Positions 1 through 64,000 of a stretch of 64,000 nucleotides of DNA are shown piece after piece. The stretch is from Opitutaceae bacterium (lineage in GTDB: Bacteria; Verrucomicrobiota; Verrucomicrobiia; Opitutales; Opitutaceae). A program made the translations under genes and the position numbers. The notes under the pieces are model-generated. The model saw nothing but the letters and a program-made list of their open reading frames with translations, was not told the DNA's origin and searched no databases. Positions within the stretch are counted from its first letter, which is position 1; every line of letters begins with the position of its first letter. The stretch is taken from assembly GCA_016715765.1 (NCBI GenBank), contig JADJZJ010000009.1, forward strand, positions 30,484 through 94,483, read 5' to 3'.

Positions 1-1170
1 CAACCAGCGGTGGAGCCCGGCATCCTTGGGAAATAGATCCATGAGCGCGGCGTCGGTCGCGCGGATGTCGGCGGGATCGCCCGAGAGCGCCACCCAGCGG
101 AAAGGTCCGCGACCCAGACAGAACTGTGGCCGGATGTAGGCGGGCACGAAACCCGGGAAGGCAAAGGCGCGCTTCACGCCCTGATCAAACGCGTGCTGGC
201 GGAGGTTGTTGCCGTAATCGAAGGTCTTTGCCCCGCGCTGCTGCAGCGCGAGCATCGCACGCACATGCCGGGCCATGGAGGCGAGTGAGAGGCGCTGGTA
301 CTTTTTTGGATCGGACTTGCGCAGTTTGGCGGCGGCTTTCAGGTCAAAGCCGACGGGGACATAGCCCACGAGCGGATCGTGCGCGCTGGTCTGGTCGGTG
401 AGAACATCGACGCGAATCCTGCGAGCGAGCAGGCGTTCAAGCAGGTCGGTGATGTTGGCCGTGACGCCGATGCTGCGGGCGGCGCGACGCCCGGCACAGT
501 GCACGGCGCGGTCGATGGCCGCGTCGAGCGTGGGTGCGATTTCGTCGAGGTAGCGGTCGTGGACGCGTTTCTGCAGGCGGGATTTGTCCACGTCGGCAAT
601 CAGGCAGGTACCCTCGGCCATCGTGATGGCCAGCGGCTGGGCCCCGCCCATGCCGCCACAGCCACCGGTGACGCACAAGCGGCCGGCGAGCGTACCGCCA
701 AAATGCTGGCGGCCGGCCTCGGCGAAAGTTTCATACGTGCCCTGCAAGATGCCCTGCGTGCCGATGTAAATCCATGAACCCGCCGTCATCTGGCCGTACA
801 TCATCAGGCCGCGTTTCTCGAAATCGTCGAAGACCTCCTGCGTGGCCCACTTGGGCACGATGTTGCTGTTGGCGAGCAGCACGCGCGGGGCATCGGGATG
901 CGTGCGGACGACACCCACGGGTTTGCCGGACTGGATGAGGAGGGTCTCGTCGGGGGCGAGCTTGGGGAGCGCGGCGATGATGGCGTCGAAGCAGGGCCAG
1001 TTGCGCGCCGCCTTGCCGCGTCCGCCGTAGACGACGAGGTCCTGCGGCCGCTCGGCGACCTCGGGATCGAGGTTGTTCATGAGCATGCGCATGGCGGCCT
1101 CGGCGGCCCAGGTCTGGCAGGTAAGCTTGTTGCCGCGCGGGGCGCGGATGGTGCGGGGCGAGGATTTCAT
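1..1170 (-). CDS. hutU: urocanate hydratase (partial; C-terminus cut by window start)
   Basis: Minus-strand translation from ATG at 1170 reads [58 protein letters not shown]..., the conserved urocanase N-terminus. It also contains [13 protein letters not shown]. The frame stays open to position 1; it is absent from the ORF track because no stop lies in the window. Confidence 0.9.
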
Positions 1171-1254
1171 GAGTGAGGGGGAGACAGGAGCCAGGAGTCA
1201 GGAGGGGAGGAGGACTTGGCGTATGGGGAAGCTAAGTTTGCAGATCGGGTCAGG

Positions 1255-1307
1255 GTAGGCCGCGAGCTCGCTCGCGCTTCAGGAGCGCCTGCAAGCAGGC
1301 GGCCTAC
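1255..1307. repeat. REP doublet (GTAGGCCGCGAGCTCGCTCGCG / GCGCCTGCAAGCAGGCGGCCTAC) in the hutH-hutU spacer
   Basis: Two GTAG-headed GC-rich palindromic units lie in inverted orientation. The same unit types recur at 6721-6792. The right unit overlaps the hutH stop codon (CTA at 1304-1306). Confidence 0.6.
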
Positions 1308-2842
1308 ACAAGCTGACCGCACACCTGCTCGGTGGCGGCGATGAGCGTGCCGCTGCGGACGAGTTCGAGCGCGGTCTGGATGTCGTTGTGGAAGAGCCGG
1401 TCGGCCTCGGCGAAGGCCAGGTGCCGGCGGACCTCGGCATGCGCGGCCTCGACGCCGCGGCCGGCCTTGAGCGGGTGGATGAAATCGAGCGCCTGTGCCG
1501 CGCTCATCAGTTCGATGGCGAGGACGGTCTCGGTGTTGTTCACGACCTCGAGGAGCTTGGTCGCGGCGATGGCGCCCATGGACACATGATCCTCCTGGCC
1601 GAGCGAGCTCGGGATGGAGTCCACGGAGGCGGGATGCGCGAGAATCTTGTTCTCGGAGACGAGCGCGGCGGCGGCGTACTGCGGCAGCATGAATCCGCTG
1701 TTCAGACCGGTGTCGCTCATAAGGAGCTTGGGCAGCTTCTTGTCGCCCATGGTGTCGCCAAGGAGGAGCAGGTAGAGTCGGCGTTCGGAAATGGACGCCA
1801 GTTCGGCGGTGGCAATGGCGAGGTAGTCGAGGGCGAAGGCCAGCGGCTCACCGTGGAAATTGCCGCCGCTCAGCACGTCGCCGTTCGGAAACACCAAGGG
1901 GTTGTCGGTGACGGAATTGATCTCGGTCTCGACCGTCGCCCGGGCGTGGCGCACGGCATCGCGGACCGCACCATGCACCTGCGGCACGCAGCGGAGCGAA
2001 TACGGGTCCTGCACTTTTCCGCAGTTGAGATGCGAGGGCAGGATCTCAGAGGCGATGAGCAGCCGGCGGACATTGTCGGCGGTCTCCTGTTGGCCCGGAT
2101 GGGGCCGGGCGGCATGGATGCGGGCATCGAAGGGCGTGGCGCTCCCGCGCATCGCCTCAAGGGTCATCGCGGCGGTGAGGTCGGCGACCTTGAGCAGATC
2201 GGTGATGCGCAGCAGCGCGTGCACGGCGTGCGCCGCCATGAACTGCGTGCCGTTGATCAGGGCGAGCCCCTCCTTCGATTTCAGCCGCAGCGGCGGGAGG
2301 CCGAGGGATTGGAGGGCCGCGGTGGCGGCTATTTTACGTCCGCCCTGCCAGACTTCACCGAGGCCGAGGAGCCCGAGCGTGAGATGCGCCAGCGGCGCGA
2401 GGTCGCCCGAGGCACCGAGTGAGCCCTTGGCGTAAACCACCGGGCTGAGCCCGGCGTTGTAAAAGCGCAGCAGGTAGTCGACGAGCACCGGACGCACGCC
2501 GGACAAGCCGATGGCCAGGGCGTTGACCTTGAGCAGCAGCATCAGCTGCACGATGGCGGGATCGACCTCGTTCCCCACCCCGACGGCATGGCTGAGGATG
2601 AGGTTCTCCTGCAGCTTCTCGATGTCGGCCGGAGCGATGCGGGTGTGGGCGAGTGCCCCGAAGCCGGTGTTGATGCCGTAATACGACCGTTCGCCGGCCT
2701 GCAGGCGGTCCACAATCACCCTTGAAGCCGCGATGCGGTCCCGGGCCCCGGCATCCACTCCGAGCGGCCCACGCGAGGCAATCAATTGGCGAATCGCTTC
2801 AAGGGTCAGGCCGCTGCCGCTGAGCAAATGGATTTCAGCCAT
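1304..2842 (-). CDS. hutH: histidine ammonia-lyase
   Basis: This is the C-terminal 512 aa of the 951-aa track ORF, starting at ATG 2842 (MAEIHLLSGSGLTLEAIRQL...). It has the ASGDLAPLAH (Ala-Ser-Gly MIO) signature and GNFHGEP. The part of the ORF upstream of 2842 is antisense to hemN. Confidence 0.95.
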   Translation of the reverse strand: MAEIHLLSGSGLTLEAIRQLIASRGPLGVDAGARDRIAASRVIVDRLQAGERSYYGINTGFGALAHTRIAPADIEKLQENLILSHAVGVGNEVDPAIVQLMLLLKVNALAIGLSGVRPVLVDYLLRFYNAGLSPVVYAKGSLGASGDLAPLAHLTLGLLGLGEVWQGGRKIAATAALQSLGLPPLRLKSKEGLALINGTQFMAAHAVHALLRITDLLKVADLTAAMTLEAMRGSATPFDARIHAARPHPGQQETADNVRRLLIASEILPSHLNCGKVQDPYSLRCVPQVHGAVRDAVRHARATVETEINSVTDNPLVFPNGDVLSGGNFHGEPLAFALDYLAIATAELASISERRLYLLLLGDTMGDKKLPKLLMSDTGLNSGFMLPQYAAAALVSENKILAHPASVDSIPSSLGQEDHVSMGAIAATKLLEVVNNTETVLAIELMSAAQALDFIHPLKAGRGVEAAHAEVRRHLAFAEADRLFHNDIQTALELVRSGTLIAATEQVCGQLV

Positions 2843-2989
2843 GGTATTACGGGGGTTGGAGGTGGTGATGTTGCCCGTCCCCCGGGCCGCGGGCAAGGAC
2901 AGGACCAACATGCGCCCTTGAATCCGCCGAAAGAATGACTCTCTTAAGGTCTGCCAATCCACCGCCCGCCACCGGGCAACGACCACTTC

Positions 2990-4387
2990 ATGATTTTGCC
3001 CAACGACACCAACCCACCGGTCAGCCTCGACCTGGACCTGATCCGGAAATACTCGGTCGCGGGCCCACGCTACACCTCCTACCCGCCCGCGACGCAGTTC
3101 ACGGACAAGCTGCCCGACCTGCGCCTTGAGGAGGCCATCGCGGATGACAACCGCCCGGGGGCCGGTCCGCTCTCGCTCTATTTTCACCTCCCCTTCTGCG
3201 AAACCCGCTGCTGGTTCTGCGGTTGTACCACGGTCATCACCCGCCGCCGCGCCTCGGCCGGCGAATACCTGGTGGACCTCACGAAGGAAGTGGAGCTCAC
3301 CGCCGCGCGCATGGACACCAAGCGCCCGGTCTCGCAGGTGCACTTCGGCGGCGGCACACCCACATTTTCGCCGCCCGACGAACTCCGCCGCCTGGGCGCG
3401 CTGATCCACAAGCACTTCAAACTGGCGCCCGATTGCGAGTTCAGCATCGAAGTGGATCCGCGCCGTCTGTCCGAGGACCACGTGAAGGCCCTCAAGGAAA
3501 TCGGCGGCAACCGCGCCTCCCTCGGCGTGCAGGACACCAACGCCGCCGTGCAACTGGCCGTGCACCGCATCCAGCCGCACGAGCTCAACATCCAGGTTTT
3601 CAACTGGCTGCGCAGTTACGGGTTCCGCTCGCTCAACGTGGACCTCATCTTCGGCCTGCCGCTGCAGACGCCGGAGAGCTTTGCCCACACGATTGACGAT
3701 GTCCTCGGCCTGAATCCCGACCGTCTCTCGGTCTTCAGCTACGCCCATGTGCCATGGATCAAGCCGGCGCAGAAGATCTTCGACGACCGAGCCAACCTGC
3801 CCGACGCCGAGACCAAGCTCGCCATGTTTGCCATGGCCCACCGGAAGCTCACCGAGGCCGGTTACGTGGACGTCGGGCTCGACCATTTTGCCCGGCCGGA
3901 TGACGAACTCGCCGTCGCCCAGCGCGAGGGCACGCTGCACCGCAATTTCCAGGGCTACAGTACCCGCGCCGGTGCCTCGCTGTACGGGTTTGGCATGTCG
4001 TCGATTTCGCAGACCAACGACACTTTCCGCCAGAACATCAAGGACCTCGCCGCCTGGCGCGAGGCCCTGGCCAAAAACCAGCTGCCCTCCGAACGCGGCT
4101 ACCGCCTGACCGAGGAAGACCAGCGGCGCCGCGTGCTCGTGATGAGCATCATGTGTCACCGCAAATTGGACTACGCCGCCCTGACCAAGGAACTCGGCGT
4201 GGATGTGCCCGCCATGTATGCCAAGGAAATCGCCTCGCTCACGGACCTGGAGGCGGACGGTCTGCTGAAGCGCACGTCCACCGGGGTCACGGTCACGCCC
4301 ATCGGCGGACCGCTCCTGCGCGTGATCGCGATGCGTTTCGATGCGTATCTGTCAAAGGCGCCGAACCGCCATTCGAAGACGATCTGA
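2990..4387 (+). CDS. hemN: oxygen-independent coproporphyrinogen III oxidase (radical SAM, HemN family)
   Basis: 465-aa ORF with LIRKYSVAGPRYTSYPPATQF, the radical-SAM motif CETRCWFCGC, and a HemN-like C-terminal domain. Confidence 0.9.
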   Translation: MILPNDTNPPVSLDLDLIRKYSVAGPRYTSYPPATQFTDKLPDLRLEEAIADDNRPGAGPLSLYFHLPFCETRCWFCGCTTVITRRRASAGEYLVDLTKEVELTAARMDTKRPVSQVHFGGGTPTFSPPDELRRLGALIHKHFKLAPDCEFSIEVDPRRLSEDHVKALKEIGGNRASLGVQDTNAAVQLAVHRIQPHELNIQVFNWLRSYGFRSLNVDLIFGLPLQTPESFAHTIDDVLGLNPDRLSVFSYAHVPWIKPAQKIFDDRANLPDAETKLAMFAMAHRKLTEAGYVDVGLDHFARPDDELAVAQREGTLHRNFQGYSTRAGASLYGFGMSSISQTNDTFRQNIKDLAAWREALAKNQLPSERGYRLTEEDQRRRVLVMSIMCHRKLDYAALTKELGVDVPAMYAKEIASLTDLEADGLLKRTSTGVTVTPIGGPLLRVIAMRFDAYLSKAPNRHSKTI

Positions 4388-4510
4388 GGGATGGACGGTT
4401 GGGACCGCTAATGGGATTTCGTCAATAGACGAAATCTTGGAAGTGAAGCTCCGGCTGGTCGCCTCCGCCTCGCTTCAGGGGTCTGCTGATCGCAGACAGG
4501 GGGAGCCGTT

Positions 4511-4670
4511 GTAGGGCGGGGTCTCCGAACCCCGCCTTTCCTGGCTTCCCGCTAGAATCCATTCTTTCTCGTTCTCTTTATCTTTCTCTTTCTCGGCTTG
4601 GATATTTGGGCGCACGATTGCGACCGATGGCAGTCGCGCTCCCAGGCGGGGTTCGGAGACCCCGCCCTAC
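4511..4670. repeat. composite intergenic repeat: inverted pair of GTAGGGCGGGGTCTCCGAACCCCGCC REPs flanking a CT-rich module and a GCGCACGATTGCGAC hairpin module
   Basis: REP(+) lies at 4511-4536 and REP(-) at 4645-4670. The internal stretch 4556-4645 matches the reverse complement of 13555-13640 at roughly 85% by eye. Confidence 0.75.
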
Positions 4671-4863
4671 AATCAATCCAGCCCGCGATTAGCGGGCCCA
4701 AAACTTACCGCGGAGGCGATGAGCCGAAGCATATCCCAAACTGGTGCCTGCCCTCCGTAGCCTTGGCGAAGGAGGGGCGAAATCATATCAGCGTTCTCCC
4801 TTCTCCTTAAAAAACTAAAACCCGGCTTTGCGCCCGGCCAAGTTTCCGCTAGGGTCCGTGGCC

Positions 4864-5316
4864 ATGTCCGATCTCGCCGACCTTTACCAGCAGGTCATCC
4901 TCGACCACAACCGCCGCCCGCGCAACCGCGGCAAGTTGCCGACGGCCAACCGCGTGGCCCATGGCGACAACCCCTCTTGCGGCGACCAATGCAGCGTGTA
5001 CCTGCGGCTCGACGGCGACCGCATCGGGGACATCTCCTTCGACGGCTCCGGCTGCGCCATCTCGCAGGCCAGCGCCTCGCTCATGACCGTGCAGCTCAAG
5101 GGCAAGACCGCCGCCGAGGCCGAGAAACTTTACCAGCAATTCCACGACATCGTCACCACGGGCAAGGAACCCGAGGAAATCAGCGACATCGGCGCCTTCG
5201 CCGGCGTCCACGCCTTCCCCGCCCGCATCAAATGCGCCACCCTCGGCTGGCACGCCGCCCTCAACGCCCTGAAGGGCGATCCGGTTCCCGCCACCACGGA
5301 GACGCACAAGGACTGA
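4864..5316 (+). CDS. sufU: SufU/IscU-type Fe-S cluster assembly scaffold / sulfur acceptor
   Basis: MSDLADLYQQVILDHNRRPRNRG..., with conserved Cys contexts NPSCGDQ, GSGCAISQASAS and IKCATLGWHA. It sits directly upstream of sufS. I chose the ATG at 4864 over the track start at 4828. Confidence 0.85.
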   Translation: MSDLADLYQQVILDHNRRPRNRGKLPTANRVAHGDNPSCGDQCSVYLRLDGDRIGDISFDGSGCAISQASASLMTVQLKGKTAAEAEKLYQQFHDIVTTGKEPEEISDIGAFAGVHAFPARIKCATLGWHAALNALKGDPVPATTETHKD

Positions 5317-5321
5317 AATCA

Positions 5322-5420
5322 AATCTTTCTCTTTCCTCTTTATCTTTCTCTTTAGTCAGTGGCCTTAACCCCCAGGCTCAAACCGGGAGAAAGATTAAGA
5401 GAAAGAGGAAAGAGAAAGAA
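5322..5420. repeat. CT-rich/AG-rich long inverted repeat (TCTTTCTCTTTCCTCTTT...) filling the sufU-sufS spacer
   Basis: The left arm (5324-5353) and right arm (5388-5420) are reverse complements, with a perfect core of at least 18 nt. The same CTTTCTC-type module occurs at 4564-4595 and 13606-13637. Confidence 0.7.
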
Positions 5421-5428
5421 TCGACACC

Positions 5429-6667
5429 ATGCCCACCTGGCCCAACGTCCGCGCCGATTTCCCCGTCCTGCACCAACAGGTGAACGGCAAGCCGCTCGTC
5501 TACCTCGACAACGGCGCCACCTCGCAGAAACCGCGCAGCGTCATCGACGCCCTGGTGCATTATTACGAACGCGACAACAGCAACGTCCACCGCGGCCTCC
5601 ACACCCTCTCGATGCGCGCGACCGACGGCTACGAAGGCGCCCGCACCCGCGTTGCCAGGTTCATCAACGCCGCCGATCCCGCTGAAATCATTTTCACCCG
5701 CGGCACGACCGAGGGCATCAACGTCGTCGCCCGGAGCTGGGGCCACGCGCACCTGAAGCCCGGCGACATCGTGCTCGCCACCGGGATGGAGCACCATTCC
5801 AACCTCGTGCCGTGGCAGCAGGCCGCCCGGGCCTCGGGCGCCACGTTCAAATTCGTCCCCGTGCTGGGGGCAGACGCCGAGGGCGGACTCGATCTTGCCG
5901 CCCTCGACCAACTGCTCACGCCGCAGGTGAAGGTCTTCGCCTTCACGCACATTTCCAACACCCTCGGCACCATCAATCCCGCCGCGGAATTCTGCCGCCG
6001 GGCCCGTGCGGTCGGGGCGGTGACCGTCATCGATGCCGCCCAGTCCGTCGGCCATGGCCCGCTGGATGTGCAGGCCCTCGGTTGCGACTTCCTCGCCTTC
6101 TCCGGTCACAAGATGTGCGGCCCCACCGGCATCGGCGTCCTCTACGGCCGCCGCGCCCTGCTGGACAAACTCGCCCCCGACGAGACCGGTGGCGGCATGG
6201 TCGTCAGCGTGACCTACGAGGCCGCCACCTGGAAACCCGCCCCCGAGCGCTTCGAGGCCGGCACACCCAATGTCGCCGACGCCATCGCCCTCGGCGCCGC
6301 CTGCGATTACCTTGACGCCCTCGGCCGGGACCAGATCGCCGCGCACGACGCCTTGCTCGCCCAGTACGCGATGGAACAGCTCTCCGTTCTCCCCGGCATT
6401 CGCATCATCGGCCCGCGGGTCGGCGCGCCCCGCAGCGGGCTCGTCAGCTTCGCCTTCGAGGGCGTGCACGCCCACGACATCGTGACCTTTGCCGACGAGG
6501 ACGGCGTCGCCCTCCGCGGCGGCCACCATTGCAACCAGCCGCTCATGCGCCACCTCGGCCTCACCAGCACCACGCGCGCGAGCTTCTACCTCTACAACAC
6601 CGAACAGGAAATCGACGTCCTCGTGGCGAGCATGCGCCGGATCCTGAAGTTTTTCGGGACGGCGTGA
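5429..6667 (+). CDS. sufS: cysteine desulfurase, SufS subfamily
   Basis: 412 aa: FPVLHQQVNGKPLVYLDNGATSQKP..., NVHRGLHTLS, the PLP-lysine context FSGHKMCGPTGIG, and the active-site loop RGGHHCNQPLM. Confidence 0.93.
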   Translation: MPTWPNVRADFPVLHQQVNGKPLVYLDNGATSQKPRSVIDALVHYYERDNSNVHRGLHTLSMRATDGYEGARTRVARFINAADPAEIIFTRGTTEGINVVARSWGHAHLKPGDIVLATGMEHHSNLVPWQQAARASGATFKFVPVLGADAEGGLDLAALDQLLTPQVKVFAFTHISNTLGTINPAAEFCRRARAVGAVTVIDAAQSVGHGPLDVQALGCDFLAFSGHKMCGPTGIGVLYGRRALLDKLAPDETGGGMVVSVTYEAATWKPAPERFEAGTPNVADAIALGAACDYLDALGRDQIAAHDALLAQYAMEQLSVLPGIRIIGPRVGAPRSGLVSFAFEGVHAHDIVTFADEDGVALRGGHHCNQPLMRHLGLTSTTRASFYLYNTEQEIDVLVASMRRILKFFGTA

Positions 6668-6678
6668 AGGAATCATAT

Positions 6679-6821
6679 GTAGGGCGGGGATTCCGATCCC
6701 CGCCTGCCATTGTCGCTCCAGTAGGCAGCGAGCTTGCTCGCGCATGAATCGCGTTCGTCCGCCGAATGAGCGCCCGCCAGCGGGCTGCCTACGGTGGCGG
6801 GGATCGGAATCCCCGCCCTAC
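6679..6821. repeat. nested REP doublets: GTAGGGCGGGGATTCCGATCCCCGCC pair enclosing a GTAGGCAGCGAGCTTGCTCGCG-type pair
   Basis: The outer units lie at 6679-6704 (+) and 6796-6821 (-). The inner units lie at 6721-6743 (+) and 6770-6792 (-). Confidence 0.75.
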
Positions 6822-6895
6822 ACCACACCCTTCCGCGCCGGACTTTACTTCGGTCGCCAACAGCGTTATCAGGTCATCCGGGTGCCCCGCACTCA

Positions 6896-7702
6896 ATGAC
6901 CATGAAGCCCGTCCCGCGAGCCGGTCCGCTGCTGCTGGAAGCTATGCAGTCGTTTTTCCGCCAAGGTCGTTTTCTGGTCTGCACCTTTGCCGCTTGTGCC
7001 CTGCTCCTCGGCGGCTGCGTCTCCGCGAAGTACAAGACGATCGAAAAGAAAACGTCGCCGGTGTCGTTGAATCTCACCGGCGAGAAATCACCGGTCGCCG
7101 TCAGTGTGCAGAGCGTGATCGTTTATCGCGGCCCGGGTTCCTGGAAGCGCGATGCCTATTGGGACGAATATATCGTAGCCCTGGCCAACCAGGGGGAAAC
7201 ACCCGTCACCCTCGAATCGGTGACGCTCACCGACTTCACCGGCACCGCCAGTCCCCCGAGTGACAATCCCTGGGCGCTGGAAAAACAAAGCCGGGACCGT
7301 GAGGAGGAACTGAGGGCCAACGTGAAGGATGTCCTGTTACAGATTGGCGGTGGCTACGTCATCATGTCCGTTGCGGTCACCGGCGGCCTGGCCGTCGCCG
7401 GATTCGCCGGCGGCGTGCTGGCGATGCCGGCCTTCGTGGCGGGAACGATATATGCCAACGTCCACCAGCGCCACCTGGTCGAGGGCCAGTTTGCCAAGCG
7501 GCGCATCGTCCTGCCGGCGACCATTCCTCCCGGTCAGGCAGCGCAGGGCAGCCTCTTCTTCCGCATCTCTCCCGGGCCCAGGCAGCTCGCATTCTTGATT
7601 CAATACGACGGCGGCTACCGGAAGGTCGTGGTCGACCTCGCCCCGCTGGCCGGCCTGCACTTCAAGCCCAAGGAAAAACCGGCGGCACCGGCCGGGAAAT
7701 AA
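6896..7702 (+). CDS. hypothetical lipoprotein/membrane protein
   Basis: The ORF has a lipobox-like signal (FAACALLLGGC) and an internal Gly/Ala-rich hydrophobic segment. I recognised no family. The start is uncertain: ATG 6896 or the downstream MQSFF. The track start at 6794 lies inside a REP. Confidence 0.55.
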   Translation: MTMKPVPRAGPLLLEAMQSFFRQGRFLVCTFAACALLLGGCVSAKYKTIEKKTSPVSLNLTGEKSPVAVSVQSVIVYRGPGSWKRDAYWDEYIVALANQGETPVTLESVTLTDFTGTASPPSDNPWALEKQSRDREEELRANVKDVLLQIGGGYVIMSVAVTGGLAVAGFAGGVLAMPAFVAGTIYANVHQRHLVEGQFAKRRIVLPATIPPGQAAQGSLFFRISPGPRQLAFLIQYDGGYRKVVVDLAPLAGLHFKPKEKPAAPAGK

Positions 7703-7705
7703 ATT

Positions 7706-7842
7706 GTAGGGCGGGGTTTCCGAACCCCGCCTTCGTAGCTACGAGCGTGAGCGAGTGGATTACACGCTTCGGCTGTCATACGTCCACTCGCTCACGCTCG
7801 TAGCTACCTCTTTCAAGGCGGGGATCGGAATCCCCGCCCTAC
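7706..7842. repeat. nested REP doublets: GTAGGGCGGGG-type pair enclosing a GTAGCTACGAGCGTGAGCGAGTGG pair
   Basis: Outer units at 7706-7731 (+) and 7817-7842 (-); inner 24-nt units at 7735-7758 (+) and 7784-7807 (-). The same architecture occurs at 23074-23196. The right outer unit contains the stop codon of the MBL gene. Confidence 0.8.
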
Positions 7843-8579
7843 ACCACCGGCGCACTGCGCCGCTTGGCCCGCAGCGCCAGTTTTCTTAGCAGCAGGTCAA
7901 ATCGCCTCCGGTGCAGCGTGCCACCGAGCACATCGTAATGCTGCGGCACCATGAAACGCGGATTCAGCTGCCTCGCCTTTTCCAGGCTCCCCGGAATCAA
8001 CGCCGGTTCACTGTTCAGGATCGGCGGCGGCAGGTGCACGTTGAAGAAATAGCTCGCGAACAGATCCCCGCTGAAAAGGAGGTCGTGCCGGGCGCTGTAA
8101 AAGCCGCAGTGCCCGAGCGTGTGTCCCGGCAGATGCACCACGCGCAATCCGCCCCAGAACGGCAGTTCATCGCCGTCCGCGAGGGGCACATCAATCTTCA
8201 CCGGCGCGCCCGTGCGCAGTACCGCCCGCCCCACCCGCTCCAGGCGTCCGCACCAGCGGTTCACGCCCGCATAGGGATATTTACCATCGATGTGCGCCTG
8301 CTCCAGCGGATGGGCATACACCGGCGCCCCGGTCCACGCCTTGGCCCAGGCCGCATTGCCGGCATGATCGATGTGGCCGTGGGTCAGCAAGATCGCCCGC
8401 ACGTCACGGGGACCCAGCCCCAGCCGCCGCAAATGCCACCGGATCTGCCACGGCTCGCCCACGAGTCCCGTGTCGAGAAGCACCGCGCCGCGCCCGTCCG
8501 GCTCGATGAGCAGATGGCAGACGCCCATCACGCCGCGGAGGGTGCGGATATGCCGCTGCCAGTCACCTGCTTCGGTCAT
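7839..8579 (-). CDS. MBL-fold metallo-hydrolase
   Basis: 246 aa with the HGHIDHAG (HxHxDH) motif and the downstream LPGHTLGH. Confidence 0.85.
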   Translation of the reverse strand: MTEAGDWQRHIRTLRGVMGVCHLLIEPDGRGAVLLDTGLVGEPWQIRWHLRRLGLGPRDVRAILLTHGHIDHAGNAAWAKAWTGAPVYAHPLEQAHIDGKYPYAGVNRWCGRLERVGRAVLRTGAPVKIDVPLADGDELPFWGGLRVVHLPGHTLGHCGFYSARHDLLFSGDLFASYFFNVHLPPPILNSEPALIPGSLEKARQLNPRFMVPQHYDVLGGTLHRRRFDLLLRKLALRAKRRSAPVV

Positions 8580-8734
8580 CCGGCCATGTCACCCGCTGCC
8601 CGCGCCATCGTCAACGCCGCGGTCCCGGATGCTGACACTCTTTTCCCTTTCAAAACCACCGGAAAGCGGACACCTATTCCACGCCCCCTCTGCGGACCCC
8701 TCCGCATCAGTTCAATCCTCGCCCACCGCTATCC

Positions 8735-11700
8735 ATGAGCCACCACACCCAGCGCGAGTCTGGCGCCGCTGCGCGCCCGTCATCCCCTTCCGGCAAAGCC
8801 GCGGCCAAGCCCCGCTATCCCGGCGTCCGCGTGACCTGCAACGGCAACCAGCTGGTCACGCAGCACGTCGAAACCCGCATCACCGAAGGCGGCGTGTTTT
8901 ATCCCATCACCCCCTCGACCGAGGGCGGTGAAATCTACCAGCAGTCCTACGCCCAGGGCGAACTCAACGTCTGGGGCCAGCAGAAGGTCGCCGTCGAGAC
9001 CGAGGGCGAGCACGCCGCGCAGGGCGGCGCCACCGCCTACGCCGTCACCGGCCGGCGCACGGTCAATTTCACCTCCGGCCAGGGCATCGTGTACGCGATG
9101 GAGCAGTACTACCACGCGCCCGGGCAAGTTCTCGACCATGGTGCTCGAGGTCGGAGCGCGGGCGCTGACCAAGCACGCGCTCAACGTCCATTGCGCCCAC
9201 GACGATATCTATGCCGCCCTCGACACGGGCTGGACCATGCTGATGTCGAAGGACGCGCAGCAGGCGGCCGACCAGGCCATCATCCTGCGGCGGGTCAACG
9301 AACTCGCCCTCAACCCGGGCATGAACATCCAGGACGGCATGCTCACGACGCATTCGGAGCGCATGTACCTCGCGCCCGAGGCCGAGCTCCTCCGCGAATA
9401 CCTCGGCGCCCCCGACGACCAGATCGACTGCCCCACGCCCGCGCAGCGCGAGCTCTTCGGCCCAAAACGCCGCCGCGTGCCGCAGATGATGGATCTCCGC
9501 CACCCCGTGCTGCTCGGCCCGGTGCAGAACCAGGAGCACCACATGAACGGCGTCGTGGCCCGCCGGAACAATTTCAACGAGCAGATCCTCCCGATGCTCG
9601 AGGAGGCCTACGCCGAGTTCGGCCGCCTCACCGGCCGCAGCTACGGCCTGCTGACGGAATTCAAGACCGACGACGCCGACACCGTCTTCGTCTCGCTCGG
9701 CTGCGCCGCCGACAACATCGAGGCCGCCTGCGACTACCTGCGCGACCAGCGCAACGCGAAGGTCGGCTCCATCCACGTCAACGTCATCCGCCCCTTCCCC
9801 GAGGCTGCCATCATCAACGCGCTGCGCGGCAAGAAGAACGTCATCATCCTCGAGCGCACCGACGAGGGCCTCGCCGGTGACAACCCCCTCGCCCGCGACA
9901 TCCGCGTCGCCTTCGGCAAGGCACACGAGGCCGCCAAGTTCGGCGGCGTCCTCCCCGCCCTCACACCCGCGGAGACGCCCCGCCTCTTCCGCGGCGCGTA
10001 CGGCATCGGCTCCCGCGATTTCCGCCCCGAGCACACGCTCGGCGCCTATGAGTTCGCCACCGGCTCGATCCGGCGCAAGGACGGCCGCCACGCCGACGAC
10101 GGCGAGGCCTTCTTCGTGCTCGGCGTCGACCACCCCTACGCCGTCATCAGCAAGGACACGCCCTCGCTCCTGCCCGAGGGCTCGATCGCCGTCCGCTTCC
10201 ATTCCATCGGCGGCTGGGGCATGATCACCACCGGCAAGAACCTCGGCGAACTCATCGGCGAATTCGGCGAGCACCTCACCCATGCCCAGCCGGTCTACGA
10301 GGCCGACGGCGAGCTGAAGCAAAAGCTCTTCGTCATGGCCAACCCGAAGTACGGCTCCGAGAAGAAGGGCGCGCCCACGAACTACTACCTCACCGTCGCC
10401 CCCGAGCGCATCAAGGTGAACTGCGAGCTCAACCACGTGGACGTCGTCCTCTGCTGCGACCCCAAGGCCTTCACGCACACCAATCCCCTCGAAGGCATCA
10501 AGAAGGGCGGCTCCCTGGTCTGGGAATCAAGCGAGGCTCCCGAGGTCGCCTGGCAGCGCATCCCGGCCAAGTACCGCCAGTGGATCCAGGACAACAACAT
10601 CCGCATCTTCATCCTTCCCGGCTTCGACATCGCCCGCGCCGCCACCAGCCAGACCGAGCTGCAGCTGCGCATGCAGGGCAATTCCTTCCTCGGCGGCTTC
10701 TTCCGCGTGAGCCCGTTCCTCAAGACCTACGGCATCACCGAGGAGCGATTCCTGGAAAGCGTCGAGAAGCAGTACGTGAAGAAATTCGGCCGCTTCGGCG
10801 ACGCCGTCGTTGCGTCCAACATGACGGTCATGACCGAGGGCTTCAAACGCGTCACCGAGATCAAGTACGGCGGCACGGGCGACGCCGACCGCTCCTCGAT
10901 GCGCAACCCGCTCCTCGCCCCCGTGGGTGAGCCGAACATCATTCCCACGGCCGGCTGCGGTGCTGCCGGCTGCGGCTCGATCCCCGCCCCGGCCGCGCAG
11001 CCTTTGCGCGCCCCCTTCCAGACGCTGGCCAAATTCGACACCGAGTACCGCAGCGGACTCGGCTACCACCAGCCCGCCGGGGCCCTCGCCTCGCTCGGGG
11101 TCATGGGCGCCGGCACCGGCGCCACGCAGTCCAAGTACGTCGCCCGCCGCGAAACGCCCGTCTACATCGCCGAGAACTGCACCCAGTGCATGGAGTGCAT
11201 CACGGCCTGCCCCGACACCGCACTGCCCAACATGGCGCAGGATGTCGCCACCGTGCTCAAGACCGCGGTCAACAACTACGTCACCGACCGCGAGCAGCGC
11301 CTGAAATTCGGCGCCGAGATCGTCGCCCTCGAACAGCGCGCCCGCGCCAGGATGAACGAATCCGTGAAGGCCAAGACCAAGGTGCCGTTCAAGGACATCA
11401 TCCGCGACGAGGTCAACGCCCTCGCCACGATCTCCGACCAGGCGAAGACAGAATTCACCGGCATCATCGCCAAGCTCCCCCTCGCCTACGGCAACGTCCC
11501 GGCCATCTTCCGCTCGCTCGAGGCCAAGACGCCCGGCGCCGGCGGCCTCTTCTCCATCTACGTCTCCGACCTCTGCAAGGGCTGCGGCGAATGCGTGCAG
11601 GTCTGCGGCGACCATGACGCGCTGCGCATGACCCGCGAGACCGAGGAACTCAACGCCGAGCTGACCACGGCCCAGGTCTTCTCGCGCCTGCTGCCCGACA

Positions 11701-13493
11701 CCCCGCAGAAATTCCTCGGCCTCTACAACGACGCCGACGCCGCCAGTTCCCGCGAGGCCGCGCTGCGCAACCACCTCATGGTGCGGCGCAACTACGAGGC
11801 CCTCGTCTCCGGCGACGGCGCCTGCGCCGGCTGCGGCGAGAAGAGCGTCCTCCGCGCCGCCGCCTCCGTCACCGAGGCCTACATGCGGCCGCTCTACCAC
11901 CGCAAGGCCGACCGCCTGCGCGCCAAGGCCGTGCGAATCCAAAAGGAGGGCGTCGAAAAACTCGCCGCGCTCAAGGCCCGCAGCGAAACCGAATACCAGC
12001 TCTTCCGCAAAACCTACGCCCATGTCATCGTCGGCCTCGGCGGCGAGAACGAAGCCGACACCGCCGGCCGCATGGCCGCCTACGAAAAGCAGCACGGCCC
12101 GATCACCGACGCGCAGCTCCTCGGCGGTCTCGCCGCCGTCCTCGAGCAGGATGCGTTCAACCACAAGGATCTCCAGGCCGTGGACGGCCGCCGGGCCAAC
12201 GGCATGTCCGTGATGATGATGGGCGCGAGCACCGGCTGCAACACGGTCTACGGCTCCACCCCGCCGTCGAATCCGCATCCGTACCCGTGGATGAATTCCC
12301 TCTTCCAGGACGGCGCCACCATCTCGTGGCTCATGGCCGAGTCGGTCATCATCACCCACGCCCGCCGCTCCGTCGCGCCCGAGCGCCTGGTGGACGCCCT
12401 GCTCGACCGCACCGAAAAAGTCGCCACTGAAGCCGATTATTTCACCCTCACCCACCTCGACGACGCCCTGATGACCGAGCAGGAGATCCGCGAGCTGCCC
12501 AAGGTCTGGGTCGTCGGCGGCGACGGCGCGCTCGGCGACATCGGCTTCCAGAACGTCTCCAAGGTCGTCCTGCAGAACCGGCCCAACGTGAAGATGCTGA
12601 TGCTCGACACGCAGGTGTACTCCAACACCGGCGGCCAGAACTCCGATTCCTCCACGATGCTCGGCGGCTACGACATGAACCAGTTCGGCGTCGCCTCGCA
12701 GGGCAAGCTGATCGAGAAGAAGAACGTCGCCGAGGCCTTCACCAGCGGCCACGGCTCGCCGTTCGTCGCCCAGGTCTCGATGGCCAACGCGGCCAAGCTC
12801 TACAAGGCCATGCTCGACGGCCTCGAGTACCGCGGCACCGCGTTCTTCCAGGCCTACACGACCTGCCAGCCCGAGCACGGCGTCGGCGACAACATGAGCG
12901 CCGACCAGGCCAAGATGGTGCGCGATGCCCGCGGCATGCCGGAGTTCGTCTACAACCCGCGCCGCGGCGAGACCTCGCAGGAGGCCTTCGACCTCAAGGG
13001 CAACCCCAGCCTCGACCGCGACTGGTGGCGCGTGAAGTCCGCCGGCGACGCCGGCGAATATAACTTCACCGTGGCCCACTGGGCCGTAACCGAGGGCCGT
13101 TTCCGCAAGCATGTGAAATCCGTCAAGGAGGCCGACGCCGCGAAGCTGGTGCCCATGGACGACATGCTCTGCTTCATCACGCAGGACGACGTCATCCACC
13201 GCCGTGTGTTTGATCCCGCGCACCGCAGTTTCGTGCCCAACTTCGGCTGCAGCATCCGCACCGAGGAGCACGGCCAGGTGAAGTACTATGCCGTCTCCCG
13301 GCAGATGGTGCTCTTCGCCGTCGAGCGCCGCAAGGCCTGGCGCATGCTCCAGAGCAAGGCCGGCCTTGCGAACAAGGACTACCTCGCGCAGCGGGCCTTC
13401 CTCGCGAAGGTCGACAAGGCCGAGATCCCACTCGCCGACGCCCGTGCCAAGGTTCGCGAACTCATCACGGCCGAACTGGCGGCCGTGAAGTGA
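8735..13493 (+). pseudogene. pyruvate:ferredoxin(flavodoxin) oxidoreductase family, long form (~1585 codons), frame-disrupted at ~9119-9125 as assembled
   Basis: The N-terminus in the frame of 8735 (…YPITPSTEGGEIYQQ…TSGQGIVYAMEQYYHAPG) continues in the frame of 8928 (KFSTMVLEVGARALTKHALNVHCAHDDIYAALDTGW…). Downstream are GGWGMITTGKNLG, two 4Fe-4S motifs (CTQCMECITACP, CKGCGECVQVCG), GACAGCGEKS, and the TPP motif GGDGALGDIGFQN…YSNTGGQ. A single extra base in the run CCCGGGC explains the shift. Confidence 0.85.
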
Positions 13494-13500
13494 CGTAATT

Positions 13501-13724
13501 GTAGGGCGGAGATTCCGACTTGTCCTCCGAAGCCTTGCGCGAAGGAGGATCCCGCCTGGGAGCGCGACCGCCCTCGGTCGCAATCGTGCGCAACCCCCAA
13601 TGCAGGAGAAAGAGAAAGATTAAGAGAACGAGAAAGATTGGATGCTGTTGTAGGGCGGGGATTCCGATCCCCGCCTTCGATTGAGTTGAGATATTCGAGG
13701 CGGGGATCGGAATCCCCGCCCTAC
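13501..13724. repeat. composite intergenic repeat cluster (degenerate REP with inserted hairpin, GCGACC hairpin module, AG-rich module, then a perfect REP doublet)
   Basis: 13501-13556 is a GTAGGGCGG…CCCGCC unit split by the hairpin TCCTCCGAAGCCTTGCGCGAAGGAGGA. 13555-13640 is the reverse complement of 4556-4645. The REP doublet lies at 13650-13675 (+) and 13699-13724 (-). Confidence 0.75.
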
Positions 13725-14989
13725 ATCCCAATCAAACTCCACGCCCACCCCAACAAGCCGCACACCGCAATCACCGGGATCATCCCCACCCGCATCCATT
13801 GCAAGGCAACGAACGCGGTAACGCACACCACGGCCGCGAACCAATCCACCGCGCCGTGGCCCGGCCAGATCACCTGCCAGGCAAACCAGACCGCGAGATT
13901 GAGGATCACGCCGACCACCGCTGCGGTTACGGCCGCCAGCGCCGCCCCGAGCTGCACATTGCTCCGCACGCGCTCCACGTAGGGCGCACCAATCAAAATA
14001 AAAAGGTACGTGGGCACAAACGTCACCCAGGTCGTCAGGCCCGCTCCCAGCAGAGCAGCCGTGAACGGCGCCAGTTCTCCCGGATGCTGCCACGCGGCGA
14101 GGAAACCGACGAATTGCAGCACGATGATCAATGGGCCGGGTGTTGTCTCCGCGAGGGCCAGGCCGTCCAACATCTGTCCGGGTGCGATCCATTGGTAGTG
14201 TTCAACGGCCTGCTGTCCGACATAGGGCAGCACGGCGTAGGCCCCGCCAAAGGTCACGACCGCGGCCTTGCTGAAAAACCACCCAAGCTGCGCCAGTGTG
14301 CCTTCCCAACCCTGCCAGAGGCCCATCATGACCACCGGCAGCAACCACACGACAAGGCCCGCGGCCGTCCATTTGAGTGTCCTGCGTCCTGACACCGGCA
14401 CACCCGCGGCCGGGTTCGCTTTGCCACCCTGCACCTTGAGCAGCCCTGGAGACCAGCGACCGGCCGCAAAACCCGCAATCAGGGCCGACAGCACCACGAG
14501 CGGAAACGGCAGACCGAGGAAAAACAATGCGACGAAGGCCAGTGCCGCCAGCAGCCACGCCGCCGGACTGGTCAGCGCCTTGCGGCCCAAGTGCAGCACC
14601 GCCGCCGCCACGATCGCCAGCACCGCCGCCTTGAGGCCATGAAACACCGCTCCCGCGGCGGCCACATGGCCGTACGTCACATAAAGCCAGCTCAGGAGCC
14701 CCAGCGCAAAGGCCCCCGGCAGGACGAACAGGAGGCCCGCCGCCAGGCCGCCGCGCACCCCGTGGAGGAGCCAGCCGCAATAGGTGGCCAGCTGCGTCGC
14801 CTCCGGTCCCGGCAGCAGCATGCAGAAATTCAGCGCATGCAGGAAATGCGGTGCATCGATCCAGCGCTTTTTCTCCACCAGTTCTCGGTGCATCACCGCA
14901 ATCTGCCCGGCCGGTCCGCCGAAGCTGATGAAGCCGAGCTTCAGCCAGAAGCGCAGCGCTTCGCGCCAGGTGGGCCGGGGATTTTCCAT
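13721..14989 (-). CDS. chrA: chromate transporter (CHR family, two-domain)
   Basis: This is the C-terminal 422 aa of the 778-aa track ORF, from ATG 14989 (MENPRPTWREALRFWLKLGFISFGGPAGQIAVMH…). It has a second CHR repeat (…VVTFGGAYAVLPYV…). An alternative start MTAAAC lies at 15019. Confidence 0.9.
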   Translation of the reverse strand: MENPRPTWREALRFWLKLGFISFGGPAGQIAVMHRELVEKKRWIDAPHFLHALNFCMLLPGPEATQLATYCGWLLHGVRGGLAAGLLFVLPGAFALGLLSWLYVTYGHVAAAGAVFHGLKAAVLAIVAAAVLHLGRKALTSPAAWLLAALAFVALFFLGLPFPLVVLSALIAGFAAGRWSPGLLKVQGGKANPAAGVPVSGRRTLKWTAAGLVVWLLPVVMMGLWQGWEGTLAQLGWFFSKAAVVTFGGAYAVLPYVGQQAVEHYQWIAPGQMLDGLALAETTPGPLIIVLQFVGFLAAWQHPGELAPFTAALLGAGLTTWVTFVPTYLFILIGAPYVERVRSNVQLGAALAAVTAAVVGVILNLAVWFAWQVIWPGHGAVDWFAAVVCVTAFVALQWMRVGMIPVIAVCGLLGWAWSLIGM

Positions 14990-15039
14990 GGGACGCGGCA
15001 GGCAAGCAGCCGCCGTCATCCGCGGCGAGCCGGCAAATC

Positions 15040-15279
15040 TCAGGTCAGCAGTCCGTAGGCGGCGGCCCCCATGAGGGCCAGGCCGACCAGGGTGAGGGTC
15101 GGCGCGAAATACTTCCAAAAGCGCATCTTCGCCACCGCCGCCTGTTCCGTGATGTGGCCGTCCTTCTGCCGGTCCTCGATATTCGCGAGCCGGTACTGCA
15201 TGCCCCAGTGCAACCAGATACTGGCCAGGCTGACGATCAGACCAAACAGGCCAATGATCTCGGCGGATTTCAGGGTCAT
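15040..15279 (-). CDS. small hypothetical membrane protein (2 predicted TM helices)
   Basis: 79-aa ORF with two hydrophobic segments (IIGLFGLIVSLASIWL; APTLTLVGLALMGAAAYGLL). It lies upstream of chrA on the same strand. No recognisable family. Confidence 0.45.
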   Translation of the reverse strand: MTLKSAEIIGLFGLIVSLASIWLHWGMQYRLANIEDRQKDGHITEQAAVAKMRFWKYFAPTLTLVGLALMGAAAYGLLT

Positions 15280-15403
15280 GGAGCGAACATGGGGCTGGGC
15301 ACGGCGTAAAATGACTAGCCAACCGATGCCGGGAATGGCGAGGAAATATCCCGCGGTCTGATCTGGGATTGTCGCCGGCCTTCACTCCCGCTTCGCTATC
15401 ACG

Positions 15404-15955
15404 GTGAACTCCCCGCCCCAGGCCGAACTGATTCATGCCATCACCCGGCCGCATCGCGACCTCATGACCTATTACATGCTGGCGTGCCTGGTCTTTCCGC
15501 CGGCCTTCCCCTTCCTGATCCTGCCCGCCTATTTCCGCTACCACACGATGCGCTACCGGTTCACCGACGAGGGCATCTCGATGAGCTGGGGCATCCTCTT
15601 CCGCCGCGAGACCATCATCAACTACGCCCGCATCCAGGACATCCACCTGCGTTCCAATTTCGTCGAGCGCTGGCTCGGTCTTGCCCGCGTGCTGGTGCAG
15701 ACGGCCAGCGGCAACGCGTCGGCCGAACTGACCCTTGAAGGTTTGAAGGAATTCGAGGCCGTGCGTGACTTCCTCTACGAGCGCATGCGCGGGGTGAAGG
15801 ATCCCGTCAAGGCTGCCGCCGCACCCGCGGTCGCCGGCCCGAGCCATTCCGAACTGGCCGCCGCCCTGCGCGAGGTGGCCGCGGAACTGCGCGCGACTCG
15901 GGTGGCCCTCGCGACCGCCCGAGCCGAAGAACCCGGGGATTCCGACCATGGTTGA
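15404..15955 (+). CDS. PH-domain (bPH_2) membrane protein, YdbS-like
   Basis: GTG start. Two N-terminal TM segments are followed by YRFTDEGISMSWGILFRRETIINYARIQDIHLRSNFVERWLGLARVLVQT, the typical bacterial PH-domain (YdbS/YdbT) pattern. Its stop overlaps the next gene's ATG. Confidence 0.75.
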   Translation: MNSPPQAELIHAITRPHRDLMTYYMLACLVFPPAFPFLILPAYFRYHTMRYRFTDEGISMSWGILFRRETIINYARIQDIHLRSNFVERWLGLARVLVQTASGNASAELTLEGLKEFEAVRDFLYERMRGVKDPVKAAAAPAVAGPSHSELAAALREVAAELRATRVALATARAEEPGDSDHG

Positions 15956-16904
15956 CCGCCTCCGGCAGTTCCTCCTGCGCTTCCTGCGCGTGCCGCCCGA
16001 ACCCCAGCCGCCGATCGGCGCGCCGGGTTCGATCATGGTCTTCCGCGCCGGCCGCAATTACTTCAAGCTCCGCCTTCTGCGCTGGGGCGTGACGCAGGTC
16101 GGCGCCGTCTTCGGCATCATCTTCTCGCTGTATTTCTTCGGTCAGGTTGAGGCCAAGTTCGAAGCCGCCGCCGCGGCGGCCGCCCAGCCCGCCCCGGTCG
16201 CGAAACCGCCCGCCGCGGCCTCCGCTCCCGCCGACGCCACCCCGGGGCCGGCCGCCGCCGCCGCCGAGCCGGCGCCCGAACGTCCCCGGTCGAAGCAGGC
16301 GCGACGCGATCGCGTGCGCGACGAACGCGCCCGCCAGTTCATCGAGCGCTGGGGGCCGTGGATCTTCCCGGGCCTTCGCCTTCTCGAATATGGGGCCATC
16401 GCGCTCTTCATCCTGCAGATCCCGGTGACGCTGGCCGCCACCCGGCTCGAATTCGAGCAGCACTGGTACATCGTGACCGACCGTAGCCTGCGCATCCGCA
16501 ACGGCATCTTCCAGCTGACCGAGTCCACCATGAGCTTCGCCAACCTTCAGCAGGTCGAGGTTAAGCAGGGCCCGCTGCAGCGCCTGCTCGGCCTCGCCGA
16601 CGTGCGCGTGCAGTCCGCCGGCGGCGGCGGGGTGCAGGACGAAAAACATGCCGGGGATTCACTGCACACCGGCATCTTTCACAGCGTCGAAAACGCGAAC
16701 GAGATCCGCGACCTGATTTTGACCCGGCTGCGTCAGTTCCGGCAGGCGGGTTTGGGCGATCCGGATGATCACCCTCAGGCCGAAGCGGCACTCGAACCAG
16801 GCGATGACCACACGGACACCCTTGCCGCCGCCCGCGAACTGCTGGCCGAGGCCAGGGCGCTGCGGGCGGTGGTGACGGCTGGCCCAGGCAGGGCGGGTCT
16901 TTGA
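15948..16904 (+). CDS. PH-domain (bPH_2) membrane protein, YdbT-like, with Ala/Pro-rich insert
   Basis: HWYIVTDRSLRIRNGIFQLTESTMSFANLQQVEVKQGPLQRLLGLADVRVQSAGGG. It is translationally coupled to the preceding PH-domain gene by an ATGGTTGA overlap. Confidence 0.75.
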   Translation: MVDRLRQFLLRFLRVPPEPQPPIGAPGSIMVFRAGRNYFKLRLLRWGVTQVGAVFGIIFSLYFFGQVEAKFEAAAAAAAQPAPVAKPPAAASAPADATPGPAAAAAEPAPERPRSKQARRDRVRDERARQFIERWGPWIFPGLRLLEYGAIALFILQIPVTLAATRLEFEQHWYIVTDRSLRIRNGIFQLTESTMSFANLQQVEVKQGPLQRLLGLADVRVQSAGGGGVQDEKHAGDSLHTGIFHSVENANEIRDLILTRLRQFRQAGLGDPDDHPQAEAALEPGDDHTDTLAAARELLAEARALRAVVTAGPGRAGL

Positions 16905-16975
16905 TCCGCCGGTTTGGCGTCCGTCGGAGACCTGCCCTACTCCCAGCCACATTCACCCAGTCGAAAATTCCGGTT

Positions 16976-17055
16976 GTAGGGCTGGACCTTGGTCCAGCCT
17001 CGAACGTCCTGAGAGCATCGCATCACTCTCAGGCGTCACCAAGGTGACGCCCTAC
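16976..17055. repeat. REP doublet (GTAGGGCTGGACCTTGGTCCAGCC … GGCGTCACCAAGGTGACGCCCTAC)
   Basis: Inverted GTAGGGC-headed hairpin units with different stems lie at 16976-16999 and 17032-17055. A small extra hairpin (CCTGAGAG…CTCTCAGG) sits between them. Confidence 0.75.
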
Positions 17056-17065
17056 ATCACGGGTC

Positions 17066-18220
17066 TCACCCGCGCCTGAGCTTCAGCAACCGCTCGCCGG
17101 CCGCGTGCAGCGTTGCCGGGCGCTTGGCGAAATTCAGCCGGATGTAGCGGTTCTCCCCGCCGTCAAAGAAGCTAGAGCCCGGCACCGGCGCGACGCCGAT
17201 CTCCTGCGTCATCCAGTGCGCGAACTCGATGTCGCTCGCGTACCCAAAGGGCGAGATGTCCACCATGACGAAATAGGCGCCCTCCGGCCGGGAATAGTGC
17301 AGGCCGGTGCGGTCCAGGTAGCTGAGCAGCACGTCGCGCGACCCGGCATACTCCGCTGCGAGGCCGGCGTAATACTCCGCCGGGAAATTCAACGCGGTGA
17401 CCACGGCGTGCTGCAGCGGCGCCGCCGCCCCGACGGTCAGGAAATCGTGCACCTTGCGGGCCTGCGCGATCACCTCCGGTGCGGCCTGCACATAACCCAG
17501 CCGCCAGCCGGTGATGGAAAAGGTCTTCGACAGCGAGGAGCACATCAGCGTCCGCGACGCCATGCCGGGCAGGGTCGAGAAATAGGTGTGCCGGTGCGGG
17601 GCATAGATGATGTGCTCGTAGACCTCGTCGGTCAGCACCCAGGTGTCGAACTCCTCGGCCAGCGCGGCGATCTGCAGCAATTCCTCCCGGGTGAAGACCC
17701 GGCCGCAGGGATTCGACGGATTGCAGAGGACGAACGCCTTCAGGCCGCCGGCAAAGGCCGCGCGGAGTTCCGCCGGATCGAAATGGTAATGCGGCGGGTG
17801 CAGCGGCACGTGCACCGCCTGCGCGCCGGTGAGAATGGCGTCGGCGTTGTAGTTCTCGTAGAAGGGTGAAAACAAACCGACGCGGTCGCCGGGATCGCAC
17901 ACGGTCATCATCGCCACCATCATGGCCTCGGTCGCCCCGCAGGTGACGACGAGTTCGCGCTCGGCCTCCACCGGCACGCCGGTGAAACGGCCGATCTTGG
18001 CGGCGAGCGCCGTGCGGAGTTCGGCCGAGCCCCAGGTGACGGCGTATTGGTGCCGGTGGGCATCCATCGCGGCCTTGGCCGCGTCGATCAACGCCGCCGG
18101 CGGATCCCAGTCGGGGAAGCCCTGGGCCAGGTTGATCGCCCCGTGCCGGGCGGCCACGCGCGACATTTCCCGGATGAGCGATTCAGTGAAGACGGCGGTG
18201 CGGCGGGACGTGCGCGCCAT
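17066..18220 (-). CDS. class I/II PLP-dependent aminotransferase (MtnE/kynurenine-aminotransferase-like)
   Basis: 384 aa: INLAQGFPDW…, the PLP-lysine context SLSKTFSITGWRLGY, and C-terminal IRLNFAK. Confidence 0.88.
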   Translation of the reverse strand: MARTSRRTAVFTESLIREMSRVAARHGAINLAQGFPDWDPPAALIDAAKAAMDAHRHQYAVTWGSAELRTALAAKIGRFTGVPVEAERELVVTCGATEAMMVAMMTVCDPGDRVGLFSPFYENYNADAILTGAQAVHVPLHPPHYHFDPAELRAAFAGGLKAFVLCNPSNPCGRVFTREELLQIAALAEEFDTWVLTDEVYEHIIYAPHRHTYFSTLPGMASRTLMCSSLSKTFSITGWRLGYVQAAPEVIAQARKVHDFLTVGAAAPLQHAVVTALNFPAEYYAGLAAEYAGSRDVLLSYLDRTGLHYSRPEGAYFVMVDISPFGYASDIEFAHWMTQEIGVAPVPGSSFFDGGENRYIRLNFAKRPATLHAAGERLLKLRRG

Positions 18221-18223
18221 GGT

Positions 18224-19075
18224 TCACGGGATGACCAGCTGCATGCCGAGCTTCAGGGAGTTCGCGTCCGGCAATTGATTGCGATTGGCCTCGTAGATAT
18301 CCCGCCAGCGGGAACGGTTGCCGTAATACTGCTGCGCGAGACTGAAGAGCGTGTCGCCCCGCGCCACGGTGTGCAGGCGCCCGGTCGGGGCGGCGGGCGG
18401 CGAAACGGTCTTGGCCGGCGCGGCTTCGGGCTGTTCGCCGAGCATGGGCCGCGTCGGCAGGGGTGCCATGGTGATGGGCGACACCTCCTCGGGCGTTGTC
18501 TCCTGCACCAGGATGGGTCCCGGGGGCGGCTGGTTCGCGGCACCTGAATCGGTGGGAATCAGCAGGCGGTTGATCGGGGCGGAGGAACCGCTCCGCGCGA
18601 TGCTGAGCTCGGCCTTGAGCTGCTCGACCTCCCGCTGGAGGCGCTCGACCTGGTCGAGCATGTCGAGCCGCTGCGTTTTGCTCTCCATGGGGTTGCCGGG
18701 CAGCGTGCGGGCAAACTCGCGTTTCGCGGCGTCGATCTGCCCGCGCACCAGCTCGGCCTGGCGCGCCGTCGGGCGCAGCTCCACGTATTTGCGCAGGTGA
18801 TAAATCGCCGCGATGGGATCCTTGACGTGCTGCAGGTAGAGCAGGCCGGCCTCGAGGTGCGAATCCGGCGCGGCATCGCCCCGGAGCTCAATCGCCTTGA
18901 GGTAGGCGATCAGCGCCTCCTGCTTGCGGTCCTGACGCAGCAGTTGCTGCCCGCGCCGGTAATTCGTGTCGTCCGCCTCCGCCCCCACCGGCCCGCCGGG
19001 ATTGCGCTCGCAACCGGCCGCGCAGAGCAATGCGCCCAGAAGCAGCAGACCGGGAACATTCATGCATTTGATCAT
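18224..19075 (-). CDS. LysM-domain lipoprotein with TPR-like/coiled-coil region
   Basis: A start at ATG 19075 gives MIKCMNVPGLLLLGALLCAAGC (lipobox). The C-terminal LysM domain reads HTVARGDTLFSLAQQYYGNRSRWRDIYEANRNQLPDANSLKLGMQLVIP. The track start at 19216 is probably too far upstream. Confidence 0.75.
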   Translation of the reverse strand: MIKCMNVPGLLLLGALLCAAGCERNPGGPVGAEADDTNYRRGQQLLRQDRKQEALIAYLKAIELRGDAAPDSHLEAGLLYLQHVKDPIAAIYHLRKYVELRPTARQAELVRGQIDAAKREFARTLPGNPMESKTQRLDMLDQVERLQREVEQLKAELSIARSGSSAPINRLLIPTDSGAANQPPPGPILVQETTPEEVSPITMAPLPTRPMLGEQPEAAPAKTVSPPAAPTGRLHTVARGDTLFSLAQQYYGNRSRWRDIYEANRNQLPDANSLKLGMQLVIP

Positions 19076-19149
19076 CTTGGCCGGGAATGGGATTGAACGG
19101 ATATGGGTTGGTCGTAATTTTCCACTCTGTTCCCGCGACACAATCCTAA

Positions 19150-20139
19150 ATGGCCCTCCATCCGCAATCCGCCCTCCGCCGCGCCCGCGCCTGCATCCGC
19201 ATCGAGAGTGACGCATTGACGGCGACCGCCCGGGGCCTGGGGGCGGAGTTCGTCGCCACGGCCCGGGCCGTCGAGGCCACGGTGGCGGCGGGCGGCAAGC
19301 TGATCTTCAGCGGGGTCGGCAAGTCGGCCCATATCGCCCAGAAGCTGACCGGCACGTTCAACAGCACCGGCGTTTCCTCCTGCTTCCTCGACGCCACCCA
19401 GGCGCTGCACGGCGACCTCGGCCTCTGCGCCGAGGGCGACCTGGCCATAATCCTCAGCAACAGCGGCCAGACGGAGGAAGTCCTGCGTCTCCTGCCCATG
19501 CTCAAGCGGTTCGGCGTCGGCACCGTTGCCTTTACCGCCCACGCCGACTCGGATCTCGCGAAGAACTCCGACCACCGCCTGATCTACCGGGTGCCCCGCG
19601 AGGCCTGCCCGCTGGAGCTCGCACCCACCGCCAGCACCACCGCGGCCCTCGCGCTCGGCGACGCCCTGGCCATGGTCCTGCTGGAAGCCCGCGGCCTCAC
19701 CCGCGACGATTTCGCCCGCTACCACCCGGCCGGCAACCTCGGCCGCGTCCTGCTCCTGCGGGTGCGGGACATCATGCGCACCGGCGACCGCCTGCCCGTG
19801 CTGCCCGAAACTGCGACGACCCAGGACGCCATCCTCGCCATGACCAAGGCCAAGAGCGGCAGCATCGCCCTCGTGCACCCGAAAAAAGGCCGGCTGACGG
19901 GCATCCTCACCGATGGCGATTTCCGTCGCAGTGCCCTCACCGGACCTGATTTCCTCCTGCAACCAGTGTCCCAGTTCATGACCCGCTCTCCCAAGATCAT
20001 CCGTGATGATGCCCTCGGCGTCGACGCCCTCCGCCTGTTCGAGGCCCATCGCATCGACGACCTGATCGTGGTCAATGCCGCCGGAGCGCCCGTGGGCCTC
20101 ATCGACGGCCAGGACCTGCCCAAGCTCAAAATCGTCTGA
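19150..20139 (+). CDS. kpsF: arabinose-5-phosphate isomerase (KpsF/GutQ family; SIS + tandem CBS)
   Basis: GKLIFSGVGKSAHIAQKL…, APTASTTAALALGDALA, then CBS-like repeats (…LTGILTDGDFRR…, …GLIDGQDL). Confidence 0.9.
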   Translation: MALHPQSALRRARACIRIESDALTATARGLGAEFVATARAVEATVAAGGKLIFSGVGKSAHIAQKLTGTFNSTGVSSCFLDATQALHGDLGLCAEGDLAIILSNSGQTEEVLRLLPMLKRFGVGTVAFTAHADSDLAKNSDHRLIYRVPREACPLELAPTASTTAALALGDALAMVLLEARGLTRDDFARYHPAGNLGRVLLLRVRDIMRTGDRLPVLPETATTQDAILAMTKAKSGSIALVHPKKGRLTGILTDGDFRRSALTGPDFLLQPVSQFMTRSPKIIRDDALGVDALRLFEAHRIDDLIVVNAAGAPVGLIDGQDLPKLKIV

Positions 20140-21389
20140 TGAATCCCATCCGTATCGGCATAATCGGCATGGGCGGCTTTGCCGGCTGGCACCACAATGT
20201 GGTCAAGCGGCTCGAGGACCGGGGCCTCGCCCGGCTCATCTGCACCTGCGATCCGCAGGCCGCCGCCTTCGCCACCGAACAGCAAAACTGGCAGTTCGCC
20301 CACCGCGGGGTCGGCGTCTTCCCCGATTACAAGTCCATGCTCGCCGCGTGCCACCGCGACCTGGACCTGCTCGTGGTGCCCACGCCCATCAACCTGCACG
20401 CCGAGATGCATCAGGCCGGCGTCGAACTCGGCATCCCGGTCTACCTCGAAAAGCCCCCCACCCTCGATTACCTGGAGCTTGAGGAAATGATCGTGCGCGA
20501 CCGCCAGGCCCGCCACGCCTCCCTGGTCGGGTTCAACTTCATCATCGAAAAGCCGCGCCTGGCCCTGAAGCAGCGCCTCCTCGCCGGCGAGTTCGGCGCC
20601 GTGCGCAGCACCTCCCTGCTGTCCCTCTGGCCGCGCCCGGCGGACTATTTCCGCCGCAACAACTGGGCCGGACGGCTCATGATGGACGGGCGCGTGGTCC
20701 TCGACAGCTGCATGGGCAACGCCCTCGCCCACTTCGTGCACAACATGCTGTTCTGGGTCGGCGGTCCGGAACTCTTCAGCTGGGCCCAGATCGCCCAGGT
20801 GCGCGCCGAGCTCTACCGGGCCCATGCCATCGAGGGGGCGGACACCTTCTTCGTCGAGGCCGTCACCAGCGGCGGCGCGAACATGCGTTTCGCCCTGTCC
20901 CACGCCTGCTCGGGCCAGAGCCTGCATTCCGAGACGGTCAACTGCGAGCGCGCGGACCTCAAATACGTCGTCGGCCAGCAGGCGGAAATCCGCTGGCATG
21001 ATGGACGCATCGAGCGCTTCCCGCTCGGCCCCTTCGACGGGCTCCACGACAATCATCTCGAATACCACCGCTATCTGCGCGGTGAACTGCCCCGGCCGGC
21101 CACGACCCTCGTGGACTCGCGTCCCTTCGTCATTCTCAACGACCTGGCCCATGTCTCGAGCGGACAGATCGCACCCTTCCCGGCCGCGCTTCTCAGCGGC
21201 ATCCGCGACGAAAAGGAGCAGAAGGACTATTTCAGCGTCGCGGGCATGCCGCGGGCGGTGGATGCGTTCCTGAGCAACGGCACGTGGCCCGGTCCCAATG
21301 GCTGGAATCGTGCAACCGGCCCCGCCGTCACCCCGGCCGACCTGCCGCGTTTTCACGATACGATCAGGACCATGCTCGCCGCGCGCTGA
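20139..21389 (+). CDS. Gfo/Idh/MocA family oxidoreductase
   Basis: The N-terminal Rossmann motif is [16 protein letters not shown], followed by [11 protein letters not shown] and YLEKPP. It overlaps the kpsF stop by 1 nt. Confidence 0.8.
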
Positions 21390-21417
21390 GCCGCCGCGGG
21401 CGCCCGCGTTTTTCACC

Positions 21418-23061
21418 ATGGCCGCGCCTAAATTCGTCTACCAAGAGCCTTTCCCGCACGGGAAGGACGACACCGCATACCGCCTGCTTTCCCAAGCCGG
21501 CGTCTCGACCTCGACCTGCGAGGGTCGCGAGATCCTGAAGGTTGAGCCCTCGGCTCTGGCCTACCTGGCGCAGCAGGCGTTTCACGACTGCTCGTTCATG
21601 CTGCGCACCAAGCATCTGCAACAGGTCGCGGCCATCCTCGAGGACCCCGCCGCGAGCACCAACGACCGCTATGTCGCCCTCACGCTGCTGAAAAATGCCG
21701 AGATCGCCGCGCAAGGGATCCTGCCCTTCTGCCAGGACACCGGCACGGCCATCATCATGGGCAAGAAGGGCGAGCAGGTCTGGACGAACGCCGATGATGC
21801 CGAGTGGCTCAGCCGGGGCGTCTACGAGTGCTACACCAGGGAAAACCTCCGCTATTCCCAGACCGCCCCGCTCGACATGTGGAAAGAGGTCAACACGGGC
21901 ACCAACCTGCCCGCGCAGATCGACCTCTACGCCACCACGGGAGCCCAGTACGAATTTCTCTTTGTCGCCAAGGGCGGCGGTTCGGCCAACAAAACCTTCC
22001 TCTTCCAGGAAACCAAGGCGCTGTTGAATCCGAAGAGCCTGGAAAAGTTCATCATCGACAAGATGAGCTACCTCGGCACCGCCGCCTGCCCGCCCTACCA
22101 TCTCACCTTTGTCATCGGCGGCACGAGCGCCGAGACCTGTCTCAAGACCGTCAAGCTCGCGTCAACCAAGTACCTCGACACCCTGCCGACCACCGGCAAC
22201 GAGCACGGCCGCGCTTTTCGCGATCTTGAACTCGAACAGAAGGTCCTGACCCTCGCGCAGCAGACGGGCATCGGCGCCCAGTTCGGCGGCAAATACTTCG
22301 CCCTCGACGTGCGCATCGTGCGCCTCCCCCGCCACGGCGCCTCCTGCCCCGTGGGCCTGGGCGTCTCCTGCAGCGCCGACCGCAACATCAAGGGCAAGAT
22401 CACCAAGGACGGCATCTTCCTCGAGCAGCTCGAGACCAATCCCGGCCGTTTCGTGCCGGAGAGCGAGCGCACGTTCAAGGCCGACAACGCCGTGCGCATT
22501 GACCTCAACCAGCCCATGGCCGCGATCCGGGCGGAATTGTCAAAGCACCCCGTCACCACGCGGGTGCTGCTCAACGGCCCGATGGTCGTCGCCCGCGACA
22601 TCGCGCATGCCAAGCTCAAGGAGCGCGTCGATGCCGGCCAGGGTCTGCCCGATTACCTCAAGAACCATCCGGTTTACTACGCTGGTCCGGCCAAGACGCC
22701 CCAGGGCTATGCCTCCGGCAGCTTCGGGCCCACCACGGCCGGCCGCATGGACAGTTACGTGGACCTCTTCCAGTCGCTGGGCGGTTCGCTCGTGATGCTT
22801 GCGAAGGGCAATCGCAGCGTCCAGGTCACCCAAGCCTGCAAGAAGCACGGTGGTTTCTACCTCGGCAGCATCGGCGGCCCCGCGGCCATTCTGGCCAAGG
22901 AGAACATCACGAAGGTTGAGGTCCTGGAATATCCCGAACTCGGCATGGAAGCCGTGTGGAAAATTGAAGTGCAGGACTTCCCCGCCTTCATCCTCGTCGA
23001 CGACAAGGGCAACGACTTCTTCGTCAACGGCTGCGGCGCCTGTCTGCCGGAGAAGAAGTAG
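21418..23061 (+). CDS. fumA: class I (Fe-S) fumarate hydratase, fused alpha/beta type
   Basis: From ATG 21418: [25 protein letters not shown]…[27 protein letters not shown], which parallels the E. coli FumA N-terminus as I remember it. Length is 547 aa. Confidence 0.9.
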
Positions 23062-23073
23062 GCCGGGACCGTT

Positions 23074-23196
23074 GTAGGGCGGGGTCTCCGAACCCCGCCT
23101 TCATATGAATTGTGGCTACGAGCGTGAGCGAGTGGTGGGTTGTTCACTCGCTCACGCTCGTAGCCACAGAGGCGGGGTTCGGAGACCCCGCCCTAC
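23074..23196. repeat. nested REP doublets (GTAGGGCGGGGTCTCCGAACCCCGCC pair enclosing GTGGCTACGAGCGTGAGCGAGTGG pair)
   Basis: Outer units at 23074-23099 (+) and 23171-23196 (-); inner units at 23112-23135 and 23145-23167. The architecture matches 7706-7842. Confidence 0.8.
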
Positions 23197-23213
23197 ATCC
23201 GGCAACCGGGCGT

Positions 23214-23630
23214 TCACCCCATCACCGTCACGATGACCTCGCGGTGATGGGCCCCATGGCGGTGTTCCCAGAGAAACACGCCCTGCCAGGTCCCGAGTTG
23301 CAGTCGGCGTTCCGCAAAGGGGATGCTCTCGCTCGTGCGGGTCAGCGCCATCTTGATGTGCGCCGGCATGTCGTCACCGCCTTCCAGGGTGTGAGTGAAA
23401 TGCGGGTCATCCGCCCGCACCAAACGGTCGAGCCAGGCCTCCAGGTCGCGGCGCGCCGATGGGTCCGCGTTTTCCATGATGACCAGCGAGCAGCTGGTAT
23501 GCCGGCAGAAAACCGTGACCACGCCCGCGACCAATCCGCTGCGGTCGAGCGTCCGCGCTATTTCATCCGTGATCTCGACCATTCCGGTCCCGCGGGTGCG
23601 CACCGCCAGTGTCTCCTGATGTACGGCCAT
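23214..23630 (-). CDS. yjbQ: YjbQ/UPF0047 family protein (secondary thiamine-phosphate synthase-like)
   Basis: From ATG 23630: MAVHQETLAVRTRGTGMVEITDEI…VFCRHTSCSLVIMENADP…DMPAHIKMAL…GTWQGVFLWEHR, 138 aa. The track ORF extends upstream into a repeat. Confidence 0.85.
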   Translation of the reverse strand: MAVHQETLAVRTRGTGMVEITDEIARTLDRSGLVAGVVTVFCRHTSCSLVIMENADPSARRDLEAWLDRLVRADDPHFTHTLEGGDDMPAHIKMALTRTSESIPFAERRLQLGTWQGVFLWEHRHGAHHREVIVTVMG

Positions 23631-23708
23631 GCCGTGAGCCAAGGCCAGACCGCGGGAAGACTCAATCCCGGTTCCGCGCCCACGTCGCCCATGGCATTGG
23701 ACTTTCAG

Positions 23709-23780
23709 GTAGCTACGAGCGTGAGCGAGTGGATCATGCGCTGCGTATGCCAAACTCCACTCGCTCACGCTCGTAGCTAC
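23709..23780. repeat. stand-alone doublet of the GTAGCTACGAGCGTGAGCGAGTGG unit (24-bp stems)
   Basis: The units lie at 23709-23732 (+) and 23757-23780 (-). The same unit is nested inside REP pairs at 7735-7807 and 23112-23167. Confidence 0.75.
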
Positions 23781-23845
23781 CTGATGCCAATCCAATTCTT
23801 AAGGCCCGTTGGCATTATGTGAACGGCCCGTCCGGAGGCCGGGCC

Positions 23846-25243
<1,398 letters not shown>

Positions 25244-25268
25244 ACCCGAGGTAATGCGCTGCGGCCGT

Positions 25269-25300
25269 AAAAGCAAAAAGCCCCGTGCGAAGACGGGGCT
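25269..25300 (-). terminator. rho-independent terminator downstream of the anti-sigma-like gene
   Basis: The minus-strand RNA is AGCCCCG-tcttcgca-CGGGGCT followed by UUUUGCUUUU. It lies 25-55 nt after the stop at 25325. Confidence 0.8.
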
Positions 25301-25324
25301 TGGAAACGGGGCGGCGTGGGCCGC

Positions 25325-26182
25325 TCAGAGCTTGAAGTTGATCGCGAGGCGCTTGCCCTCGAGATCGATGCGGCTGACACGCTCGTAGAGACGCTCGTCG
25401 GTCAGGTCGCGGTCCAACCTCGGCTGATAGCGGCGTTCGCTGCTATCCGCACTGGCGCTGGCCATGAGCGGCAGGGCCGTCGAGAGCACCCGGGCACGGC
25501 GGGCATCGCCGGGCGATTGCATGTTCACCAGCGGATCAACGGCCGGCGCGCGCTCGGCATACTGGCGGTTCTCAATGCCGGGAACCTGATCAATGTAGCG
25601 GGCCAGTTCCGGCTCGCTCGCCTTGACCGCGGCCAGATTGGCGGCGATGGACCGGGCGGAAGGAGACTCACTGATGGCGGCAGCCTCCGCCCCGCCGAGC
25701 ATCGGCATCAGATGAGCGATGCCACCGGGCATCGTATCGAGCCCACGGGCCGGTGCCGGGACCGACTCGATGCTGCCGCGGTCATCCGCGGCCAACGCCA
25801 CGGATTCATCCTCAACCTTTGAAACAGACGCGTTATCAGACGCGGTGGTGATTGCCGGTCCGGGCATCGCATCCAACTGCGCAAACTCGGTGGCGGGCAC
25901 AAACGCCGGTTCGCCCTCGGGCATGCGGTATTCGCGCACCGTGACAAGGGTCAGCGCCAGGATCGCCGTGGCACCCACGGGCATTTGATAACGGGCAAAA
26001 CGTGCATTCAGGCGAATCAGCGGAGCCCACCACGGACGCGGTTCCACGATGGCGGCCAGTTGCTTGGCCCTCATCTCCCGATCAAAATCGGACCAGAACG
26101 ACGCGGGCGGACGCTCAGCACGCTTCAGACGCAACAAGTCTTCAATGGTCACCTGGGATCGGGAACTGCGGGGATCTTTCAT
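25325..26182 (-). CDS. putative anti-sigma factor (single-pass membrane protein)
   Basis: Its ATG at 26182 overlaps the sigma-factor stop (ATGA). A charged N-terminus (MKDPRSSRSQVTIEDLLRLKR…) is followed by one TM (VGATAILALTLVTV). The call rests on position and architecture only. Confidence 0.55.
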   Translation of the reverse strand: MKDPRSSRSQVTIEDLLRLKRAERPPASFWSDFDREMRAKQLAAIVEPRPWWAPLIRLNARFARYQMPVGATAILALTLVTVREYRMPEGEPAFVPATEFAQLDAMPGPAITTASDNASVSKVEDESVALAADDRGSIESVPAPARGLDTMPGGIAHLMPMLGGAEAAAISESPSARSIAANLAAVKASEPELARYIDQVPGIENRQYAERAPAVDPLVNMQSPGDARRARVLSTALPLMASASADSSERRYQPRLDRDLTDERLYERVSRIDLEGKRLAINFKL

Positions 26183-26832
26183 TTGCGGATATAGGGCTGC
26201 AACTCGGCTTGGAGCAATTGCTTGGCGTAGTGCAGGCGAGAGCGGACTGTGCCCACCGAGCAATTCATGACTTCGGCAATCTCCTGATGGCTAAGGCCAT
26301 CGATTTCAAATAGAGTGACCACGGTGCGATGCTTGATAGACAATTTTTGCATCGCTTCGTTCAATTTTTCCTGAAGTTCGTGGACAAATGTATCGCGCTC
26401 AGCTCCGGTGTTATCTGTCAGCGCTTCAATGACTTCCGCCGACTGGCGATCATCCTCATCCACCTTTTCCAAGCTGAAAAACGTCCGCAGGCGGTTTTTG
26501 CGCAGATGGGTCAGGGTTGAATTGATCGCGATCCGGTAAAGCCAGGTGAAGAACGAGGACTGGCCTTGGAACCGGTTGATGGACTGGAAAGCCTTGATAA
26601 AGGCGTCCTGGGTGAGGTCCGCGGCGTCCTCGCGGTTGGAGGTCATGTTGTAGATGACCCCGAAAAGCCTCTCGCGATATTTGAGGATCAGCTGGTCAAA
26701 GGCCGCCACATCCCCCTCCTGCACTGCCCGCACGATGCCAAGGTCGGCGTCGGCCTCGTGTTGTCGCTCCGGCGACGCTACGAGCGTTTTGCCGAGGGCT
26801 TTGAACGCATGCATGGCGGAGTCATTCAACAA
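26179..26832 (-). CDS. ECF-type RNA polymerase sigma-70 family factor
   Basis: Region 2 reads YRERLFGVIYNMTSNREDAADLTQDAFIKAF…SSFFTWLYRIAIN. Region 4 reads RTVVTLFEIDGLSHQEIAEVMNCSVGTVRSRLHYAK. The track start is a TTG at 26832; an ATG alternative lies at 26814. Confidence 0.9.
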   Translation of the reverse strand: MLNDSAMHAFKALGKTLVASPERQHEADADLGIVRAVQEGDVAAFDQLILKYRERLFGVIYNMTSNREDAADLTQDAFIKAFQSINRFQGQSSFFTWLYRIAINSTLTHLRKNRLRTFFSLEKVDEDDRQSAEVIEALTDNTGAERDTFVHELQEKLNEAMQKLSIKHRTVVTLFEIDGLSHQEIAEVMNCSVGTVRSRLHYAKQLLQAELQPYIRK

Positions 26833-26886
26833 AGCACCGGTGGCAGCGCAAATGGAATTTCACCCCATTCGGGCCGGTGCACCTGC

Positions 26887-27942
26887 TCAGGCGCCGGATT
26901 TGACCTGCAAACCTGCCACCTGGGCCTCCAGCACCTCGCAGAGTTGCAGGAGCAGGGGCGTCGGCGCCTCCCCCGGCCACCGCGAGAGGGCGGTTTTCGC
27001 CGTGGCGATTTCCTCATGGACCGCGGCGGTCACGGTCGGGAAAACATCAAACTCCGCCATCTGGCGCAAGCGCACGGCCATCTGCACCGGCTGGCGGCCG
27101 CAGATTTCCTCGGTCAGCGCGGCCCGTTCGCCGGCCGGCAACCGCGCCATCAGAACCTGCAGGGGCAGCGTGACCTTGCCGCTGGCCAGGTCGGTCCCGA
27201 GGGTTTTGCCAATGCGCCGCTCATCGCCGAAGAAATCCGCCAGATCATCGTAGATCTGATAGGCAATGCCCAGGTGCCGACCGAACCGGGCGGCATCCGC
27301 CACATAGCCCGCCTCCGAGCCCGCGAGCCTCGCCCCCAAGTGACAGGACACACGGAAGAGCTCGGCCGTCTTCAGGTCGATGATCCGCCAGTAATCCTCC
27401 CGGGTGATGTTCGTGGTGCCCCGTCGCATGGTCTGCACAATCTCACCGGCACAGACACGGCGCATGGCCTCCGCAACCATGAAGCAGACCTCCGTCGTGG
27501 GAAACTGCGCCGCGAGGTGCAGGGCATGGGAAAACAGGGCGTCACCCAGCAGCACCGCGGCGGTTGGTCCGTACTCGCGGGTCGCGGTGCGGCGGTTGCG
27601 CCGCAGCTCCGCCCCATCCATGATGTCGTCATGGACCAGTGAGGCGAGGTGCACGAGTTCCACGACGGCCGCGACCTTGACCAGGTCCGCCGACGGCTTT
27701 GCGGGACCGCGCCAGCCGCTGAGAAACACCAGGGCCGGGCGGATGCGCTTGCCCGACGTATCGATGCAATAGTCGGCCATCGGCCGGATCTCAGGCTCGA
27801 AGCAGGCGAGCTGCTCACGCAGAAAAACATCGAGCGCCACCATGTGCGGCTGCAACTGGGCAAAGACCGCCGCGAAGGCATGCGGGGAACCGGAAATTTC
27901 AACGGGACGGACGGCGCTCATCAGGGTGCGGACACTAGCCAT
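26887..27942 (-). CDS. polyprenyl diphosphate synthase (trans-IPPS, long-chain type)
   Basis: It has both Asp-rich motifs (LVHDDIMD and YQIYDDLADF) plus GKRIRPALV. The start was chosen at ATG 27942 (MASVRTLMSAV…); ATG 27921 is also possible. Confidence 0.85.
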   Translation of the reverse strand: MASVRTLMSAVRPVEISGSPHAFAAVFAQLQPHMVALDVFLREQLACFEPEIRPMADYCIDTSGKRIRPALVFLSGWRGPAKPSADLVKVAAVVELVHLASLVHDDIMDGAELRRNRRTATREYGPTAAVLLGDALFSHALHLAAQFPTTEVCFMVAEAMRRVCAGEIVQTMRRGTTNITREDYWRIIDLKTAELFRVSCHLGARLAGSEAGYVADAARFGRHLGIAYQIYDDLADFFGDERRIGKTLGTDLASGKVTLPLQVLMARLPAGERAALTEEICGRQPVQMAVRLRQMAEFDVFPTVTAAVHEEIATAKTALSRWPGEAPTPLLLQLCEVLEAQVAGLQVKSGA

Positions 27943-28070
27943 GAGGAAGGAAATGGCTAATAAATAGTCGAAAACGTTGCCGCGGAGAGGCCCGGGCTGC
28001 CCATCGTTGCGTGATGCGGTCCAGCCAGACGCCAGAGAACAAACCACGCAATTGCTCATGAAGGCATGAG

Positions 28071-28148
28071 GTAGGGCAGGTCTCCGACCTGCCTTTGAAG
28101 GTTTAATCGCAATGCCGCGTGCAAAGGCAGGTCACAGACCTGCCCTGC
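28071..28148. repeat. REP doublet (GTAGGGCAGGTCTCCGACCTGCC … GGCAGGTCACAGACCTGCCCTGC)
   Basis: Two inverted GTAGGGC-headed hairpin units. A related half-unit (GGAGACCTGCCCTAC) lies at 16927-16941. Confidence 0.65.
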
Positions 28149-28264
28149 TTGCGGTGATTCGACGTCACAGAAGATGGGCAACCGCCATGCAGAATGCGGT
28201 TGGACTTCGTCCATGTACCCCCATGAAGTGTGGTCCGACACCCTGTCTGGCCCTGTATCTTCAG

Positions 28265-28873
28265 ATGAACGACCAGCCCCTCCTGCTCCTCCTCATGATC
28301 GCCGCCTCGGTCTACGTGGCCAGGCTCTGGCTGGATGATTATCGGGCGGGCATCGCCGGAAAGTCCCATCCCCGCGCCCTGCCCGGTGCGACCCCTGTGC
28401 CGTGGCGGGGCATCCTGATCGCCATGATGGGTACGTTGGTCCTGCTGGCCCTGGAAACATGGGGTGAAATCCACCTCGGGGTCGCCGGCGAACAATCCCG
28501 CATAACCGTCCTCTTCGGGCTCTACACCCTCGCCGCCGCCGTGATCGAGGAACTCATTTTCCGCGGCTACCTCGTGATCACGCATCGCGGCCCGGCGGTT
28601 CGCTGGGCCGGCATCGTGGGCGCCTCGCTGCTCTTCGCGGGGCTGCATCCGTTCCTGTGGAAATGGGAGGGCGGCCTGGTCTGGACCTTTGGACTCAAGG
28701 GCTGGTTCAGCACGGCCGCGATCTTCCTCGGTTCGCTCTGGTTCTACACGGTCCGCTTTGCGGGTTGGAATCCCAACCACTCCCTCCTCCCCTGCTTTGC
28801 GGCCCACGCGACCAAGAACCTCGGAGTGATCGCGATCAAGGCGGTCCAGGGCTTCCTCGTCGGCTGGTGGTGA
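28265..28873 (+). CDS. CPBP family intramembrane glutamic endopeptidase (CAAX protease-like)
   Basis: From ATG 28265 (MNDQPLLLLLMIAAS…). It has the EELIFRGYL motif, FAGLH, and FAAHATKN. The sequence is multi-TM. Confidence 0.8.
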   Translation: MNDQPLLLLLMIAASVYVARLWLDDYRAGIAGKSHPRALPGATPVPWRGILIAMMGTLVLLALETWGEIHLGVAGEQSRITVLFGLYTLAAAVIEELIFRGYLVITHRGPAVRWAGIVGASLLFAGLHPFLWKWEGGLVWTFGLKGWFSTAAIFLGSLWFYTVRFAGWNPNHSLLPCFAAHATKNLGVIAIKAVQGFLVGWW

Positions 28874-28954
28874 CCCATTGCCGGGCTATTTAATTGCCTG
28901 CCCACCGGGCCAGCGGTAGGGAACATCCGTCGCCAGCACGCATCCCTACCCATC

Positions 28955-29659
28955 ATGCTCCGGGCATTTACCCCTTTCCTCCTGTCAGCGGCGGTCGTCC
29001 TGGCCGCGGCGTATGATGTCAACCTGCCCTATGCCTCATTGGCCCTGAAGAATGGGCGGACCCTGGCCGATGTGACCATCAAGAGTTTCGATCACGAAAA
29101 CGGCAAAGTCGTCGTGATGGCCGGCCGAAACTTGCATTCATTGCAGATCGAACTGCTCCCCGATGAAGTGGCCGCCCGGGTCCTGGCGCTGGTCCCGGAG
29201 GAGAGCAAGGCGCTGGCGAGGGATGAAAAGGCCGGCCGCAAGCAGGAACAGCGCGGGCAGGAAAATGCCAAGCAGGAGCTCAAGCGCCAGACCCGGGAGG
29301 AACGCCAGCGGGCTGCCGCGGCAAAAAAGCAGGCTGACCGGGACAATGCCGAGGCCCAGGCCCGGACGCGTTTGATCGCCCGGACCAAAGAGCTCGCGCG
29401 CGAAAAGGCCGATTATTATTTTCGCTACGAATACAAACCCGGTTCCGGCTCCTCCGTCGTGATCAGGCAGGGCGTCACCTTGGGCGAGCCCGAGGAAGTC
29501 TCCGGCTGGCCCGGCCGTTGCCGGGTGAGTGGCAACGTGGGCCTGCAATTCTATGACAGCCGGGGCAGCAGCTTCAGCACCACCGTCCGCGAATTTGAGG
29601 TGACCGTCCAAAAGAATGCCCGGGGTATCGAGGAAGTGGTGGATTTCACGTTGAAGTAG
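28955..29659 (+). CDS. hypothetical secreted protein with charged coiled-coil segment
   Basis: Signal-peptide-like N-terminus (MLRAFTPFLLSAAVVLAAAYD) and a K/E/Q/R-rich central stretch. No family recognised. Confidence 0.5.
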   Translation: MLRAFTPFLLSAAVVLAAAYDVNLPYASLALKNGRTLADVTIKSFDHENGKVVVMAGRNLHSLQIELLPDEVAARVLALVPEESKALARDEKAGRKQEQRGQENAKQELKRQTREERQRAAAAKKQADRDNAEAQARTRLIARTKELAREKADYYFRYEYKPGSGSSVVIRQGVTLGEPEEVSGWPGRCRVSGNVGLQFYDSRGSSFSTTVREFEVTVQKNARGIEEVVDFTLK

Positions 29660-29702
29660 GTCGGAGGAAAGTGAACGGCCGTGGCCGCTTGCATTGCGGA
29701 CC

Positions 29703-29876
29703 GTAGGAGCGGCTTTAGGCCGCGATCAAATACTGCCGCGTCACGGCATGATACTCGTGTCCTTCCGCGCATTAATTTTGTAGGGCCGCACCTTGGTGCG
29801 CGCCTTTGCCACCTCGAGGAATAAAACGTCTCCGTATGCGAAGGGTACTCGAGGCCGGACCAAGGTCCGGCCCTAC
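29703..29876. repeat. REP cluster: single GTAGGAGCGGCTTTAGGCCGCGA unit plus GTAGGGCCGCACCTTGGTGCGCGCC / GGCCGGACCAAGGTCCGGCCCTAC doublet
   Basis: Units at 29703-29726 (+), 29780-29804 (+) and 29853-29876 (-). Confidence 0.7.
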
Positions 29877-29943
29877 AGTACAGCGACATAGGGCTGTTGG
29901 TTTGTCCCCCAAGGCGTCATCCCATCGCCCCGTAATCCGACCA

Positions 29944-29975
29944 ACAAAAAGCCGCGTCCCTTGCAGGACGCGGCT
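29944..29975 (-). terminator. rho-independent terminator downstream of pilQ
   Basis: The minus-strand RNA is AGCCGCGUCC-ugcaag-GGACGCGGCU followed by UUUUGU. It lies 24-55 nt after the stop at 29999. Confidence 0.8.
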
Positions 29976-29998
29976 TTGCAAATGATTCTTGGCGAACC

Positions 29999-31892
29999 TT
30001 ACTTCTTTTCCTGGGGAACTTCCGCCGCGGAAATGAAGGGATCCGAGCCATCGCGATAGCCGGGAAGCTCGTCACGACGCAACTGCAACTGCCGCACGCG
30101 GCGGGAATCGAAGACTTCCTCGATCGGGGCGCCCTCGGCATTCACCGTCTTGGCCGTGATGAAGATGATCAGATTGCGCATCTGGTCGTTCTTGGCATCC
30201 GAGCGGAAGAGCCGGCCCAGAATCGGAATGGATCCAAGGACGGGCACCCGGGTCTGGGTGTTCTGAATGGTGTTCTCGATCAGGCCGCCGATACCCATGG
30301 TGTAGCCGTCCTTCAGCGAAACCTGCGTCTTGGTCTTGCGCGTGGTGACGATCGGGATGTTGGCCGTGCCGAAATTGGCATTCTCGCTCGAGCTGCTGAC
30401 TTCGGGCTCGAGGATCAGCTTGATGAAGCCGCGGGAATTCACCTGCGGGGTCACCTTGAGGATGATGCCGATGGGGCGGTAGTCGAAGCCACTGACCTCA
30501 TACGTGCCGCGCTCCGCATTGTAGGTGTACCTCGGGATGGGGAATTCCTTGCCGATGTTGATCTGCGCCTCGGAGTTGTTGAGGGTGACCACGGTCGGGT
30601 TGGAAACGAGCTTGGTATCGTTGGTGGTCTTCAGGGCGGAGAGGATCACGCTGAAATCCGAGGCGGAGAACACCGCCGAGGCCATGCGATTGGTGCTCGA
30701 GGTATTGGTTAGCCCGGCAAGTTGATACAACATTGTTGGTCACCATTCGAGGCGGTGGTTTGACAAATTGTTCGCCAGCTGCTGTTGGTAGAGCGGAATT
30801 GGTCCACCCGTGCTCCCGTGGTTCCCGTGGTGACCGAAGTCTGGCTGACGGGAGGGAACTGCTGGGTGTTACCTGGTGGAACTGATCGGCACAACCTGGA
30901 TAAGTCGTGGTGACCATCCTGAGGGCATCTGTGGTCGGAAAAGGTTGAGCTAAATTACCGGTATTGGTCTGCGTGGTCGAAGTAGCGACCCCGAGTCGGT
31001 GGTGGTCACGCCTTGTTGTTCCATTGCTCGTTGATGCTGGACGTGCCATTTGCGACCGGTTGGTGCTGGAATTGCTGCTCCAACATACTGGATGTGTTGC
31101 TCCTTGGCAGTCGCTGCCGTCGGTCCTCGTCTGGCCGCGGGAGCGATCAAAGGTCTGGCTGAGCCCGCCGGCCGTCAGTTGCATGCCATTGAGCGAAGCC
31201 CAGTTGATGCCGATGTTCTTGATGTCGGCATTGGTGACTTCGACGAACTTCGACTCGATCATCACCTGGTCCGTGGCCTTGTCGAGGGACTCGATGATGG
31301 GACGGATGCGGTTCATCTGCGAAGGCCGCTCGGTGATCACGAGGGCATTGCTGCGTCCATCCACCACGAGCTTGCCGCCCTTGCTGGCATCAACCAGCGA
31401 GTCCAGCGTCGGCTTGATGTCGGCGGCGCGGGCATAATTGAGGATGAAGACCTCGGTGGTCGCGGGTTCCTGCAGGAGGCTCTCGTTGCTGACGACCTTG
31501 ATGATGTTGCCTTCCACGATGTAGGTGAAGTTGACGGGCGAGAGCACCACCTGGAAAATCTGCCGCCAGGAAACATCGCGGAGCTTGATCGAGGTGCGGC
31601 CCTGGAGGGTTTCGGGCACCACCAGGTTGAGCTCGAAGAGGTCGGCCACGTTGCGGAGGATGTTGCGGATGTCCTCGTCGGGGAAGTCCACCGACAGGGT
31701 ATCGGCGCCGGAGGCATCCTTGCCCTTGGTCGCCGAGCCGGCGGCATCAGCGGCATCATCCTTGATGACGACATCGGAGGCCGGCTGGACGGTCGTCGCG
31801 GCCTGCTCGGTCGGATCGGTCTGGCTCCAGGCGCTGGGAGCCAGCAGGAGGGCGACCAGCAGAGCGGACGGGGTGTAGGAATGTGTTCTCAT
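29999..31892 (-). pseudogene. pilQ: type IV pilus/T2SS-family secretin (PilQ-like), frame-disrupted in its central linker as assembled
   Basis: The N-terminal ORF (31892->30498) has a signal peptide and N-domains (…FILNYARAADIKPTLDSLV…NALVITERPSQMNRIRPIIESLD…VMIESKFVEV). The C-terminal ORF (30733->29999), in another frame, carries the secretin core (LVSNPTVVTLNNSEAQINIGKEFPIP…VPVLGSIPILGRLFR). In the C-terminal frame a TGA lies 6 nt upstream of the ATG at 30733. Confidence 0.8.
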
Positions 31893-32416
31893 GATTTCTT
31901 TCCTGGTTTGATGGGCCGGGTAATTTCCTCGCGATTGAGGCGGAGGGTAAAGGTGGTGCGGGTGATGGCGGTGATATCCAGGTTATAGTCGGCACCCTCG
32001 TAGGTGACGGTCAGCCGGTCGCCGATCTTGAGGCGGCGCGAACCAAAGAGGAGGATGGGCTCGCCGCCAATGATTGCGGTGCCCGAGGGCGAGAGCTTGT
32101 CAGCCAATGTTGCCAGCACGCCGCGATCGCCCAAGGGACGCACCGGGGTTCCGGCCGCCGCCGCCGCCGCCGCCGCCGCCTGCTGGGCCTTGACTTCCTC
32201 GGGATCAGGCTGATCGAAACCGGTCGGATTGAACGGGACGACCAAGGTGGCCGGCATTTCCGCCAGGACGCGGGGACTCACGAGCTGGTCCGCCAGCTCC
32301 ACGACTGCCGCCCGCTTTTGCGTCGACACCAGGTCGGATTGCTGGGCAACCAGTGCCGTCTCACCCGCGAGGATGAGGGCCGCCGCCATGCAGAGGGTCG
32401 GGATGGGGATTCTCAT
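31889..32416 (-). CDS. PilP-like pilus assembly protein
   Basis: 175 aa with a signal/lipoprotein-like N-terminus. It lies between the pilO-like gene and pilQ, with ATGA overlaps on both sides. The C-terminal beta-rich segment reads ILLFGSRRLKIGDRLTVTYEGADYNLDITAI. The call rests on position and architecture. Confidence 0.55.
   Translation of the reverse strand: MRIPIPTLCMAAALILAGETALVAQQSDLVSTQKRAAVVELADQLVSPRVLAEMPATLVVPFNPTGFDQPDPEEVKAQQAAAAAAAAAGTPVRPLGDRGVLATLADKLSPSGTAIIGGEPILLFGSRRLKIGDRLTVTYEGADYNLDITAITRTTFTLRLNREEITRPIKPGKKS
32154..32180. repeat. (GCC)9 trinucleotide microsatellite inside the PilP-like gene (encodes Ala9)
   Basis: A perfect 27-nt GCC run, read on the minus strand as the GCG codons of …QQAAAAAAAAAGTP…. 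Confidence 0.9.
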
Positions 32417-32988
32417 GGCACTCCGAGCAGTTCAAGGTTGAGGGTGATCTTGGAGGCGTCCGAACGCAGCCCGCCGACACCGGCTCCCTGATCAAAAGGC
32501 ACCACATTGGCCGATTTCACGCGACAGTAGTGCGAGCCGCTTTCCAAACGGCGGAGGAAATCGAAGAGCAGGGGGTAATCCCCCTGGACAGTCAGGGTGA
32601 AACCCACCGGGATTTTCCCCGTCTTGGCGGCCCGGCCAGGTTCGGTGGTCTGGCGCAAGTCGAGGAACTTGACCCCGGTCTCGGCTTCGAGCTTGTAAAA
32701 GTACTGCAGGTTATCGGCCAGCTGGCCGACCCGCACCAGCCGGCTGTTCGCTTCCTTGCTCGCCGCGGTGACCCGCGCGAGCTGTTCGGGCAATTGCGCG
32801 GAATTCTTGATGTTGGCGGACAGCCGCTTGCCTTCCGCGGTCTTTTCCTCGAGCTGCTGGCTGGCATCGGTGATCGCGCCGCTGCGATAATAAAGCGCAC
32901 CGGCCATGGCCAGGCAGAGGATGACCGCCACCGTGACCACGGGGTTCTTCTTGAAAAGCGCGACGACCTGTTCGTTCGAAATGGCCAT
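32413..32988 (-). CDS. pilO: PilO-like pilus assembly protein
   Basis: 191 aa: a single N-terminal TM (VVTVAVILCLAMAGALY), a coiled coil, then a ferredoxin-like C-terminus (…FTLTVQGDYPLLFDFLRRLESG…). It occupies the pilO position in the pilMNOPQ order. Confidence 0.65.
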   Translation of the reverse strand: MAISNEQVVALFKKNPVVTVAVILCLAMAGALYYRSGAITDASQQLEEKTAEGKRLSANIKNSAQLPEQLARVTAASKEANSRLVRVGQLADNLQYFYKLEAETGVKFLDLRQTTEPGRAAKTGKIPVGFTLTVQGDYPLLFDFLRRLESGSHYCRVKSANVVPFDQGAGVGGLRSDASKITLNLELLGVP

Positions 32989-32992
32989 GGGA

Positions 32993-33616
32993 TTACTTTT
33001 TCGCCGCTCCCTTCAGCTTGAGTTCGATTTCAATCGCCAGCCGGCCGGTAATGGGGATGCGGTTCAGGTTTTTCAGCACCACATCATCAATCTTGAGCAC
33101 CAGCACCGGATCGACCCGCAGTTGCTCCACATAGGTGGAGGCGTAGCCGCTCGCCATATCGGGAGCCCCGCGCACCGTGCCGCGCAGGATCAGGATGTTT
33201 TCCCGCAAATCAAAATAATCCAGGGCCACGTTCGCGGGCAGGGTCTGGCCGATGCGCAGCAGCAGGTCCGAGACGATCGGACGGGACTTGATGAAGGCGT
33301 CCACCTCGTTCAACTGCGCCTCCTCGGCCTTGAACTTGGTGAACAGGCTCACCGCCTTGTCGCTCGCCGGCTTGTCGCGGACTATCTGGGCCTCCACCTC
33401 CTCGATCTGCGAGTTGACGGCATGGAGATTCAATTCCCGGTTGCCCGTGTAGACCAGCAGCACCAGGGCCACCGCTATGGCGCCGCCGTTGACGAAGAAG
33501 GTCGTGCGCACGACCTTGGTATCCGGCAACCGCTCGAAATTGCGGAAGTTCGGATGCCAGGCCGGTGTCAGGTTGGCCGCGGCGGCGTCAGGCTTTTTTT
33601 TCAGCAGCGACAGCAT
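32993..33616 (-). CDS. pilN: PilN-like pilus assembly protein
   Basis: 207 aa: a short cytoplasmic N-terminus, a TM (GGAIAVALVLLVYTG), a coiled coil, and then …LILRGTVRG…. It overlaps the 3' end of pilM. Confidence 0.65.
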   Translation of the reverse strand: MLSLLKKKPDAAAANLTPAWHPNFRNFERLPDTKVVRTTFFVNGGAIAVALVLLVYTGNRELNLHAVNSQIEEVEAQIVRDKPASDKAVSLFTKFKAEEAQLNEVDAFIKSRPIVSDLLLRIGQTLPANVALDYFDLRENILILRGTVRGAPDMASGYASTYVEQLRVDPVLVLKIDDVVLKNLNRIPITGRLAIEIELKLKGAAKK

Positions 33617-34652
33617 TGGCAGCGGGGTTGGCGGTTTCGTGACGAACCATCAGGGAAAGCAGTCCGAACCAGCGCTGGTCGAGCACCGGCTTGGCCGCTT
33701 CGGAAACGGTGATGCCGTGGGACTCGAGCCACGGGGCGACATCCAGCTTGAGCGGGCTGATGCCCAGCTCCTTGGCAATGGTGACATCCAGCCAGCCCAG
33801 CTTGGCCGGGATGATGGAAGATATCAGCAGGCCCACGGACTGGCCGGTCTGAACCTCGTAAAAACCGATCGAGGACTGCAATTCCTTCAGCAGTTTCTTG
33901 ATGAGCAGCGGTCCCATGCCGGTGAAATCGAAGGTATTCGAATAGAAAAGCTTCCGGGCCGATTCCTCATCCTTCAATCCGAGTTCCTTCTGCACGACCG
34001 GGATCATGGATTCGAGCCCCTGCGGGATGGGCCGGGTGGCCTCCACGCCCACGCTGCTGACAATGAAGGAATTGGTCGATTCCGCACCGACTTCCAGCAC
34101 CAGGGTCGGGGTCTTGGATTTGATGAAATTCAGGTAGTTGACCAGGCCGCCCAAGGTCGAGATGGTGCCCAGTTCAAGTCGCTCCGGGTAAATGCCATTG
34201 GCCAGCAGGGCGTCCTGCGAGGAAATGATTTCCTCCGAGAGCATGCCGGCGAACAACGCTTCCTTCTGGGAGGCACCCTTGCTGACATCATAATCGGTGC
34301 CATCGGGGGCGTTCAGCACCATCGTGACGGCCTTGTCCGGTTCGACGCGGAACTGCTGGGTGAGAATTTCGCCGAAATAGGCCGGCTCCTTGAGCCGTTT
34401 CGGATCGAGCGTGATGCGGCGCAGGAACCGGCGTGAGGTGTAAACCCCGCAACTGGCGTGCACGTAACCGCTGGAAGACTTCTTGGGTTGCAGCTGTTTG
34501 AGCGCTTCCGCCAGGGCCGCCCCGTCGCCCGGAGTGCACTCCCGCACTTCCTCAATCACCAACGACCCGGTCGCAGCCGAGGTACGGGCCAGCATGAGCG
34601 CATGGTCGGTTTGTTCGACGAAATACCCTTTCGGCTTTGCTGAAAAGAGCAT
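33588..34652 (-). CDS. pilM: PilM-like actin-fold pilus assembly ATPase-like protein
   Basis: From ATG 34652 (MLFSAKPKGYFVEQTDHALMLAR…), 354 aa with an actin/HSP70-like fold pattern (…LVLEVGAESTNSFIVS…). It is the first gene of the pilMNOPQ-order operon. Confidence 0.75.
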   Translation of the reverse strand: MLFSAKPKGYFVEQTDHALMLARTSAATGSLVIEEVRECTPGDGAALAEALKQLQPKKSSSGYVHASCGVYTSRRFLRRITLDPKRLKEPAYFGEILTQQFRVEPDKAVTMVLNAPDGTDYDVSKGASQKEALFAGMLSEEIISSQDALLANGIYPERLELGTISTLGGLVNYLNFIKSKTPTLVLEVGAESTNSFIVSSVGVEATRPIPQGLESMIPVVQKELGLKDEESARKLFYSNTFDFTGMGPLLIKKLLKELQSSIGFYEVQTGQSVGLLISSIIPAKLGWLDVTIAKELGISPLKLDVAPWLESHGITVSEAAKPVLDQRWFGLLSLMVRHETANPAANAVAAEKKA

Positions 34653-34856
34653 GCTTCGGTGGGCGCGGTTTGCGGTTGGTTGTGGTGGTAGTCTGCCCGA
34701 TTTGCAACGGTGGCAGTCCCGAGGCAAAACGGCTGAGGGGCGTTAAGGACTTTTCTTAATGCAGTAGCTTGGCTGCTATGACAAGATAAAATCCGCCATT
34801 AACCCCTAGACTGCCGCCATTTACCTTTTCTTGATTTTGCCACCCGGGATGGACCA

Positions 34857-34885
34857 CAAAAAAACCCGCCGGAAAACGGCGGGTG
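34857..34885 (-). terminator. rho-independent terminator downstream of the bS22-like gene
   Basis: The minus-strand RNA is ACCCGCCG-uuuuc-CGGCGGGU followed by UUUUUUUG. Confidence 0.8.
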
Positions 34886-34925
34886 AGATTGTGCGCAAAA
34901 ACGCGCGGCGGGAACGATGCCCGGA

Positions 34926-35027
34926 TTATTTCTGCCAAGTGCGCTTTTTGTGCCGGTTAGCCTTGAGGCGCTTGCGGCGCTTGTGCTTCGACATCTTCAG
35001 ACGACGTTTCTTTTTCAGATTACCCAT
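34926..35027 (-). CDS. 33-aa highly basic protein resembling ribosomal protein bS22 (AURKAIP1/COX24-domain type)
   Basis: [33 protein letters not shown] from ATG 35027. It resembles the mycobacterial bS22 pattern MGS.IKKRRKRM.KKKHRKLL….R as I remember it. The gene has its own terminator. The track ORF (62 aa) starts further upstream. Confidence 0.7.
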
Positions 35028-35089
35028 GGTGTAAAAATAATGGTGAAGGCGCAACGTGCTTGGCCGGCGCACCGCTGTAAAGCCCGAAT

Positions 35090-38000
35090 TTACCCCGCGG
35101 GGATCTGACGCCATCCGCCGACCACCGTGGAATAAACCAACTGGCGCACGGCACAGCCGGGAAACAGCAGGGTCAGACAGGAACCGTAGGCGCGAAGCTG
35201 CGGGGCATACTCGTCGGCCAGTCGCGCCAGCAAAGTCCCGTCATCCTCCCCTGCCCGCCGGCGATTGGTCTTCCAGTCCACCACCCACACGGCCTGCCCC
35301 GCCGGATCATGCAGCACGAGATCCATCACGCCATCTATCCATGCGTCCGGCCGCAGGGGGGCAAAAACCCCTACTTCCGTCTGGCGCACCCATTGTTCTC
35401 CCCGCAGTTCGCGCCAGACCGCACTGCGGCCCAACCGCATCCATTCCGCTTCGGCCCGCGGACCAAACCCAAGCGCCGCCGCCGCCAATACCGCCTCCCG
35501 GCCGTAGTCGGCCACGGTGCGGTCATCCGCCGTCCAGGGCAGAAACTCCATCGTCTCATGCCACCAAAGTCCGTAGTCGATCGCATCCTCCGAACCCGCA
35601 CCGGAGAGGGGCTCATCCCAGCCGGACTCATGGCGCGCGGCGCGGGCGAGGTCGGGCACATGGGCAAGTTGGTGCGGCAACAAGCGGTCCGGTAATCCGG
35701 CCGCCGCCAAATCGGAGGCGGCAGCGGGAGCCACCGCGGGAGATGTTTCGCGTGCCGGTTGCATGGGGGCCGGTGCGATCAGGTCTGTTCCGTTCAATTC
35801 CGGCAGGGCGGCGAGCTCGGCACCCCATAATGCCGCAAAACTCGGACTCTCCCGCTGCGGGCCGCCAAAACCGTCCACCCAAGGCACCACCAGCGTCCGG
35901 CGGGCCCGGGTCAGCGTCACGTAGAGCAAACGCGTCAACTCCCGCACGCGCTCGCGGTCCCGGGCCTCGCGAGTGTCGGCCGGGATGCTCGCCGTGTCGA
36001 AGAACACCTGCAGCCCGGTGGCCGAGCCGTTCACGAGCTTCAAGCCCGCCTCGGGCGGCTTCCCGATGCCGCGCCATAACCCGGGCACAATCACGACCGG
36101 CCATTCCAATCCCTTGGCCGAATGGGCGGTGAGCAGGTTGATCGCCTCCTCCGTCGGTTTCCCCGCGGGACGGCCGTCATCAAGGTGGGCCAGCAACTCG
36201 GCGAGCCATTGCCGCGGCCCGGCGCCCTGCAGTCCGAGTTCCGCCGCCTGCGCGAGCAGCCGGTCCAGTTCTCCGACCAGTCCGCCGGTGGCGTCGAGCA
36301 GGCGCGCCTTCCGCTCCAGTTCCGCCGCGGCGGCCAGTTCTCGGGCAAAATCCCCCAGCGCCTGGCCCTCGTCATTCGTGCGCAGCACGAAGGGGCGCAC
36401 CATCTCCAGCGCGGAGGCCAGCGGCGCCGCATGGACCGACGGCTCGTCCCAGGCCAGCCGGCCCAGGCGGCGCAATTCCGCGGCGATCAAGCCGTCGCTG
36501 ACCGCGAAGACCTCGCGCAGCACGCCGACCCACTCGAAGGTGTTTTCCGGATCCGCGCACACGGCCAGCAACCCCGTCATCCAGGCATAGGCCGGATGAT
36601 CCCCGGCGCGATTGCGCCGGGTCTGCAACGCCACCCGCAGTCCCTCGCGCTCGAACGCCTTGCGTACCGTCGACAGCCATTCATTCCGCGGCGCCAGCAC
36701 CGCCACCTCGCCCCAGGTCCGCACCCCCAACGCCGCGGGGCTGTGCGCGTGCAGCCACCGGGCGATCTGCCGCGACTCTTCCGCGAGCCACGTTTCCACC
36801 CCGCCCGGCGAAGCGTCGGGCGGCACCAGCGGCAGGCGCAGGGCGGCACCGGCCTCGTTGGCGGGTCCGGCCACGAGCGGCACATAGGGCACCTGCAGGA
36901 ACGGCGGCGGCGCGTCTTCCGCCGGCGGGAGACCGAAGTTTTCCGGACGCTCGGGGCCGAAAGCCGGCGGCAGCGTTGCATTGAGCAGATTGATCACCGC
37001 CTGCGGCGCCCGGAACGTCACCTGGAACTCCAGCAATTCGCCGCCGTTGCCCGCCCGGAACGCCTCCACGTGCTTCGAAAAATTCCCGATGTCGGCCCGG
37101 GTGCTGTAAATCGCCTGCTGCCCGTCGCCCACCATGCAGAAATGCCCCGGCCGCGGACCCGCCCCGCCGCTTCCCGGCCAGCTGCCGCGCTCCGAACCCG
37201 GCGCCCGCGCGAGCTCGACCAGCACCGCGAATTGCTGCGGATCGGTATCCTGCGCCTCATCCAGCAGGATGCGCCAGCCTTCCGCCCGCATGCGATCAAG
37301 CAGCGTCCCGTCGCGCAGCACCGCCATCGCCGCGTCGATCTGGTCCGCGTAGGTCTGCACTCCGCGGGCAAAACGCCACACGCGGTAGCGTTCCGCCAGT
37401 TCTCCCGCGAGCGCCGCGGCCGCCGCTGCCAGCCAGCGCTTGAGCGGCGCCATCCAGGCGCGGGCCAGCTCGACCATCGCCCGGGCCGAACCCGACGGTT
37501 CGAAGAGAGGCAGGAAACCACGGCCCTCCATCCAGTTTTGCCGCCAGACTTTTGCGCGCTGCTGGCTGAGGAGGATGTTTTTGCCTCCGCTGCCCTTCAC
37601 CGGCACCGCCAGCAATTGCTCGAGCACGGCTTCCGCGGGCGCCGGAGGCGGACCGGCGGGGCGACGCTGCCGCAGGGTGCTCGCCGTGGCGGCGTCAATC
37701 TGCCGCGCGAGATCGAAGATCACCGCCAGTGAAACGTGCCGGAGGAACGCCGACAGTTCGTCCGCTCCGAGCACCGCGAAGGTCATGGGATCCTGCTCGA
37801 CGAACTCCTCCCAGAGCGCCTCGTCATCCTCCGCAACCACGGTCGGATTGAGATTGATGCCCACAGTCTGGCCGTAGGTGCGCGCCAGTTTCAGGCAGAA
37901 GCTGTGGATCGTGCCGAAAAACGCCGTCTCCAGCTGGTCCAGCGGGGAGAGATCGGTCGCGCCCGCGGCGGCCAGTTGCTGGAGCAGCACCTGCCGGGCG

Positions 38001-38215
38001 CGCTGTTCGATCTGGGCCGCGGCTTTCTTGGTGTAGGTGACCACGGCCGTCTTGCGCAGCCGCGCCGCGCCCCCCGGCGCCAGGGCCATCGCGGCCAGGC
38101 GCTGCGAGATCGCCGTGGTCTTGCCCGAGCCCGCGTTGGCGCTCACGGCGAAATTCGCATCCCATTCCTCGCGGAACCGCGTGCGCGCCACGACATCGGA
38201 CAGCGGCTTATTCAT
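35090..38215 (-). CDS. addA: AddA-like UvrD-family helicase / PD-(D/E)XK nuclease
   Basis: From ATG 38215 ([36 protein letters not shown]…). It has a Walker A motif, UvrD motifs (LLDEAQDT, …[13 protein letters not shown]) and a C-terminal nuclease motif (…VMDLVLHD…VWVVDWKTN). It follows addB after a 4-nt gap. Confidence 0.85.
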
Positions 38216-41075
38216 CGTCCGCCCCCTTTTCCTCCGCCCCGAAAGTGAGGGCATATTTGGCCTGCAACACGGCGTGACGCACCGGCGTGCAGGCCAGCGG
38301 CCAGTCAAAACCACCGGGGGCGTAATCCGAGCGGTCCGGCGTCAAAGCCCCGTAGGTGCCGAGGTCCAACGCCAGCGCCAGCCAGTCCAATTTCGCCAGG
38401 CCTGCGTCGAGGTCGGCGAAGTCCATCCCGGACGCCGCGCCGGGCTCGGGCCGGAGCATCCACACGCGGCCGGCCGCGGCCCCGAGCGAACGCACCCCCG
38501 CGAGGTAAACGCCCAGCTGCAGGGAAGCCCCGCTGCGCGCCATGCGCTTGGCGCTGAGATCCAGGTCCCCGCCGGTCTTGAAATCGATGATGTCCACGCG
38601 CGCACCCCGCCACTCCGGCCGGTCGAGCAGGACCAGATCGAGCCGGCCCGCCACGGGCAACTGGCGCGAGCCGAGGGCCAGCACCGCCTCCCGCGGCAGC
38701 CAGGCCTCCGTCGCGACATAGGGTCCGGCGCCGAGCGCATGGACGTTGTCCAGCAGGACGCCGCAGATCCGGGTCAGTTCCGCATGAAACGAATCCCAAT
38801 ACCGGTCCGCCGGCCATTGTCCCCGCAAGTCCGCCAGGGCCGCAGCAAGCCGGCCGGCCGCCTCCGCCGCCGGCGGCATCTCGCCGAATCCGCGGGTCAC
38901 CTCGGTCGGGCGCAACGCCGCCGCGAGCAGCGCATGCGCCTGCTGCCCGAGCACCTTGCGCGGGGCGCGGACCAGCGGCTCCCACGCCACCCGCGGTGTG
39001 CGCAGCACCGCTTCAAACCACAGCACCGCGGGATCCTGCACCCCGCGTTCGATCTGCTTGGCGGACAATTTTTCCGGCGCCGTCAGCGTGGGATCGCCGG
39101 CGAAAAAGAATTCATCGAAGGCCCGCGTCGGATCGCGCCGACCCTCCCATATCTTTTGCCAGGTGCTGAGCGCATCGGACAACGCCGGCCCGGCCGGGAT
39201 GCATTCCCGCGCCAGCGCCTCGAAGGCGGCCTCGAGCCCGGTCTCCCCGCCGACCCGGCCCTGCGCCCACAGCACGCGCTCGAGCCAGGCGTTGGGCGCC
39301 AGCTTCATCTCCGGTTCCTCCTCCGCGAACAGGGCCGCCGTCATGGTCAGCTCCGTGCGGGTGTCGCGGGCGAGGCTGCGCCAGCCGGCCCGTTCCATGG
39401 CGGCTCGATCGTCACTGGTGAACAGGCCGAGGGTGAACCGGCCGCGTGCATTGAGGGCCAGGCGCTGCTCGTCGGTCAGCCAGCAGCTGGGCTCGCGGCG
39501 CTCCGGCCACACTCCGGCATTGCTCTCCACCAGGAAGAGATGAGACCACGCCGCGCCTTCCATCCGCCGCATCGTCCCGAGTGTCACGCGGGCAAAGCCG
39601 CCCTTGCCCGGGGCTGATTTCACGGGATGCTTTTCGGGCAGGAACGAGGCCAGGGCCGCGATCACCACCGCCGCCGGCAGCGGATGGGGTTCGCGCGCGG
39701 CCAGCGTGTCCAGCGGCCCCCAGCCTTCCGGCGCCTCCAGGTCGAATGCCGCGCACATCCGGCGAAAACGTCCCAAGGCATCGCCGAGCCCGATCTCCGC
39801 CGGCCAGGCCGGCAGCAGCAGGTGCGCCACGCGCGCCAGTTCCGGTGCGACGGTGTCCCATTCCCCGACGTGCGCCGCCACCGCGTGGGTCTGGCGCGAA
39901 TCGAAACTCCGTTCGCAGGCGCGGCGCGCCTCGGCCAGCGCGAGGGTCACCGCCCCGGTCGCCCGCAGCCAGGGCCAGAGGGCCAGCAGTTCCTCGAGCC
40001 GCGCCCCGCGTTCGTGAAACGCCAGCAGCGCGCGCTGGGCCTGCACATCCACGGGCGGCGGCCCGGCGGTCTCCAGCAGATCCGTGAAGGGCACGCCGCG
40101 CCCGGCCAGGAGCCGGGCCAGCTGCAGATGCGCCGCGTCCGCCGCGGGAAAAACCACGCCGATGTTCTCCGCGCCCGCCGCCAGCCGCGCCCCGATCCGG
40201 TCCGCCACCAACCGCATCTCATCGCCGCGCGTGCGGCCCACCAGGACCTCGACGCGGTCGGCCGTGCCGCCCTCATGGGTCCACAACGTCCCCGCCGCCT
40301 CGCACGACTCCGCCGGCTCGGGCGCATCGATCGGCTGCGGTTCCACCCCGAGCAGGGTGCTCCACAGCCCGACCCATTTCTCATCGGGCGCGCCTTCGCC
40401 GCGGAAGGCGGGCTCGGCCAGCACCACGGTGATCTCGTCACAACGCCGCACAAACGCCGCCACGTTGAAGAATTCCCCCCACATCTCCGGCCCCGGCGCA
40501 CTCACGAGCACCCGCCCGCCGAGCCGCGGCGCCCCGGGCGGGACCGGCTTGAGCCCGGCGGTTTCGGCCACCCTGGGGGCCAGGGTGAAACCATGACCCT
40601 CCACCCATTCGGTCAGATCGGCAAAGATCCCGCGCAACGCCGGCAAGGGAAAATCCCCCGCCGCAAAGCCGGCCTTGAGCAGCTCGTCGAAGTCATCCAG
40701 CGCCCGGCCGGGATCGCTTTGCAGGCTTTGCCAGAAGCCCCAGTCCGGTTCCGCCGGGGTCAGCGGCGCCAGACGGCGCGCGATCAGCAGGCGCAATCCC
40801 AGGAGCAGGAGCTCCCGGCCCATCGCGGGACGTTCCGGCGGCGTGAGCGCGAGCCATTTCTTCCGGGCCAGGCCCGGGGACAGAAACTCCACCCCGAGGA
40901 GCGCGAGGTTCTCGCGCAGGCAGCGCTGCTTCAGCGCGTGGGCCTGGCCGCGGGTCGGGACGATGACGTAACTGCGGGCCAGAACCCCCTGCCCGGCCTG
41001 CAGCCACGGCCTGATCACCGCCGTCCAGGCCGTGTCGGCGTGACGGGCAAGATGCAGGGCAATCGGCGGAACCAC
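38208..41075 (-). CDS. addB: AddB-like PD-(D/E)XK nuclease subunit (no recognisable Walker A, no C-terminal Cys cluster)
   Basis: 955 aa, GTG start. The C-terminal nuclease motif reads GRLDLVLLDRPEWRGARVDIIDFKTGG. It sits immediately upstream of addA in the classic addB-addA order. Confidence 0.75.
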   Translation of the reverse strand: MVPPIALHLARHADTAWTAVIRPWLQAGQGVLARSYVIVPTRGQAHALKQRCLRENLALLGVEFLSPGLARKKWLALTPPERPAMGRELLLLGLRLLIARRLAPLTPAEPDWGFWQSLQSDPGRALDDFDELLKAGFAAGDFPLPALRGIFADLTEWVEGHGFTLAPRVAETAGLKPVPPGAPRLGGRVLVSAPGPEMWGEFFNVAAFVRRCDEITVVLAEPAFRGEGAPDEKWVGLWSTLLGVEPQPIDAPEPAESCEAAGTLWTHEGGTADRVEVLVGRTRGDEMRLVADRIGARLAAGAENIGVVFPAADAAHLQLARLLAGRGVPFTDLLETAGPPPVDVQAQRALLAFHERGARLEELLALWPWLRATGAVTLALAEARRACERSFDSRQTHAVAAHVGEWDTVAPELARVAHLLLPAWPAEIGLGDALGRFRRMCAAFDLEAPEGWGPLDTLAAREPHPLPAAVVIAALASFLPEKHPVKSAPGKGGFARVTLGTMRRMEGAAWSHLFLVESNAGVWPERREPSCWLTDEQRLALNARGRFTLGLFTSDDRAAMERAGWRSLARDTRTELTMTAALFAEEEPEMKLAPNAWLERVLWAQGRVGGETGLEAAFEALARECIPAGPALSDALSTWQKIWEGRRDPTRAFDEFFFAGDPTLTAPEKLSAKQIERGVQDPAVLWFEAVLRTPRVAWEPLVRAPRKVLGQQAHALLAAALRPTEVTRGFGEMPPAAEAAGRLAAALADLRGQWPADRYWDSFHAELTRICGVLLDNVHALGAGPYVATEAWLPREAVLALGSRQLPVAGRLDLVLLDRPEWRGARVDIIDFKTGGDLDLSAKRMARSGASLQLGVYLAGVRSLGAAAGRVWMLRPEPGAASGMDFADLDAGLAKLDWLALALDLGTYGALTPDRSDYAPGGFDWPLACTPVRHAVLQAKYALTFGAEEKGADDE

Positions 41076-41107
41076 GCCCTACGCATGGGGACTCGCGGGC
41101 CGGCGGC

Positions 41108-41147
41108 AAAAACAAAAAGCCCCGCAACCCAATTCGGGTCACGGGGC
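41108..41147 (-). terminator. rho-independent terminator downstream of rpsT
   Basis: The minus-strand RNA is GCCCCGUGACCC-gaau-UGGGUUGCGGGGC followed by UUUUUGUUUUU. Confidence 0.8.
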
Positions 41148-41174
41148 CAATGAATGAATGCGCCGGGCGCGGAC

Positions 41175-41438
41175 TTACTTCTTCGCGGCGAAATGCTTGG
41201 CCACCTGGGCCTTGGCGCGGCTGGCGGCATTGCGATGCACCACCCCCGACTTGACGGCCTTGTCCATGGCGGAGGCATAGGCCGAGGCAACCGTGGCCGC
41301 AGCGGCGGCATCCCCGGCCTTGACGGCGGCATCGAGCTTCTTGTGCAGCGTCTTGAGGCGGGATTTGACCGTCTTGTTACGGTCGGTCAGGCGAACCGAT
41401 TTGCGGGCGGCTTTGATCGCGGATTTGGTGTTGGCCAT
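41175..41438 (-). CDS. rpsT: 30S ribosomal protein S20
   Basis: MANTKSAIKAARKSVRLTDRNKTVKSRLKTLHKKL… (87 aa), a classic bS20. Confidence 0.95.
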   Translation of the reverse strand: MANTKSAIKAARKSVRLTDRNKTVKSRLKTLHKKLDAAVKAGDAAAAATVASAYASAMDKAVKSGVVHRNAASRAKAQVAKHFAAKK

Positions 41439-41563
41439 GGTCGGATAAGGATTGGAAGCCGGTCAAAGACTCAAACGCCCGCTGGAGAGTCAACGGTATT
41501 TTCATTCTTCCGCTTTCTGCTTTGCCCGGCGGCCCTTCCGTCCACATTGCTGGTGCAGCCCTG

Positions 41564-43150
41564 ATGAATCTCCGGACCCGCTTCAACCTGCTGCTGGTGT
41601 TACTGTGCCTGGGCCTCGCGGCGAGCCTCCTGGCGCTCAGGTTTCACGAAAAGCGCGAAACCCGGCTGATCCTCCACGAGATCCGTGAACAGCGCAGTCA
41701 AATGCTGGACCGACTGATCGAGTTGAGCGGCCGCTCGCTCCGGACGTTTACGCGGGAATATTCGCTGTGGACGGAAATGGCCGATTTTGTGGCCAAGCCG
41801 GCGGTGGACAAGGCCTGGACCCACATTAACATCGACAGCAGTCTCGCCACGTTCCAGGCCGAGGCCGCCTGGGTTTTCAAGCCCGACGGCCGGTTGTTTT
41901 ACGCCGCCGTGCTGGCGAATGAACCGCCGGTGCCAATCACCCTGCTCCCGCCCCCCGACCAACTCGCGGAGCGGCTGAACCGGGACAAGGTCTGCCATTT
42001 TTTCATCAAGGCCGGCTCCGAGCTCTACGAAATCCGGGGATCGGTCATCGTGCCGTCGGAAGACATGAACCGGTCCACCCCGCCCCGCGGGTTTTTCCTG
42101 ACGGCCCGCCACTGGGGGGCGCAGCATCTGGCAGGCCTGGCCGAACTCAGCCAGGCCACGATCGAGTTGGCTGACAGCGCCGAAAGCCGCACCCCGGCGG
42201 TGGAGCAGAACTCGATTCATCTCTTCCGTCATCTGCCCGACTGGGAGGGAAAAACCATCAGCGGGCTGCACCTGCGCTACGACTCCGCGGAACTCAGCCA
42301 GGTCAGTGAAACGGACGTCTGGGAATCCGTGATTTTCTTCGCCTTCGGTTCCCTCTCCATCCTCCTCGTGGTTTATTTCGCCTACCGCTGGGTCCTGCGT
42401 CCCGTCGGCGGGATCAGTGAAAGCCTGGCCACCGGCAACCTCGCCCCGCTCGAGCCCTACTACGACGAGCGTTCCGAACTCGGCCGCGTCGCTAACCTCG
42501 TGCGGTCCTCGTTTCATGACCGCGAGAAACTGCGCGACACCATGCAGGAGCGGGCCCAGCTGAGCCGGGACCTGCACGACGGCCTCATCCAGGCCCTTTA
42601 TGCGATCGGCATGAACCTCGCTAGCATCGGCCCCCTGCTGCGGCGCAAGCCGGAACAGGCGGAAACCCAGCTGGACCAGGCCCGCACCGAACTCAATGCC
42701 TCCATCCGTGAACTGCGCAGTTTCATCACCAGGCTGGAGCCGGCCGACGCCGAGAAAAAGGATTTTGGCAAGGCCGTGCAGCTGCTCGTGAAATTCATGC
42801 AGACGGCGCACCCCACGACCTTCAAGCTGGAGATGGACGATGGACTGGCCTCCGGCCTGGCCGTCGAACGCAGCACCCAGCTGCTGTACATCGTGCGCGA
42901 AGCCCTGAGCAACGCCCTGCGCCACGGCCGGGGCGACACGGTCACCCTCCGGCTGCAACCCGCGGGGGATCTGGCGGTGTTCAGTGTGCATGACAACGGC
43001 CGGGGATTCGATCCCGCCGCCCCCCGCCAGGGCGGACACGGCCTTGACAACATGACCGAACGCGCCCTCCAACTTGGCGGCACATTGCAGATCAGTTCAT
43101 TGCCAGGCCAAGGCACACTCGTCACCGTCCGCTTTCCCCATTCCCTATGA
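41564..43150 (+). CDS. sensor histidine kinase (HisKA_3/NarX-type) with ~230-aa periplasmic domain (HK1)
   Basis: From ATG 41564. TM1 is FNLLLVLLCLGLAASLLAL and TM2 is VIFFAFGSLSILLVVYFAY, followed by a HAMP-like linker. The H-box is RDLHDGLIQALYAIGM and the ATPase region is NALRHG…DNGRGFD…GHGLDNMTERA. Its stop overlaps the RR start (ATGA). Confidence 0.85.
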   Translation: MNLRTRFNLLLVLLCLGLAASLLALRFHEKRETRLILHEIREQRSQMLDRLIELSGRSLRTFTREYSLWTEMADFVAKPAVDKAWTHINIDSSLATFQAEAAWVFKPDGRLFYAAVLANEPPVPITLLPPPDQLAERLNRDKVCHFFIKAGSELYEIRGSVIVPSEDMNRSTPPRGFFLTARHWGAQHLAGLAELSQATIELADSAESRTPAVEQNSIHLFRHLPDWEGKTISGLHLRYDSAELSQVSETDVWESVIFFAFGSLSILLVVYFAYRWVLRPVGGISESLATGNLAPLEPYYDERSELGRVANLVRSSFHDREKLRDTMQERAQLSRDLHDGLIQALYAIGMNLASIGPLLRRKPEQAETQLDQARTELNASIRELRSFITRLEPADAEKKDFGKAVQLLVKFMQTAHPTTFKLEMDDGLASGLAVERSTQLLYIVREALSNALRHGRGDTVTLRLQPAGDLAVFSVHDNGRGFDPAAPRQGGHGLDNMTERALQLGGTLQISSLPGQGTLVTVRFPHSL

Positions 43151-43962
43151 AATCCATGACTTCAACCATCCGGGTCCTGCTGGTCGATGACAGCGCTCTC
43201 GTCCGCCGCGGCGTGAGATCGGTCATCGAGGCGCACAGCGAGCAAGGCGCCATCGAGGTGGTGGGCGAGGCCGCGAGCGCTGCCGCCGCGATGACTGAAG
43301 TCCTGCGTCTCCGGCCCGATGTGGTGCTGCTCGACCTGCGCCTGCCCGACGATTCCGGCATCAATGTCTGCCGCCGCATCCACACTGAACTACCCGCCAC
43401 CCGCGTGCTCGTGCTGACCTCATTCGTGGACGACAACCTGGTCTACAACGCCGTCATCGCTGGGGCCCACGGCTATCTCATGAAGGAAGTGGACCCGCCC
43501 ACCCTGCTCGAAGCAATTGCCAAGGCGGCTTCCGGCCAGTCCATTCTCGCTCCCGACATCACGGAACGCGTGATGAAGATGCTGCGGTCCGGCAATACCG
43601 GCAAGGAAGGCAGCAACGACCTCTCCACCCTGTCCAACCAGGAACGACGGGTTCTCGCTTGCGTGGCCGAGGGCCTCACCAACAAACAGACCGGCGAACG
43701 CCTCAATCTCAGCGAGAACACGGTGAAAAACTACCTGATCAACGTGTTTGAAAAACTGCAGGTCAAACGCCGCTCCCAAGCCGCCGCGCTCTATGTCGAA
43801 CAGGTCGGCCGGCCCGTGGCTTCCGACCTGCCCCGGGCAAGTAAGGTCCGGCTCGGCGGCCCGATTTGTACCGGACCGGAATGCGAGCTGATGCCAGCGA
43901 CTGGCGTTTTGGTTCCGGCAGGCAGCGCGGGTGATCCCGGGATCACCCTAGCCTACAAATAG
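43147..43962 (+). CDS. NarL/FixJ-family response regulator (REC + LuxR HTH) with ~50-aa C-terminal tail (RR1)
   Basis: IRVLLVDDSALVRRG…VVLLDLRLPDDSG…, then LSNQERRVLACVAEGLTNKQTGERLNLSENTVKNYLINVFEKLQVKRR. The tail GRPVASDLPRASK… parallels the RR2-to-prepilin junction. Confidence 0.85.
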   Translation: MKSMTSTIRVLLVDDSALVRRGVRSVIEAHSEQGAIEVVGEAASAAAAMTEVLRLRPDVVLLDLRLPDDSGINVCRRIHTELPATRVLVLTSFVDDNLVYNAVIAGAHGYLMKEVDPPTLLEAIAKAASGQSILAPDITERVMKMLRSGNTGKEGSNDLSTLSNQERRVLACVAEGLTNKQTGERLNLSENTVKNYLINVFEKLQVKRRSQAAALYVEQVGRPVASDLPRASKVRLGGPICTGPECELMPATGVLVPAGSAGDPGITLAYK

Positions 43963-43976
43963 GCCTGAATAGGCCT
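43960..43976. promoter_or_regulatory. candidate operator: two TAGGCCT copies 10 nt apart (AATAGGCCTGAATAGGCCTATT) in the AT-rich spacer upstream of HK2
   Basis: TAGGCCTGAA recurs at 48906-48915, upstream of the second pilin-like operon. AATAGGCCTATT is a perfect palindrome. The first TAG is also the RR1 stop codon. Confidence 0.35.
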
Positions 43977-44129
43977 ATTGTGGCAAACCTATTATATTTA
44001 GCTGACGGCCCTAGGCGTGGGCCAAAATAAGGGGTATTTTCCTCATGATGCACTTCCGTTCGCACCCAGAGAACACCCCGGTTGGTTCTACCGAACTTCA
44101 TATCAGCTCCAACTAGGCTGCATGCTGGC

Positions 44130-45742
44130 ATGAGCGTAAAACTGAAATTCGCGTCGCTGTTGGGACTGTCCTTGATGGTCTTTGTCTCGGCCATGTGGGC
44201 GCTGCAGTGGCTGGACCGGCGCGAAACCGCCCGTAATGCCACCCTGTTGCATCGCTCACGTGAGCAACAGCTGGACCACTGGCTCACCGCCACCGGTGTT
44301 TCGCTGCGCAATTTCACCGATGAAGGGCCCAGGTCGCCGCGGCCCGCGTGCGCACCGATCCCACGCAATTCACCCTGCCGGAAAACACCGAGGGCATAGC
44401 CGCGGCAAACGTCACCGGTTACTGGGTGGTGCGAAGCAGCGGCACGGTCGTGCAGGTTGAGGCCGCGCATGGCCTGGGGCATCCCCCCGTATCCGCCGCC
44501 AGCATCGCATTATGGACGGCCAATCCCCCGACCCACCGCTTCTTCAGCGAAAGCGAGGCCGGGCTGCTGGAAATTTGCGTGGAGCCGATCACTCCGCAGG
44601 AAGGCCGTTCCCCCTGGGGCTGGTTTCTCGTCGCTCGGCGATGGGATGAAAACCACCTGAAGGTGCTGACCAATCTCACCGAGGGCCGCGTCACCCTGGA
44701 CCTGCATCCCGCCGCCACCCTGACATCGGCCACCGTGCACACGCGTCTGCTGCCGGACTGGCAGGGACGTCCGCTGCGCAGTCTGCAGGTCAGCTATCCG
44801 CCGGGGATTGAAGCTGTCCCGCCCTGGCCCGGCCTGCCCGGCCTCGCGGTGTTCTTCGGCTTCGGCCTCCTGCTGCTCTCCGGCCTGGCCCTGAGCCTGC
44901 ACCGCTGGGTCCTGCGTCCCCTGGATCTCATCGGCGCCAGTCTCGCCCTGGACAGCGCCGCCCCGCTCGCGCCGCTGCTGGCCGGACAGGATGAATTCGC
45001 CGGCACCGCCCGCCGGCTCGAGGCCTCGTTCACCCAGCGCGACGCCCTCAAAAGGGAGATCGAGGAACGCCGGAGCATCGCCACCGCCCTGCTGGCGGCG
45101 GAAAACGACCTGCGCCGCACCATGGACGAGCGCACCCGCCTCGGCCGCGACCTGCACGACGGCGTGATCCAGGCGCTCTATGCGACGGGCATGGGCCTCG
45201 CCGGCATCCGCGCCCTGCTCCCCCCCGGGCAGAATGAAGCCTCCGAACGGCTCAACCAATGCCGGGCGACGCTCAATGAGATCATCCGCGACGTGCGCAA
45301 CTTCATCACCGGGATCGAGCCCGAGGCGCTCCGGCAGCAGAGCTTCACGCAGGCGGTGCAGGCGCTGCTCGAATTCATGCAAAGCATCAGCCCGAGTTCG
45401 ACCCAGGCCGAGATTGACGAACACCTGGCCGGCCAGCTGACCCTGAACCAGCGGGCCAATGCGCTGCACATCATGCGCGAGGCCGTGAGCAATGCCCTGC
45501 GCCACGGCGCCGCCGAGCACATCCAGGTCTCGTTCACCCGCACGCCCGAGGGCGACGCCGCCCTCGACATCAGCGACGACGGCCTGGGCTTCACCCCGGG
45601 AGCCGACACCACCAACCGGGGCCGCGGCCTGGAAAATCTCGCCCAGCGCGCCGCCGACCTCGGCGCCATTTTCACCCTGCGATCGGAACCGGGCCAGGGC
45701 GCCCGCCTGCGTTTCGTCTTCACCCTGCCGCCAAAGTCATGA
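44130..45742 (+). pseudogene. sensor histidine kinase paralog (HK2), frame-disrupted near 44322-44333 as assembled
   Basis: Frame 0 from ATG 44130 encodes MSVKLKFASLLGLSLMVFVSAMWALQWLDRRETARNATLL…SLRNFTDE, parallel to the HK1 N-terminus. The rest lies in the frame of 44348 (…YWVVRSSGTVVQV…, TM2, RDLHDGVIQALYATGM, NALRHG…DDGLGF…GRGLENLAQRA). The switch falls at GAAGGGCCCAGG. Confidence 0.75.
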
Positions 45743-46854
45743 AATCCATTCCCACCCAAGGCATCCGCATCCTGCTGGTCGAGGACAGCATCCTGGTCCG
45801 CGAAGGCATCCGGATCGTGCTCGAGTCCGCCGATCCGCCGGACCTGCACGTCGTCGGTGAAGCCGGCTCCAATGCCGAGGCCATTGCCGCCTGCGACCGG
45901 CTGAAACCCGCCGTCGTGCTGCTCGACATCCGGCTCCCCGACGGCAACGGCTTCACGGCCTGCCGCGAAATCCTCCTGCGCCAGCCCGACACCCGGGTCA
46001 TCATCCTCACCTCGCATTCGAGCGACACGTTCGTCTATGAGGCGGTCAATGCCGGCGCGCACGGCTACCTCATGAAGGAAGTGGATCCCGCCGGCCTCGT
46101 GCAGGCCGTTCGCGATGTCGCCGCCGGCCAGTCCATCCTCGCCCCCGACGTCACCGACCGGGTGCTCAAGATGCTGCGCGGCAACGGCGCCGGCCGCAGC
46201 GCGGAGGGCGATCTCGCCAGCCTCTCCCATCAGGAGCGGCGCGTCCTGGCCTGCGTGGCCGAGGGCCTCACCAACAAGCAGGCGGGCGAACGCCTCGGCC
46301 TGAGTGACAACACGGTGAAAAACTACCTGATCAACGTTTTCGAAAAGCTGCAGGTCAAACGCCGCGCGCAGGCCGCCGCCCTTTATGTGTCGCAGGCCGG
46401 GCGGCCCAATGCCGGGGCGATGTCGCTGCCGGATGCCACCAAGTCGGGTTTCACCCTGGTCGAGGTCATGTTCGCCGCCATCGTCCTGGCCCTCGGCATC
46501 GTCACCGCCATCCTCACGCTCCAGCGCGGCCTGCAGGCCATCGACACGGCGCGGAACTACACCTACGCGGGCCAGCTCATGCAGAGCGAGATGGAGAATC
46601 TGCGGCTGAAAAACTGGGACCAGCTCGAGACGCTGCAGCAGGCCGGCCCCGTCCTGGTCACGGCCGATCCCACGGCCACTTCCACCCGCACCACCTTCGA
46701 CTGCACCCGCACCATCAGGACCGTGAAAACCGACATGAAGGAAATCCTCCTCGTCTCGAGCTGGCGCGGCTACGACGGCCGCGCCCACACGGCCCGCGTC
46801 GTCACCCGCTACGGCAAGAGCGGCCTCTATGACTATTTCTACACCGCCCACTGA
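45739..46854 (+). CDS. NarL/FixJ-family response regulator (RR2) whose ORF continues in frame, with no stop, into a prepilin-type protein
   Basis: REC (IRILLVEDSILVREG…VVLLDIRLPDGNG) and LuxR HTH (LSHQERRVLACVAEGLTNKQAGERLGLSDNTVKNYLINVFEKLQVKRR) are followed by AGRPNAGAMSLPDATKSG|FTLVEVMFAAIVLALGIVTAIL… up to the stop at 46854. Confidence 0.7.
   Translation: MKSIPTQGIRILLVEDSILVREGIRIVLESADPPDLHVVGEAGSNAEAIAACDRLKPAVVLLDIRLPDGNGFTACREILLRQPDTRVIILTSHSSDTFVYEAVNAGAHGYLMKEVDPAGLVQAVRDVAAGQSILAPDVTDRVLKMLRGNGAGRSAEGDLASLSHQERRVLACVAEGLTNKQAGERLGLSDNTVKNYLINVFEKLQVKRRAQAAALYVSQAGRPNAGAMSLPDATKSGFTLVEVMFAAIVLALGIVTAILTLQRGLQAIDTARNYTYAGQLMQSEMENLRLKNWDQLETLQQAGPVLVTADPTATSTRTTFDCTRTIRTVKTDMKEILLVSSWRGYDGRAHTARVVTRYGKSGLYDYFYTAH
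46420..46854 (+). CDS. GspI/PilV-like minor pseudopilin (module A, protein A1); possible independent translation from an internal in-frame ATG
   Basis: The leader is MSLPDATKSG, followed by FTLVEVM (Glu at +5) and a hydrophobic helix. It is a paralog of 48970-49434, sharing SEME.LR..W and the C-terminal GLYDY.YT. Confidence 0.6.
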   Translation: MSLPDATKSGFTLVEVMFAAIVLALGIVTAILTLQRGLQAIDTARNYTYAGQLMQSEMENLRLKNWDQLETLQQAGPVLVTADPTATSTRTTFDCTRTIRTVKTDMKEILLVSSWRGYDGRAHTARVVTRYGKSGLYDYFYTAH

Positions 46855-47437
46855 TGCCGTGACGGGTCACCGTCGCCCCCACGCCTTCACCCTCGCCGAG
46901 GTGATGGTCGCCGCCTCGCTGGCGACCCTCGTGCTGGCCGGGGTGATGAGCGCGTTTCTCTTCATCGGCCGCACCAGCTTCAGCACCGGCAACTACAGCG
47001 AGATGGAGGCCCAGACCCGCCGGGCCCTCGACCGCTTTGCCGGCGATGTGCGCATGGCCACCGGCATCCGGTGGAACAGCAGCCAGAGCCTCACCCTCAC
47101 CCTCCCCACCGCCTCCAACGCGACCACCCAGGTCACCTACGCGTACGATCCGCTCTCCGTCGGGGCCACGGCCCGCACGTTCTACCGTGTCGTCGGCGAC
47201 GCCGCCTCCCCGCTGCCCCGCGAGGCCCTGGTGCGCGGGGTGGCCACGGATTTTTCCTTCCAGCGCTTCAAGCTCGAGCAGAACGGCGTCATCGCGAATG
47301 CCGCCGCCAACGATCTGGAGACCAAACTGCTCCAGGTCTCACTCCGTCCCGTCCGGACGGGTGTCACCACGGTCGCCAGCAGCCAGCGCACCCTTTCCGC
47401 CCGTTATCTGCTGCGCAACAAGCGCGTCAGCCAATGA
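46829..47437 (+). CDS. GspJ/PilW-like minor pseudopilin (A2)
   Basis: …RRPHA|FTLAEVMVAASLATLVLAGVMSAFLFIGR…; a paralog of 49427-49963. An alternative GTG start at 46859 gives a 9-aa leader like that of B2. Confidence 0.7.
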   Translation: MTISTPPTDAVTGHRRPHAFTLAEVMVAASLATLVLAGVMSAFLFIGRTSFSTGNYSEMEAQTRRALDRFAGDVRMATGIRWNSSQSLTLTLPTASNATTQVTYAYDPLSVGATARTFYRVVGDAASPLPREALVRGVATDFSFQRFKLEQNGVIANAAANDLETKLLQVSLRPVRTGVTTVASSQRTLSARYLLRNKRVSQ

Positions 47438-48858
47438 TGTCCCGCTCCAAGCATTCACCGCGGCCTGGTCCGCACCTGCTCCCGGCGCCCACCCGGCACG
47501 GGTCGATGCAACCTGCGCGGGGCTCCGTCCTCATTGTCGCCCTGCTGCTCTCCGCCATCATCGCCCTGATGCTGGGCAGCTACCTGAATCTCAACCTGAG
47601 TTCCACCCGGCTTGCCAAGCGCTCCTTCCACAGCACCGCCGCCCTCAACCTCGTCGAGGCGGGCGCGGAGGAGGCGGTCTGGTCCTTCAACCGCGTCACG
47701 GCGGGCCACAACGATGGCTGGACGGATTGGAACACCGACGGCACCTCGGCCTGGAAAAAACTGTCCGGCTTCGACTTCGGGGCCAACACCTCCGGGTGGA
47801 CCAAGGTCTACGTCACCAGCACCAATCCCCCCGCCCGCACCAACCCCAAGGTCGTCGCCCTGGCCTCGGTCAATCCGCCCGACGGTCCGCCCGTCACCCG
47901 CATGATCGAGGTCGTCCTCCGCCGCCGCTCCTATTTCTCCAACGGCCTCGTCGCGAAGGACCGGATCGTCTTCAGCGGCGCCAATGCGAGCGTGGACAGC
48001 TGGAACTCGGATCCGGACGGGGATCCCGCCACTCCGCCGGTGGACTACAGCGCCGAGGTCCGCCGCGACCAGGGGAGCGTGGCCAGCATGAATGTGGCGA
48101 ACACCGCCATGCTCGTGAACCAGGCGGACATCTGGGGCTATGTCTACACCGGCGGCTCCCAGCCGCAGGTCGGCAGCAACGGCAGTATCCGCGGTGCGGA
48201 CACGCCGGAGGACGTGCGGATTGACGCGAACCGCATCACCACGGACTTCAACGCCGCGCTGCCCGCCGTGGCCGCCCCGGCGGACGGCATCACGATCGCG
48301 AACATCGGTTCCACCCTGGGCACCGCCGGCCTGGCGACCCGCTGGCGCTGTGCGGCGATCAACCTGAGCGGCAACCAGACGCTCACCATCCGGGGCGATG
48401 TGACCCTCATCCTCACCGCCACCTCCGGCATGAATGCGATCAGTGTCACCGGCAATGCCGGCATCATTGTCCCCGCCGGCTCCACCTTCACCGTCTACAC
48501 CGAGGGCAACGTCCGGATCGCCGGCAACGGCATCGGCAACGCCAACATCCAGCCCCGGACCCTGCAATTCTGGGGCACCCACCCCACGGCCGGCGGCCAG
48601 GAAATGCAAATCGCCGGCAACGGGGCGCTGCGCACCGTCGTCTATGCCCCCAATGCCTCCGTGACCATCAACGGCAACGGGAACGTGCTGGGCTCCGTGG
48701 TCGCCAACGACATCACCCTCGTGGGCAACGCGGCGTTTCACTATGACGAGTCGCTCGCCAATTCCGGAGAGGACACGCCCTACGGCATCACCAAGTGGCG
48801 CGAACTCAGCACCGCCGAGAGCCGCGCCGCCTACGCCGAGGTCTTCGCGGGCTGGTGA
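47434..48858 (+). CDS. GspK/PilX-like large pilin-like protein with C-terminal Gly/Asn-rich beta-solenoid-like repeats (A3)
   Basis: From ATGATG at 47434, overlapping the A2 stop. The N-terminus is …ARGSVLIVALLLSAIIALMLGSYL, with no Glu+5. The C-terminus is …IAGNGALRTVVYAPNASVTINGNGNVLGSVVANDITLVGNAAFHYDESL…WRELS…AGW. It is a paralog of B3 and B4. Confidence 0.75.
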   Translation: MMSRSKHSPRPGPHLLPAPTRHGSMQPARGSVLIVALLLSAIIALMLGSYLNLNLSSTRLAKRSFHSTAALNLVEAGAEEAVWSFNRVTAGHNDGWTDWNTDGTSAWKKLSGFDFGANTSGWTKVYVTSTNPPARTNPKVVALASVNPPDGPPVTRMIEVVLRRRSYFSNGLVAKDRIVFSGANASVDSWNSDPDGDPATPPVDYSAEVRRDQGSVASMNVANTAMLVNQADIWGYVYTGGSQPQVGSNGSIRGADTPEDVRIDANRITTDFNAALPAVAAPADGITIANIGSTLGTAGLATRWRCAAINLSGNQTLTIRGDVTLILTATSGMNAISVTGNAGIIVPAGSTFTVYTEGNVRIAGNGIGNANIQPRTLQFWGTHPTAGGQEMQIAGNGALRTVVYAPNASVTINGNGNVLGSVVANDITLVGNAAFHYDESLANSGEDTPYGITKWRELSTAESRAAYAEVFAGW

Positions 48859-48890
48859 CTTTCCGTCCGGACCCGGCGGGACGCTCCCAT

Positions 48891-48915
48891 CAGGCCTACC
48901 GGCACTAGGCCTGAA
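48891..48915. promoter_or_regulatory. candidate operator upstream of module B (CAGGCCTACCGGCACTAGGCCTGAA)
   Basis: It shares TAGGCCTGAA with 43960-43969 and contains a second AGGCCT copy 15 nt upstream. It lies 55-80 nt before the B1 start. Confidence 0.3.
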
Positions 48916-48969
48916 ATACGGACCCGTACGCCTCTAACATTGCGGGCGGCTGGCTGGCATGATGGACGC

Positions 48970-49434
48970 ATGCCCAATCCATTTCGCACCCGCCGGCGCC
49001 GCGAGGGCGGCTTCACGATCGTCGAGGTCGCCATGGCCAGCTTCATCATGGCCTTCGGCATCGCCACCTCGATCATCGCGATGCAGTCCGGCTACAAGCA
49101 CATCGATCTCGCCCGCGGCACCACGCTCGCGTCCCAAATCATCCAGAGCGAGATGGAGCGCCTGCGCATGATGAGCTGGACGATGATCAATGCGCTGCCG
49201 GCCAACGAGACCTTTGACGGCGCCACGTTCTTCAGCGAGCACGCCAACATCGAGGACATTTACACCATCACCCGCACGGTCACGGACGACAGCACCCGCC
49301 CGGGCGAGATCAAGAACATCAACATCTCCGTCCGCTGGCGCACCTACGATCAGCGCTGGCATCAACGCTCCTTCAACGCGATCTACGCAAAAAACGGCCT
49401 TTATGACTATTACTACACTGTTGCCCATGAGTAA
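48970..49434 (+). CDS. GspI/PilV-like minor pseudopilin (B1)
   Basis: MPNPFRTRRRREGG|FTIVEVAMASFIMAFGIATSIIAM…QSEMERLRMMSW…GLYDYYYTVAHE. Confidence 0.8.
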   Translation: MPNPFRTRRRREGGFTIVEVAMASFIMAFGIATSIIAMQSGYKHIDLARGTTLASQIIQSEMERLRMMSWTMINALPANETFDGATFFSEHANIEDIYTITRTVTDDSTRPGEIKNINISVRWRTYDQRWHQRSFNAIYAKNGLYDYYYTVAHE

Positions 49435-49963
49435 GCCCGCCCGCCGCCGGGGCTTCACCCTGGTGGAGGTCATGATCGGGGCGGCGCTCTCGACCTTCAT
49501 CCTGGCCGGGGTCCTCTCGACCTTCCTCTTCCTCGGGCGCAGCGGCGCCAACATGCAGAATTACTCCGACATGGAGACCCAGGCCCGCCGGGGGCTGGAA
49601 ATTTTCGCGGAAGACGTGCGCCAGGCCAGCGCCATCACCTGGAACAGCGCCGAGTCAGCCACGATTGTGGTGAACTCCGCCAGCGTCACCTACGCCTACG
49701 ACAGCAGCACGCGCATCTTTTCCCGCAATGGAGCTAATCTCATCACGGGGGTGACCCCGGGCAGCTTCGCCTTCTCGGCCTTCAATGTCGCCGGGACGGA
49801 GATGCCGCTGTCCACCGCGGCGGAGCGTTCCGCCGCCAGTTCCAGCACGAAGCAGCTCCAGATCACCCTCGAGGCCACGCGCACGAACACGACCGTCGTC
49901 GCCGCGACGAATACCGTGCTCTCCGCCCGCTTCATCCTTCGCAACAAGATCGTCACCGCCTGA
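49427..49963 (+). CDS. GspJ/PilW-like minor pseudopilin (B2)
   Basis: MSKPARRRG|FTLVEVMIGAALSTFILAGVLSTFLFLGR…. It overlaps B1 by 8 nt. Confidence 0.8.
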   Translation: MSKPARRRGFTLVEVMIGAALSTFILAGVLSTFLFLGRSGANMQNYSDMETQARRGLEIFAEDVRQASAITWNSAESATIVVNSASVTYAYDSSTRIFSRNGANLITGVTPGSFAFSAFNVAGTEMPLSTAAERSAASSSTKQLQITLEATRTNTTVVAATNTVLSARFILRNKIVTA

Positions 49964-49974
49964 GCGGCGCTCCC

Positions 49975-51456
49975 ATGAAGACCAACCCTTCGTTCCGTCC
50001 CCTCCCTGCGACCCGCAGTCTGCGCCTGGCACAGACGAGGGGTTCCGTGCTCATCGTCTCGATGATCCTGTGCGCCGTCATCGGCATCTCGCTCGCAAGC
50101 TACCTGCAGCTCGGTCGCACCGGCCTGTTCATCTCCAACCGGGCCCTCTACAGCAACGCCGCCATGAACCTTGCCGAGAACGGGCTCGAGGAGGCGATGT
50201 ATGCCATCAACAAAACGGTGGCCGACAGCGGCTACAATTGGGCGGACAACGGCTGGACCACATCAAGCCCCGTGCCCACCGGCGATGCCCGGCGGGTGTT
50301 GCCCGCGTCCGGCACCTACAACTTCGACCAGGGTGTCACCGGCACCGTGCGCGTCTACGTGGTCGGCTATTCCGGCACCGCTCCCCGCGCCCTGGCCCGT
50401 TCCACCGTCAACCTCGGCTCAGGCCGGACCATTGAAAAGTGGGTCGAGGTCCGGATGCGCAAAACCTCCCGGTTCGCCAACGGCCTGGTGGCCAAGGATT
50501 CCATCCGCTTTGCCGGCAACAACGCCTCGGTGGACAGCTGGCACTCCAAGAAAAACGACGACGGCACCCCGCGGGCCTCGCCCGTGCCCTACAGTTCCGC
50601 CGTGGATCATGACAAGGGCTCGGTCGGCTCCATCTCCGTTTCCGTGGACGCCGTTCTCGTCCAGAACGCCGACATCTGGGGCTATGCCGCCACCGGCGGC
50701 GCGATCCCGGCCGTGGGCAGCAACGGCCTGGTCGGACCCTATGGCACGACGAGCGGACAAATGGACATGTCCCGCGTCTCCACGGACTTCTCCGCCAGCT
50801 TCGATCCGGTTTCGCCGCCCACGACCGCGGGTTACACCGACATCGCCAACATCACGGCCAACACGATCCTGCCGCGGGCAACTGATGCTCCTGCTTCGGA
50901 TGGAAAATATTATTATACCACGGGCCAGATCAGCTTTAACAACAAGTACCTTACGATTCAGAAAAAGACCGTCGGGTCACCCGCCGTGCAGGTCGTGATC
51001 ACCCTGACCAACACCACCACCTCGATCAGCATCGGCGGTGGTTCCGGTGCCGTCAATATCGAGTCGGGCTCCCAGCTCGAACTTTATGCCCCGGGCAACA
51101 TCTCCATCGCCGGCAACGGCGTCATGAACGGGGGCACCACCGCCGCCACCGCCAATCTGCCGGAGGCTTTTCAAATCTGGGGCACCAAGACCTCCGGCGT
51201 GCAGGACATCTCCATCGCCGGCAACGGCGTCCTCAGCGGCGTCGTTTACGTTCCGCAGGGTTCGGTCAAGATCAACGGCAACGGCGACGTGTGCGGCTCG
51301 GTCGTGGCCAATGACATCACCGTGGTCGGCAATGCCCTGTTCCATTACGACGAATCCCTGGGCGACTTCGGCGGCAACAATCCCTACCGCGTCTCCCTCT
51401 GGCGCGAGATCACCTCGGCCGCCGGCCGCAGCGCCGTCACCGTCCTGAATTGGTAA
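49975..51456 (+). CDS. GspK/PilX-like large pilin-like protein with Gly/Asn-rich repeats (B3)
   Basis: …QTRGSVLIVSMILCAVIGISLASYL…, …IAGNGVLSGVVYVPQGSVKINGNGDVCGSVVANDITVVGNALFHYDESLGD…WREITS…TVLNW. Confidence 0.8.
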   Translation: MKTNPSFRPLPATRSLRLAQTRGSVLIVSMILCAVIGISLASYLQLGRTGLFISNRALYSNAAMNLAENGLEEAMYAINKTVADSGYNWADNGWTTSSPVPTGDARRVLPASGTYNFDQGVTGTVRVYVVGYSGTAPRALARSTVNLGSGRTIEKWVEVRMRKTSRFANGLVAKDSIRFAGNNASVDSWHSKKNDDGTPRASPVPYSSAVDHDKGSVGSISVSVDAVLVQNADIWGYAATGGAIPAVGSNGLVGPYGTTSGQMDMSRVSTDFSASFDPVSPPTTAGYTDIANITANTILPRATDAPASDGKYYYTTGQISFNNKYLTIQKKTVGSPAVQVVITLTNTTTSISIGGGSGAVNIESGSQLELYAPGNISIAGNGVMNGGTTAATANLPEAFQIWGTKTSGVQDISIAGNGVLSGVVYVPQGSVKINGNGDVCGSVVANDITVVGNALFHYDESLGDFGGNNPYRVSLWREITSAAGRSAVTVLNW

Positions 51457-51616
51457 GGGCGGCAGAACCACCACCGGCACGGAAGTCCGACGATGATTGG
51501 ACGGGCCGTCGGCACTCATCCTCAAATCCCCGGCTGCCCGCCGCCAGCATTCGCTTCCCGCCACAAATAATCATTCCGCTCGTGTCTGTAAAAGTCCTCC
51601 CCCCGGGACCGAACGC

Positions 51617-53119
51617 ATGCATCGCCGATTTCCCATGATCAGGAGGCCTTCGCCAGTTCCCGTCGCTCCCGTCCGATTCGCGCCCCTCCCCGCCGCCTCG
51701 AAGGGCTCCGTCCTGATCGTCGCGATGGTCCTTTCCGCGGTCATCAGCGTCTCGCTGGTCAGCTATCTGCAGATGAGCCGGACGAGCCTGCAGATTTCCA
51801 ACAGCGCCTTCTACCATAATGCGGCCATGAATCTGGCCGAGAACGGCCTGGAGGAAGCCCTGTACGCCATCAACAAGACCGTGGCCGACAGCAGCTACGA
51901 CTGGGCGGCCAACGGCTGGGACACCGCGAGCCCGGTACCCGCCGGAGATGCCCGGCGCCGGCTGCCTTCGGCCAGCACCACCTACCAGTTCGACCAGAAC
52001 GTCACCGGCTTCGTGCGCGTTTATGTGCTGGGCTACAACAGCGCCGCCCCCCGGGCCGTCGCCCGTTCCACCATCACGCTCAGCACCGGCCATATCATCC
52101 AGAAATGGGTCGAGATCCGGCTGCGCAAGGCCTCCAGGTTTGCCACCGGGCTGGTCGCCCGGGAATCCATCAGTTTTTCCGGCAACAACGCCTCGGTGGA
52201 CAGCTGGCACTCGAGGAAAAACGACGACGGCACGCCGCGGGCCACTCCGGTCGCCTACAGTTCCGCCGTCGATCATGACCGGGGCTCCGTGGGCTCGCTT
52301 TCCGTCGGCGTGAATGCCGTCCTCGTCCAGAATGCCGACATCTGGGGCTATGTCGCCACCGGCGGCACCATGCCTTCCGTCGGCAGCAACGGACTCGTCG
52401 GGCCTTATGGCACGGCCAGCGGTGAAATGGACCTGGGCCGCATCTCCACGGATTTCACCGCGAATTTCGAGCCGGTGGCGCCGCCCGCCAACGGCGGCGA
52501 CAACATCGGCGACATCACGACCAACCTCAATCTGCCCCGGGCCGCCGATGCCCTCGCGACAGATGGGAAATACTACTACACCGTCGGCCAGATCAATTTT
52601 AACAACAAGACGCTCGCCATTGCGAAAAAGACCGCCGCCTCGCCCCCCGTGCACGTCGTCATCACCCTCACCAATCCGGCCACGAGCATCAATATCGGCG
52701 GCGGCAGCGGCGCGCTCAACATCGAGCGCGGCTCGCAGCTGGAGCTGTTCGCCCCCGGCGACATCAAAATCGCCGGCAACGGGGTGATGAACGGCGGCAG
52801 CACCTCCGCCGCGGCGAACCTGCCGGAGTACTTTCAAATCTGGGGCACCCGGACCACCGGGGTGCAGGACATCCAGATCGCGGGCAACGGCGTGCTCAGC
52901 GGTTTGGTCTACGCCCCCAATGGTTCGGTAAAAATCAACGGCAACGGCGATGTCAGCGGTTCCGTCGTGGCCAACGACATCACCGTGGTCGGCAATGCCG
53001 CCTTCCACTACGACGAGGCCCTGGGCGATTACGGCGGGAACAACCCCTTCCGCGTCGCGCTCTGGCGCGAGATCAGCTCGGCCGCGGACCGCAACGCCAT
53101 CACCGTGCTGGACTGGTGA
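51617..53119 (+). CDS. GspK/PilX-like large pilin-like protein, tandem paralog of B3 (B4)
   Basis: From ATG 51617 (MHRRFPMIRRPSP…SKGSVLIVAMVLSAVISVSLVSYL). It is collinear with B3 along the whole length, roughly three-quarters identical by eye. Confidence 0.8.
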   Translation: MHRRFPMIRRPSPVPVAPVRFAPLPAASKGSVLIVAMVLSAVISVSLVSYLQMSRTSLQISNSAFYHNAAMNLAENGLEEALYAINKTVADSSYDWAANGWDTASPVPAGDARRRLPSASTTYQFDQNVTGFVRVYVLGYNSAAPRAVARSTITLSTGHIIQKWVEIRLRKASRFATGLVARESISFSGNNASVDSWHSRKNDDGTPRATPVAYSSAVDHDRGSVGSLSVGVNAVLVQNADIWGYVATGGTMPSVGSNGLVGPYGTASGEMDLGRISTDFTANFEPVAPPANGGDNIGDITTNLNLPRAADALATDGKYYYTVGQINFNNKTLAIAKKTAASPPVHVVITLTNPATSINIGGGSGALNIERGSQLELFAPGDIKIAGNGVMNGGSTSAAANLPEYFQIWGTRTTGVQDIQIAGNGVLSGLVYAPNGSVKINGNGDVSGSVVANDITVVGNAAFHYDEALGDYGGNNPFRVALWREISSAADRNAITVLDW

Positions 53120-53136
53120 GTGGGCGTAGCACGAAT

Positions 53137-53196
53137 GCAGGAGCGGCTTTATGCCGCGAACGAACGCGTAACATCGCGGCGTAAAGCCGCTCCTAC
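53137..53196. repeat. REP doublet (GCAGGAGCGGCTTTATGCCGCGA … TCGCGGCGTAAAGCCGCTCCTAC)
   Basis: Inverted units at 53137-53159 and 53174-53196, of the same family as the single unit at 29703. Confidence 0.7.
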
Positions 53197-53237
53197 AGTT
53201 GAACAAGCGCAGGCAGGCACTGGTTGAAAATAGCTAG

Positions 53238-53709
53238 TTTTGGGGCCGGTAAGCCGGATTATGTTCCTCCCGCTTGCGCGGGATTCGGCCGTCATTTCTC
53301 TCAACGTCCGCCTTGCGACAGACCTGCCCTCCGCAGCTCCGCTTGCGCGGAGCGAAGGAGGGTGCGGCATACCCGTGGCTATGGGACGGGCCGTCCAGCC
53401 ACCTATTTTGCCTTGCACCGGAAGGGGTTTTTCGTGCCGCCAACGTCGCCGTTGGCGCGGTGGGCTCTTACCCCACCTTTTCACCCTTACCCTGAGCGAG
53501 CCGCCTTGCGGCGGATCGAACCGGGCGGTTTGTTCTCTGTGACACTGTCCGTCACCAAGCCTTGACGCTTGGCGCCCGCACTTGCGGTGAAGCTCGTGCG
53601 GCATCCTGCCCTGCGGTGTCCGGACTTTCCTCTCCGAACTTCCAATACGGGCGCGGCGTTACCCGCGCCTTGGGATCAAAGAACTCGGAGCGACGACCAG
53701 GCCCCAAAA
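53238..53709 (-). ncRNA. rnpB: RNase P RNA, bacterial type A
   Basis: The minus strand carries GGAGAGGAAAGUCCGGACAC, GGGUAAGGGUGAAAAGGUGGGGUAAGAGCCCACCGCGCC, GGUGCAAGGCAAAAUAGG and ACAUAAUCCGGCUUACCGGCCCC. P1 forms from GGGGCC (5') and GGCCCC (3'). There is no credible ORF. The ends are accurate to about +/-5 nt. Confidence 0.9.
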
Positions 53710-57153
<3,444 letters not shown>

Positions 57154-57373
57154 GTGAGGGTAGCGAGGGAATGGAGCTTCCGGGTGCTCGTGGAAGGCCC
57201 AGCGCACCTCGGTCTATCGCGCCCGAACGTTCCGAAGCCTGGCCATCACCTTCGCCGCTCCTGCAGCCTCACGTTCCGCCACTTCGTCAGTTTCCGCAAG
57301 CGAATGTACACCGCCGCCGAAAAGCCTCCCGCCTCGGCCCGCATCCCGAAACCTCTCCAACATCACCGACATC

Positions 57374-59812
57374 ATGCAGACGGCCTACATCGAGTATTCG
57401 ATGTCGGTCATCATCTCGCGCGCCCTGCCCGACGCCCGCGACGGCCTCAAGCCCGTCCAGCGCCGCGTCCTCTACGCGATGCTCCGCGAGGGCCTGCTGC
57501 ACAACCGGTCCTTCGACAAGTGCGCCGGCGTCGTCGGCGAAGTGCTGAAGAACTACCACCCGCACGGCGATTCCTCCGTCTACGACACCCTCGTCCGCAT
57601 GGCCCAGCCCTGGGTCATGCGCTACCCGCTCATCGACCCGCAGGGCAACTTCGGCTCCGTGGACGGCGATCCCCCGGCCGCCTACCGTTACACCGAGGCC
57701 CGGCTCAAGGACATGGCCGAGGACCTGCTGAAGGACATCGAGGAGGACACGGTCGACTTCGCGCCCAACTACAAGGAGTCGACCACCGAGCCCACCGTCC
57801 TGCCCTCCGCCCTGCCGAACCTGCTGATGAACGGCTCGACCGGCATCGCCGTCGGCATGACGACCAACATCCCGCCGCACAACCTCGACGAGATCATCGA
57901 CGCCACCGTCGCCATCATCGACCACCCCCGCATCACGGTCGACGAGTTGTGCGAGATCGTCCGCGGACCCGATTTCCCCACCGGCGGCGTCATCTCCGGC
58001 CGCGAGGGCATCCTCAGCTACCTGAAGACCGGCAAGGGCATCGTCCGCACCCGCGGCAAGGCCCACACCGAGGAACTCAAGGGCGGCATGGAGCAGATCG
58101 TCATCACCGAGATTCCGTACAACGTGAATCGCGCCACCCTCGTCACCCGCATCGCCGAACTCGTCGGCGAGAAGGAGATCGACGGCATCCGCGACCTGCG
58201 CGACGAGTCCGACGAGAACACCCGCATCGTCATCGAACTGAAGCGCGGCGAGCAGGCCAAGGTGGTCATCAACCAGCTCTTCCAGAAGACCGCCCTCGAG
58301 TCCTCCTTCGGCGTCACCCTGCTGGCCCTCGACAAGAAGCGGCCGAAGCAGATGAACATCAAGGAGCTCATCGAGTGCTACATCGAGCACCGCCGCGATG
58401 TCATCACCCGCCGCACGAAGTTCCGGCTCCGGCAGGCGCTCGACCGCGCCCACATCCTCGAGGGCTACATCATCGCGCTCGATAACCTCGACGACTTCGT
58501 GAAGATCATCCGCGCCTCCTCCAACCGCGAGGACGCCAAGGTGAAATTGATGGCGAAGTACCCGCTCTCCGAGCGCCAGACCGACGCCATCCTGGAACTC
58601 CGCCTCTACCAGCTCACCGGGCTGGAACGCGGCAAAATCGAAGCCGAATACCTCGAACTCATGAAGCTCATCGAGGAACTGAAGGGCATCCTCGAGTCCG
58701 AGGCCAAGCTTCTCGCCCTCATCAAGAAGGAACTCGCCGAGATGAAGGCGAAGTACACCTCGCCCCGCCGCACCGAGATCATCGGCGCGGCCGGCGAATT
58801 CCGCATGGAGGACGTCGTCCCCAACGAGGGCTGCGTCATCACCGTCTCCCACCTCGGCTTCATCAAGCGCACCCCCGTCGCCGAGTACCGCTCGCAAAAG
58901 CGCGGCGGCAAGGGCGTCATCGGCACCGACACCTACGACGAGGACTTCGTGGAGCACCTCTTCACGGCCTCGACGCATGACTACATCCTGTTCCTCACCA
59001 GCATCGGCCAGTGCCATGCCAAGAAGGTCTACGACGTCCCCGAGGGCACCCGCACCTCCAAGGGCAAGTCCGTCGCCTCCTTCCTGCGCCTGGCCGAGGG
59101 CGAGAAAATCGCCGCCATGCTCTGCGTGAAGGACTTCGCGGCCGACCGCTATCTCGTGATGGCCACCAAGCGCGGCATCATCAAGAAGAGCTCCCTCTCC
59201 GACTACGCCAACTGCACCCGCGAGGGCGGCCTCATCGGCATCAACCTCGCGGAAGGCGACAGCGTCATCGGCACCGTCCTCACCACCGGCGAGAACGAGC
59301 TCATCCTCGTCTCCCACCAGGGCCTCGCTGTCCGCTTCCGCGAACGCGACGCCGAGAGCGGCGAGGACCTTTTCCGCCCCACCGGCCGGGCCACGGGCGG
59401 CGTCACGGGCATGCGCTTCAAGCTCGAGAGCGACTACCTCGACGTCATCGAGGTCGTGGACCACGAGGCCAAGTTCCTGGTCGCCAGCGAGGCCGGCCTC
59501 GGCGTCCGCACCCGGTTCGAGGACTACCGCCTCATCAACCGCGGCGGCTCCGGCGTGTGGGCCATCACCCTCCCCGAGGACAATTCCATCAACCTCGCCG
59601 GCGCGCTGAGCGTGCGCGACGACGACGAGATCATGCTCCTCACGGCCAAGGGCCAGAGCGTCCGCTGCCCGGTCAACACCATCCGCGAGACCAACCGCGG
59701 CGCCAAGGGCGTGAAGCTTCTCACCCTCGCCGAGGGCGACAAGCTCCTCAGCATCGCCCGCATCGTCGAGACCGCCGAGGAACAGGAAGCCAACGCCGAA
59801 CCGGCGGAGTAA
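57374..59812 (+). CDS. gyrA: DNA gyrase subunit A (true N-terminus probably upstream; see findings)
   Basis: …[32 protein letters not shown]…, [18 protein letters not shown], then C-terminal beta-pinwheel repeats. Confidence 0.93.
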
Positions 59813-59833
59813 GGATTCACCACTTGGATCCCT

Positions 59834-59926
59834 GTAGGGCCGGACCTTGGTCCGCGCCTCGGGTCGCGCCTCGGGGCACCTATTGGCCACGCGGCGCAAA
59901 CAGGCGTCACCAAGGTGACGCCCTGC
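59834..59926. repeat. REP doublet (GTAGGGCCGGACCTTGGTCCGCGCC … GGCGTCACCAAGGTGACGCCCTGC)
   Basis: Units at 59834-59858 (+) and 59903-59926 (-), pairing the same unit types as at 16976-17055. Confidence 0.7.
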
Positions 59927-60001
59927 ATTCCGCTTTCCGTACGCTGATTCGGTTTGCGGCCTTAACCCGCCCGCGCGCACCGCCCGGAGACAGCGGCGGC
60001 G

Positions 60002-62107
60002 TCAGCCGGCCGCTGGCGCGCGGTTGCGCTTCGCGGTCAGCGCGAGATACGCCAGGAGATAGAGCACCAGGGCGAGCAGGGCCGTCGCCCGCAGTCCGCC
60101 GAGCATCGAAAAGTATTCCAGGCAGCCGCCGAGCACCGCGCCCAGCAGGTTGGCGCCCAGGGCCGCCGCCGGATCCGGCTCGCGCTTCAGCAGCATCGGC
60201 ACGATCACGCCGGCAATCCCGATCGGCAGCCCCGTGAGCAGGCCCCCGATCAGGCCGCGGACCGGCAACGACAGGGTGTGGAGCCACCCGACGGGAAAAA
60301 AGTAGAGCAGCAGCACGGCCAGGACCAACGCGCCAAACCACGGCCGCGGATCCTGCCACTGCCAGCGCACCACCGCGGCATTGGCGGCGATCACCATCAC
60401 GAGAATGCCCGCGAAAACCACGGAATTCACCACCCAGGTGGAACCGAACAGGAGTGACAGACTCGTCACCCCGCGGGTTTCGATCAGCAGGAAGGCCGCG
60501 CCCATCAGGAACAGCGGCCAGTGAAACGCCACCCCCTCCCGGCCAAAGCCGAAGACCCGGCGCACGCTCACCAGGGCGAAGGTCAGGATCAACCCGATCA
60601 CCGCGAGGTAACCCCACGGAATCACCCCGGGGCGCAGGTACAGGAACGGCCAGTCGTCGCTCGTGGTCTGAGTCTGCTCGTTGGTCCGCGCGGGGGTCAG
60701 TTTCATCCGCGCCGCGATCATCGCCTCATCAAGTCGCGCCTCGGGTCGCGGCACGACGTACGTCACCGTGCCGCTGTGCAACCGGCTGTAAAAGGCGATG
60801 GGCTCGCGGCCCGTGGCGCGCGCGACGGTCCAATAGAGCCGCTCGAAAAACCAGTCGCCCGCCATGCAGGAAATGGCGAGCGAGAGGTGCCCGCCGGGGC
60901 CGACGTGGCCCCAGGCGGCCCGGATGCCTTCCTCGGTGTAAACGTAGTTGTCGAGCCGCAGCGTGGACATCGCCGAACTCATCGCGTGGGAGTCCAGGAG
61001 CCCGAAGCAGACCACGTCATACGCCTCGCCGCGGTGCTTGCTGAAGAAAGCGCGGGCGTCGTCCACCACCGGTTCCACCGCCGGATTCGCATAGGGCGCC
61101 TCCGGGTGCAGCTGCCGGCCGAGCGCGATGATGCGGCCGTCGATATCCACGCTCGTCACGTGCCGGTAACCGTGCCGCAGGGCGGCCTGCACGTCGTTGC
61201 CGGTGCCGGCGCCCACCACCACGGCCCGGTCGCGCCTGGCATTGAGGACAAACGGCAGGTCGTAGAGATCGCGCAGCCCCTGCAGCGAAGACTCCTGTTC
61301 CGCCGGTCCGGCCGATTGCGCGAGCCGCGCATCCGACAGGTTGTACATGTATTGGTGGAAGTCGCGATTGACGCGCAGCTCGATCTCGCCCGTGGTGAGC
61401 CGCAGCAGGTCGATGCGGTTGTACGGGGAATAAATCGCCGACTGCACCGACAGGTGCGCCAGCCAGATCACCGCGGCCGCCAGGATCACCGCACTCCAGT
61501 GCCGCGCCAGCCAGACCAGGGGGATGCAGCCGAGGGCGAGCCAGACCGGCGGACCGGCATCGAAGTACGCCGCCAGGGTGAACGCCAGCACGCCGAGGAG
61601 CGAACCCGCCAGGTCCGCGTGGTAGGCCCGCAGCGTTTCCAGCCGGCCGAAGAAATACCCGAGCGGCGCGCCACAGCAGACGAACACCGCCACGATCAGC
61701 CCGAGCAGCCCGGCAAAGATCGCCATGTTGCCGGCAAACCGGTACACGTTGCCGGGCACGATCTGGGCGCCCCACAGCATGATGCTCTGGTCGGGAAAAC
61801 CCATGCGCATCAGCCCGAGCGGCTGGGAGAACGCCAGCGCCAGCGAGAGCAGCAGCAATACCGGCAGGGCCAGATGCACCAGGCCCGGCCGCCGCCGGCC
61901 CAACGCCACCCCCAGGCCCATGCCGAGAAACGCGCAAATCAGGACGACATTGTTGAAATAAGCGAACACCCGGACCTGGGACGAAGTCCAGCGGATCAGG
62001 GCCAGTTCCAGCGCCAGGATGCCAAAGGTGGTCAGGCCGATCAGCCAGGGCAGCGGTTCGCGCCGCCGGGCCCACGCCGTGCTGTGGATGATTTGTTTGA
62101 AGCTCAA
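60002..62107 (-). CDS. spermidine/spermine-synthase-like methyltransferase-fold domain fused between two polytopic membrane domains
   Basis: 701 aa, TTG start. The central SAM-fold region is RAVVVGAGTGNDVQAALRHGYRHVTSVDIDGRII…YDVVCFGLLDSH, with many TM helices on both sides. Confidence 0.75.
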   Translation of the reverse strand: MSFKQIIHSTAWARRREPLPWLIGLTTFGILALELALIRWTSSQVRVFAYFNNVVLICAFLGMGLGVALGRRRPGLVHLALPVLLLLSLALAFSQPLGLMRMGFPDQSIMLWGAQIVPGNVYRFAGNMAIFAGLLGLIVAVFVCCGAPLGYFFGRLETLRAYHADLAGSLLGVLAFTLAAYFDAGPPVWLALGCIPLVWLARHWSAVILAAAVIWLAHLSVQSAIYSPYNRIDLLRLTTGEIELRVNRDFHQYMYNLSDARLAQSAGPAEQESSLQGLRDLYDLPFVLNARRDRAVVVGAGTGNDVQAALRHGYRHVTSVDIDGRIIALGRQLHPEAPYANPAVEPVVDDARAFFSKHRGEAYDVVCFGLLDSHAMSSAMSTLRLDNYVYTEEGIRAAWGHVGPGGHLSLAISCMAGDWFFERLYWTVARATGREPIAFYSRLHSGTVTYVVPRPEARLDEAMIAARMKLTPARTNEQTQTTSDDWPFLYLRPGVIPWGYLAVIGLILTFALVSVRRVFGFGREGVAFHWPLFLMGAAFLLIETRGVTSLSLLFGSTWVVNSVVFAGILVMVIAANAAVVRWQWQDPRPWFGALVLAVLLLYFFPVGWLHTLSLPVRGLIGGLLTGLPIGIAGVIVPMLLKREPDPAAALGANLLGAVLGGCLEYFSMLGGLRATALLALVLYLLAYLALTAKRNRAPAAG

Positions 62108-62256
62108 AGGCGCCCATCAAGTTTGGCCGGTGGGTGGCTTGGCAATACAAATGCCAGCGGCCCGCCCCGTTCGGGACCGGCCGGCATCGCTTCGTTTCAT
62201 TTCCACCCTTGCCAACCCCGGGAAGCCGGACTGACTTTTGCAGCTTCCCTCCCCGC

Positions 62257-62733
62257 ATGCCCGGCCGCCTGTCCCAACTTCTCGATCCCAACCGCATCAA
62301 CCTGCATGTGCAGGGCACCAAGCGCACCGTGGCGCTCAACGAGGTGGCCCGGCTGCTCTCCACCCACCCCGAGGTCGCGAACTTCGACGGTTTTTACAAC
62401 GAACTGCTGGCCCGGGAACGGCTCGACACCACCTACCTGGGCAACGAGATCGCCCTGCCCCACGCCCGCACCGAGCACGTGAAGAGCATCGTGCTCGCCA
62501 TCGGCCGCAGCGACACCGGCATCCATTTCGAAAACTGCAACCAGACCGTCCGGCTGATGTTCATCCTCGGCACGCCGAAGTCGAATCCCACCGACTACCT
62601 CATGGTCGTCAGCACGCTCTGCAAAATCCTCAAGGAACCCGCCAACCGCGAGACGCTCATGGGCGCCGCCACCCCGGAGGAATTCGCCGCCGCCCTGACC
62701 GCGGCCGAGGCGAGACTGTTCGCTCCCGCCTGA
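62257..62733 (+). CDS. ptsN: PTS EIIA(Ntr)-type regulatory protein
   Basis: From ATG 62257: MPGRLSQLLDPNRINLHVQGTKRTVALNEV…GNEIALPHART…VRLMFILGTP (EIIA type-2 fold with the active-site His context). Confidence 0.8.
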   Translation: MPGRLSQLLDPNRINLHVQGTKRTVALNEVARLLSTHPEVANFDGFYNELLARERLDTTYLGNEIALPHARTEHVKSIVLAIGRSDTGIHFENCNQTVRLMFILGTPKSNPTDYLMVVSTLCKILKEPANRETLMGAATPEEFAAALTAAEARLFAPA

Positions 62734-62785
62734 CGCGGAAGCAGCCTTGGCAAAGGCGCCGCGACCCTTAGCCTGACTCCGCGGC

Positions 62786-63754
62786 ATGATCCATTCCTTC
62801 ATCTTCAGCGAGGGCAAGCTCGTCGGCCAGGACCTCGAACTCGAGGCCCTGCGGCTCGTGGCGGCCGACAAGGGCCTGCTGCTCTGGGTCGATCTGGCCG
62901 ATCCCACCCCGGAGGAAACCAAGTCCATCCTCGAGGGCGTCTTCCAGTTCCACCCGCTCGCCATCGAGGACTGCACCACGCCCAACTCGCTGCCCAAGGT
63001 GGAGGATTATGAGGATTACCTCTTCCTCGTCATCCACGGCGTCGACTACACGCGCACCGACAAGTTCAGCACCACGGAGCTCGGGCTCTTTCTCGGCCGG
63101 GATTTCCTGGTCACCTTTCACCGCCGGCCCATGCGCAGCGTGCAAAGCACCATGGACCGCTGCACCAAGAACGTCGCCGGCATCACGCGCAGCGCCGACC
63201 GGCTGGCGCACCAGGTGCTCGATCTGCTGACCGACAACTACAAGCCCGTCGTCGAGGAACTCCGGGGCGAGATCGAGGAACTGGAGGAGACCGTGCTCGC
63301 CCGTTCCTCGGAGAATCTCATCCCCTCCCTGCTCGCCCTGAAGAGCGATCTCTCCCACCTGCGGCAGACCGTGCGCCCGCAGCGCGACGTCATCAACCGC
63401 CTGGCCCATGGCGAGTCCCGCACCATCCGCGCCACCTCGCTGCCCTATTACCGCGACTTGCGCGACAACCTCATCCGCATTGATGAAACGGCCGCCGGCT
63501 ACGCCGACCAGTTGCTGATCTCCTTCGATCTCTACCTCAACAAGTCGTCCTTCCAGGCCAACGAAGGCATCAAGGTGCTCACGGCCCTCACCGCCATCGC
63601 CCTGCCCGCCACCATCATCGGCACCTGGTACGGGATGAACTTCAAGCACATGCCCGAGCTCCAATCGCCCTACGGCTACCCGGTCTGTGTCGGGATCACC
63701 CTGGTGCTCACGTTCTTCATGTGGATCTGGTGCAAGCGCCGGAAATGGATCTGA
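62786..63754 (+). CDS. corA: CorA-family magnesium/cobalt transporter
   Basis: 322 aa with FHPLAIEDC, the GMN motif WYGMNFKHMPEL, and two C-terminal TM helices. Confidence 0.9.
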   Translation: MIHSFIFSEGKLVGQDLELEALRLVAADKGLLLWVDLADPTPEETKSILEGVFQFHPLAIEDCTTPNSLPKVEDYEDYLFLVIHGVDYTRTDKFSTTELGLFLGRDFLVTFHRRPMRSVQSTMDRCTKNVAGITRSADRLAHQVLDLLTDNYKPVVEELRGEIEELEETVLARSSENLIPSLLALKSDLSHLRQTVRPQRDVINRLAHGESRTIRATSLPYYRDLRDNLIRIDETAAGYADQLLISFDLYLNKSSFQANEGIKVLTALTAIALPATIIGTWYGMNFKHMPELQSPYGYPVCVGITLVLTFFMWIWCKRRKWI

Positions 63755-63761
63755 CCGCGCC

Positions 63762-64000
63762 ATGATCACCACGCTCGTTTACCGGGACGCGCGCTTCGTC
63801 GCCCACAACCCGCCGGCCGACACCCTGGCCGCCCTGCGCGCCGAACCCGGCATCATGCTCTGGGTGGACCTCGCGTCGCCGACCGCTGACGAAACCAAAC
63901 TGGTGCTCGAATCCGTCTTCGCCTTCCACCCCCTGGCCATCGAGGACTGCGTCATTGATTCGCCCTTTCCCAAGCTGGAGGAATACGACGACTACCTCTA
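63762..64000 (+). CDS. corA: second CorA-family transporter (partial; runs off window end)
   Basis: ATG 63762: MITTLVYRDARFVAHNPP…MLWVDLASPTADETKLVLESVFAFHPLAIEDC…, collinear with the preceding CorA N-terminus. Confidence 0.8.
   Translation, partial: MITTLVYRDARFVAHNPPADTLAALRAEPGIMLWVDLASPTADETKLVLESVFAFHPLAIEDCVIDSPFPKLEEYDDYL

Follow-up and report, generated by a model that had tools for sequence, protein, structure and literature searches.

The window, by which we mean the whole 64-kb stretch of DNA that was analysed, contains on its forward strand an open reading frame (ORF) in which a response regulator is followed by a prepilin with no stop codon between them. The genes of the surrounding locus are listed below; a slash within a motif marks the predicted prepilin-peptidase cleavage point.

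29999 to 34727, minus strand: operon for type IV pilus assembly, pilMNOPQ-like, some 11 kb upstream of the fusion
41522 to 43150, plus strand: HK1, paralogous CHASE4/HisKA_3/HATPase kinase of the duplicated two-component pair
43147 to 43962, plus strand: RR1, free paralogous NarL-type regulator of 271 aa (orthologs 221-229 aa)
44082 to 45742, plus strand: HK2, cognate HisKA_3/HATPase sensor kinase, with an ATGA overlap onto the fusion ORF
45739 to 46854, plus strand: regulator-prepilin fusion ORF (RR2::pilin), 371 aa, 100% identical to protein cluster P0001
46829 to 47437, plus strand: second pilin-like gene of cassette 1, with an N_methyl motif (...RRPHA/FTLAEV)
47434 to 48858, plus strand: DUF7305 protein of cassette 1, with a hydrophobic pilin-like N-terminus (PilX/ComGG-like)
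48970 to 49434, plus strand: free-standing paralog of the fused pilin module, which opens cassette 2 and has an ordinary leader of 14 aa (MPNPFRTRRRREGG/F)
49427 to 49963, plus strand: second pilin-like gene of cassette 2
49975 to 51456, plus strand: DUF7305 protein of cassette 2

The start of the DUF7305 gene in cassette 1 overlaps the preceding stop codon as ATGA. The pilMNOPQ-like operon has genes resembling PilM and GspM/PilO, besides one for a PilQ secretin that is spread over two frames; no prepilin peptidase gene was found within the 64 kb. HK2 also occupies two frames in the window (N-terminal match at about 44130-44327, main ORF at 44348-45742) and is intact in orthologs. Because HK2 and pilQ are each frameshifted, the window carries either assembly indel errors or a system that is decaying in this genome.

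The fusion ORF consists of a receiver domain, a LuxR/GerE-type helix-turn-helix (HTH) domain, a disordered linker of 20 aa, the sequence TLVE directly behind a G237-F238 cleavage site, a hydrophobic helix of 24 aa and a pilin head:

45769 to 46113, plus strand: REC receiver domain, residues 11-125 (PF00072, 86.9 bits against a cutoff of 30.2; AF2 pLDDT > 90)
46219 to 46380, plus strand: LuxR/GerE-type HTH DNA-binding domain, residues 161-214 (PF00196, 59.6 bits against a cutoff of 23.5)
46390 to 46449, plus strand: junction linker, the former prepilin leader, residues 218-237; disordered, hypervariable, and holding a non-conserved ATG at 46420
46447 to 46452, plus strand: predicted prepilin-peptidase site between G237 and F238 (position -1 Gly in 33/37 and Ala in 4/37 fused homologs; Phe+1 in 37/37)
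46450 to 46521, plus strand: pilin alpha1-N hydrophobic segment FTLVEVMFAAIVLALGIVTAILTL, directly after G237 (mean Kyte-Doolittle 2.4)
46522 to 46851, plus strand: pilin head, made up of the alpha1 remainder, one short helix and an antiparallel sheet of four strands (dN/dS 0.10-0.30; weakly PilV/GspI-like)

An earlier sequence-only reading had described this ORF at 45739-46854, and its anatomy was recovered in our analysis: the product is 371 aa long with the stop codon at 46852-46854, the HTH tail ...RRAQAAALYVSQ terminates at 46395, the in-frame ATG lies at 46420 (M228), and the Gly-Phe site at 46447-46452 is G237-F238. The same reading had called the final 144 codons a paralog of the gene at 48970-49434, and the two align with 42% identity (E = 3e-30). 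The Pfam N_methyl model matches residues 235-257 with 19.4 bits, slightly below its cutoff of 21.2, and TIGR02532 (IV_pilin_GFxxxE) scores 18.1 on the final 144 aa against a cutoff of 16.3. The prepilin motif thus starts at residue 235 of 371, after two folded domains, and not behind a short N-terminal leader. The AF2 model of the whole product shows confident REC and HTH domains (HTH helices at 164-220), a disordered stretch at residues 223-237 (pLDDT < 50) and then a pilin 'lollipop' made of a helix at 240-288 and four strands (pLDDT about 80-88); the pilin part modelled alone reached a pLDDT of 85.8.

The receiver residues E15, D16, D63 (the phospho-acceptor), T91 and K113 are unchanged in all 37 fused homologs, among which REC has a mean identity of 73% and the HTH a mean pairwise identity of 82% with dN/dS of 0.01-0.10. 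The top NCBIfam matches of the regulator half were MadR and NarL, both under their equivalog cutoffs. By these profiles the regulator half is classed as a member of the NarL/FixJ (LuxR-type) family with no named ortholog, and the cognate HisKA_3 kinase HK2 adjoins the ORF, in agreement with that membership. In the pilin half Glu+5 of alpha1-N is likewise unchanged in 37/37, and mean identity among the fused homologs is 77% for the alpha1-N/transmembrane segment and 72% for the head, which is as conserved as in free orthologs. The models for PilV (TIGR02523; 35.4 against an equivalog cutoff of 52.2), GspI (TIGR01707; 22.7 against an equivalog cutoff of 44.35) and Verru_Chthon cassette protein B (TIGR02598; 20.7 bits against 51.4) did not reach their cutoffs on the pilin part. 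A Foldseek comparison of the AF2 model of the pilin alone with the PDB gave nothing with E < 0.1, and a profile HMM gave no meaningful match to PDB sequences, so that structure assigned it to no minor-pilin subtype. By its profile scores this half is 'PilV/GspI-like' and nothing more specific.

The same in-frame fusion was present in 37 protein clusters (90% clustering; JGI, ENA, NCBI and Logan assemblies) of 364-374 aa and 63-100% identity, 36 of them besides P0001 at 63-81%, and a pilin-only probe located it at 14 further species-level Opitutaceae genome loci. A word-indexed search with the pilin part alone gave only stand-alone pilins at up to 70% identity and no fused proteins, and an exhaustive phmmer search recovered the fused proteins as one 50% representative. 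The fused loci form a single clade with zero reversions and a depth equal to that of the unfused sister group; dS between its members is 0.3-1.7 and both halves are under purifying selection (dN/dS 0.01-0.3). The sequence-only reading had proposed an alignment of orthologous loci and had taken a stop codon or frame change between regulator and pilin as evidence against a fusion. Such interruptions occur outside the fused clade, where they represent the ancestral separate genes, and none occurs inside it, so that in-frame continuity is kept throughout the clade.

Some candidates were set aside. P0040 (337 aa) was considered as an independent second fusion and rejected as an artefact or a decaying locus, its contig L042 having several frameshifts: the regulator tail ATLYVKASGGVPPT, ending in a stop, lies in a different frame, the pilin is also shifted, and gyrB is split. 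The N-terminally extended pilins P0388, P0349, P0256 and P0341 were not counted as fusions, their extensions having no recognisable domain; their starts may be over-called.

The linker evolves very differently from the domains that it joins. Its length varies from 14 to 25 aa among the homologs, its identity is 19% and its dN/dS is about 0.3-1.2. Nine distinct lengths imply at least eight indel events, every one of them in frame, and the probability of this outcome, were the frame free to change, is about 1.5e-4. The linker is near-neutral, yet its reading frame is always kept. The conservation of frame proves selection for continued translation of the pilin but does not prove a regulatory advantage of the fusion.

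Unfused relatives keep the gene order kinase, regulator, stop codon, pilin. In some of them the stop codon of the regulator and the start codon of the pilin share bases, as ATGA (L028) or GTGA (L018 and L026). The pilin leaders of the unfused relatives are long, Arg/Pro-rich and similar to the fused linkers. Separate genes are the ancestral state, and the fusion arose from genes that were adjacent or overlapped. A further trait of the fused clade is the duplicated kinase-regulator pair (fusion versus duplication, Fisher p = 1e-7), and a distal RR1-like copy was present in all 12 fused-clade genomes with sufficient upstream sequence. Since both traits map to one single branch of the tree, their association is not to be taken as independent evidence.

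We consider it probable that the ORF is a true translational fusion of great age, kept by selection, in which the regulator and linker replace the class III leader and the precursor is cut by a prepilin peptidase. This was the first of the two readings offered from the sequence alone, and at the level of gene structure it is strongly supported by the conserved continuity, the selection on both halves and the retention of Gly or Ala at -1, Phe at +1 and Glu at +5. Because no start codon is conserved in the pilin module, the pilin would be made only within the 371-aa precursor. From the gene structure we infer the following course of events. The alpha1-N segment would enter the inner membrane, leaving the regulator in the cytoplasm and the pilin head in the periplasm, and prepilin peptidase would cleave after Gly237 at the cytoplasmic face. 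The predicted products are a soluble regulator of about 25 kDa, with a short tail at its C-terminus, and a minor pilin whose mature form, about 14.5 kDa in size, would probably be N-methylated and would join the minor-pilin/DUF7305 cassette encoded downstream. As a minimal consequence the regulator and the first minor pilin would be co-synthesized in an obligatory 1:1 ratio, with the regulator born at the membrane beside its kinase HK2. Beyond this, the activity of the regulator might depend on membrane insertion and on processing by the peptidase. What speaks against this course is the leader, which at about 237 aa is to our knowledge some tenfold longer than any other. In its favour, the window holds the pilMNOPQ-like operon. 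The active site of prepilin peptidase is located at the cytoplasmic face, and its substrates have leaders of variable length that must end in Gly or Ala (PMC10191384). As a precedent for the topology, the CyaA fragments T18 and T25 are routinely placed at the N-terminus of PilA, FimU and PilVWXE in two-hybrid assays (PMC5979040).

It is quite possible that a real and cleaved fusion has no regulatory significance, which is the null version of the explanation that we favour. A 1-nt indel would have merged overlapping, translationally coupled genes, cleavage by the peptidase would have rescued both products, and the frame would have been kept since then only as the pilin had lost its own start. 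The ATGA and GTGA overlaps of the unfused relatives make the event one indel, a single-nucleotide step, and the error-ridden contig behind P0040 displays the same fusion through a 1-nt shift; the single origin of the fusion and the neutral evolution of the linker point in the same direction. The co-occurring duplicated kinase-regulator pair speaks against an accident as a hint of functional re-partitioning, albeit one from the same single branch as the fusion itself.

A more far-reaching version of the favoured reading, also raised from the sequence alone, is that prepilin peptidase releases a membrane-tethered regulator and thereby couples pilin processing to gene regulation. The predicted topology makes this reasonable, although the same data agree with a simpler polyprotein that carries no regulatory meaning. 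In its strongest form, which we regard as somewhat doubtful, the peptidase would be the activating protease: the regulator would dimerise and bind DNA only after insertion and cleavage between Gly and Phe, the rate at which pilin is inserted and processed would be read out by transcription of its target genes, probably the minor-pilin/DUF7305 cassettes, and the ancestral soluble role would pass to HK1-RR1. Prepilin peptidase is generally regarded as constitutive.

Alternatively, the product could stay intact as a membrane-anchored regulator of the ToxR/CadC kind, with the pilin helix serving as anchor and the pilin head as a sensor of, or dock for, minor pilins. The predicted topology matches that type, and the free paralog RR1 in every examined fused genome could provide the soluble function. 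We nevertheless consider an uncleaved regulator unlikely, as Gly/Ala at -1, Phe+1 and Glu+5 are kept in 37/37 homologs, the pilin head is conserved as well as in free orthologs, and the linker leaves just 14-25 aa between the last HTH helix and the membrane. The tethers of ToxR and CadC are about 50 aa or longer; the conserved positions are important for cleavage, and the proposed partner of Glu5 is the free N-terminus of a neighbouring processed subunit. A precedent for feedback of minor pilins on their own two-component system, which would favour the intact regulator, is found in P. aeruginosa (PMC5979040).

The second reading offered from the sequence alone was a nested gene, in which the regulator lost its stop codon, an internal start serves for independent translation of the pilin and the full-length product is irrelevant. 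In the window the ATG ten codons before the cleavage site would give a textbook leader, MSLPDATKSG/F. At the DNA level this ATG is restricted to the window and L039, and the nearest relative, L001, whose pilin is 96% identical, has CTG in its place. A linker Met occurs in only 2/34 fused homologs, and 18/34 have neither M, V nor L in the linker. The conserved 'YV' codon, which lies 15-26 codons upstream of the site, is a GTG in 13/15 fused loci and would there give a leader of 15-26 aa; this GTG is absent in L005 and L016 and is no commoner than in unfused regulators (11/13 versus 9/15, Fisher p = 0.22). L016 has zero ATG, GTG or TTG within 35 codons upstream, and the nearest candidate start in L005 is no closer than -26, inside the HTH. 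Shine-Dalgarno motifs were discarded as an argument, and their absence does not count against a nested gene, for the bona fide stand-alone pilin starts of relatives also have no obvious one. Indels before an internal start need not keep the frame, and yet the at least eight linker indels are all in frame; nor has any member of the fused clade regained a stop codon. We consider independent translation of the pilin quite improbable, though initiation at the 'YV' GTG may occur in the 13 loci that have it. An assembly or sequencing artefact or pseudogene, i.e., a stop codon lost or an indel particular to the window, could point to the two frameshift-split genes in the window and to P0040 as a precedent, but is effectively refuted, and given hardly any credence by us, on the comparative data, namely the identical architecture in 37 clusters and 14 genomes of independent projects and the dN/dS of 0.01-0.3 in both halves.

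Class III signal peptides are by definition short N-terminal leaders, and here a whole folded signalling protein stands in that position, stably across an entire clade. If the precursor is cleaved, the substrate range of prepilin peptidase widens, and the fusion would be a natural polyprotein that gives one cytoplasmic and one envelope product. It would also illustrate how a single base can weld overlapping, translationally coupled genes when a processing protease pre-exists, and would offer a ready-made test system for the wiring of pilus biogenesis to transcription, which is otherwise represented by indirect feedback only (FimS-AlgR, PilS-PilR). Were the peptidase an activator, two-component signalling would gain a new, signal-peptidase-gated class. 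For annotation the consequence is immediate: gene callers label the fusion merely 'response regulator', and the cassette's first minor pilin therefore goes unseen in current annotations.

Our literature searches turned up neither a fusion of a regulator to a pilin nor a transcription factor released by prepilin peptidase, and the closest known systems each share part of its features. With type IV prepilins and T2SS pseudopilins (IPR012902 / TIGR02532; PilV/FimU/GspI) it has in common Gly or Ala at -1, Phe+1, Glu+5, an alpha1-N of about 24 aa, the predicted lollipop fold, a position at the head of a minor-pilin cassette, and free orthologs and a free paralog. It differs in that its 'leader' is a folded two-domain regulator plus linker of 237 aa, against a hydrophilic leader of roughly 5-30 aa, in having no conserved start codon near the cleavage site, in scoring under the cutoffs of the PilV and GspI models, and in that no solved structural relative is detectable for the fused pilin. 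As in FimS-AlgR, a two-component system is encoded beside a minor-pilin/tip-protein operon; in P. aeruginosa FimS-AlgR controls the fimU-pilVWXY1E minor-pilin operon and receives feedback from minor pilins and PilY1 (Marko et al. 2018, PMC5979040). Cross-talk between membrane-resident minor pilins and the regulator would be a further likeness. In P. aeruginosa the connection is non-covalent and runs via the kinase, whereas here the regulator is joined covalently to the first minor pilin, and AlgR is of the LytTR type whereas the fused regulator is of the NarL/LuxR type. ToxR, CadC, TcpP and the proteolytically released tethered regulators resemble the fusion in their cytoplasmic DNA-binding domain, single transmembrane segment and periplasmic domain, a layout that is predicted here, and proteolytic release may be a further likeness. 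ToxR, CadC and TcpP are, however, one-component regulators without REC, the tether of the fusion is very short, and release of tethered regulators, where present, is by site-1/site-2 proteases and not by a class III signal peptidase. Modular pilins such as PilB of Streptococcus sanguinis (PMC8179133) also join a pilin module to a functional non-pilin module; the extra module of PilB is C-terminal and displayed on the pilus, whereas that of the fusion is N-terminal and predicted to be cytoplasmic, and would be removed on processing. The engineered T18/T25-pilin fusions (PMC5979040) come close in that a folded cytoplasmic domain N-terminal to a pilin still behaves as part of a membrane protein, but these are artificial and were placed in hosts without the cognate peptidase, whereas the Opitutaceae fusion is natural and long conserved.

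The open reading frame at 45739-46854 (+) was confirmed as the sequence-only reading had described it, with 371 amino acids, a stop codon at 46852-46854, an in-frame ATG (M228) at 46420 and the G237|F238 site at 46447-46452. Pfam searches located the following features in it:

residues 11-125, + strand: REC domain, far above cutoff
residues 161-214, + strand: GerE/LuxR HTH domain, far above cutoff
residues 235-257, + strand: N_methyl motif, slightly under cutoff

The last 144 residues passed the cutoff of TIGR02532 (IV_pilin_GFxxxE), and their paralogy to the stand-alone gene at 48970-49434, also proposed earlier, was borne out (42% identity, E = 3e-30). The GC3 of the frame was 0.89, as in a real gene, and the G+C content of the window 65%. 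In the AlphaFold2 model of the fusion (37-sequence alignment, pLDDT 79.7) the REC and HTH domains were confident, residues 223-237 were disordered (pLDDT <50), and a 49-residue helix at 240-288 was followed by a four-stranded sheet, giving a pilin lollipop (pLDDT 85.8 for the pilin part modeled alone); the pTM of 0.43 suggests low confidence in how the modules are placed relative to one another.

Searching with the full protein retrieved 37 fused clusters (90% clustering; JGI, ENA, NCBI, and Logan assemblies) of 364-374 aa that covered the whole query at 63-100% identity and were annotated merely as 'response regulator', followed in rank by hundreds of stand-alone regulators of ~223 aa with ~70% identity across the regulator part. 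A genome scan seeded with conserved pilin peptides alone, and hence blind to fusion status, returned 41 Opitutaceae/Opitutales loci, 14 of which keep the regulator and pilin in one frame (L001-L012, L016, L039). Another 16 have the same regulator-then-pilin synteny with a stop codon between, located 35-184 nt from the codon of the residue preceding the predicted cleavage site (-1). In a neighbor-joining tree of regulator plus pilin (midpoint rooting, as for the regulator tree) the fused loci formed a single clade without reversions, about as deep as its unfused sister group, with internal synonymous divergence of 0.3-1.7. Since the fusion recurs across independent assemblies in this one clade, an assembly artifact or recent pseudogene was excluded.

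An exhaustive phmmer search with the pilin part against 1.84 billion representatives gave 577 relatives, among which the fused clade is one representative and no other N-terminal extension contained a recognizable domain. The distant relative P0388 (293 aa; pilin domain 154-292) has a 155-aa N-terminal extension, the first ~90 residues of which resemble a genuine helical domain and have no Pfam match; the protein may represent another kind of N-terminal fusion, or its start may be over-called. Low-complexity C-terminal tails follow the conserved GLYDYYY end in P0256 (393 aa; Gly/Asn/His-rich) and P0259 (538 aa; Asp/Arg/Lys-rich). An apparent second regulator-pilin fusion, P0040 on contig L042 (JGI Ga0509788_03439), was rejected as a spurious product of a 1-nt frame shift on an error-ridden contig (frameshifted pilin, split gyrB), a warning that indel errors readily mimic such fusions.

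Judging from their conservation, both halves of the fusion are functional. Across the fused clade, pairs of sequences shared on average 73% identity in REC, 82% in the HTH, 77% in the pilin helix, and 72% in the pilin head, and the dN/dS of both halves was 0.01-0.3. The REC catalytic set (E15, D16, D63, T91, K113) was invariant in 37/37, as were F+1 and E+5, while position -1 was Gly in 33 and Ala in four. In the regulator tree the fused copy clustered with unfused regulators, and its branches were not elongated.

SRP/Sec recognizes class III signal peptides and inserts them so that the leader, which is of variable length, stays in the cytoplasm; a peptidase that acts without partner proteins then cleaves the prepilin at the cytoplasmic face, following a Gly or Ala (PMC10191384). 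The fusion shows all sequence features required of a prepilin but one, as its 'leader' is a 237-aa regulator. Because two-hybrid assays routinely use pilins that carry a folded cytoplasmic domain (CyaA T18/T25) at the N-terminus (PMC5979040), the topology is feasible. We consider it rather probable that the precursor would be inserted in the membrane and then cleaved by prepilin peptidase, yielding free regulator and mature minor pilin in equal numbers (1:1). The null version of this polyprotein model explains the data just as well: the fusion would be a frozen accident that the peptidase rescued. Release by cleavage may also gate regulator activity, as the sequence-only reading proposed, though with a rather low probability.

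The alternative that the pilin is a nested gene translated separately from an internal start was evaluated using the linker, which spans 14-25 hypervariable residues from the ...LYV(Q) end of the HTH to the -1 Gly. Met occurred in the linker of only 2/34 parsed fused homologs, and 18/34 had no Met, Val or Leu. At the DNA level the window's ATG was common to L039 only; the nearest relative, L001 (96% identical pilin), has CTG instead, none of the 35 codons preceding the cleavage site of L016 is ATG, GTG or TTG, and the nearest such codon in L005 is at -26, within the HTH. The Val of the conserved 'YV' at the HTH end is GTG in most fused loci, from which initiation could occur in most species; among fused regulators this GTG was no commoner than among unfused ones (11/13 vs. 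9/15, p = 0.22) and thus reflects codon usage rather than a conserved start. The linker is nearly neutral (mean identity 19%, dN/dS about 0.3-1.2) and has at least nine different lengths among 15 genomes, with the frame preserved by every change and no stops (P about 1.5e-4 were the frame unconstrained). Most simply read, these data mean that the pilin is never translated apart from the precursor, selection for pilin expression keeping the frame open. Of the two possibilities raised by the sequence-only reading, the true fusion was therefore supported and the nested gene disfavored, on the basis of linker starts and frame retention. Against an uncut precursor working intact as a ToxR-like protein argue the retained Gly/Ala-1 and Glu+5 and the very short tether (14-25 aa) that would link the final HTH helix to the membrane.

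The unfused gene order is rpsT(-), HK, RR, pilin, pilin, DUF7305, pilin, pilin, DUF7305. In several unfused relatives the stop codon of the regulator gene overlaps the start codon of the pilin gene, as ATGA in L028 and as GTGA in L018 and L026 (L027 and L029 also have an overlap of one of these kinds), which implies that regulator and first minor pilin would be translationally coupled even as separate genes. These unfused pilins have leaders of unusual length (13-30 aa) that are rich in Arg and Pro, several of them ending in Ala rather than Gly, and with ..RPF.. type motifs that recur in fused linkers. A single-base indel in the overlap would weld both frames, the linker being the former leader; precisely such a 1-nt shift yields the spurious P0040.

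A tandem second kinase-regulator pair, giving the order HK1-RR1-HK2-RR2::pilin, was present in all fused genomes whose upstream sequence reached 3 kb or more (12/12) and in 0/16 unfused ones; the loci compared came from L003-L012, L016, L043, L044 on the fused side and from L013-L033, L045, L046 on the unfused side. RR1 formed its own clade with a topology mirroring that of RR2, and the duplication is therefore as old as the fusion; since both traits lie on one branch, they represent one co-occurrence and no statistical proof of linkage. The CHASE4 sensor domain was clear in HK1 and weak or undetected in HK2. In the window RR1 (43147-43962, +) has 271 aa vs. 221-229 aa in its orthologs, and its tail (..LYVEQVGRPVASDLPRASK..) shows homology to the fused-copy linker that extends to two residues before the G|F site; a shorter version (..EQVGRPQSSALPPGP*) is common to the distal regulators of L004 and L009. 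In the subclade of the window, L004, and L009, RR1 may thus have been converted by the fused copy.

The surrounding genes were as follows:

46829-47437, + strand: second pilin-like gene of cassette 1, downstream of the fusion
47434-48858, + strand: DUF7305 protein of cassette 1, downstream of the fusion
48970-49434, 49427-49963, 49975-51456, + strand: cassette 2 (pilin-like, pilin-like, DUF7305)
51497-53119, + strand: third DUF7305 protein, after cassette 2 and followed by gyrB/gyrA
29999-34727, - strand: pilMNOPQ-like operon, ~11 kb upstream of the fusion
30498-31892, - strand: PilQ, N-terminal part
29999-30733, - strand: PilQ, Secretin domain

One DUF7305 protein closes each minor-pilin cassette; in all three the N-terminus is hydrophobic, resembles that of pilins and gives weak ComGG/tapirin N-terminal matches, and the proteins may be a PilX- or tip-adhesin-like component. 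No A24 prepilin peptidase gene is encoded within the 64-kb window. HK2 (44082-45742, +), the kinase gene immediately preceding the fusion, is split over two reading frames with a break at about 44327-44408: its N-terminal TM/sensor part matches orthologs at ~44130-44327 and the rest, in the other frame, at 44408-45736. In L004 and L009 the orthologous gene is one uninterrupted ORF; the split reflects an indel error, or else HK2 is truly inactivated in this genome. The PilQ-type secretin (29999-31892, -) likewise consists of two ORFs in different frames (overlap 30498-30733). Both frameshifts may be assembly indel errors or mark a decaying locus; because orthologs support the fusion, it is unaffected. 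Elsewhere, an aromatic amino acid lyase ORF (1304-4159, -; 951 aa) has its domain only at residues 450-910, with a 450-aa N-terminal part without Pfam match, and may be over-extended in this high-GC sequence.

In its regulator half the fusion is a true NarL/LuxR-family response regulator. The pilin half has the class III motif and, in the predicted structure, the fold; it lacks a short N-terminal leader and matches the PilV, GspI, and Verru_Chthon-B models only below cutoffs. The nearest functional analog is known from P. aeruginosa, where FimS-AlgR controls the minor-pilin operon and the minor pilins exert feedback (PMC5979040); the coupling there is non-covalent, in contrast to the covalent fusion here. 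Modular pilins have their extra modules at the C-terminus (PMC8179133), and the bitopic regulators ToxR and CadC share the predicted topology of the fusion but are without REC domain and class III site. Full-text literature searches found no description of a regulator-prepilin fusion, in agreement with the sequence-only reading, which was aware of none. The architecture is a new combination of known parts, and the fusion would offer a testable, potentially new way of coupling pilus biogenesis to transcription.

Follow-up and report, generated by a model that had tools for sequence, protein, structure and literature searches.

Minor Pilin Sets in Described Systems

The closest described counterparts of the locus presented here are the tips of type II secretion pseudopili and type IV pili, GspI-GspJ-GspK and PilV-PilW-PilX, in which a small I-type pilin is followed by a J-type pilin and a large cap lacking Glu5. 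Such a subunit caps tip complexes, and modular pilins may bear grafted adhesive domains (PMC10191384). Streptococcus sanguinis uses a three-pilin tip set for adhesion, PilA-PilB-PilC, which combines an I-like subunit with pilins carrying bulky grafted domains, lectin and vWA (PMC10191384, PMC9934059). Several alternative minor-pilin sets are possible in one bacterium (PMC7541494), and the genome of Myxococcus xanthus holds several paralogous priming or tip sets, each of four minor pilins and the non-pilin PilY1, which are thought to be condition-dependent (PMC7541494, PMC8833165). In Pseudomonas aeruginosa, the minor-pilin operon fimU-pilVWXY1Y2E is under the control of the two-component system FimS-AlgR, and the minor pilins feed back on this system, influencing the kinase (PMC5979040).

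Two Paralogous Minor Pilin Modules in an Opitutaceae Locus

The analysed window (the whole 64-kb stretch of an Opitutaceae contig) contains two modules of pilin-type genes:

Module A, 46420-48858, + strand: A1, A2 and A3
A1 (alone, from its ATG), 46420-46854, + strand: I-like pilin, with no stop between RR2 and A1
A2, 46829-47437, + strand: J-like pilin (GspJ/PilW-like); class III site A↓FTLAEV at 46883; paralogue of B2
A3, 47434-48858, + strand: K-position modular pilin-like protein, 474 aa, RG↓SVLIV, DUF7305 E 1e-18; start overlaps the A2 stop (ATGA)
Module B, 48970-53119, + strand: B1, B2, B3 and B4
B1, 48970-49434, + strand: I-like (PilV/GspI-like) pilin, G↓FTIVEV, GspI E 3e-4, PilV E 4e-4
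B2, 49403-49963, + strand: J-like pilin, G↓FTLVEV, start at ATG 49403 or 49427
B3, 49975-51456, + strand: K-position DUF7305 modular pilin-like protein, 493 aa
B4, 51617-53119, + strand: tandem duplicate of B3, 500 aa, 74% identical

Each module encodes a small PilV/GspI-like pilin, then a GspJ/PilW-like pilin, then one protein (A3) or two (B3 and B4) of 474-500 aa without Glu5. The first-pass annotation had described paralogous modules of identical gene order, and BLASTP bears this out: identity reaches 42% for A1/B1 (E 3e-30) and A2/B2 (E 8e-39), 40% for A3/B3 (E 6e-104), 41% for A3/B4 and 74% for B3/B4. With similarity so far above chance, modules A and B are true paralogues. Of the triads seen in about 80 related genomes, none departs from the I-J-K order.

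The I-like proteins are matched by the models of PilV (TIGR02523, 15 of 17), GspI (TIGR01707, 13 of 17) and XpsI; PilV matches most often and scores highest (35 bits vs 22 for GspI), and A1 covers nearly the whole PilV profile at E 1.6e-8. Seven of the 14 J-like proteins are matched by HpsC, a hormogonium polysaccharide-secretion pseudopilin. B2 exceeds the Pfam cut-off for N_methyl (28.7 bits), its homologues are named 'PilW' in source databases, and its AlphaFold model (pLDDT 81) has a pilin fold. The only significant PDB matches of this model are 152-159-residue chains of 5BW0, the XcpV-XcpW complex (E 8.6e-4, TM 0.49-0.59), which, from their length, are taken to be P. aeruginosa XcpW (GspJ). 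The I-like and J-like identity suggested earlier is thus supported by the PilV/GspI matches and the fold of the J model. However, every match to an I or J family HMM scores under the curated cut-off, so these proteins are remote relatives rather than family members.

Membership of the TIGRFAMs Verru_Chthon cassette families A-D had been left open, and is now refuted. Eight of the 17 I-like proteins match cassette B (best E 1.8e-4) and one of the 14 J-like proteins matches cassette C, but these matches, at 17-20 bits, stay below the curated threshold (51.4). Cassettes A and D have no match at E <= 0.01 among seven window proteins (all three K-like ones included) and the I-like and J-like sets, and the modules consist of three genes, not four. 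That the module ORFs belong to this cassette is hardly conceivable.

The proteins in the K position are of a different kind. As the first-pass annotation had read from the letters, the alignment gives them an R/K-G-SVLIV N-terminus in which Glu at +5 is missing, and a Gly/Asn-rich C-terminal part of the form ...IAGNG...INGNGDV.GSVVANDITVVGNAAFHYDE...WRE...W. The lack of Glu5 in the last module protein is the feature of tip-capping subunits (PMC10191384). The suggested kinship with GspK or PilX did not hold: the proteins belong to Pfam DUF7305 (60-68 bits vs a cut-off of 27), the GspK profile does not match them, PilX_N reaches only E 0.32, and no GspK, PilX or ComZ fold is among the structure matches of the K-like model. 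Homology of the K-like protein to PilY1 is not detectable either. The AlphaFold model of B3 comprises a pilin-like helix (22-83) and four-stranded sheet (105-163), a low-confidence stretch (190-280) and, in answer to a check proposed earlier, a predicted beta-solenoid at about 297-478; its best fold match, a DUF3494 beta-helix, is weak and marginal (E 1.6e-3, TM 0.24/0.44). The K-like proteins are therefore predicted from the model to combine a pilin module with a beta-solenoid. The K-like family has 6084 representative clusters at E <= 1e-3, and the B3/B4 duplication is common to loci L003, L006 and L007 and missing from L004.

A3 gave weak matches to ComGG and to the N-terminus of tapirins. 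In the tapirins of Caldicellulosiruptor, whose genes adjoin the T4P locus, such an N-terminal region is joined to a beta-helical binding domain. Similarity to this family (NCBIfam NF051896) is weak and lies in the N-terminal ~70 aa (E 3e-6 to 8e-3); the K-like score is 25.8 bits, where the cut-off is 600, and no tapirin structure is among the fold matches.

In the whole window, the class III signal motif occurs four times only, in A1, A2, B1 and B2, and the scanned ORFs include no major pilin, ATPase, platform protein or prepilin peptidase, as the first-pass annotation had stated. Its pilMNOPQ cluster, presented as the only machinery, was sustained in part. A divergent PilM-to-PilQ-like cluster does lie about 7 kb upstream (29999-34727, minus strand), and the identity of its secretin is firm (Pfam Secretin E 1e-47, PilQ model E 3e-36), but the pilMNOP names of the four ORFs upstream of the secretin rest on weak matches (PilM 23 bits, GspM-like 22 bits). 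An H-type (GspH/FimU) pilin is absent from both modules.

The modules thus share with the GspI-J-K and PilV-W-X tips the gene order, the class III signal sites and the profile and fold matches of the first two subunits, but differ in having no H-type pilin or adjacent machinery genes, in HMM scores under all family cut-offs, in up to three tandem sets per locus, and in a non-homologous cap with a DUF7305 beta-solenoid where GspK has an alpha-domain. The likeness to S. sanguinis, a monoderm, is one with no sequence homology shown, and in the diderm Opitutaceae bacterium a beta-solenoid takes the place of the lectin and vWA grafts.

A Response Regulator Fused to a Minor Pilin

Two-component genes precede the modules:

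HK1, 41564-43150, + strand: sensor histidine kinase with CHASE4 extracytoplasmic domain (E 1e-11), HisKA_3 (E 1.5e-15) and HATPase_c (E 1e-14) (Pfam)
RR1, 43147-43962, + strand: free NarL/LuxR-type response regulator, REC and GerE HTH (Pfam); start overlaps the HK1 stop
TAGGCCT boxes (TAGGCCTGAATAGGCCTA), 43960-43977, no strand: RR1-HK2 gap, candidate regulator-binding site before the HK2 operon
HK2, 44130-45742, + strand: CHASE4/HisKA_3 kinase, paralogue of HK1, frameshifted in the assembly
RR2::A1, 45739-46854, + strand: single 371-aa ORF whose product has REC, GerE and N_methyl domains (Pfam)
Operator/promoter-like element, 48892-48938, no strand: conserved, precedes module B

The modules had been placed directly behind paralogous kinase-regulator pairs. 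The paralogy is real (63% identity for RR1/RR2, 36% for HK1/HK2 by BLASTP), but HK2 is frameshifted and RR2 is not a separate gene. In this assembly a run of G near 44325 has lost 1 nt, which splits HK2 into an N-part (44130-44327) and a C-part (from 44348). In L085, an independent and near-identical assembly, this run reads GGGG, as against GGG in the window, and the kinase is intact (537 aa); the frameshift is a homopolymer error. RR1 has a C-terminal tail ~40-50 aa longer than its relatives, which end at 221-232 aa.

A1, previously taken as a small pilin ORF of its own from 46420, does contain the pilin domain but forms one ORF with RR2. The REC and GerE regulator (~45739-46383) continues in frame, with no stop codon, through a variable linker (46384-46449) into the PilV/GspI-like domain, which extends to 46854 and whose class III site, G↓FTLVEV, has its G at 46447 and its F at 46450. 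The fusion is also present in L003, L004 and L085 and in 37 protein clusters (364-374 aa, 63-100% identity), which come from many independent assemblies (JGI, ENA, Logan, NCBI). At the site, position -1 is G in 33 clusters and A in four, and F+1 and E+5 are invariant. Conservation is equally high in the regulator (72.6%) and pilin (72.7%) parts and falls to 24% in the linker of 14-25 aa. In 19 of the 37 linkers there is no M, V or L codon, hence no possible start, and Met occurs in only two; the window copy has an ATG at 46420. More distant relatives have separate RR and I-type pilin genes that overlap (GTGA). The fusion is present in every locus with a duplicated HK-RR pair and spans a deep clade; in L078 and L081 the identity of the module-B K-like proteins is as low as 44-45%. 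In all fused loci it supplies the sole I-type gene of module A, and this pilin is as conserved as the unfused ones. A literature search found no description of a response regulator in place of a pilin leader peptide.

Synteny and Candidate Control Sites

The search for related loci matched 153 GTDB species, and the 80 loci kept all belong to Opitutaceae/Opitutales or other Verrucomicrobiota. Of 111 triads, 48 stand behind a response regulator, 15 behind a kinase and 30 behind another triad, so that CHASE4 kinase/NarL-type regulator genes are at the head of the arrays to which 93 of the 111 belong. Conservation of the I-J-K triad extends across Opitutaceae, and its link to two-component genes proved real and general.

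TAGGCCT occurs eight times in the window (2.2 expected), three times in the RR1-HK2 gap, and is present in nine of ten orthologous RR-HK gaps (4.4 per kb vs 0.08 per kb overall). The element before module B consists of the inverted repeat AGGCCTA-N7-TAGGCCT (48892-48912), followed by GAAAT and GCCTCTAAC (48930-48938). Fifteen distinct related loci each have a single copy of the form GGCCTA-N7-TANGCC, in every case 60-130 bp before the I gene of a triad. These palindromic boxes stand before the HK2 operon and module B, with none before HK1, and are the likely control sites.

Proposed Role and Alternatives

The reading that we find the most probable, with some reservation, is that of regulator-controlled, exchangeable tip or adhesin modules together with a regulator-pilin fusion cleavable by prepilin peptidase. 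Modules A and B would be two exchangeable minor-pilin sets. By analogy with GspI-J-K and PilV-W-X, each would form the tip, or priming, complex of a filament akin to a type IV pilus, whose major pilin, ATPase and peptidase would be encoded outside the window. The cap, a predicted pilin module with a DUF7305 beta-solenoid, would probably serve as an adhesive or ligand-binding tip. The sets are transcribed in operons together with the CHASE4 kinase/NarL-type regulator pairs, which probably control them. Paralogous sets within one genome are shared with M. xanthus, whose sets lack translational coupling to two-component genes, and the predicted control recalls FimS-AlgR, although AlgR is of the LytTR type and encoded elsewhere, whereas the Opitutaceae regulator, one of the NarL type, shares an operon with the pilins and is pilin-fused in one clade.

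The triads could instead form the I-J-K tip of a T2SS-like pseudopilus or another non-pilus type IV filament, e.g., a polysaccharide-secretion pseudopilus, that pushes substrates rather than adheres. The sole significant structural match of the J-like model (XcpW), the GspI and XpsI matches of the I-like set and the HpsC matches are in line with this; yet PilV tops the I-like matches, the nearest machinery is PilQ-type, a ~300-aa beta-solenoid cap differs from GspK, and several exchangeable sets are typical of T4aP (PMC7541494), which makes a pseudopilus the less probable reading in our view.

For the fusion, the preferred reading places the RR2 domain in the cytoplasm, where leader peptides remain after the cut behind Gly-1 at the cytoplasmic face (PMC4471445), with the A1 helix through the membrane and the pilin head in the periplasm; prepilin peptidase would cut at the conserved G↓F into a soluble regulator and a mature pilin. 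We know of no demonstration of prepilin-type cleavage with a ~215-aa folded domain before the site. Bitopic regulators consist of a cytoplasmic DNA-binding domain, a single transmembrane helix and a periplasmic domain, a topology that RR2::A1 shares. It might never be cleaved and act as a ToxR/CadC-like membrane-anchored transcription factor, the former pilin domain being only an anchor, a periplasmic sensor, or a dock for J/K proteins or the kinase, and module A a signalling device rather than a filament tip. Known leader peptides measure 6-26 aa, and a prepilin with a ~230-aa leader is neither described in PMC4471445 nor found by literature search; in P. aeruginosa, a kinase is influenced by minor pilins and PilY1 (PMC5979040). 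The uncleaved form is opposed by the conservation of G/A-1, F+1 and E+5 in 37 of 37 fusions beside a linker down to 24% identity, since a pure anchor needs none of these residues, as well as the fact that module A has no other I-type pilin; we judge it about as unlikely as a pseudopilus. Still somewhat less likely is that the fusion has no function as such, being a tolerated stop loss between coupled genes, with the pilin made by internal initiation or the peptidase cut having no regulatory effect. A single mutation would suffice to create it, because the genes of relatives overlap as GTGA, and the window linker offers an ATG; internal initiation of A1, however, cannot be general given the linkers without any possible start, and the fusion is kept throughout its clade. 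This alternative differs from the preferred reading solely in denying a regulatory consequence of cleavage.

Prepilin peptidases are GxGD-type aspartyl proteases, as is presenilin. Cleavage of RR2::A1 would resemble RseA/RseP-type RIP and Notch/presenilin in that a polytopic membrane protease would release a membrane-tethered DNA-binding protein, but it would be a constitutive maturation at a class III site rather than signal-induced, and the protein set free would be a phospho-accepting response regulator. If RR2::A1 is cut by the peptidase, the supply of the regulator would be coupled to pilin processing.

Gene Organization of the Two Pilin Modules

The window originates from a metagenome-assembled genome of Opitutaceae (Verrucomicrobiota), and one of its K-like proteins, B3, is 100% identical to the NCBI protein IPN11_05650. 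ORF calling returned the same + strand coordinates as the first-pass annotation, and the ORFs together with the BLASTP identities bear out its description of two paralogous pilin modules (A and B) located behind duplicated two-component systems:

41564-43150 (+), HK1, sensor kinase
43147-43962 (+), RR1, response regulator
44130-45742 (+), HK2, sensor kinase
from 45739 (+), RR2, response regulator, reading on into A1
46420-46854 (+), A1, I-like pilin
46829-47437 (+), A2, J-like pilin
47434-48858 (+), A3, K-like protein
48970-49434 (+), B1, I-like pilin
49403-49963 (+), B2, J-like pilin
49975-51456 (+), B3, K-like protein
51617-53119 (+), B4, K-like protein

The identity between counterparts is 42% for A1/B1 as well as A2/B2, 40% for A3/B3 (E 6e-104), 41% for A3/B4 and 74% for B3/B4, while it reaches 63% for RR1/RR2 and 36% for HK1/HK2. 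A six-frame motif scan of the window located class III signal sites only in A1, A2, B1 and B2. Matches to promoter and terminator consensus sequences in the region 41000-53800 were at chance level. The earlier observation is confirmed by these data, and its interpretation as I-J-K tip modules is partly supported by the analyses described below.

CHASE4, HisKA_3 and HATPase_c domains were detected in HK1 and in the C-terminal part of HK2, and both regulators are of the NarL/FixJ type (Response_reg, E ~1e-24; GerE, E 1e-16 to 1e-18). HK2 is split into two frames at 44320-44330, where a single-nucleotide deletion has shortened a run of G (GGG versus GGGG in the near-identical assembly L085), but it is intact in the related loci L003, L004 and L085, in the last as a 537-aa protein; the likeliest cause is a homopolymer error in the assembly rather than decay to a pseudogene. 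In L085, an independent JGI assembly, HK1 (1836-3263) was called at 475 aa and had no HATPase_c match. A different kinase gene is disrupted in each assembly of the population, which is consistent with assembly errors. The C-terminus of RR1 (43810-43962) also differs: the window protein has 271 aa, whereas its counterparts in L003, L004 and L085 stop at 221-232 aa. The additional residues (…VRLGGPICTGPECELMPATG…) lack conservation and may come from a lost stop codon or a further indel in the window assembly.

Family Assignment of the I-like and J-like Pilins

A1 and B1 have class III signal peptides with Gly-1, Phe+1, Glu+5 and a hydrophobic helix (KSG|FTLVEV and GG|FTIVEV, respectively; the bar marks the predicted cleavage site), and the mature I-like domains of ~134-140 aa fall within the small-size range of about 130-150 aa. 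Scanned with a short leader, A1 matched nearly the whole PilV model (TIGR02523; E 1.6e-8, 35.1 bits versus a curated cut-off of 52.2 bits), and it scored 22.5 bits against GspI (TIGR01707; cut-off 44.35 bits). Among 17 diverse I-like relatives, the PilV model was matched by 15, GspI by 13, ComGE by six and XpsI by five. All I-like matches of A1 and these relatives were sub-threshold; their proposed PilV/GspI-like character stands as regards signal peptide, size and sub-threshold similarity, and no score reached the curated cut-off for membership.

No GspJ or PilW model matched the J-like proteins at E <= 0.01, and curated HMM scores do not place them in either family. Their top match was PRK10557, "prepilin peptidase-dependent protein" (22.9 bits versus a cut-off of 120), and the HMM evidence from 14 J-like proteins was weak, with PRK10557 matched by eight and HpsC by seven. 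B2 homologues carry the label "PilW" at JGI and NCBI. The AlphaFold model of B2 (pLDDT 81) consists of an N-terminal helix of 55 residues and a beta-sheet, and its sole PDB matches at E < 0.01 were three chains (A, C and G) of the XcpV-XcpW complex from P. aeruginosa, entry 5BW0 (E 8.6e-4 to 8e-3, TM 0.49-0.59, probability 1.00). Judging by their length of 152-159 residues, and not by the annotation of the entry, we assign the three chains to XcpW, which is orthologous to GspJ. The likeness to GspJ/PilW suggested in the first-pass annotation is supported by this predicted GspJ-type fold and not by the HMM searches.

It had also been considered that the ORFs might belong to the Verru_Chthon cassette families A-D, which we take to be TIGR02596, TIGR02598, TIGR02599 and TIGR02600; only TIGR02598 and TIGR02599 appeared in the search results. 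Cassette B scored 17.0 bits with B1 and 20.4 bits with A1 (curated cut-off 51.4), cassette C matched one of 14 J-like proteins (E 1.8e-3), and cassettes A and D gave no match at E <= 0.01 among seven window proteins, including the three K-like ones, or the I-like and J-like sets. Scores so far under the curated cut-offs refute membership in these families. A literature search for "Verru_Chthon cassette" found nothing.

K-like Proteins Belong to the DUF7305 Family

A3, B3 and B4 are members of Pfam DUF7305 (PF23981), with scores of 68.3, 60.1 and 60.9 bits, respectively, versus a gathering threshold of 27; their homologues have precomputed PF23981 assignments and the NCBI name "DUF7305 domain-containing protein". 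The family is large, with 6084 representative clusters at E <= 1e-3. The alignment corroborates a hydrophobic N-terminus that follows Gly and lacks Glu5: R-G-S-(V/L)-L-I-V is nearly invariant (RG|SVLIV in A3 and B3, KG|SVLIV in B4), as are G23 and S24, and position +5 is never acidic.

The likeness of these proteins to GspK/PilX, as described earlier, did not extend to sequence or fold homology. The GspK HMM matched none of the K-like proteins, Pfam PilX_N gave a non-significant match to their N-termini (E 0.32, 11.5 bits, cut-off 25.5), and GspK, PilX and ComZ were absent from the fold matches of the B3 model. In the AlphaFold model of B3 (pLDDT 75), a helix of 62 residues and a four-stranded sheet are followed by a stretch of low confidence and, at the C-terminus, a beta-solenoid; the predicted structure combines a pilin module and a grafted domain. 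Foldseek returned only marginal matches to DUF3494 ice-binding-type beta-helices, which we take as support for the beta-solenoid and never for function. Membership in tapirins (NF051896) was likewise not obtained, with 14.6-25.8 bits versus 600 and an alignment confined to the N-terminal ~65 residues. When profiles were run against all PDB sequences, the K-like search was empty, and those for the three pilin types together returned nothing or the generic N-terminal helix only. Solved minor-pilin structures are mostly N-terminally truncated.

Filament Machinery and Neighbouring Genes

ORF scans agree with the reported absence of a major pilin, ATPase, platform protein and prepilin peptidase: none was found among the other window ORFs tested, where housekeeping genes were seen. 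As for the pilMNOPQ cluster placed upstream of the modules, the secretin is solid, and the M, N, O and P labels depend on weak matches only:

29999-34727 (-), PilQ-type secretin and four upstream ORFs
30498-31892 (-), N-terminal part of the secretin (STN, Secretin_N)
29999-30739 (-), C-terminal part of the secretin (Secretin domain)

The secretin gene (29999-31892, -) is split into two overlapping frames, which may be an assembly indel error or a real frameshift. Directly downstream of module B lies a bacterial class A RNase P RNA gene (53238-53664, -; Rfam RF00010, 165 bits, full length), and the ORFs called in this interval are spurious. Located 20 nt beyond the stop codon of B4, at 53140-53193, is a long G+C-rich hairpin with near-perfect pairing (GGAGCGGCTTTATGCCGCG...CGCGGCGTAAAGCCGCTCC) and no T run; the convergent B4 and rnpB genes may share it as a terminator or as an RNA-stabilising structure.

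Conservation and Layout of the Loci

One genome per GTDB species was scanned, and ORFs of related loci were labelled by BLASTP with the window proteins. Relatives were found in 153 species, and all 80 loci kept belong to Opitutaceae/Opitutales or other Verrucomicrobiota. The I-J-K gene order is preserved in every triad found, as had been proposed for the window, and overlapping gene junctions (ATGA, GTGA) indicate translational coupling. The link to two-component genes also extends beyond the window: among 111 triads with enough upstream sequence, the immediate upstream neighbour is a regulator in 48 and a kinase in 15, while 30 come after another triad and 18 after something else. The layouts HK-IJK-HK-RR-IJK and HK-RR-IJK-IJK recur, and the clade of the window has HK-RR-HK-RR::IJK-IJK(K).

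The first triad of Lacunisphaera, Didemnitutus and related genomes directly follows a CHASE4 kinase gene without an intervening regulator, and a second HK-RR pair with its triad comes after it:

around locus positions 1500-6500, kinase-first triad in L019, L030, L037, L039-L041, L045, L046, L050, L052, L054, L062, L063 and L079

In L019, L037 and L041, the distance between the kinase stop codon and the start of the I gene is zero to ~30 nt, and in L030 it is at most ~180 nt. In another locus (L001, GCA_016794785.1), genes for a VPDSG-CTERM protein and a reprolysin/PKD metalloprotease (5362-8502, -) separate two triads.

A Candidate Operator

The heptamer TAGGCCT occurs eight times in the window versus 2.2 expected, five of these in two short gaps, upstream of HK2 (43960-43977) and B1 (48892-48912). 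Three chance matches lie within a 1521-aa ORF (8928-13493, +) that has pyruvate:ferredoxin oxidoreductase domains (POR_N, PFOR_II, POR, 4Fe-4S, TPP_enzyme_C) and is unrelated to the modules. Across related loci, RR-to-HK gaps contain 4.4 copies of the heptamer per kb (nine of 10 gaps) and K-to-I gaps 3.4 (17 of 32), versus an overall rate of 0.08 per kb; the heptamer was found upstream of the first kinase in none of 44 related loci and in none of 16 K-to-HK gaps of kinase-first loci. The copies ahead of module B are arranged as an inverted repeat, AGGCCTA-N7-TAGGCCT, after which GAAAT and GCCTCTAAC are conserved. The form GGCCTA-N7-TANGCC is present once per locus in 15 distinct loci, invariably 60-130 bp upstream of the I gene of a triad. 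In L001, the second triad retains this upstream repeat (8869-8887). The predicted recognition helices of RR1 and RR2 (NTVKNYLINVFEKL) are identical, suggesting that both regulators could bind the candidate operator.

A Regulator-Prepilin Fusion

The unusual part of these loci is the fusion of a regulator with a prepilin. RR2 and A1 have no intervening stop codon, and 45739-46854 is a single 371-aa ORF (RR2::A1). The same architecture of 364-374 aa was found in 37 protein clusters (63-100% identity) from JGI, ENA, Logan and NCBI assemblies, also in L003 and L004, as well as in L085, the independent assembly of a near-identical strain. Since frameshifts affect HK2 and the secretin gene in the window assembly, an assembly artefact was considered for the fusion as well. 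This explanation was rejected: the 37 clusters and the independent assembly of the same population contain the fusion, whereas the HK2 frameshift does not recur.

All fusion sequences listed contain the acceptor-Asp motif VVLLDIRLPDG. Phe+1 and Glu+5 are invariant across the 37 fusions, and residue -1 is G in 33 and A in four. Mean pairwise identity is 72.6% in the regulator half and 72.7% in the pilin half, versus 24% in the linker of 14-25 residues, in which R and P are abundant near the site. Since 19 of the 37 linkers lack a Met, Val or Leu codon, an independent start of the A1-type pilin is not generally possible. The fusion is present in all loci with a duplicated HK-RR pair, and the fused pilin is the sole I-type gene of its module. 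In a more distant relative, the regulator and pilin genes are separate and overlapping; the fusion therefore arose through stop-codon loss.

Prepilin peptidase (PilD/GspO) is a membrane aspartyl protease, and the sequence features needed for cleavage after Gly-1 and N-methylation by this enzyme are present in A1, A2, B1, B2 and all 37 fusions. We infer that it would cleave RR2::A1. Prepilins insert with a cytoplasmic leader, and the cut after Gly-1 takes place on that side of the membrane; known leaders have 6-26 residues (PMC4471445), versus 229-239 aa preceding the site in the fusions. As prepilin leaders stay cytoplasmic, the predicted topology is that of a prepilin whose leader consists of a folded regulator and a linker of ordinary leader length.

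Proposed Alternative Tip Modules and Their Probable Control

Minor-pilin tip complexes set the onset of filament growth and the target of adhesion. To our knowledge, the selection of one tip over another is little understood, and we know of no function for the DUF7305 family despite its thousands of members. In the literature searched, with most subscription journals outside its coverage, neither a function of DUF7305 nor regulator-prepilin fusions or peptidase-released transcription factors are described. The tip complexes of type IV filaments are built of conserved minor pilins and capped by a subunit without Glu5, and modular pilins bear grafted adhesive domains (PMC10191384). Several alternative minor-pilin sets may coexist within one genome (PMC7541494), and in P. 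aeruginosa a two-component system receives feedback from minor pilins (PMC5979040). Most economically, modules A and B can be read as alternative sets for the tip or for priming, in which the DUF7305 cap would confer binding specificity; the CHASE4 kinase/NarL regulator pairs would switch modules via TAGGCCT boxes, with RR2 supplied as a fusion that the peptidase can cleave. As a less likely alternative, the triads may form a T2SS-like pseudopilus tip.

A bolder and rather doubtful proposal is that, in a clade of Opitutaceae, a phospho-accepting NarL-type regulator is made as the giant cytoplasmic leader of a minor prepilin and freed from the membrane at G|F by prepilin peptidase, such that tip-module transcription via TAGGCCT operators would be gated by pilin-processing capacity. 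RR2::A1 could instead act as an uncleaved, ToxR-like anchored regulator, to be weighed against a predicted cleavage site kept in every fusion, or the fusion could be functionally neutral, to be weighed against its presence in all loci with a duplicated HK-RR pair. If release by the peptidase is true, two-component signalling would include a built-in step of proteolytic release, and prepilin peptidases would have substrates of a new class.

We conclude that the triads are probably a variant form of minor-pilin tip modules and that the regulator-prepilin fusion is the feature deserving experimental follow-up. The Opitutaceae loci offer a compact, conserved case of alternative tip modules with a large DUF7305 cap, predicted to be a beta-solenoid, combined with a candidate operator and sensor-regulator pairs that probably select among the modules. 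If the fusion is processed, the substrate range of prepilin peptidases, now comprising leaders of 6-26 residues, would widen to include a ~215-residue folded domain plus linker, and gene regulation would be directly tied to pilin maturation.
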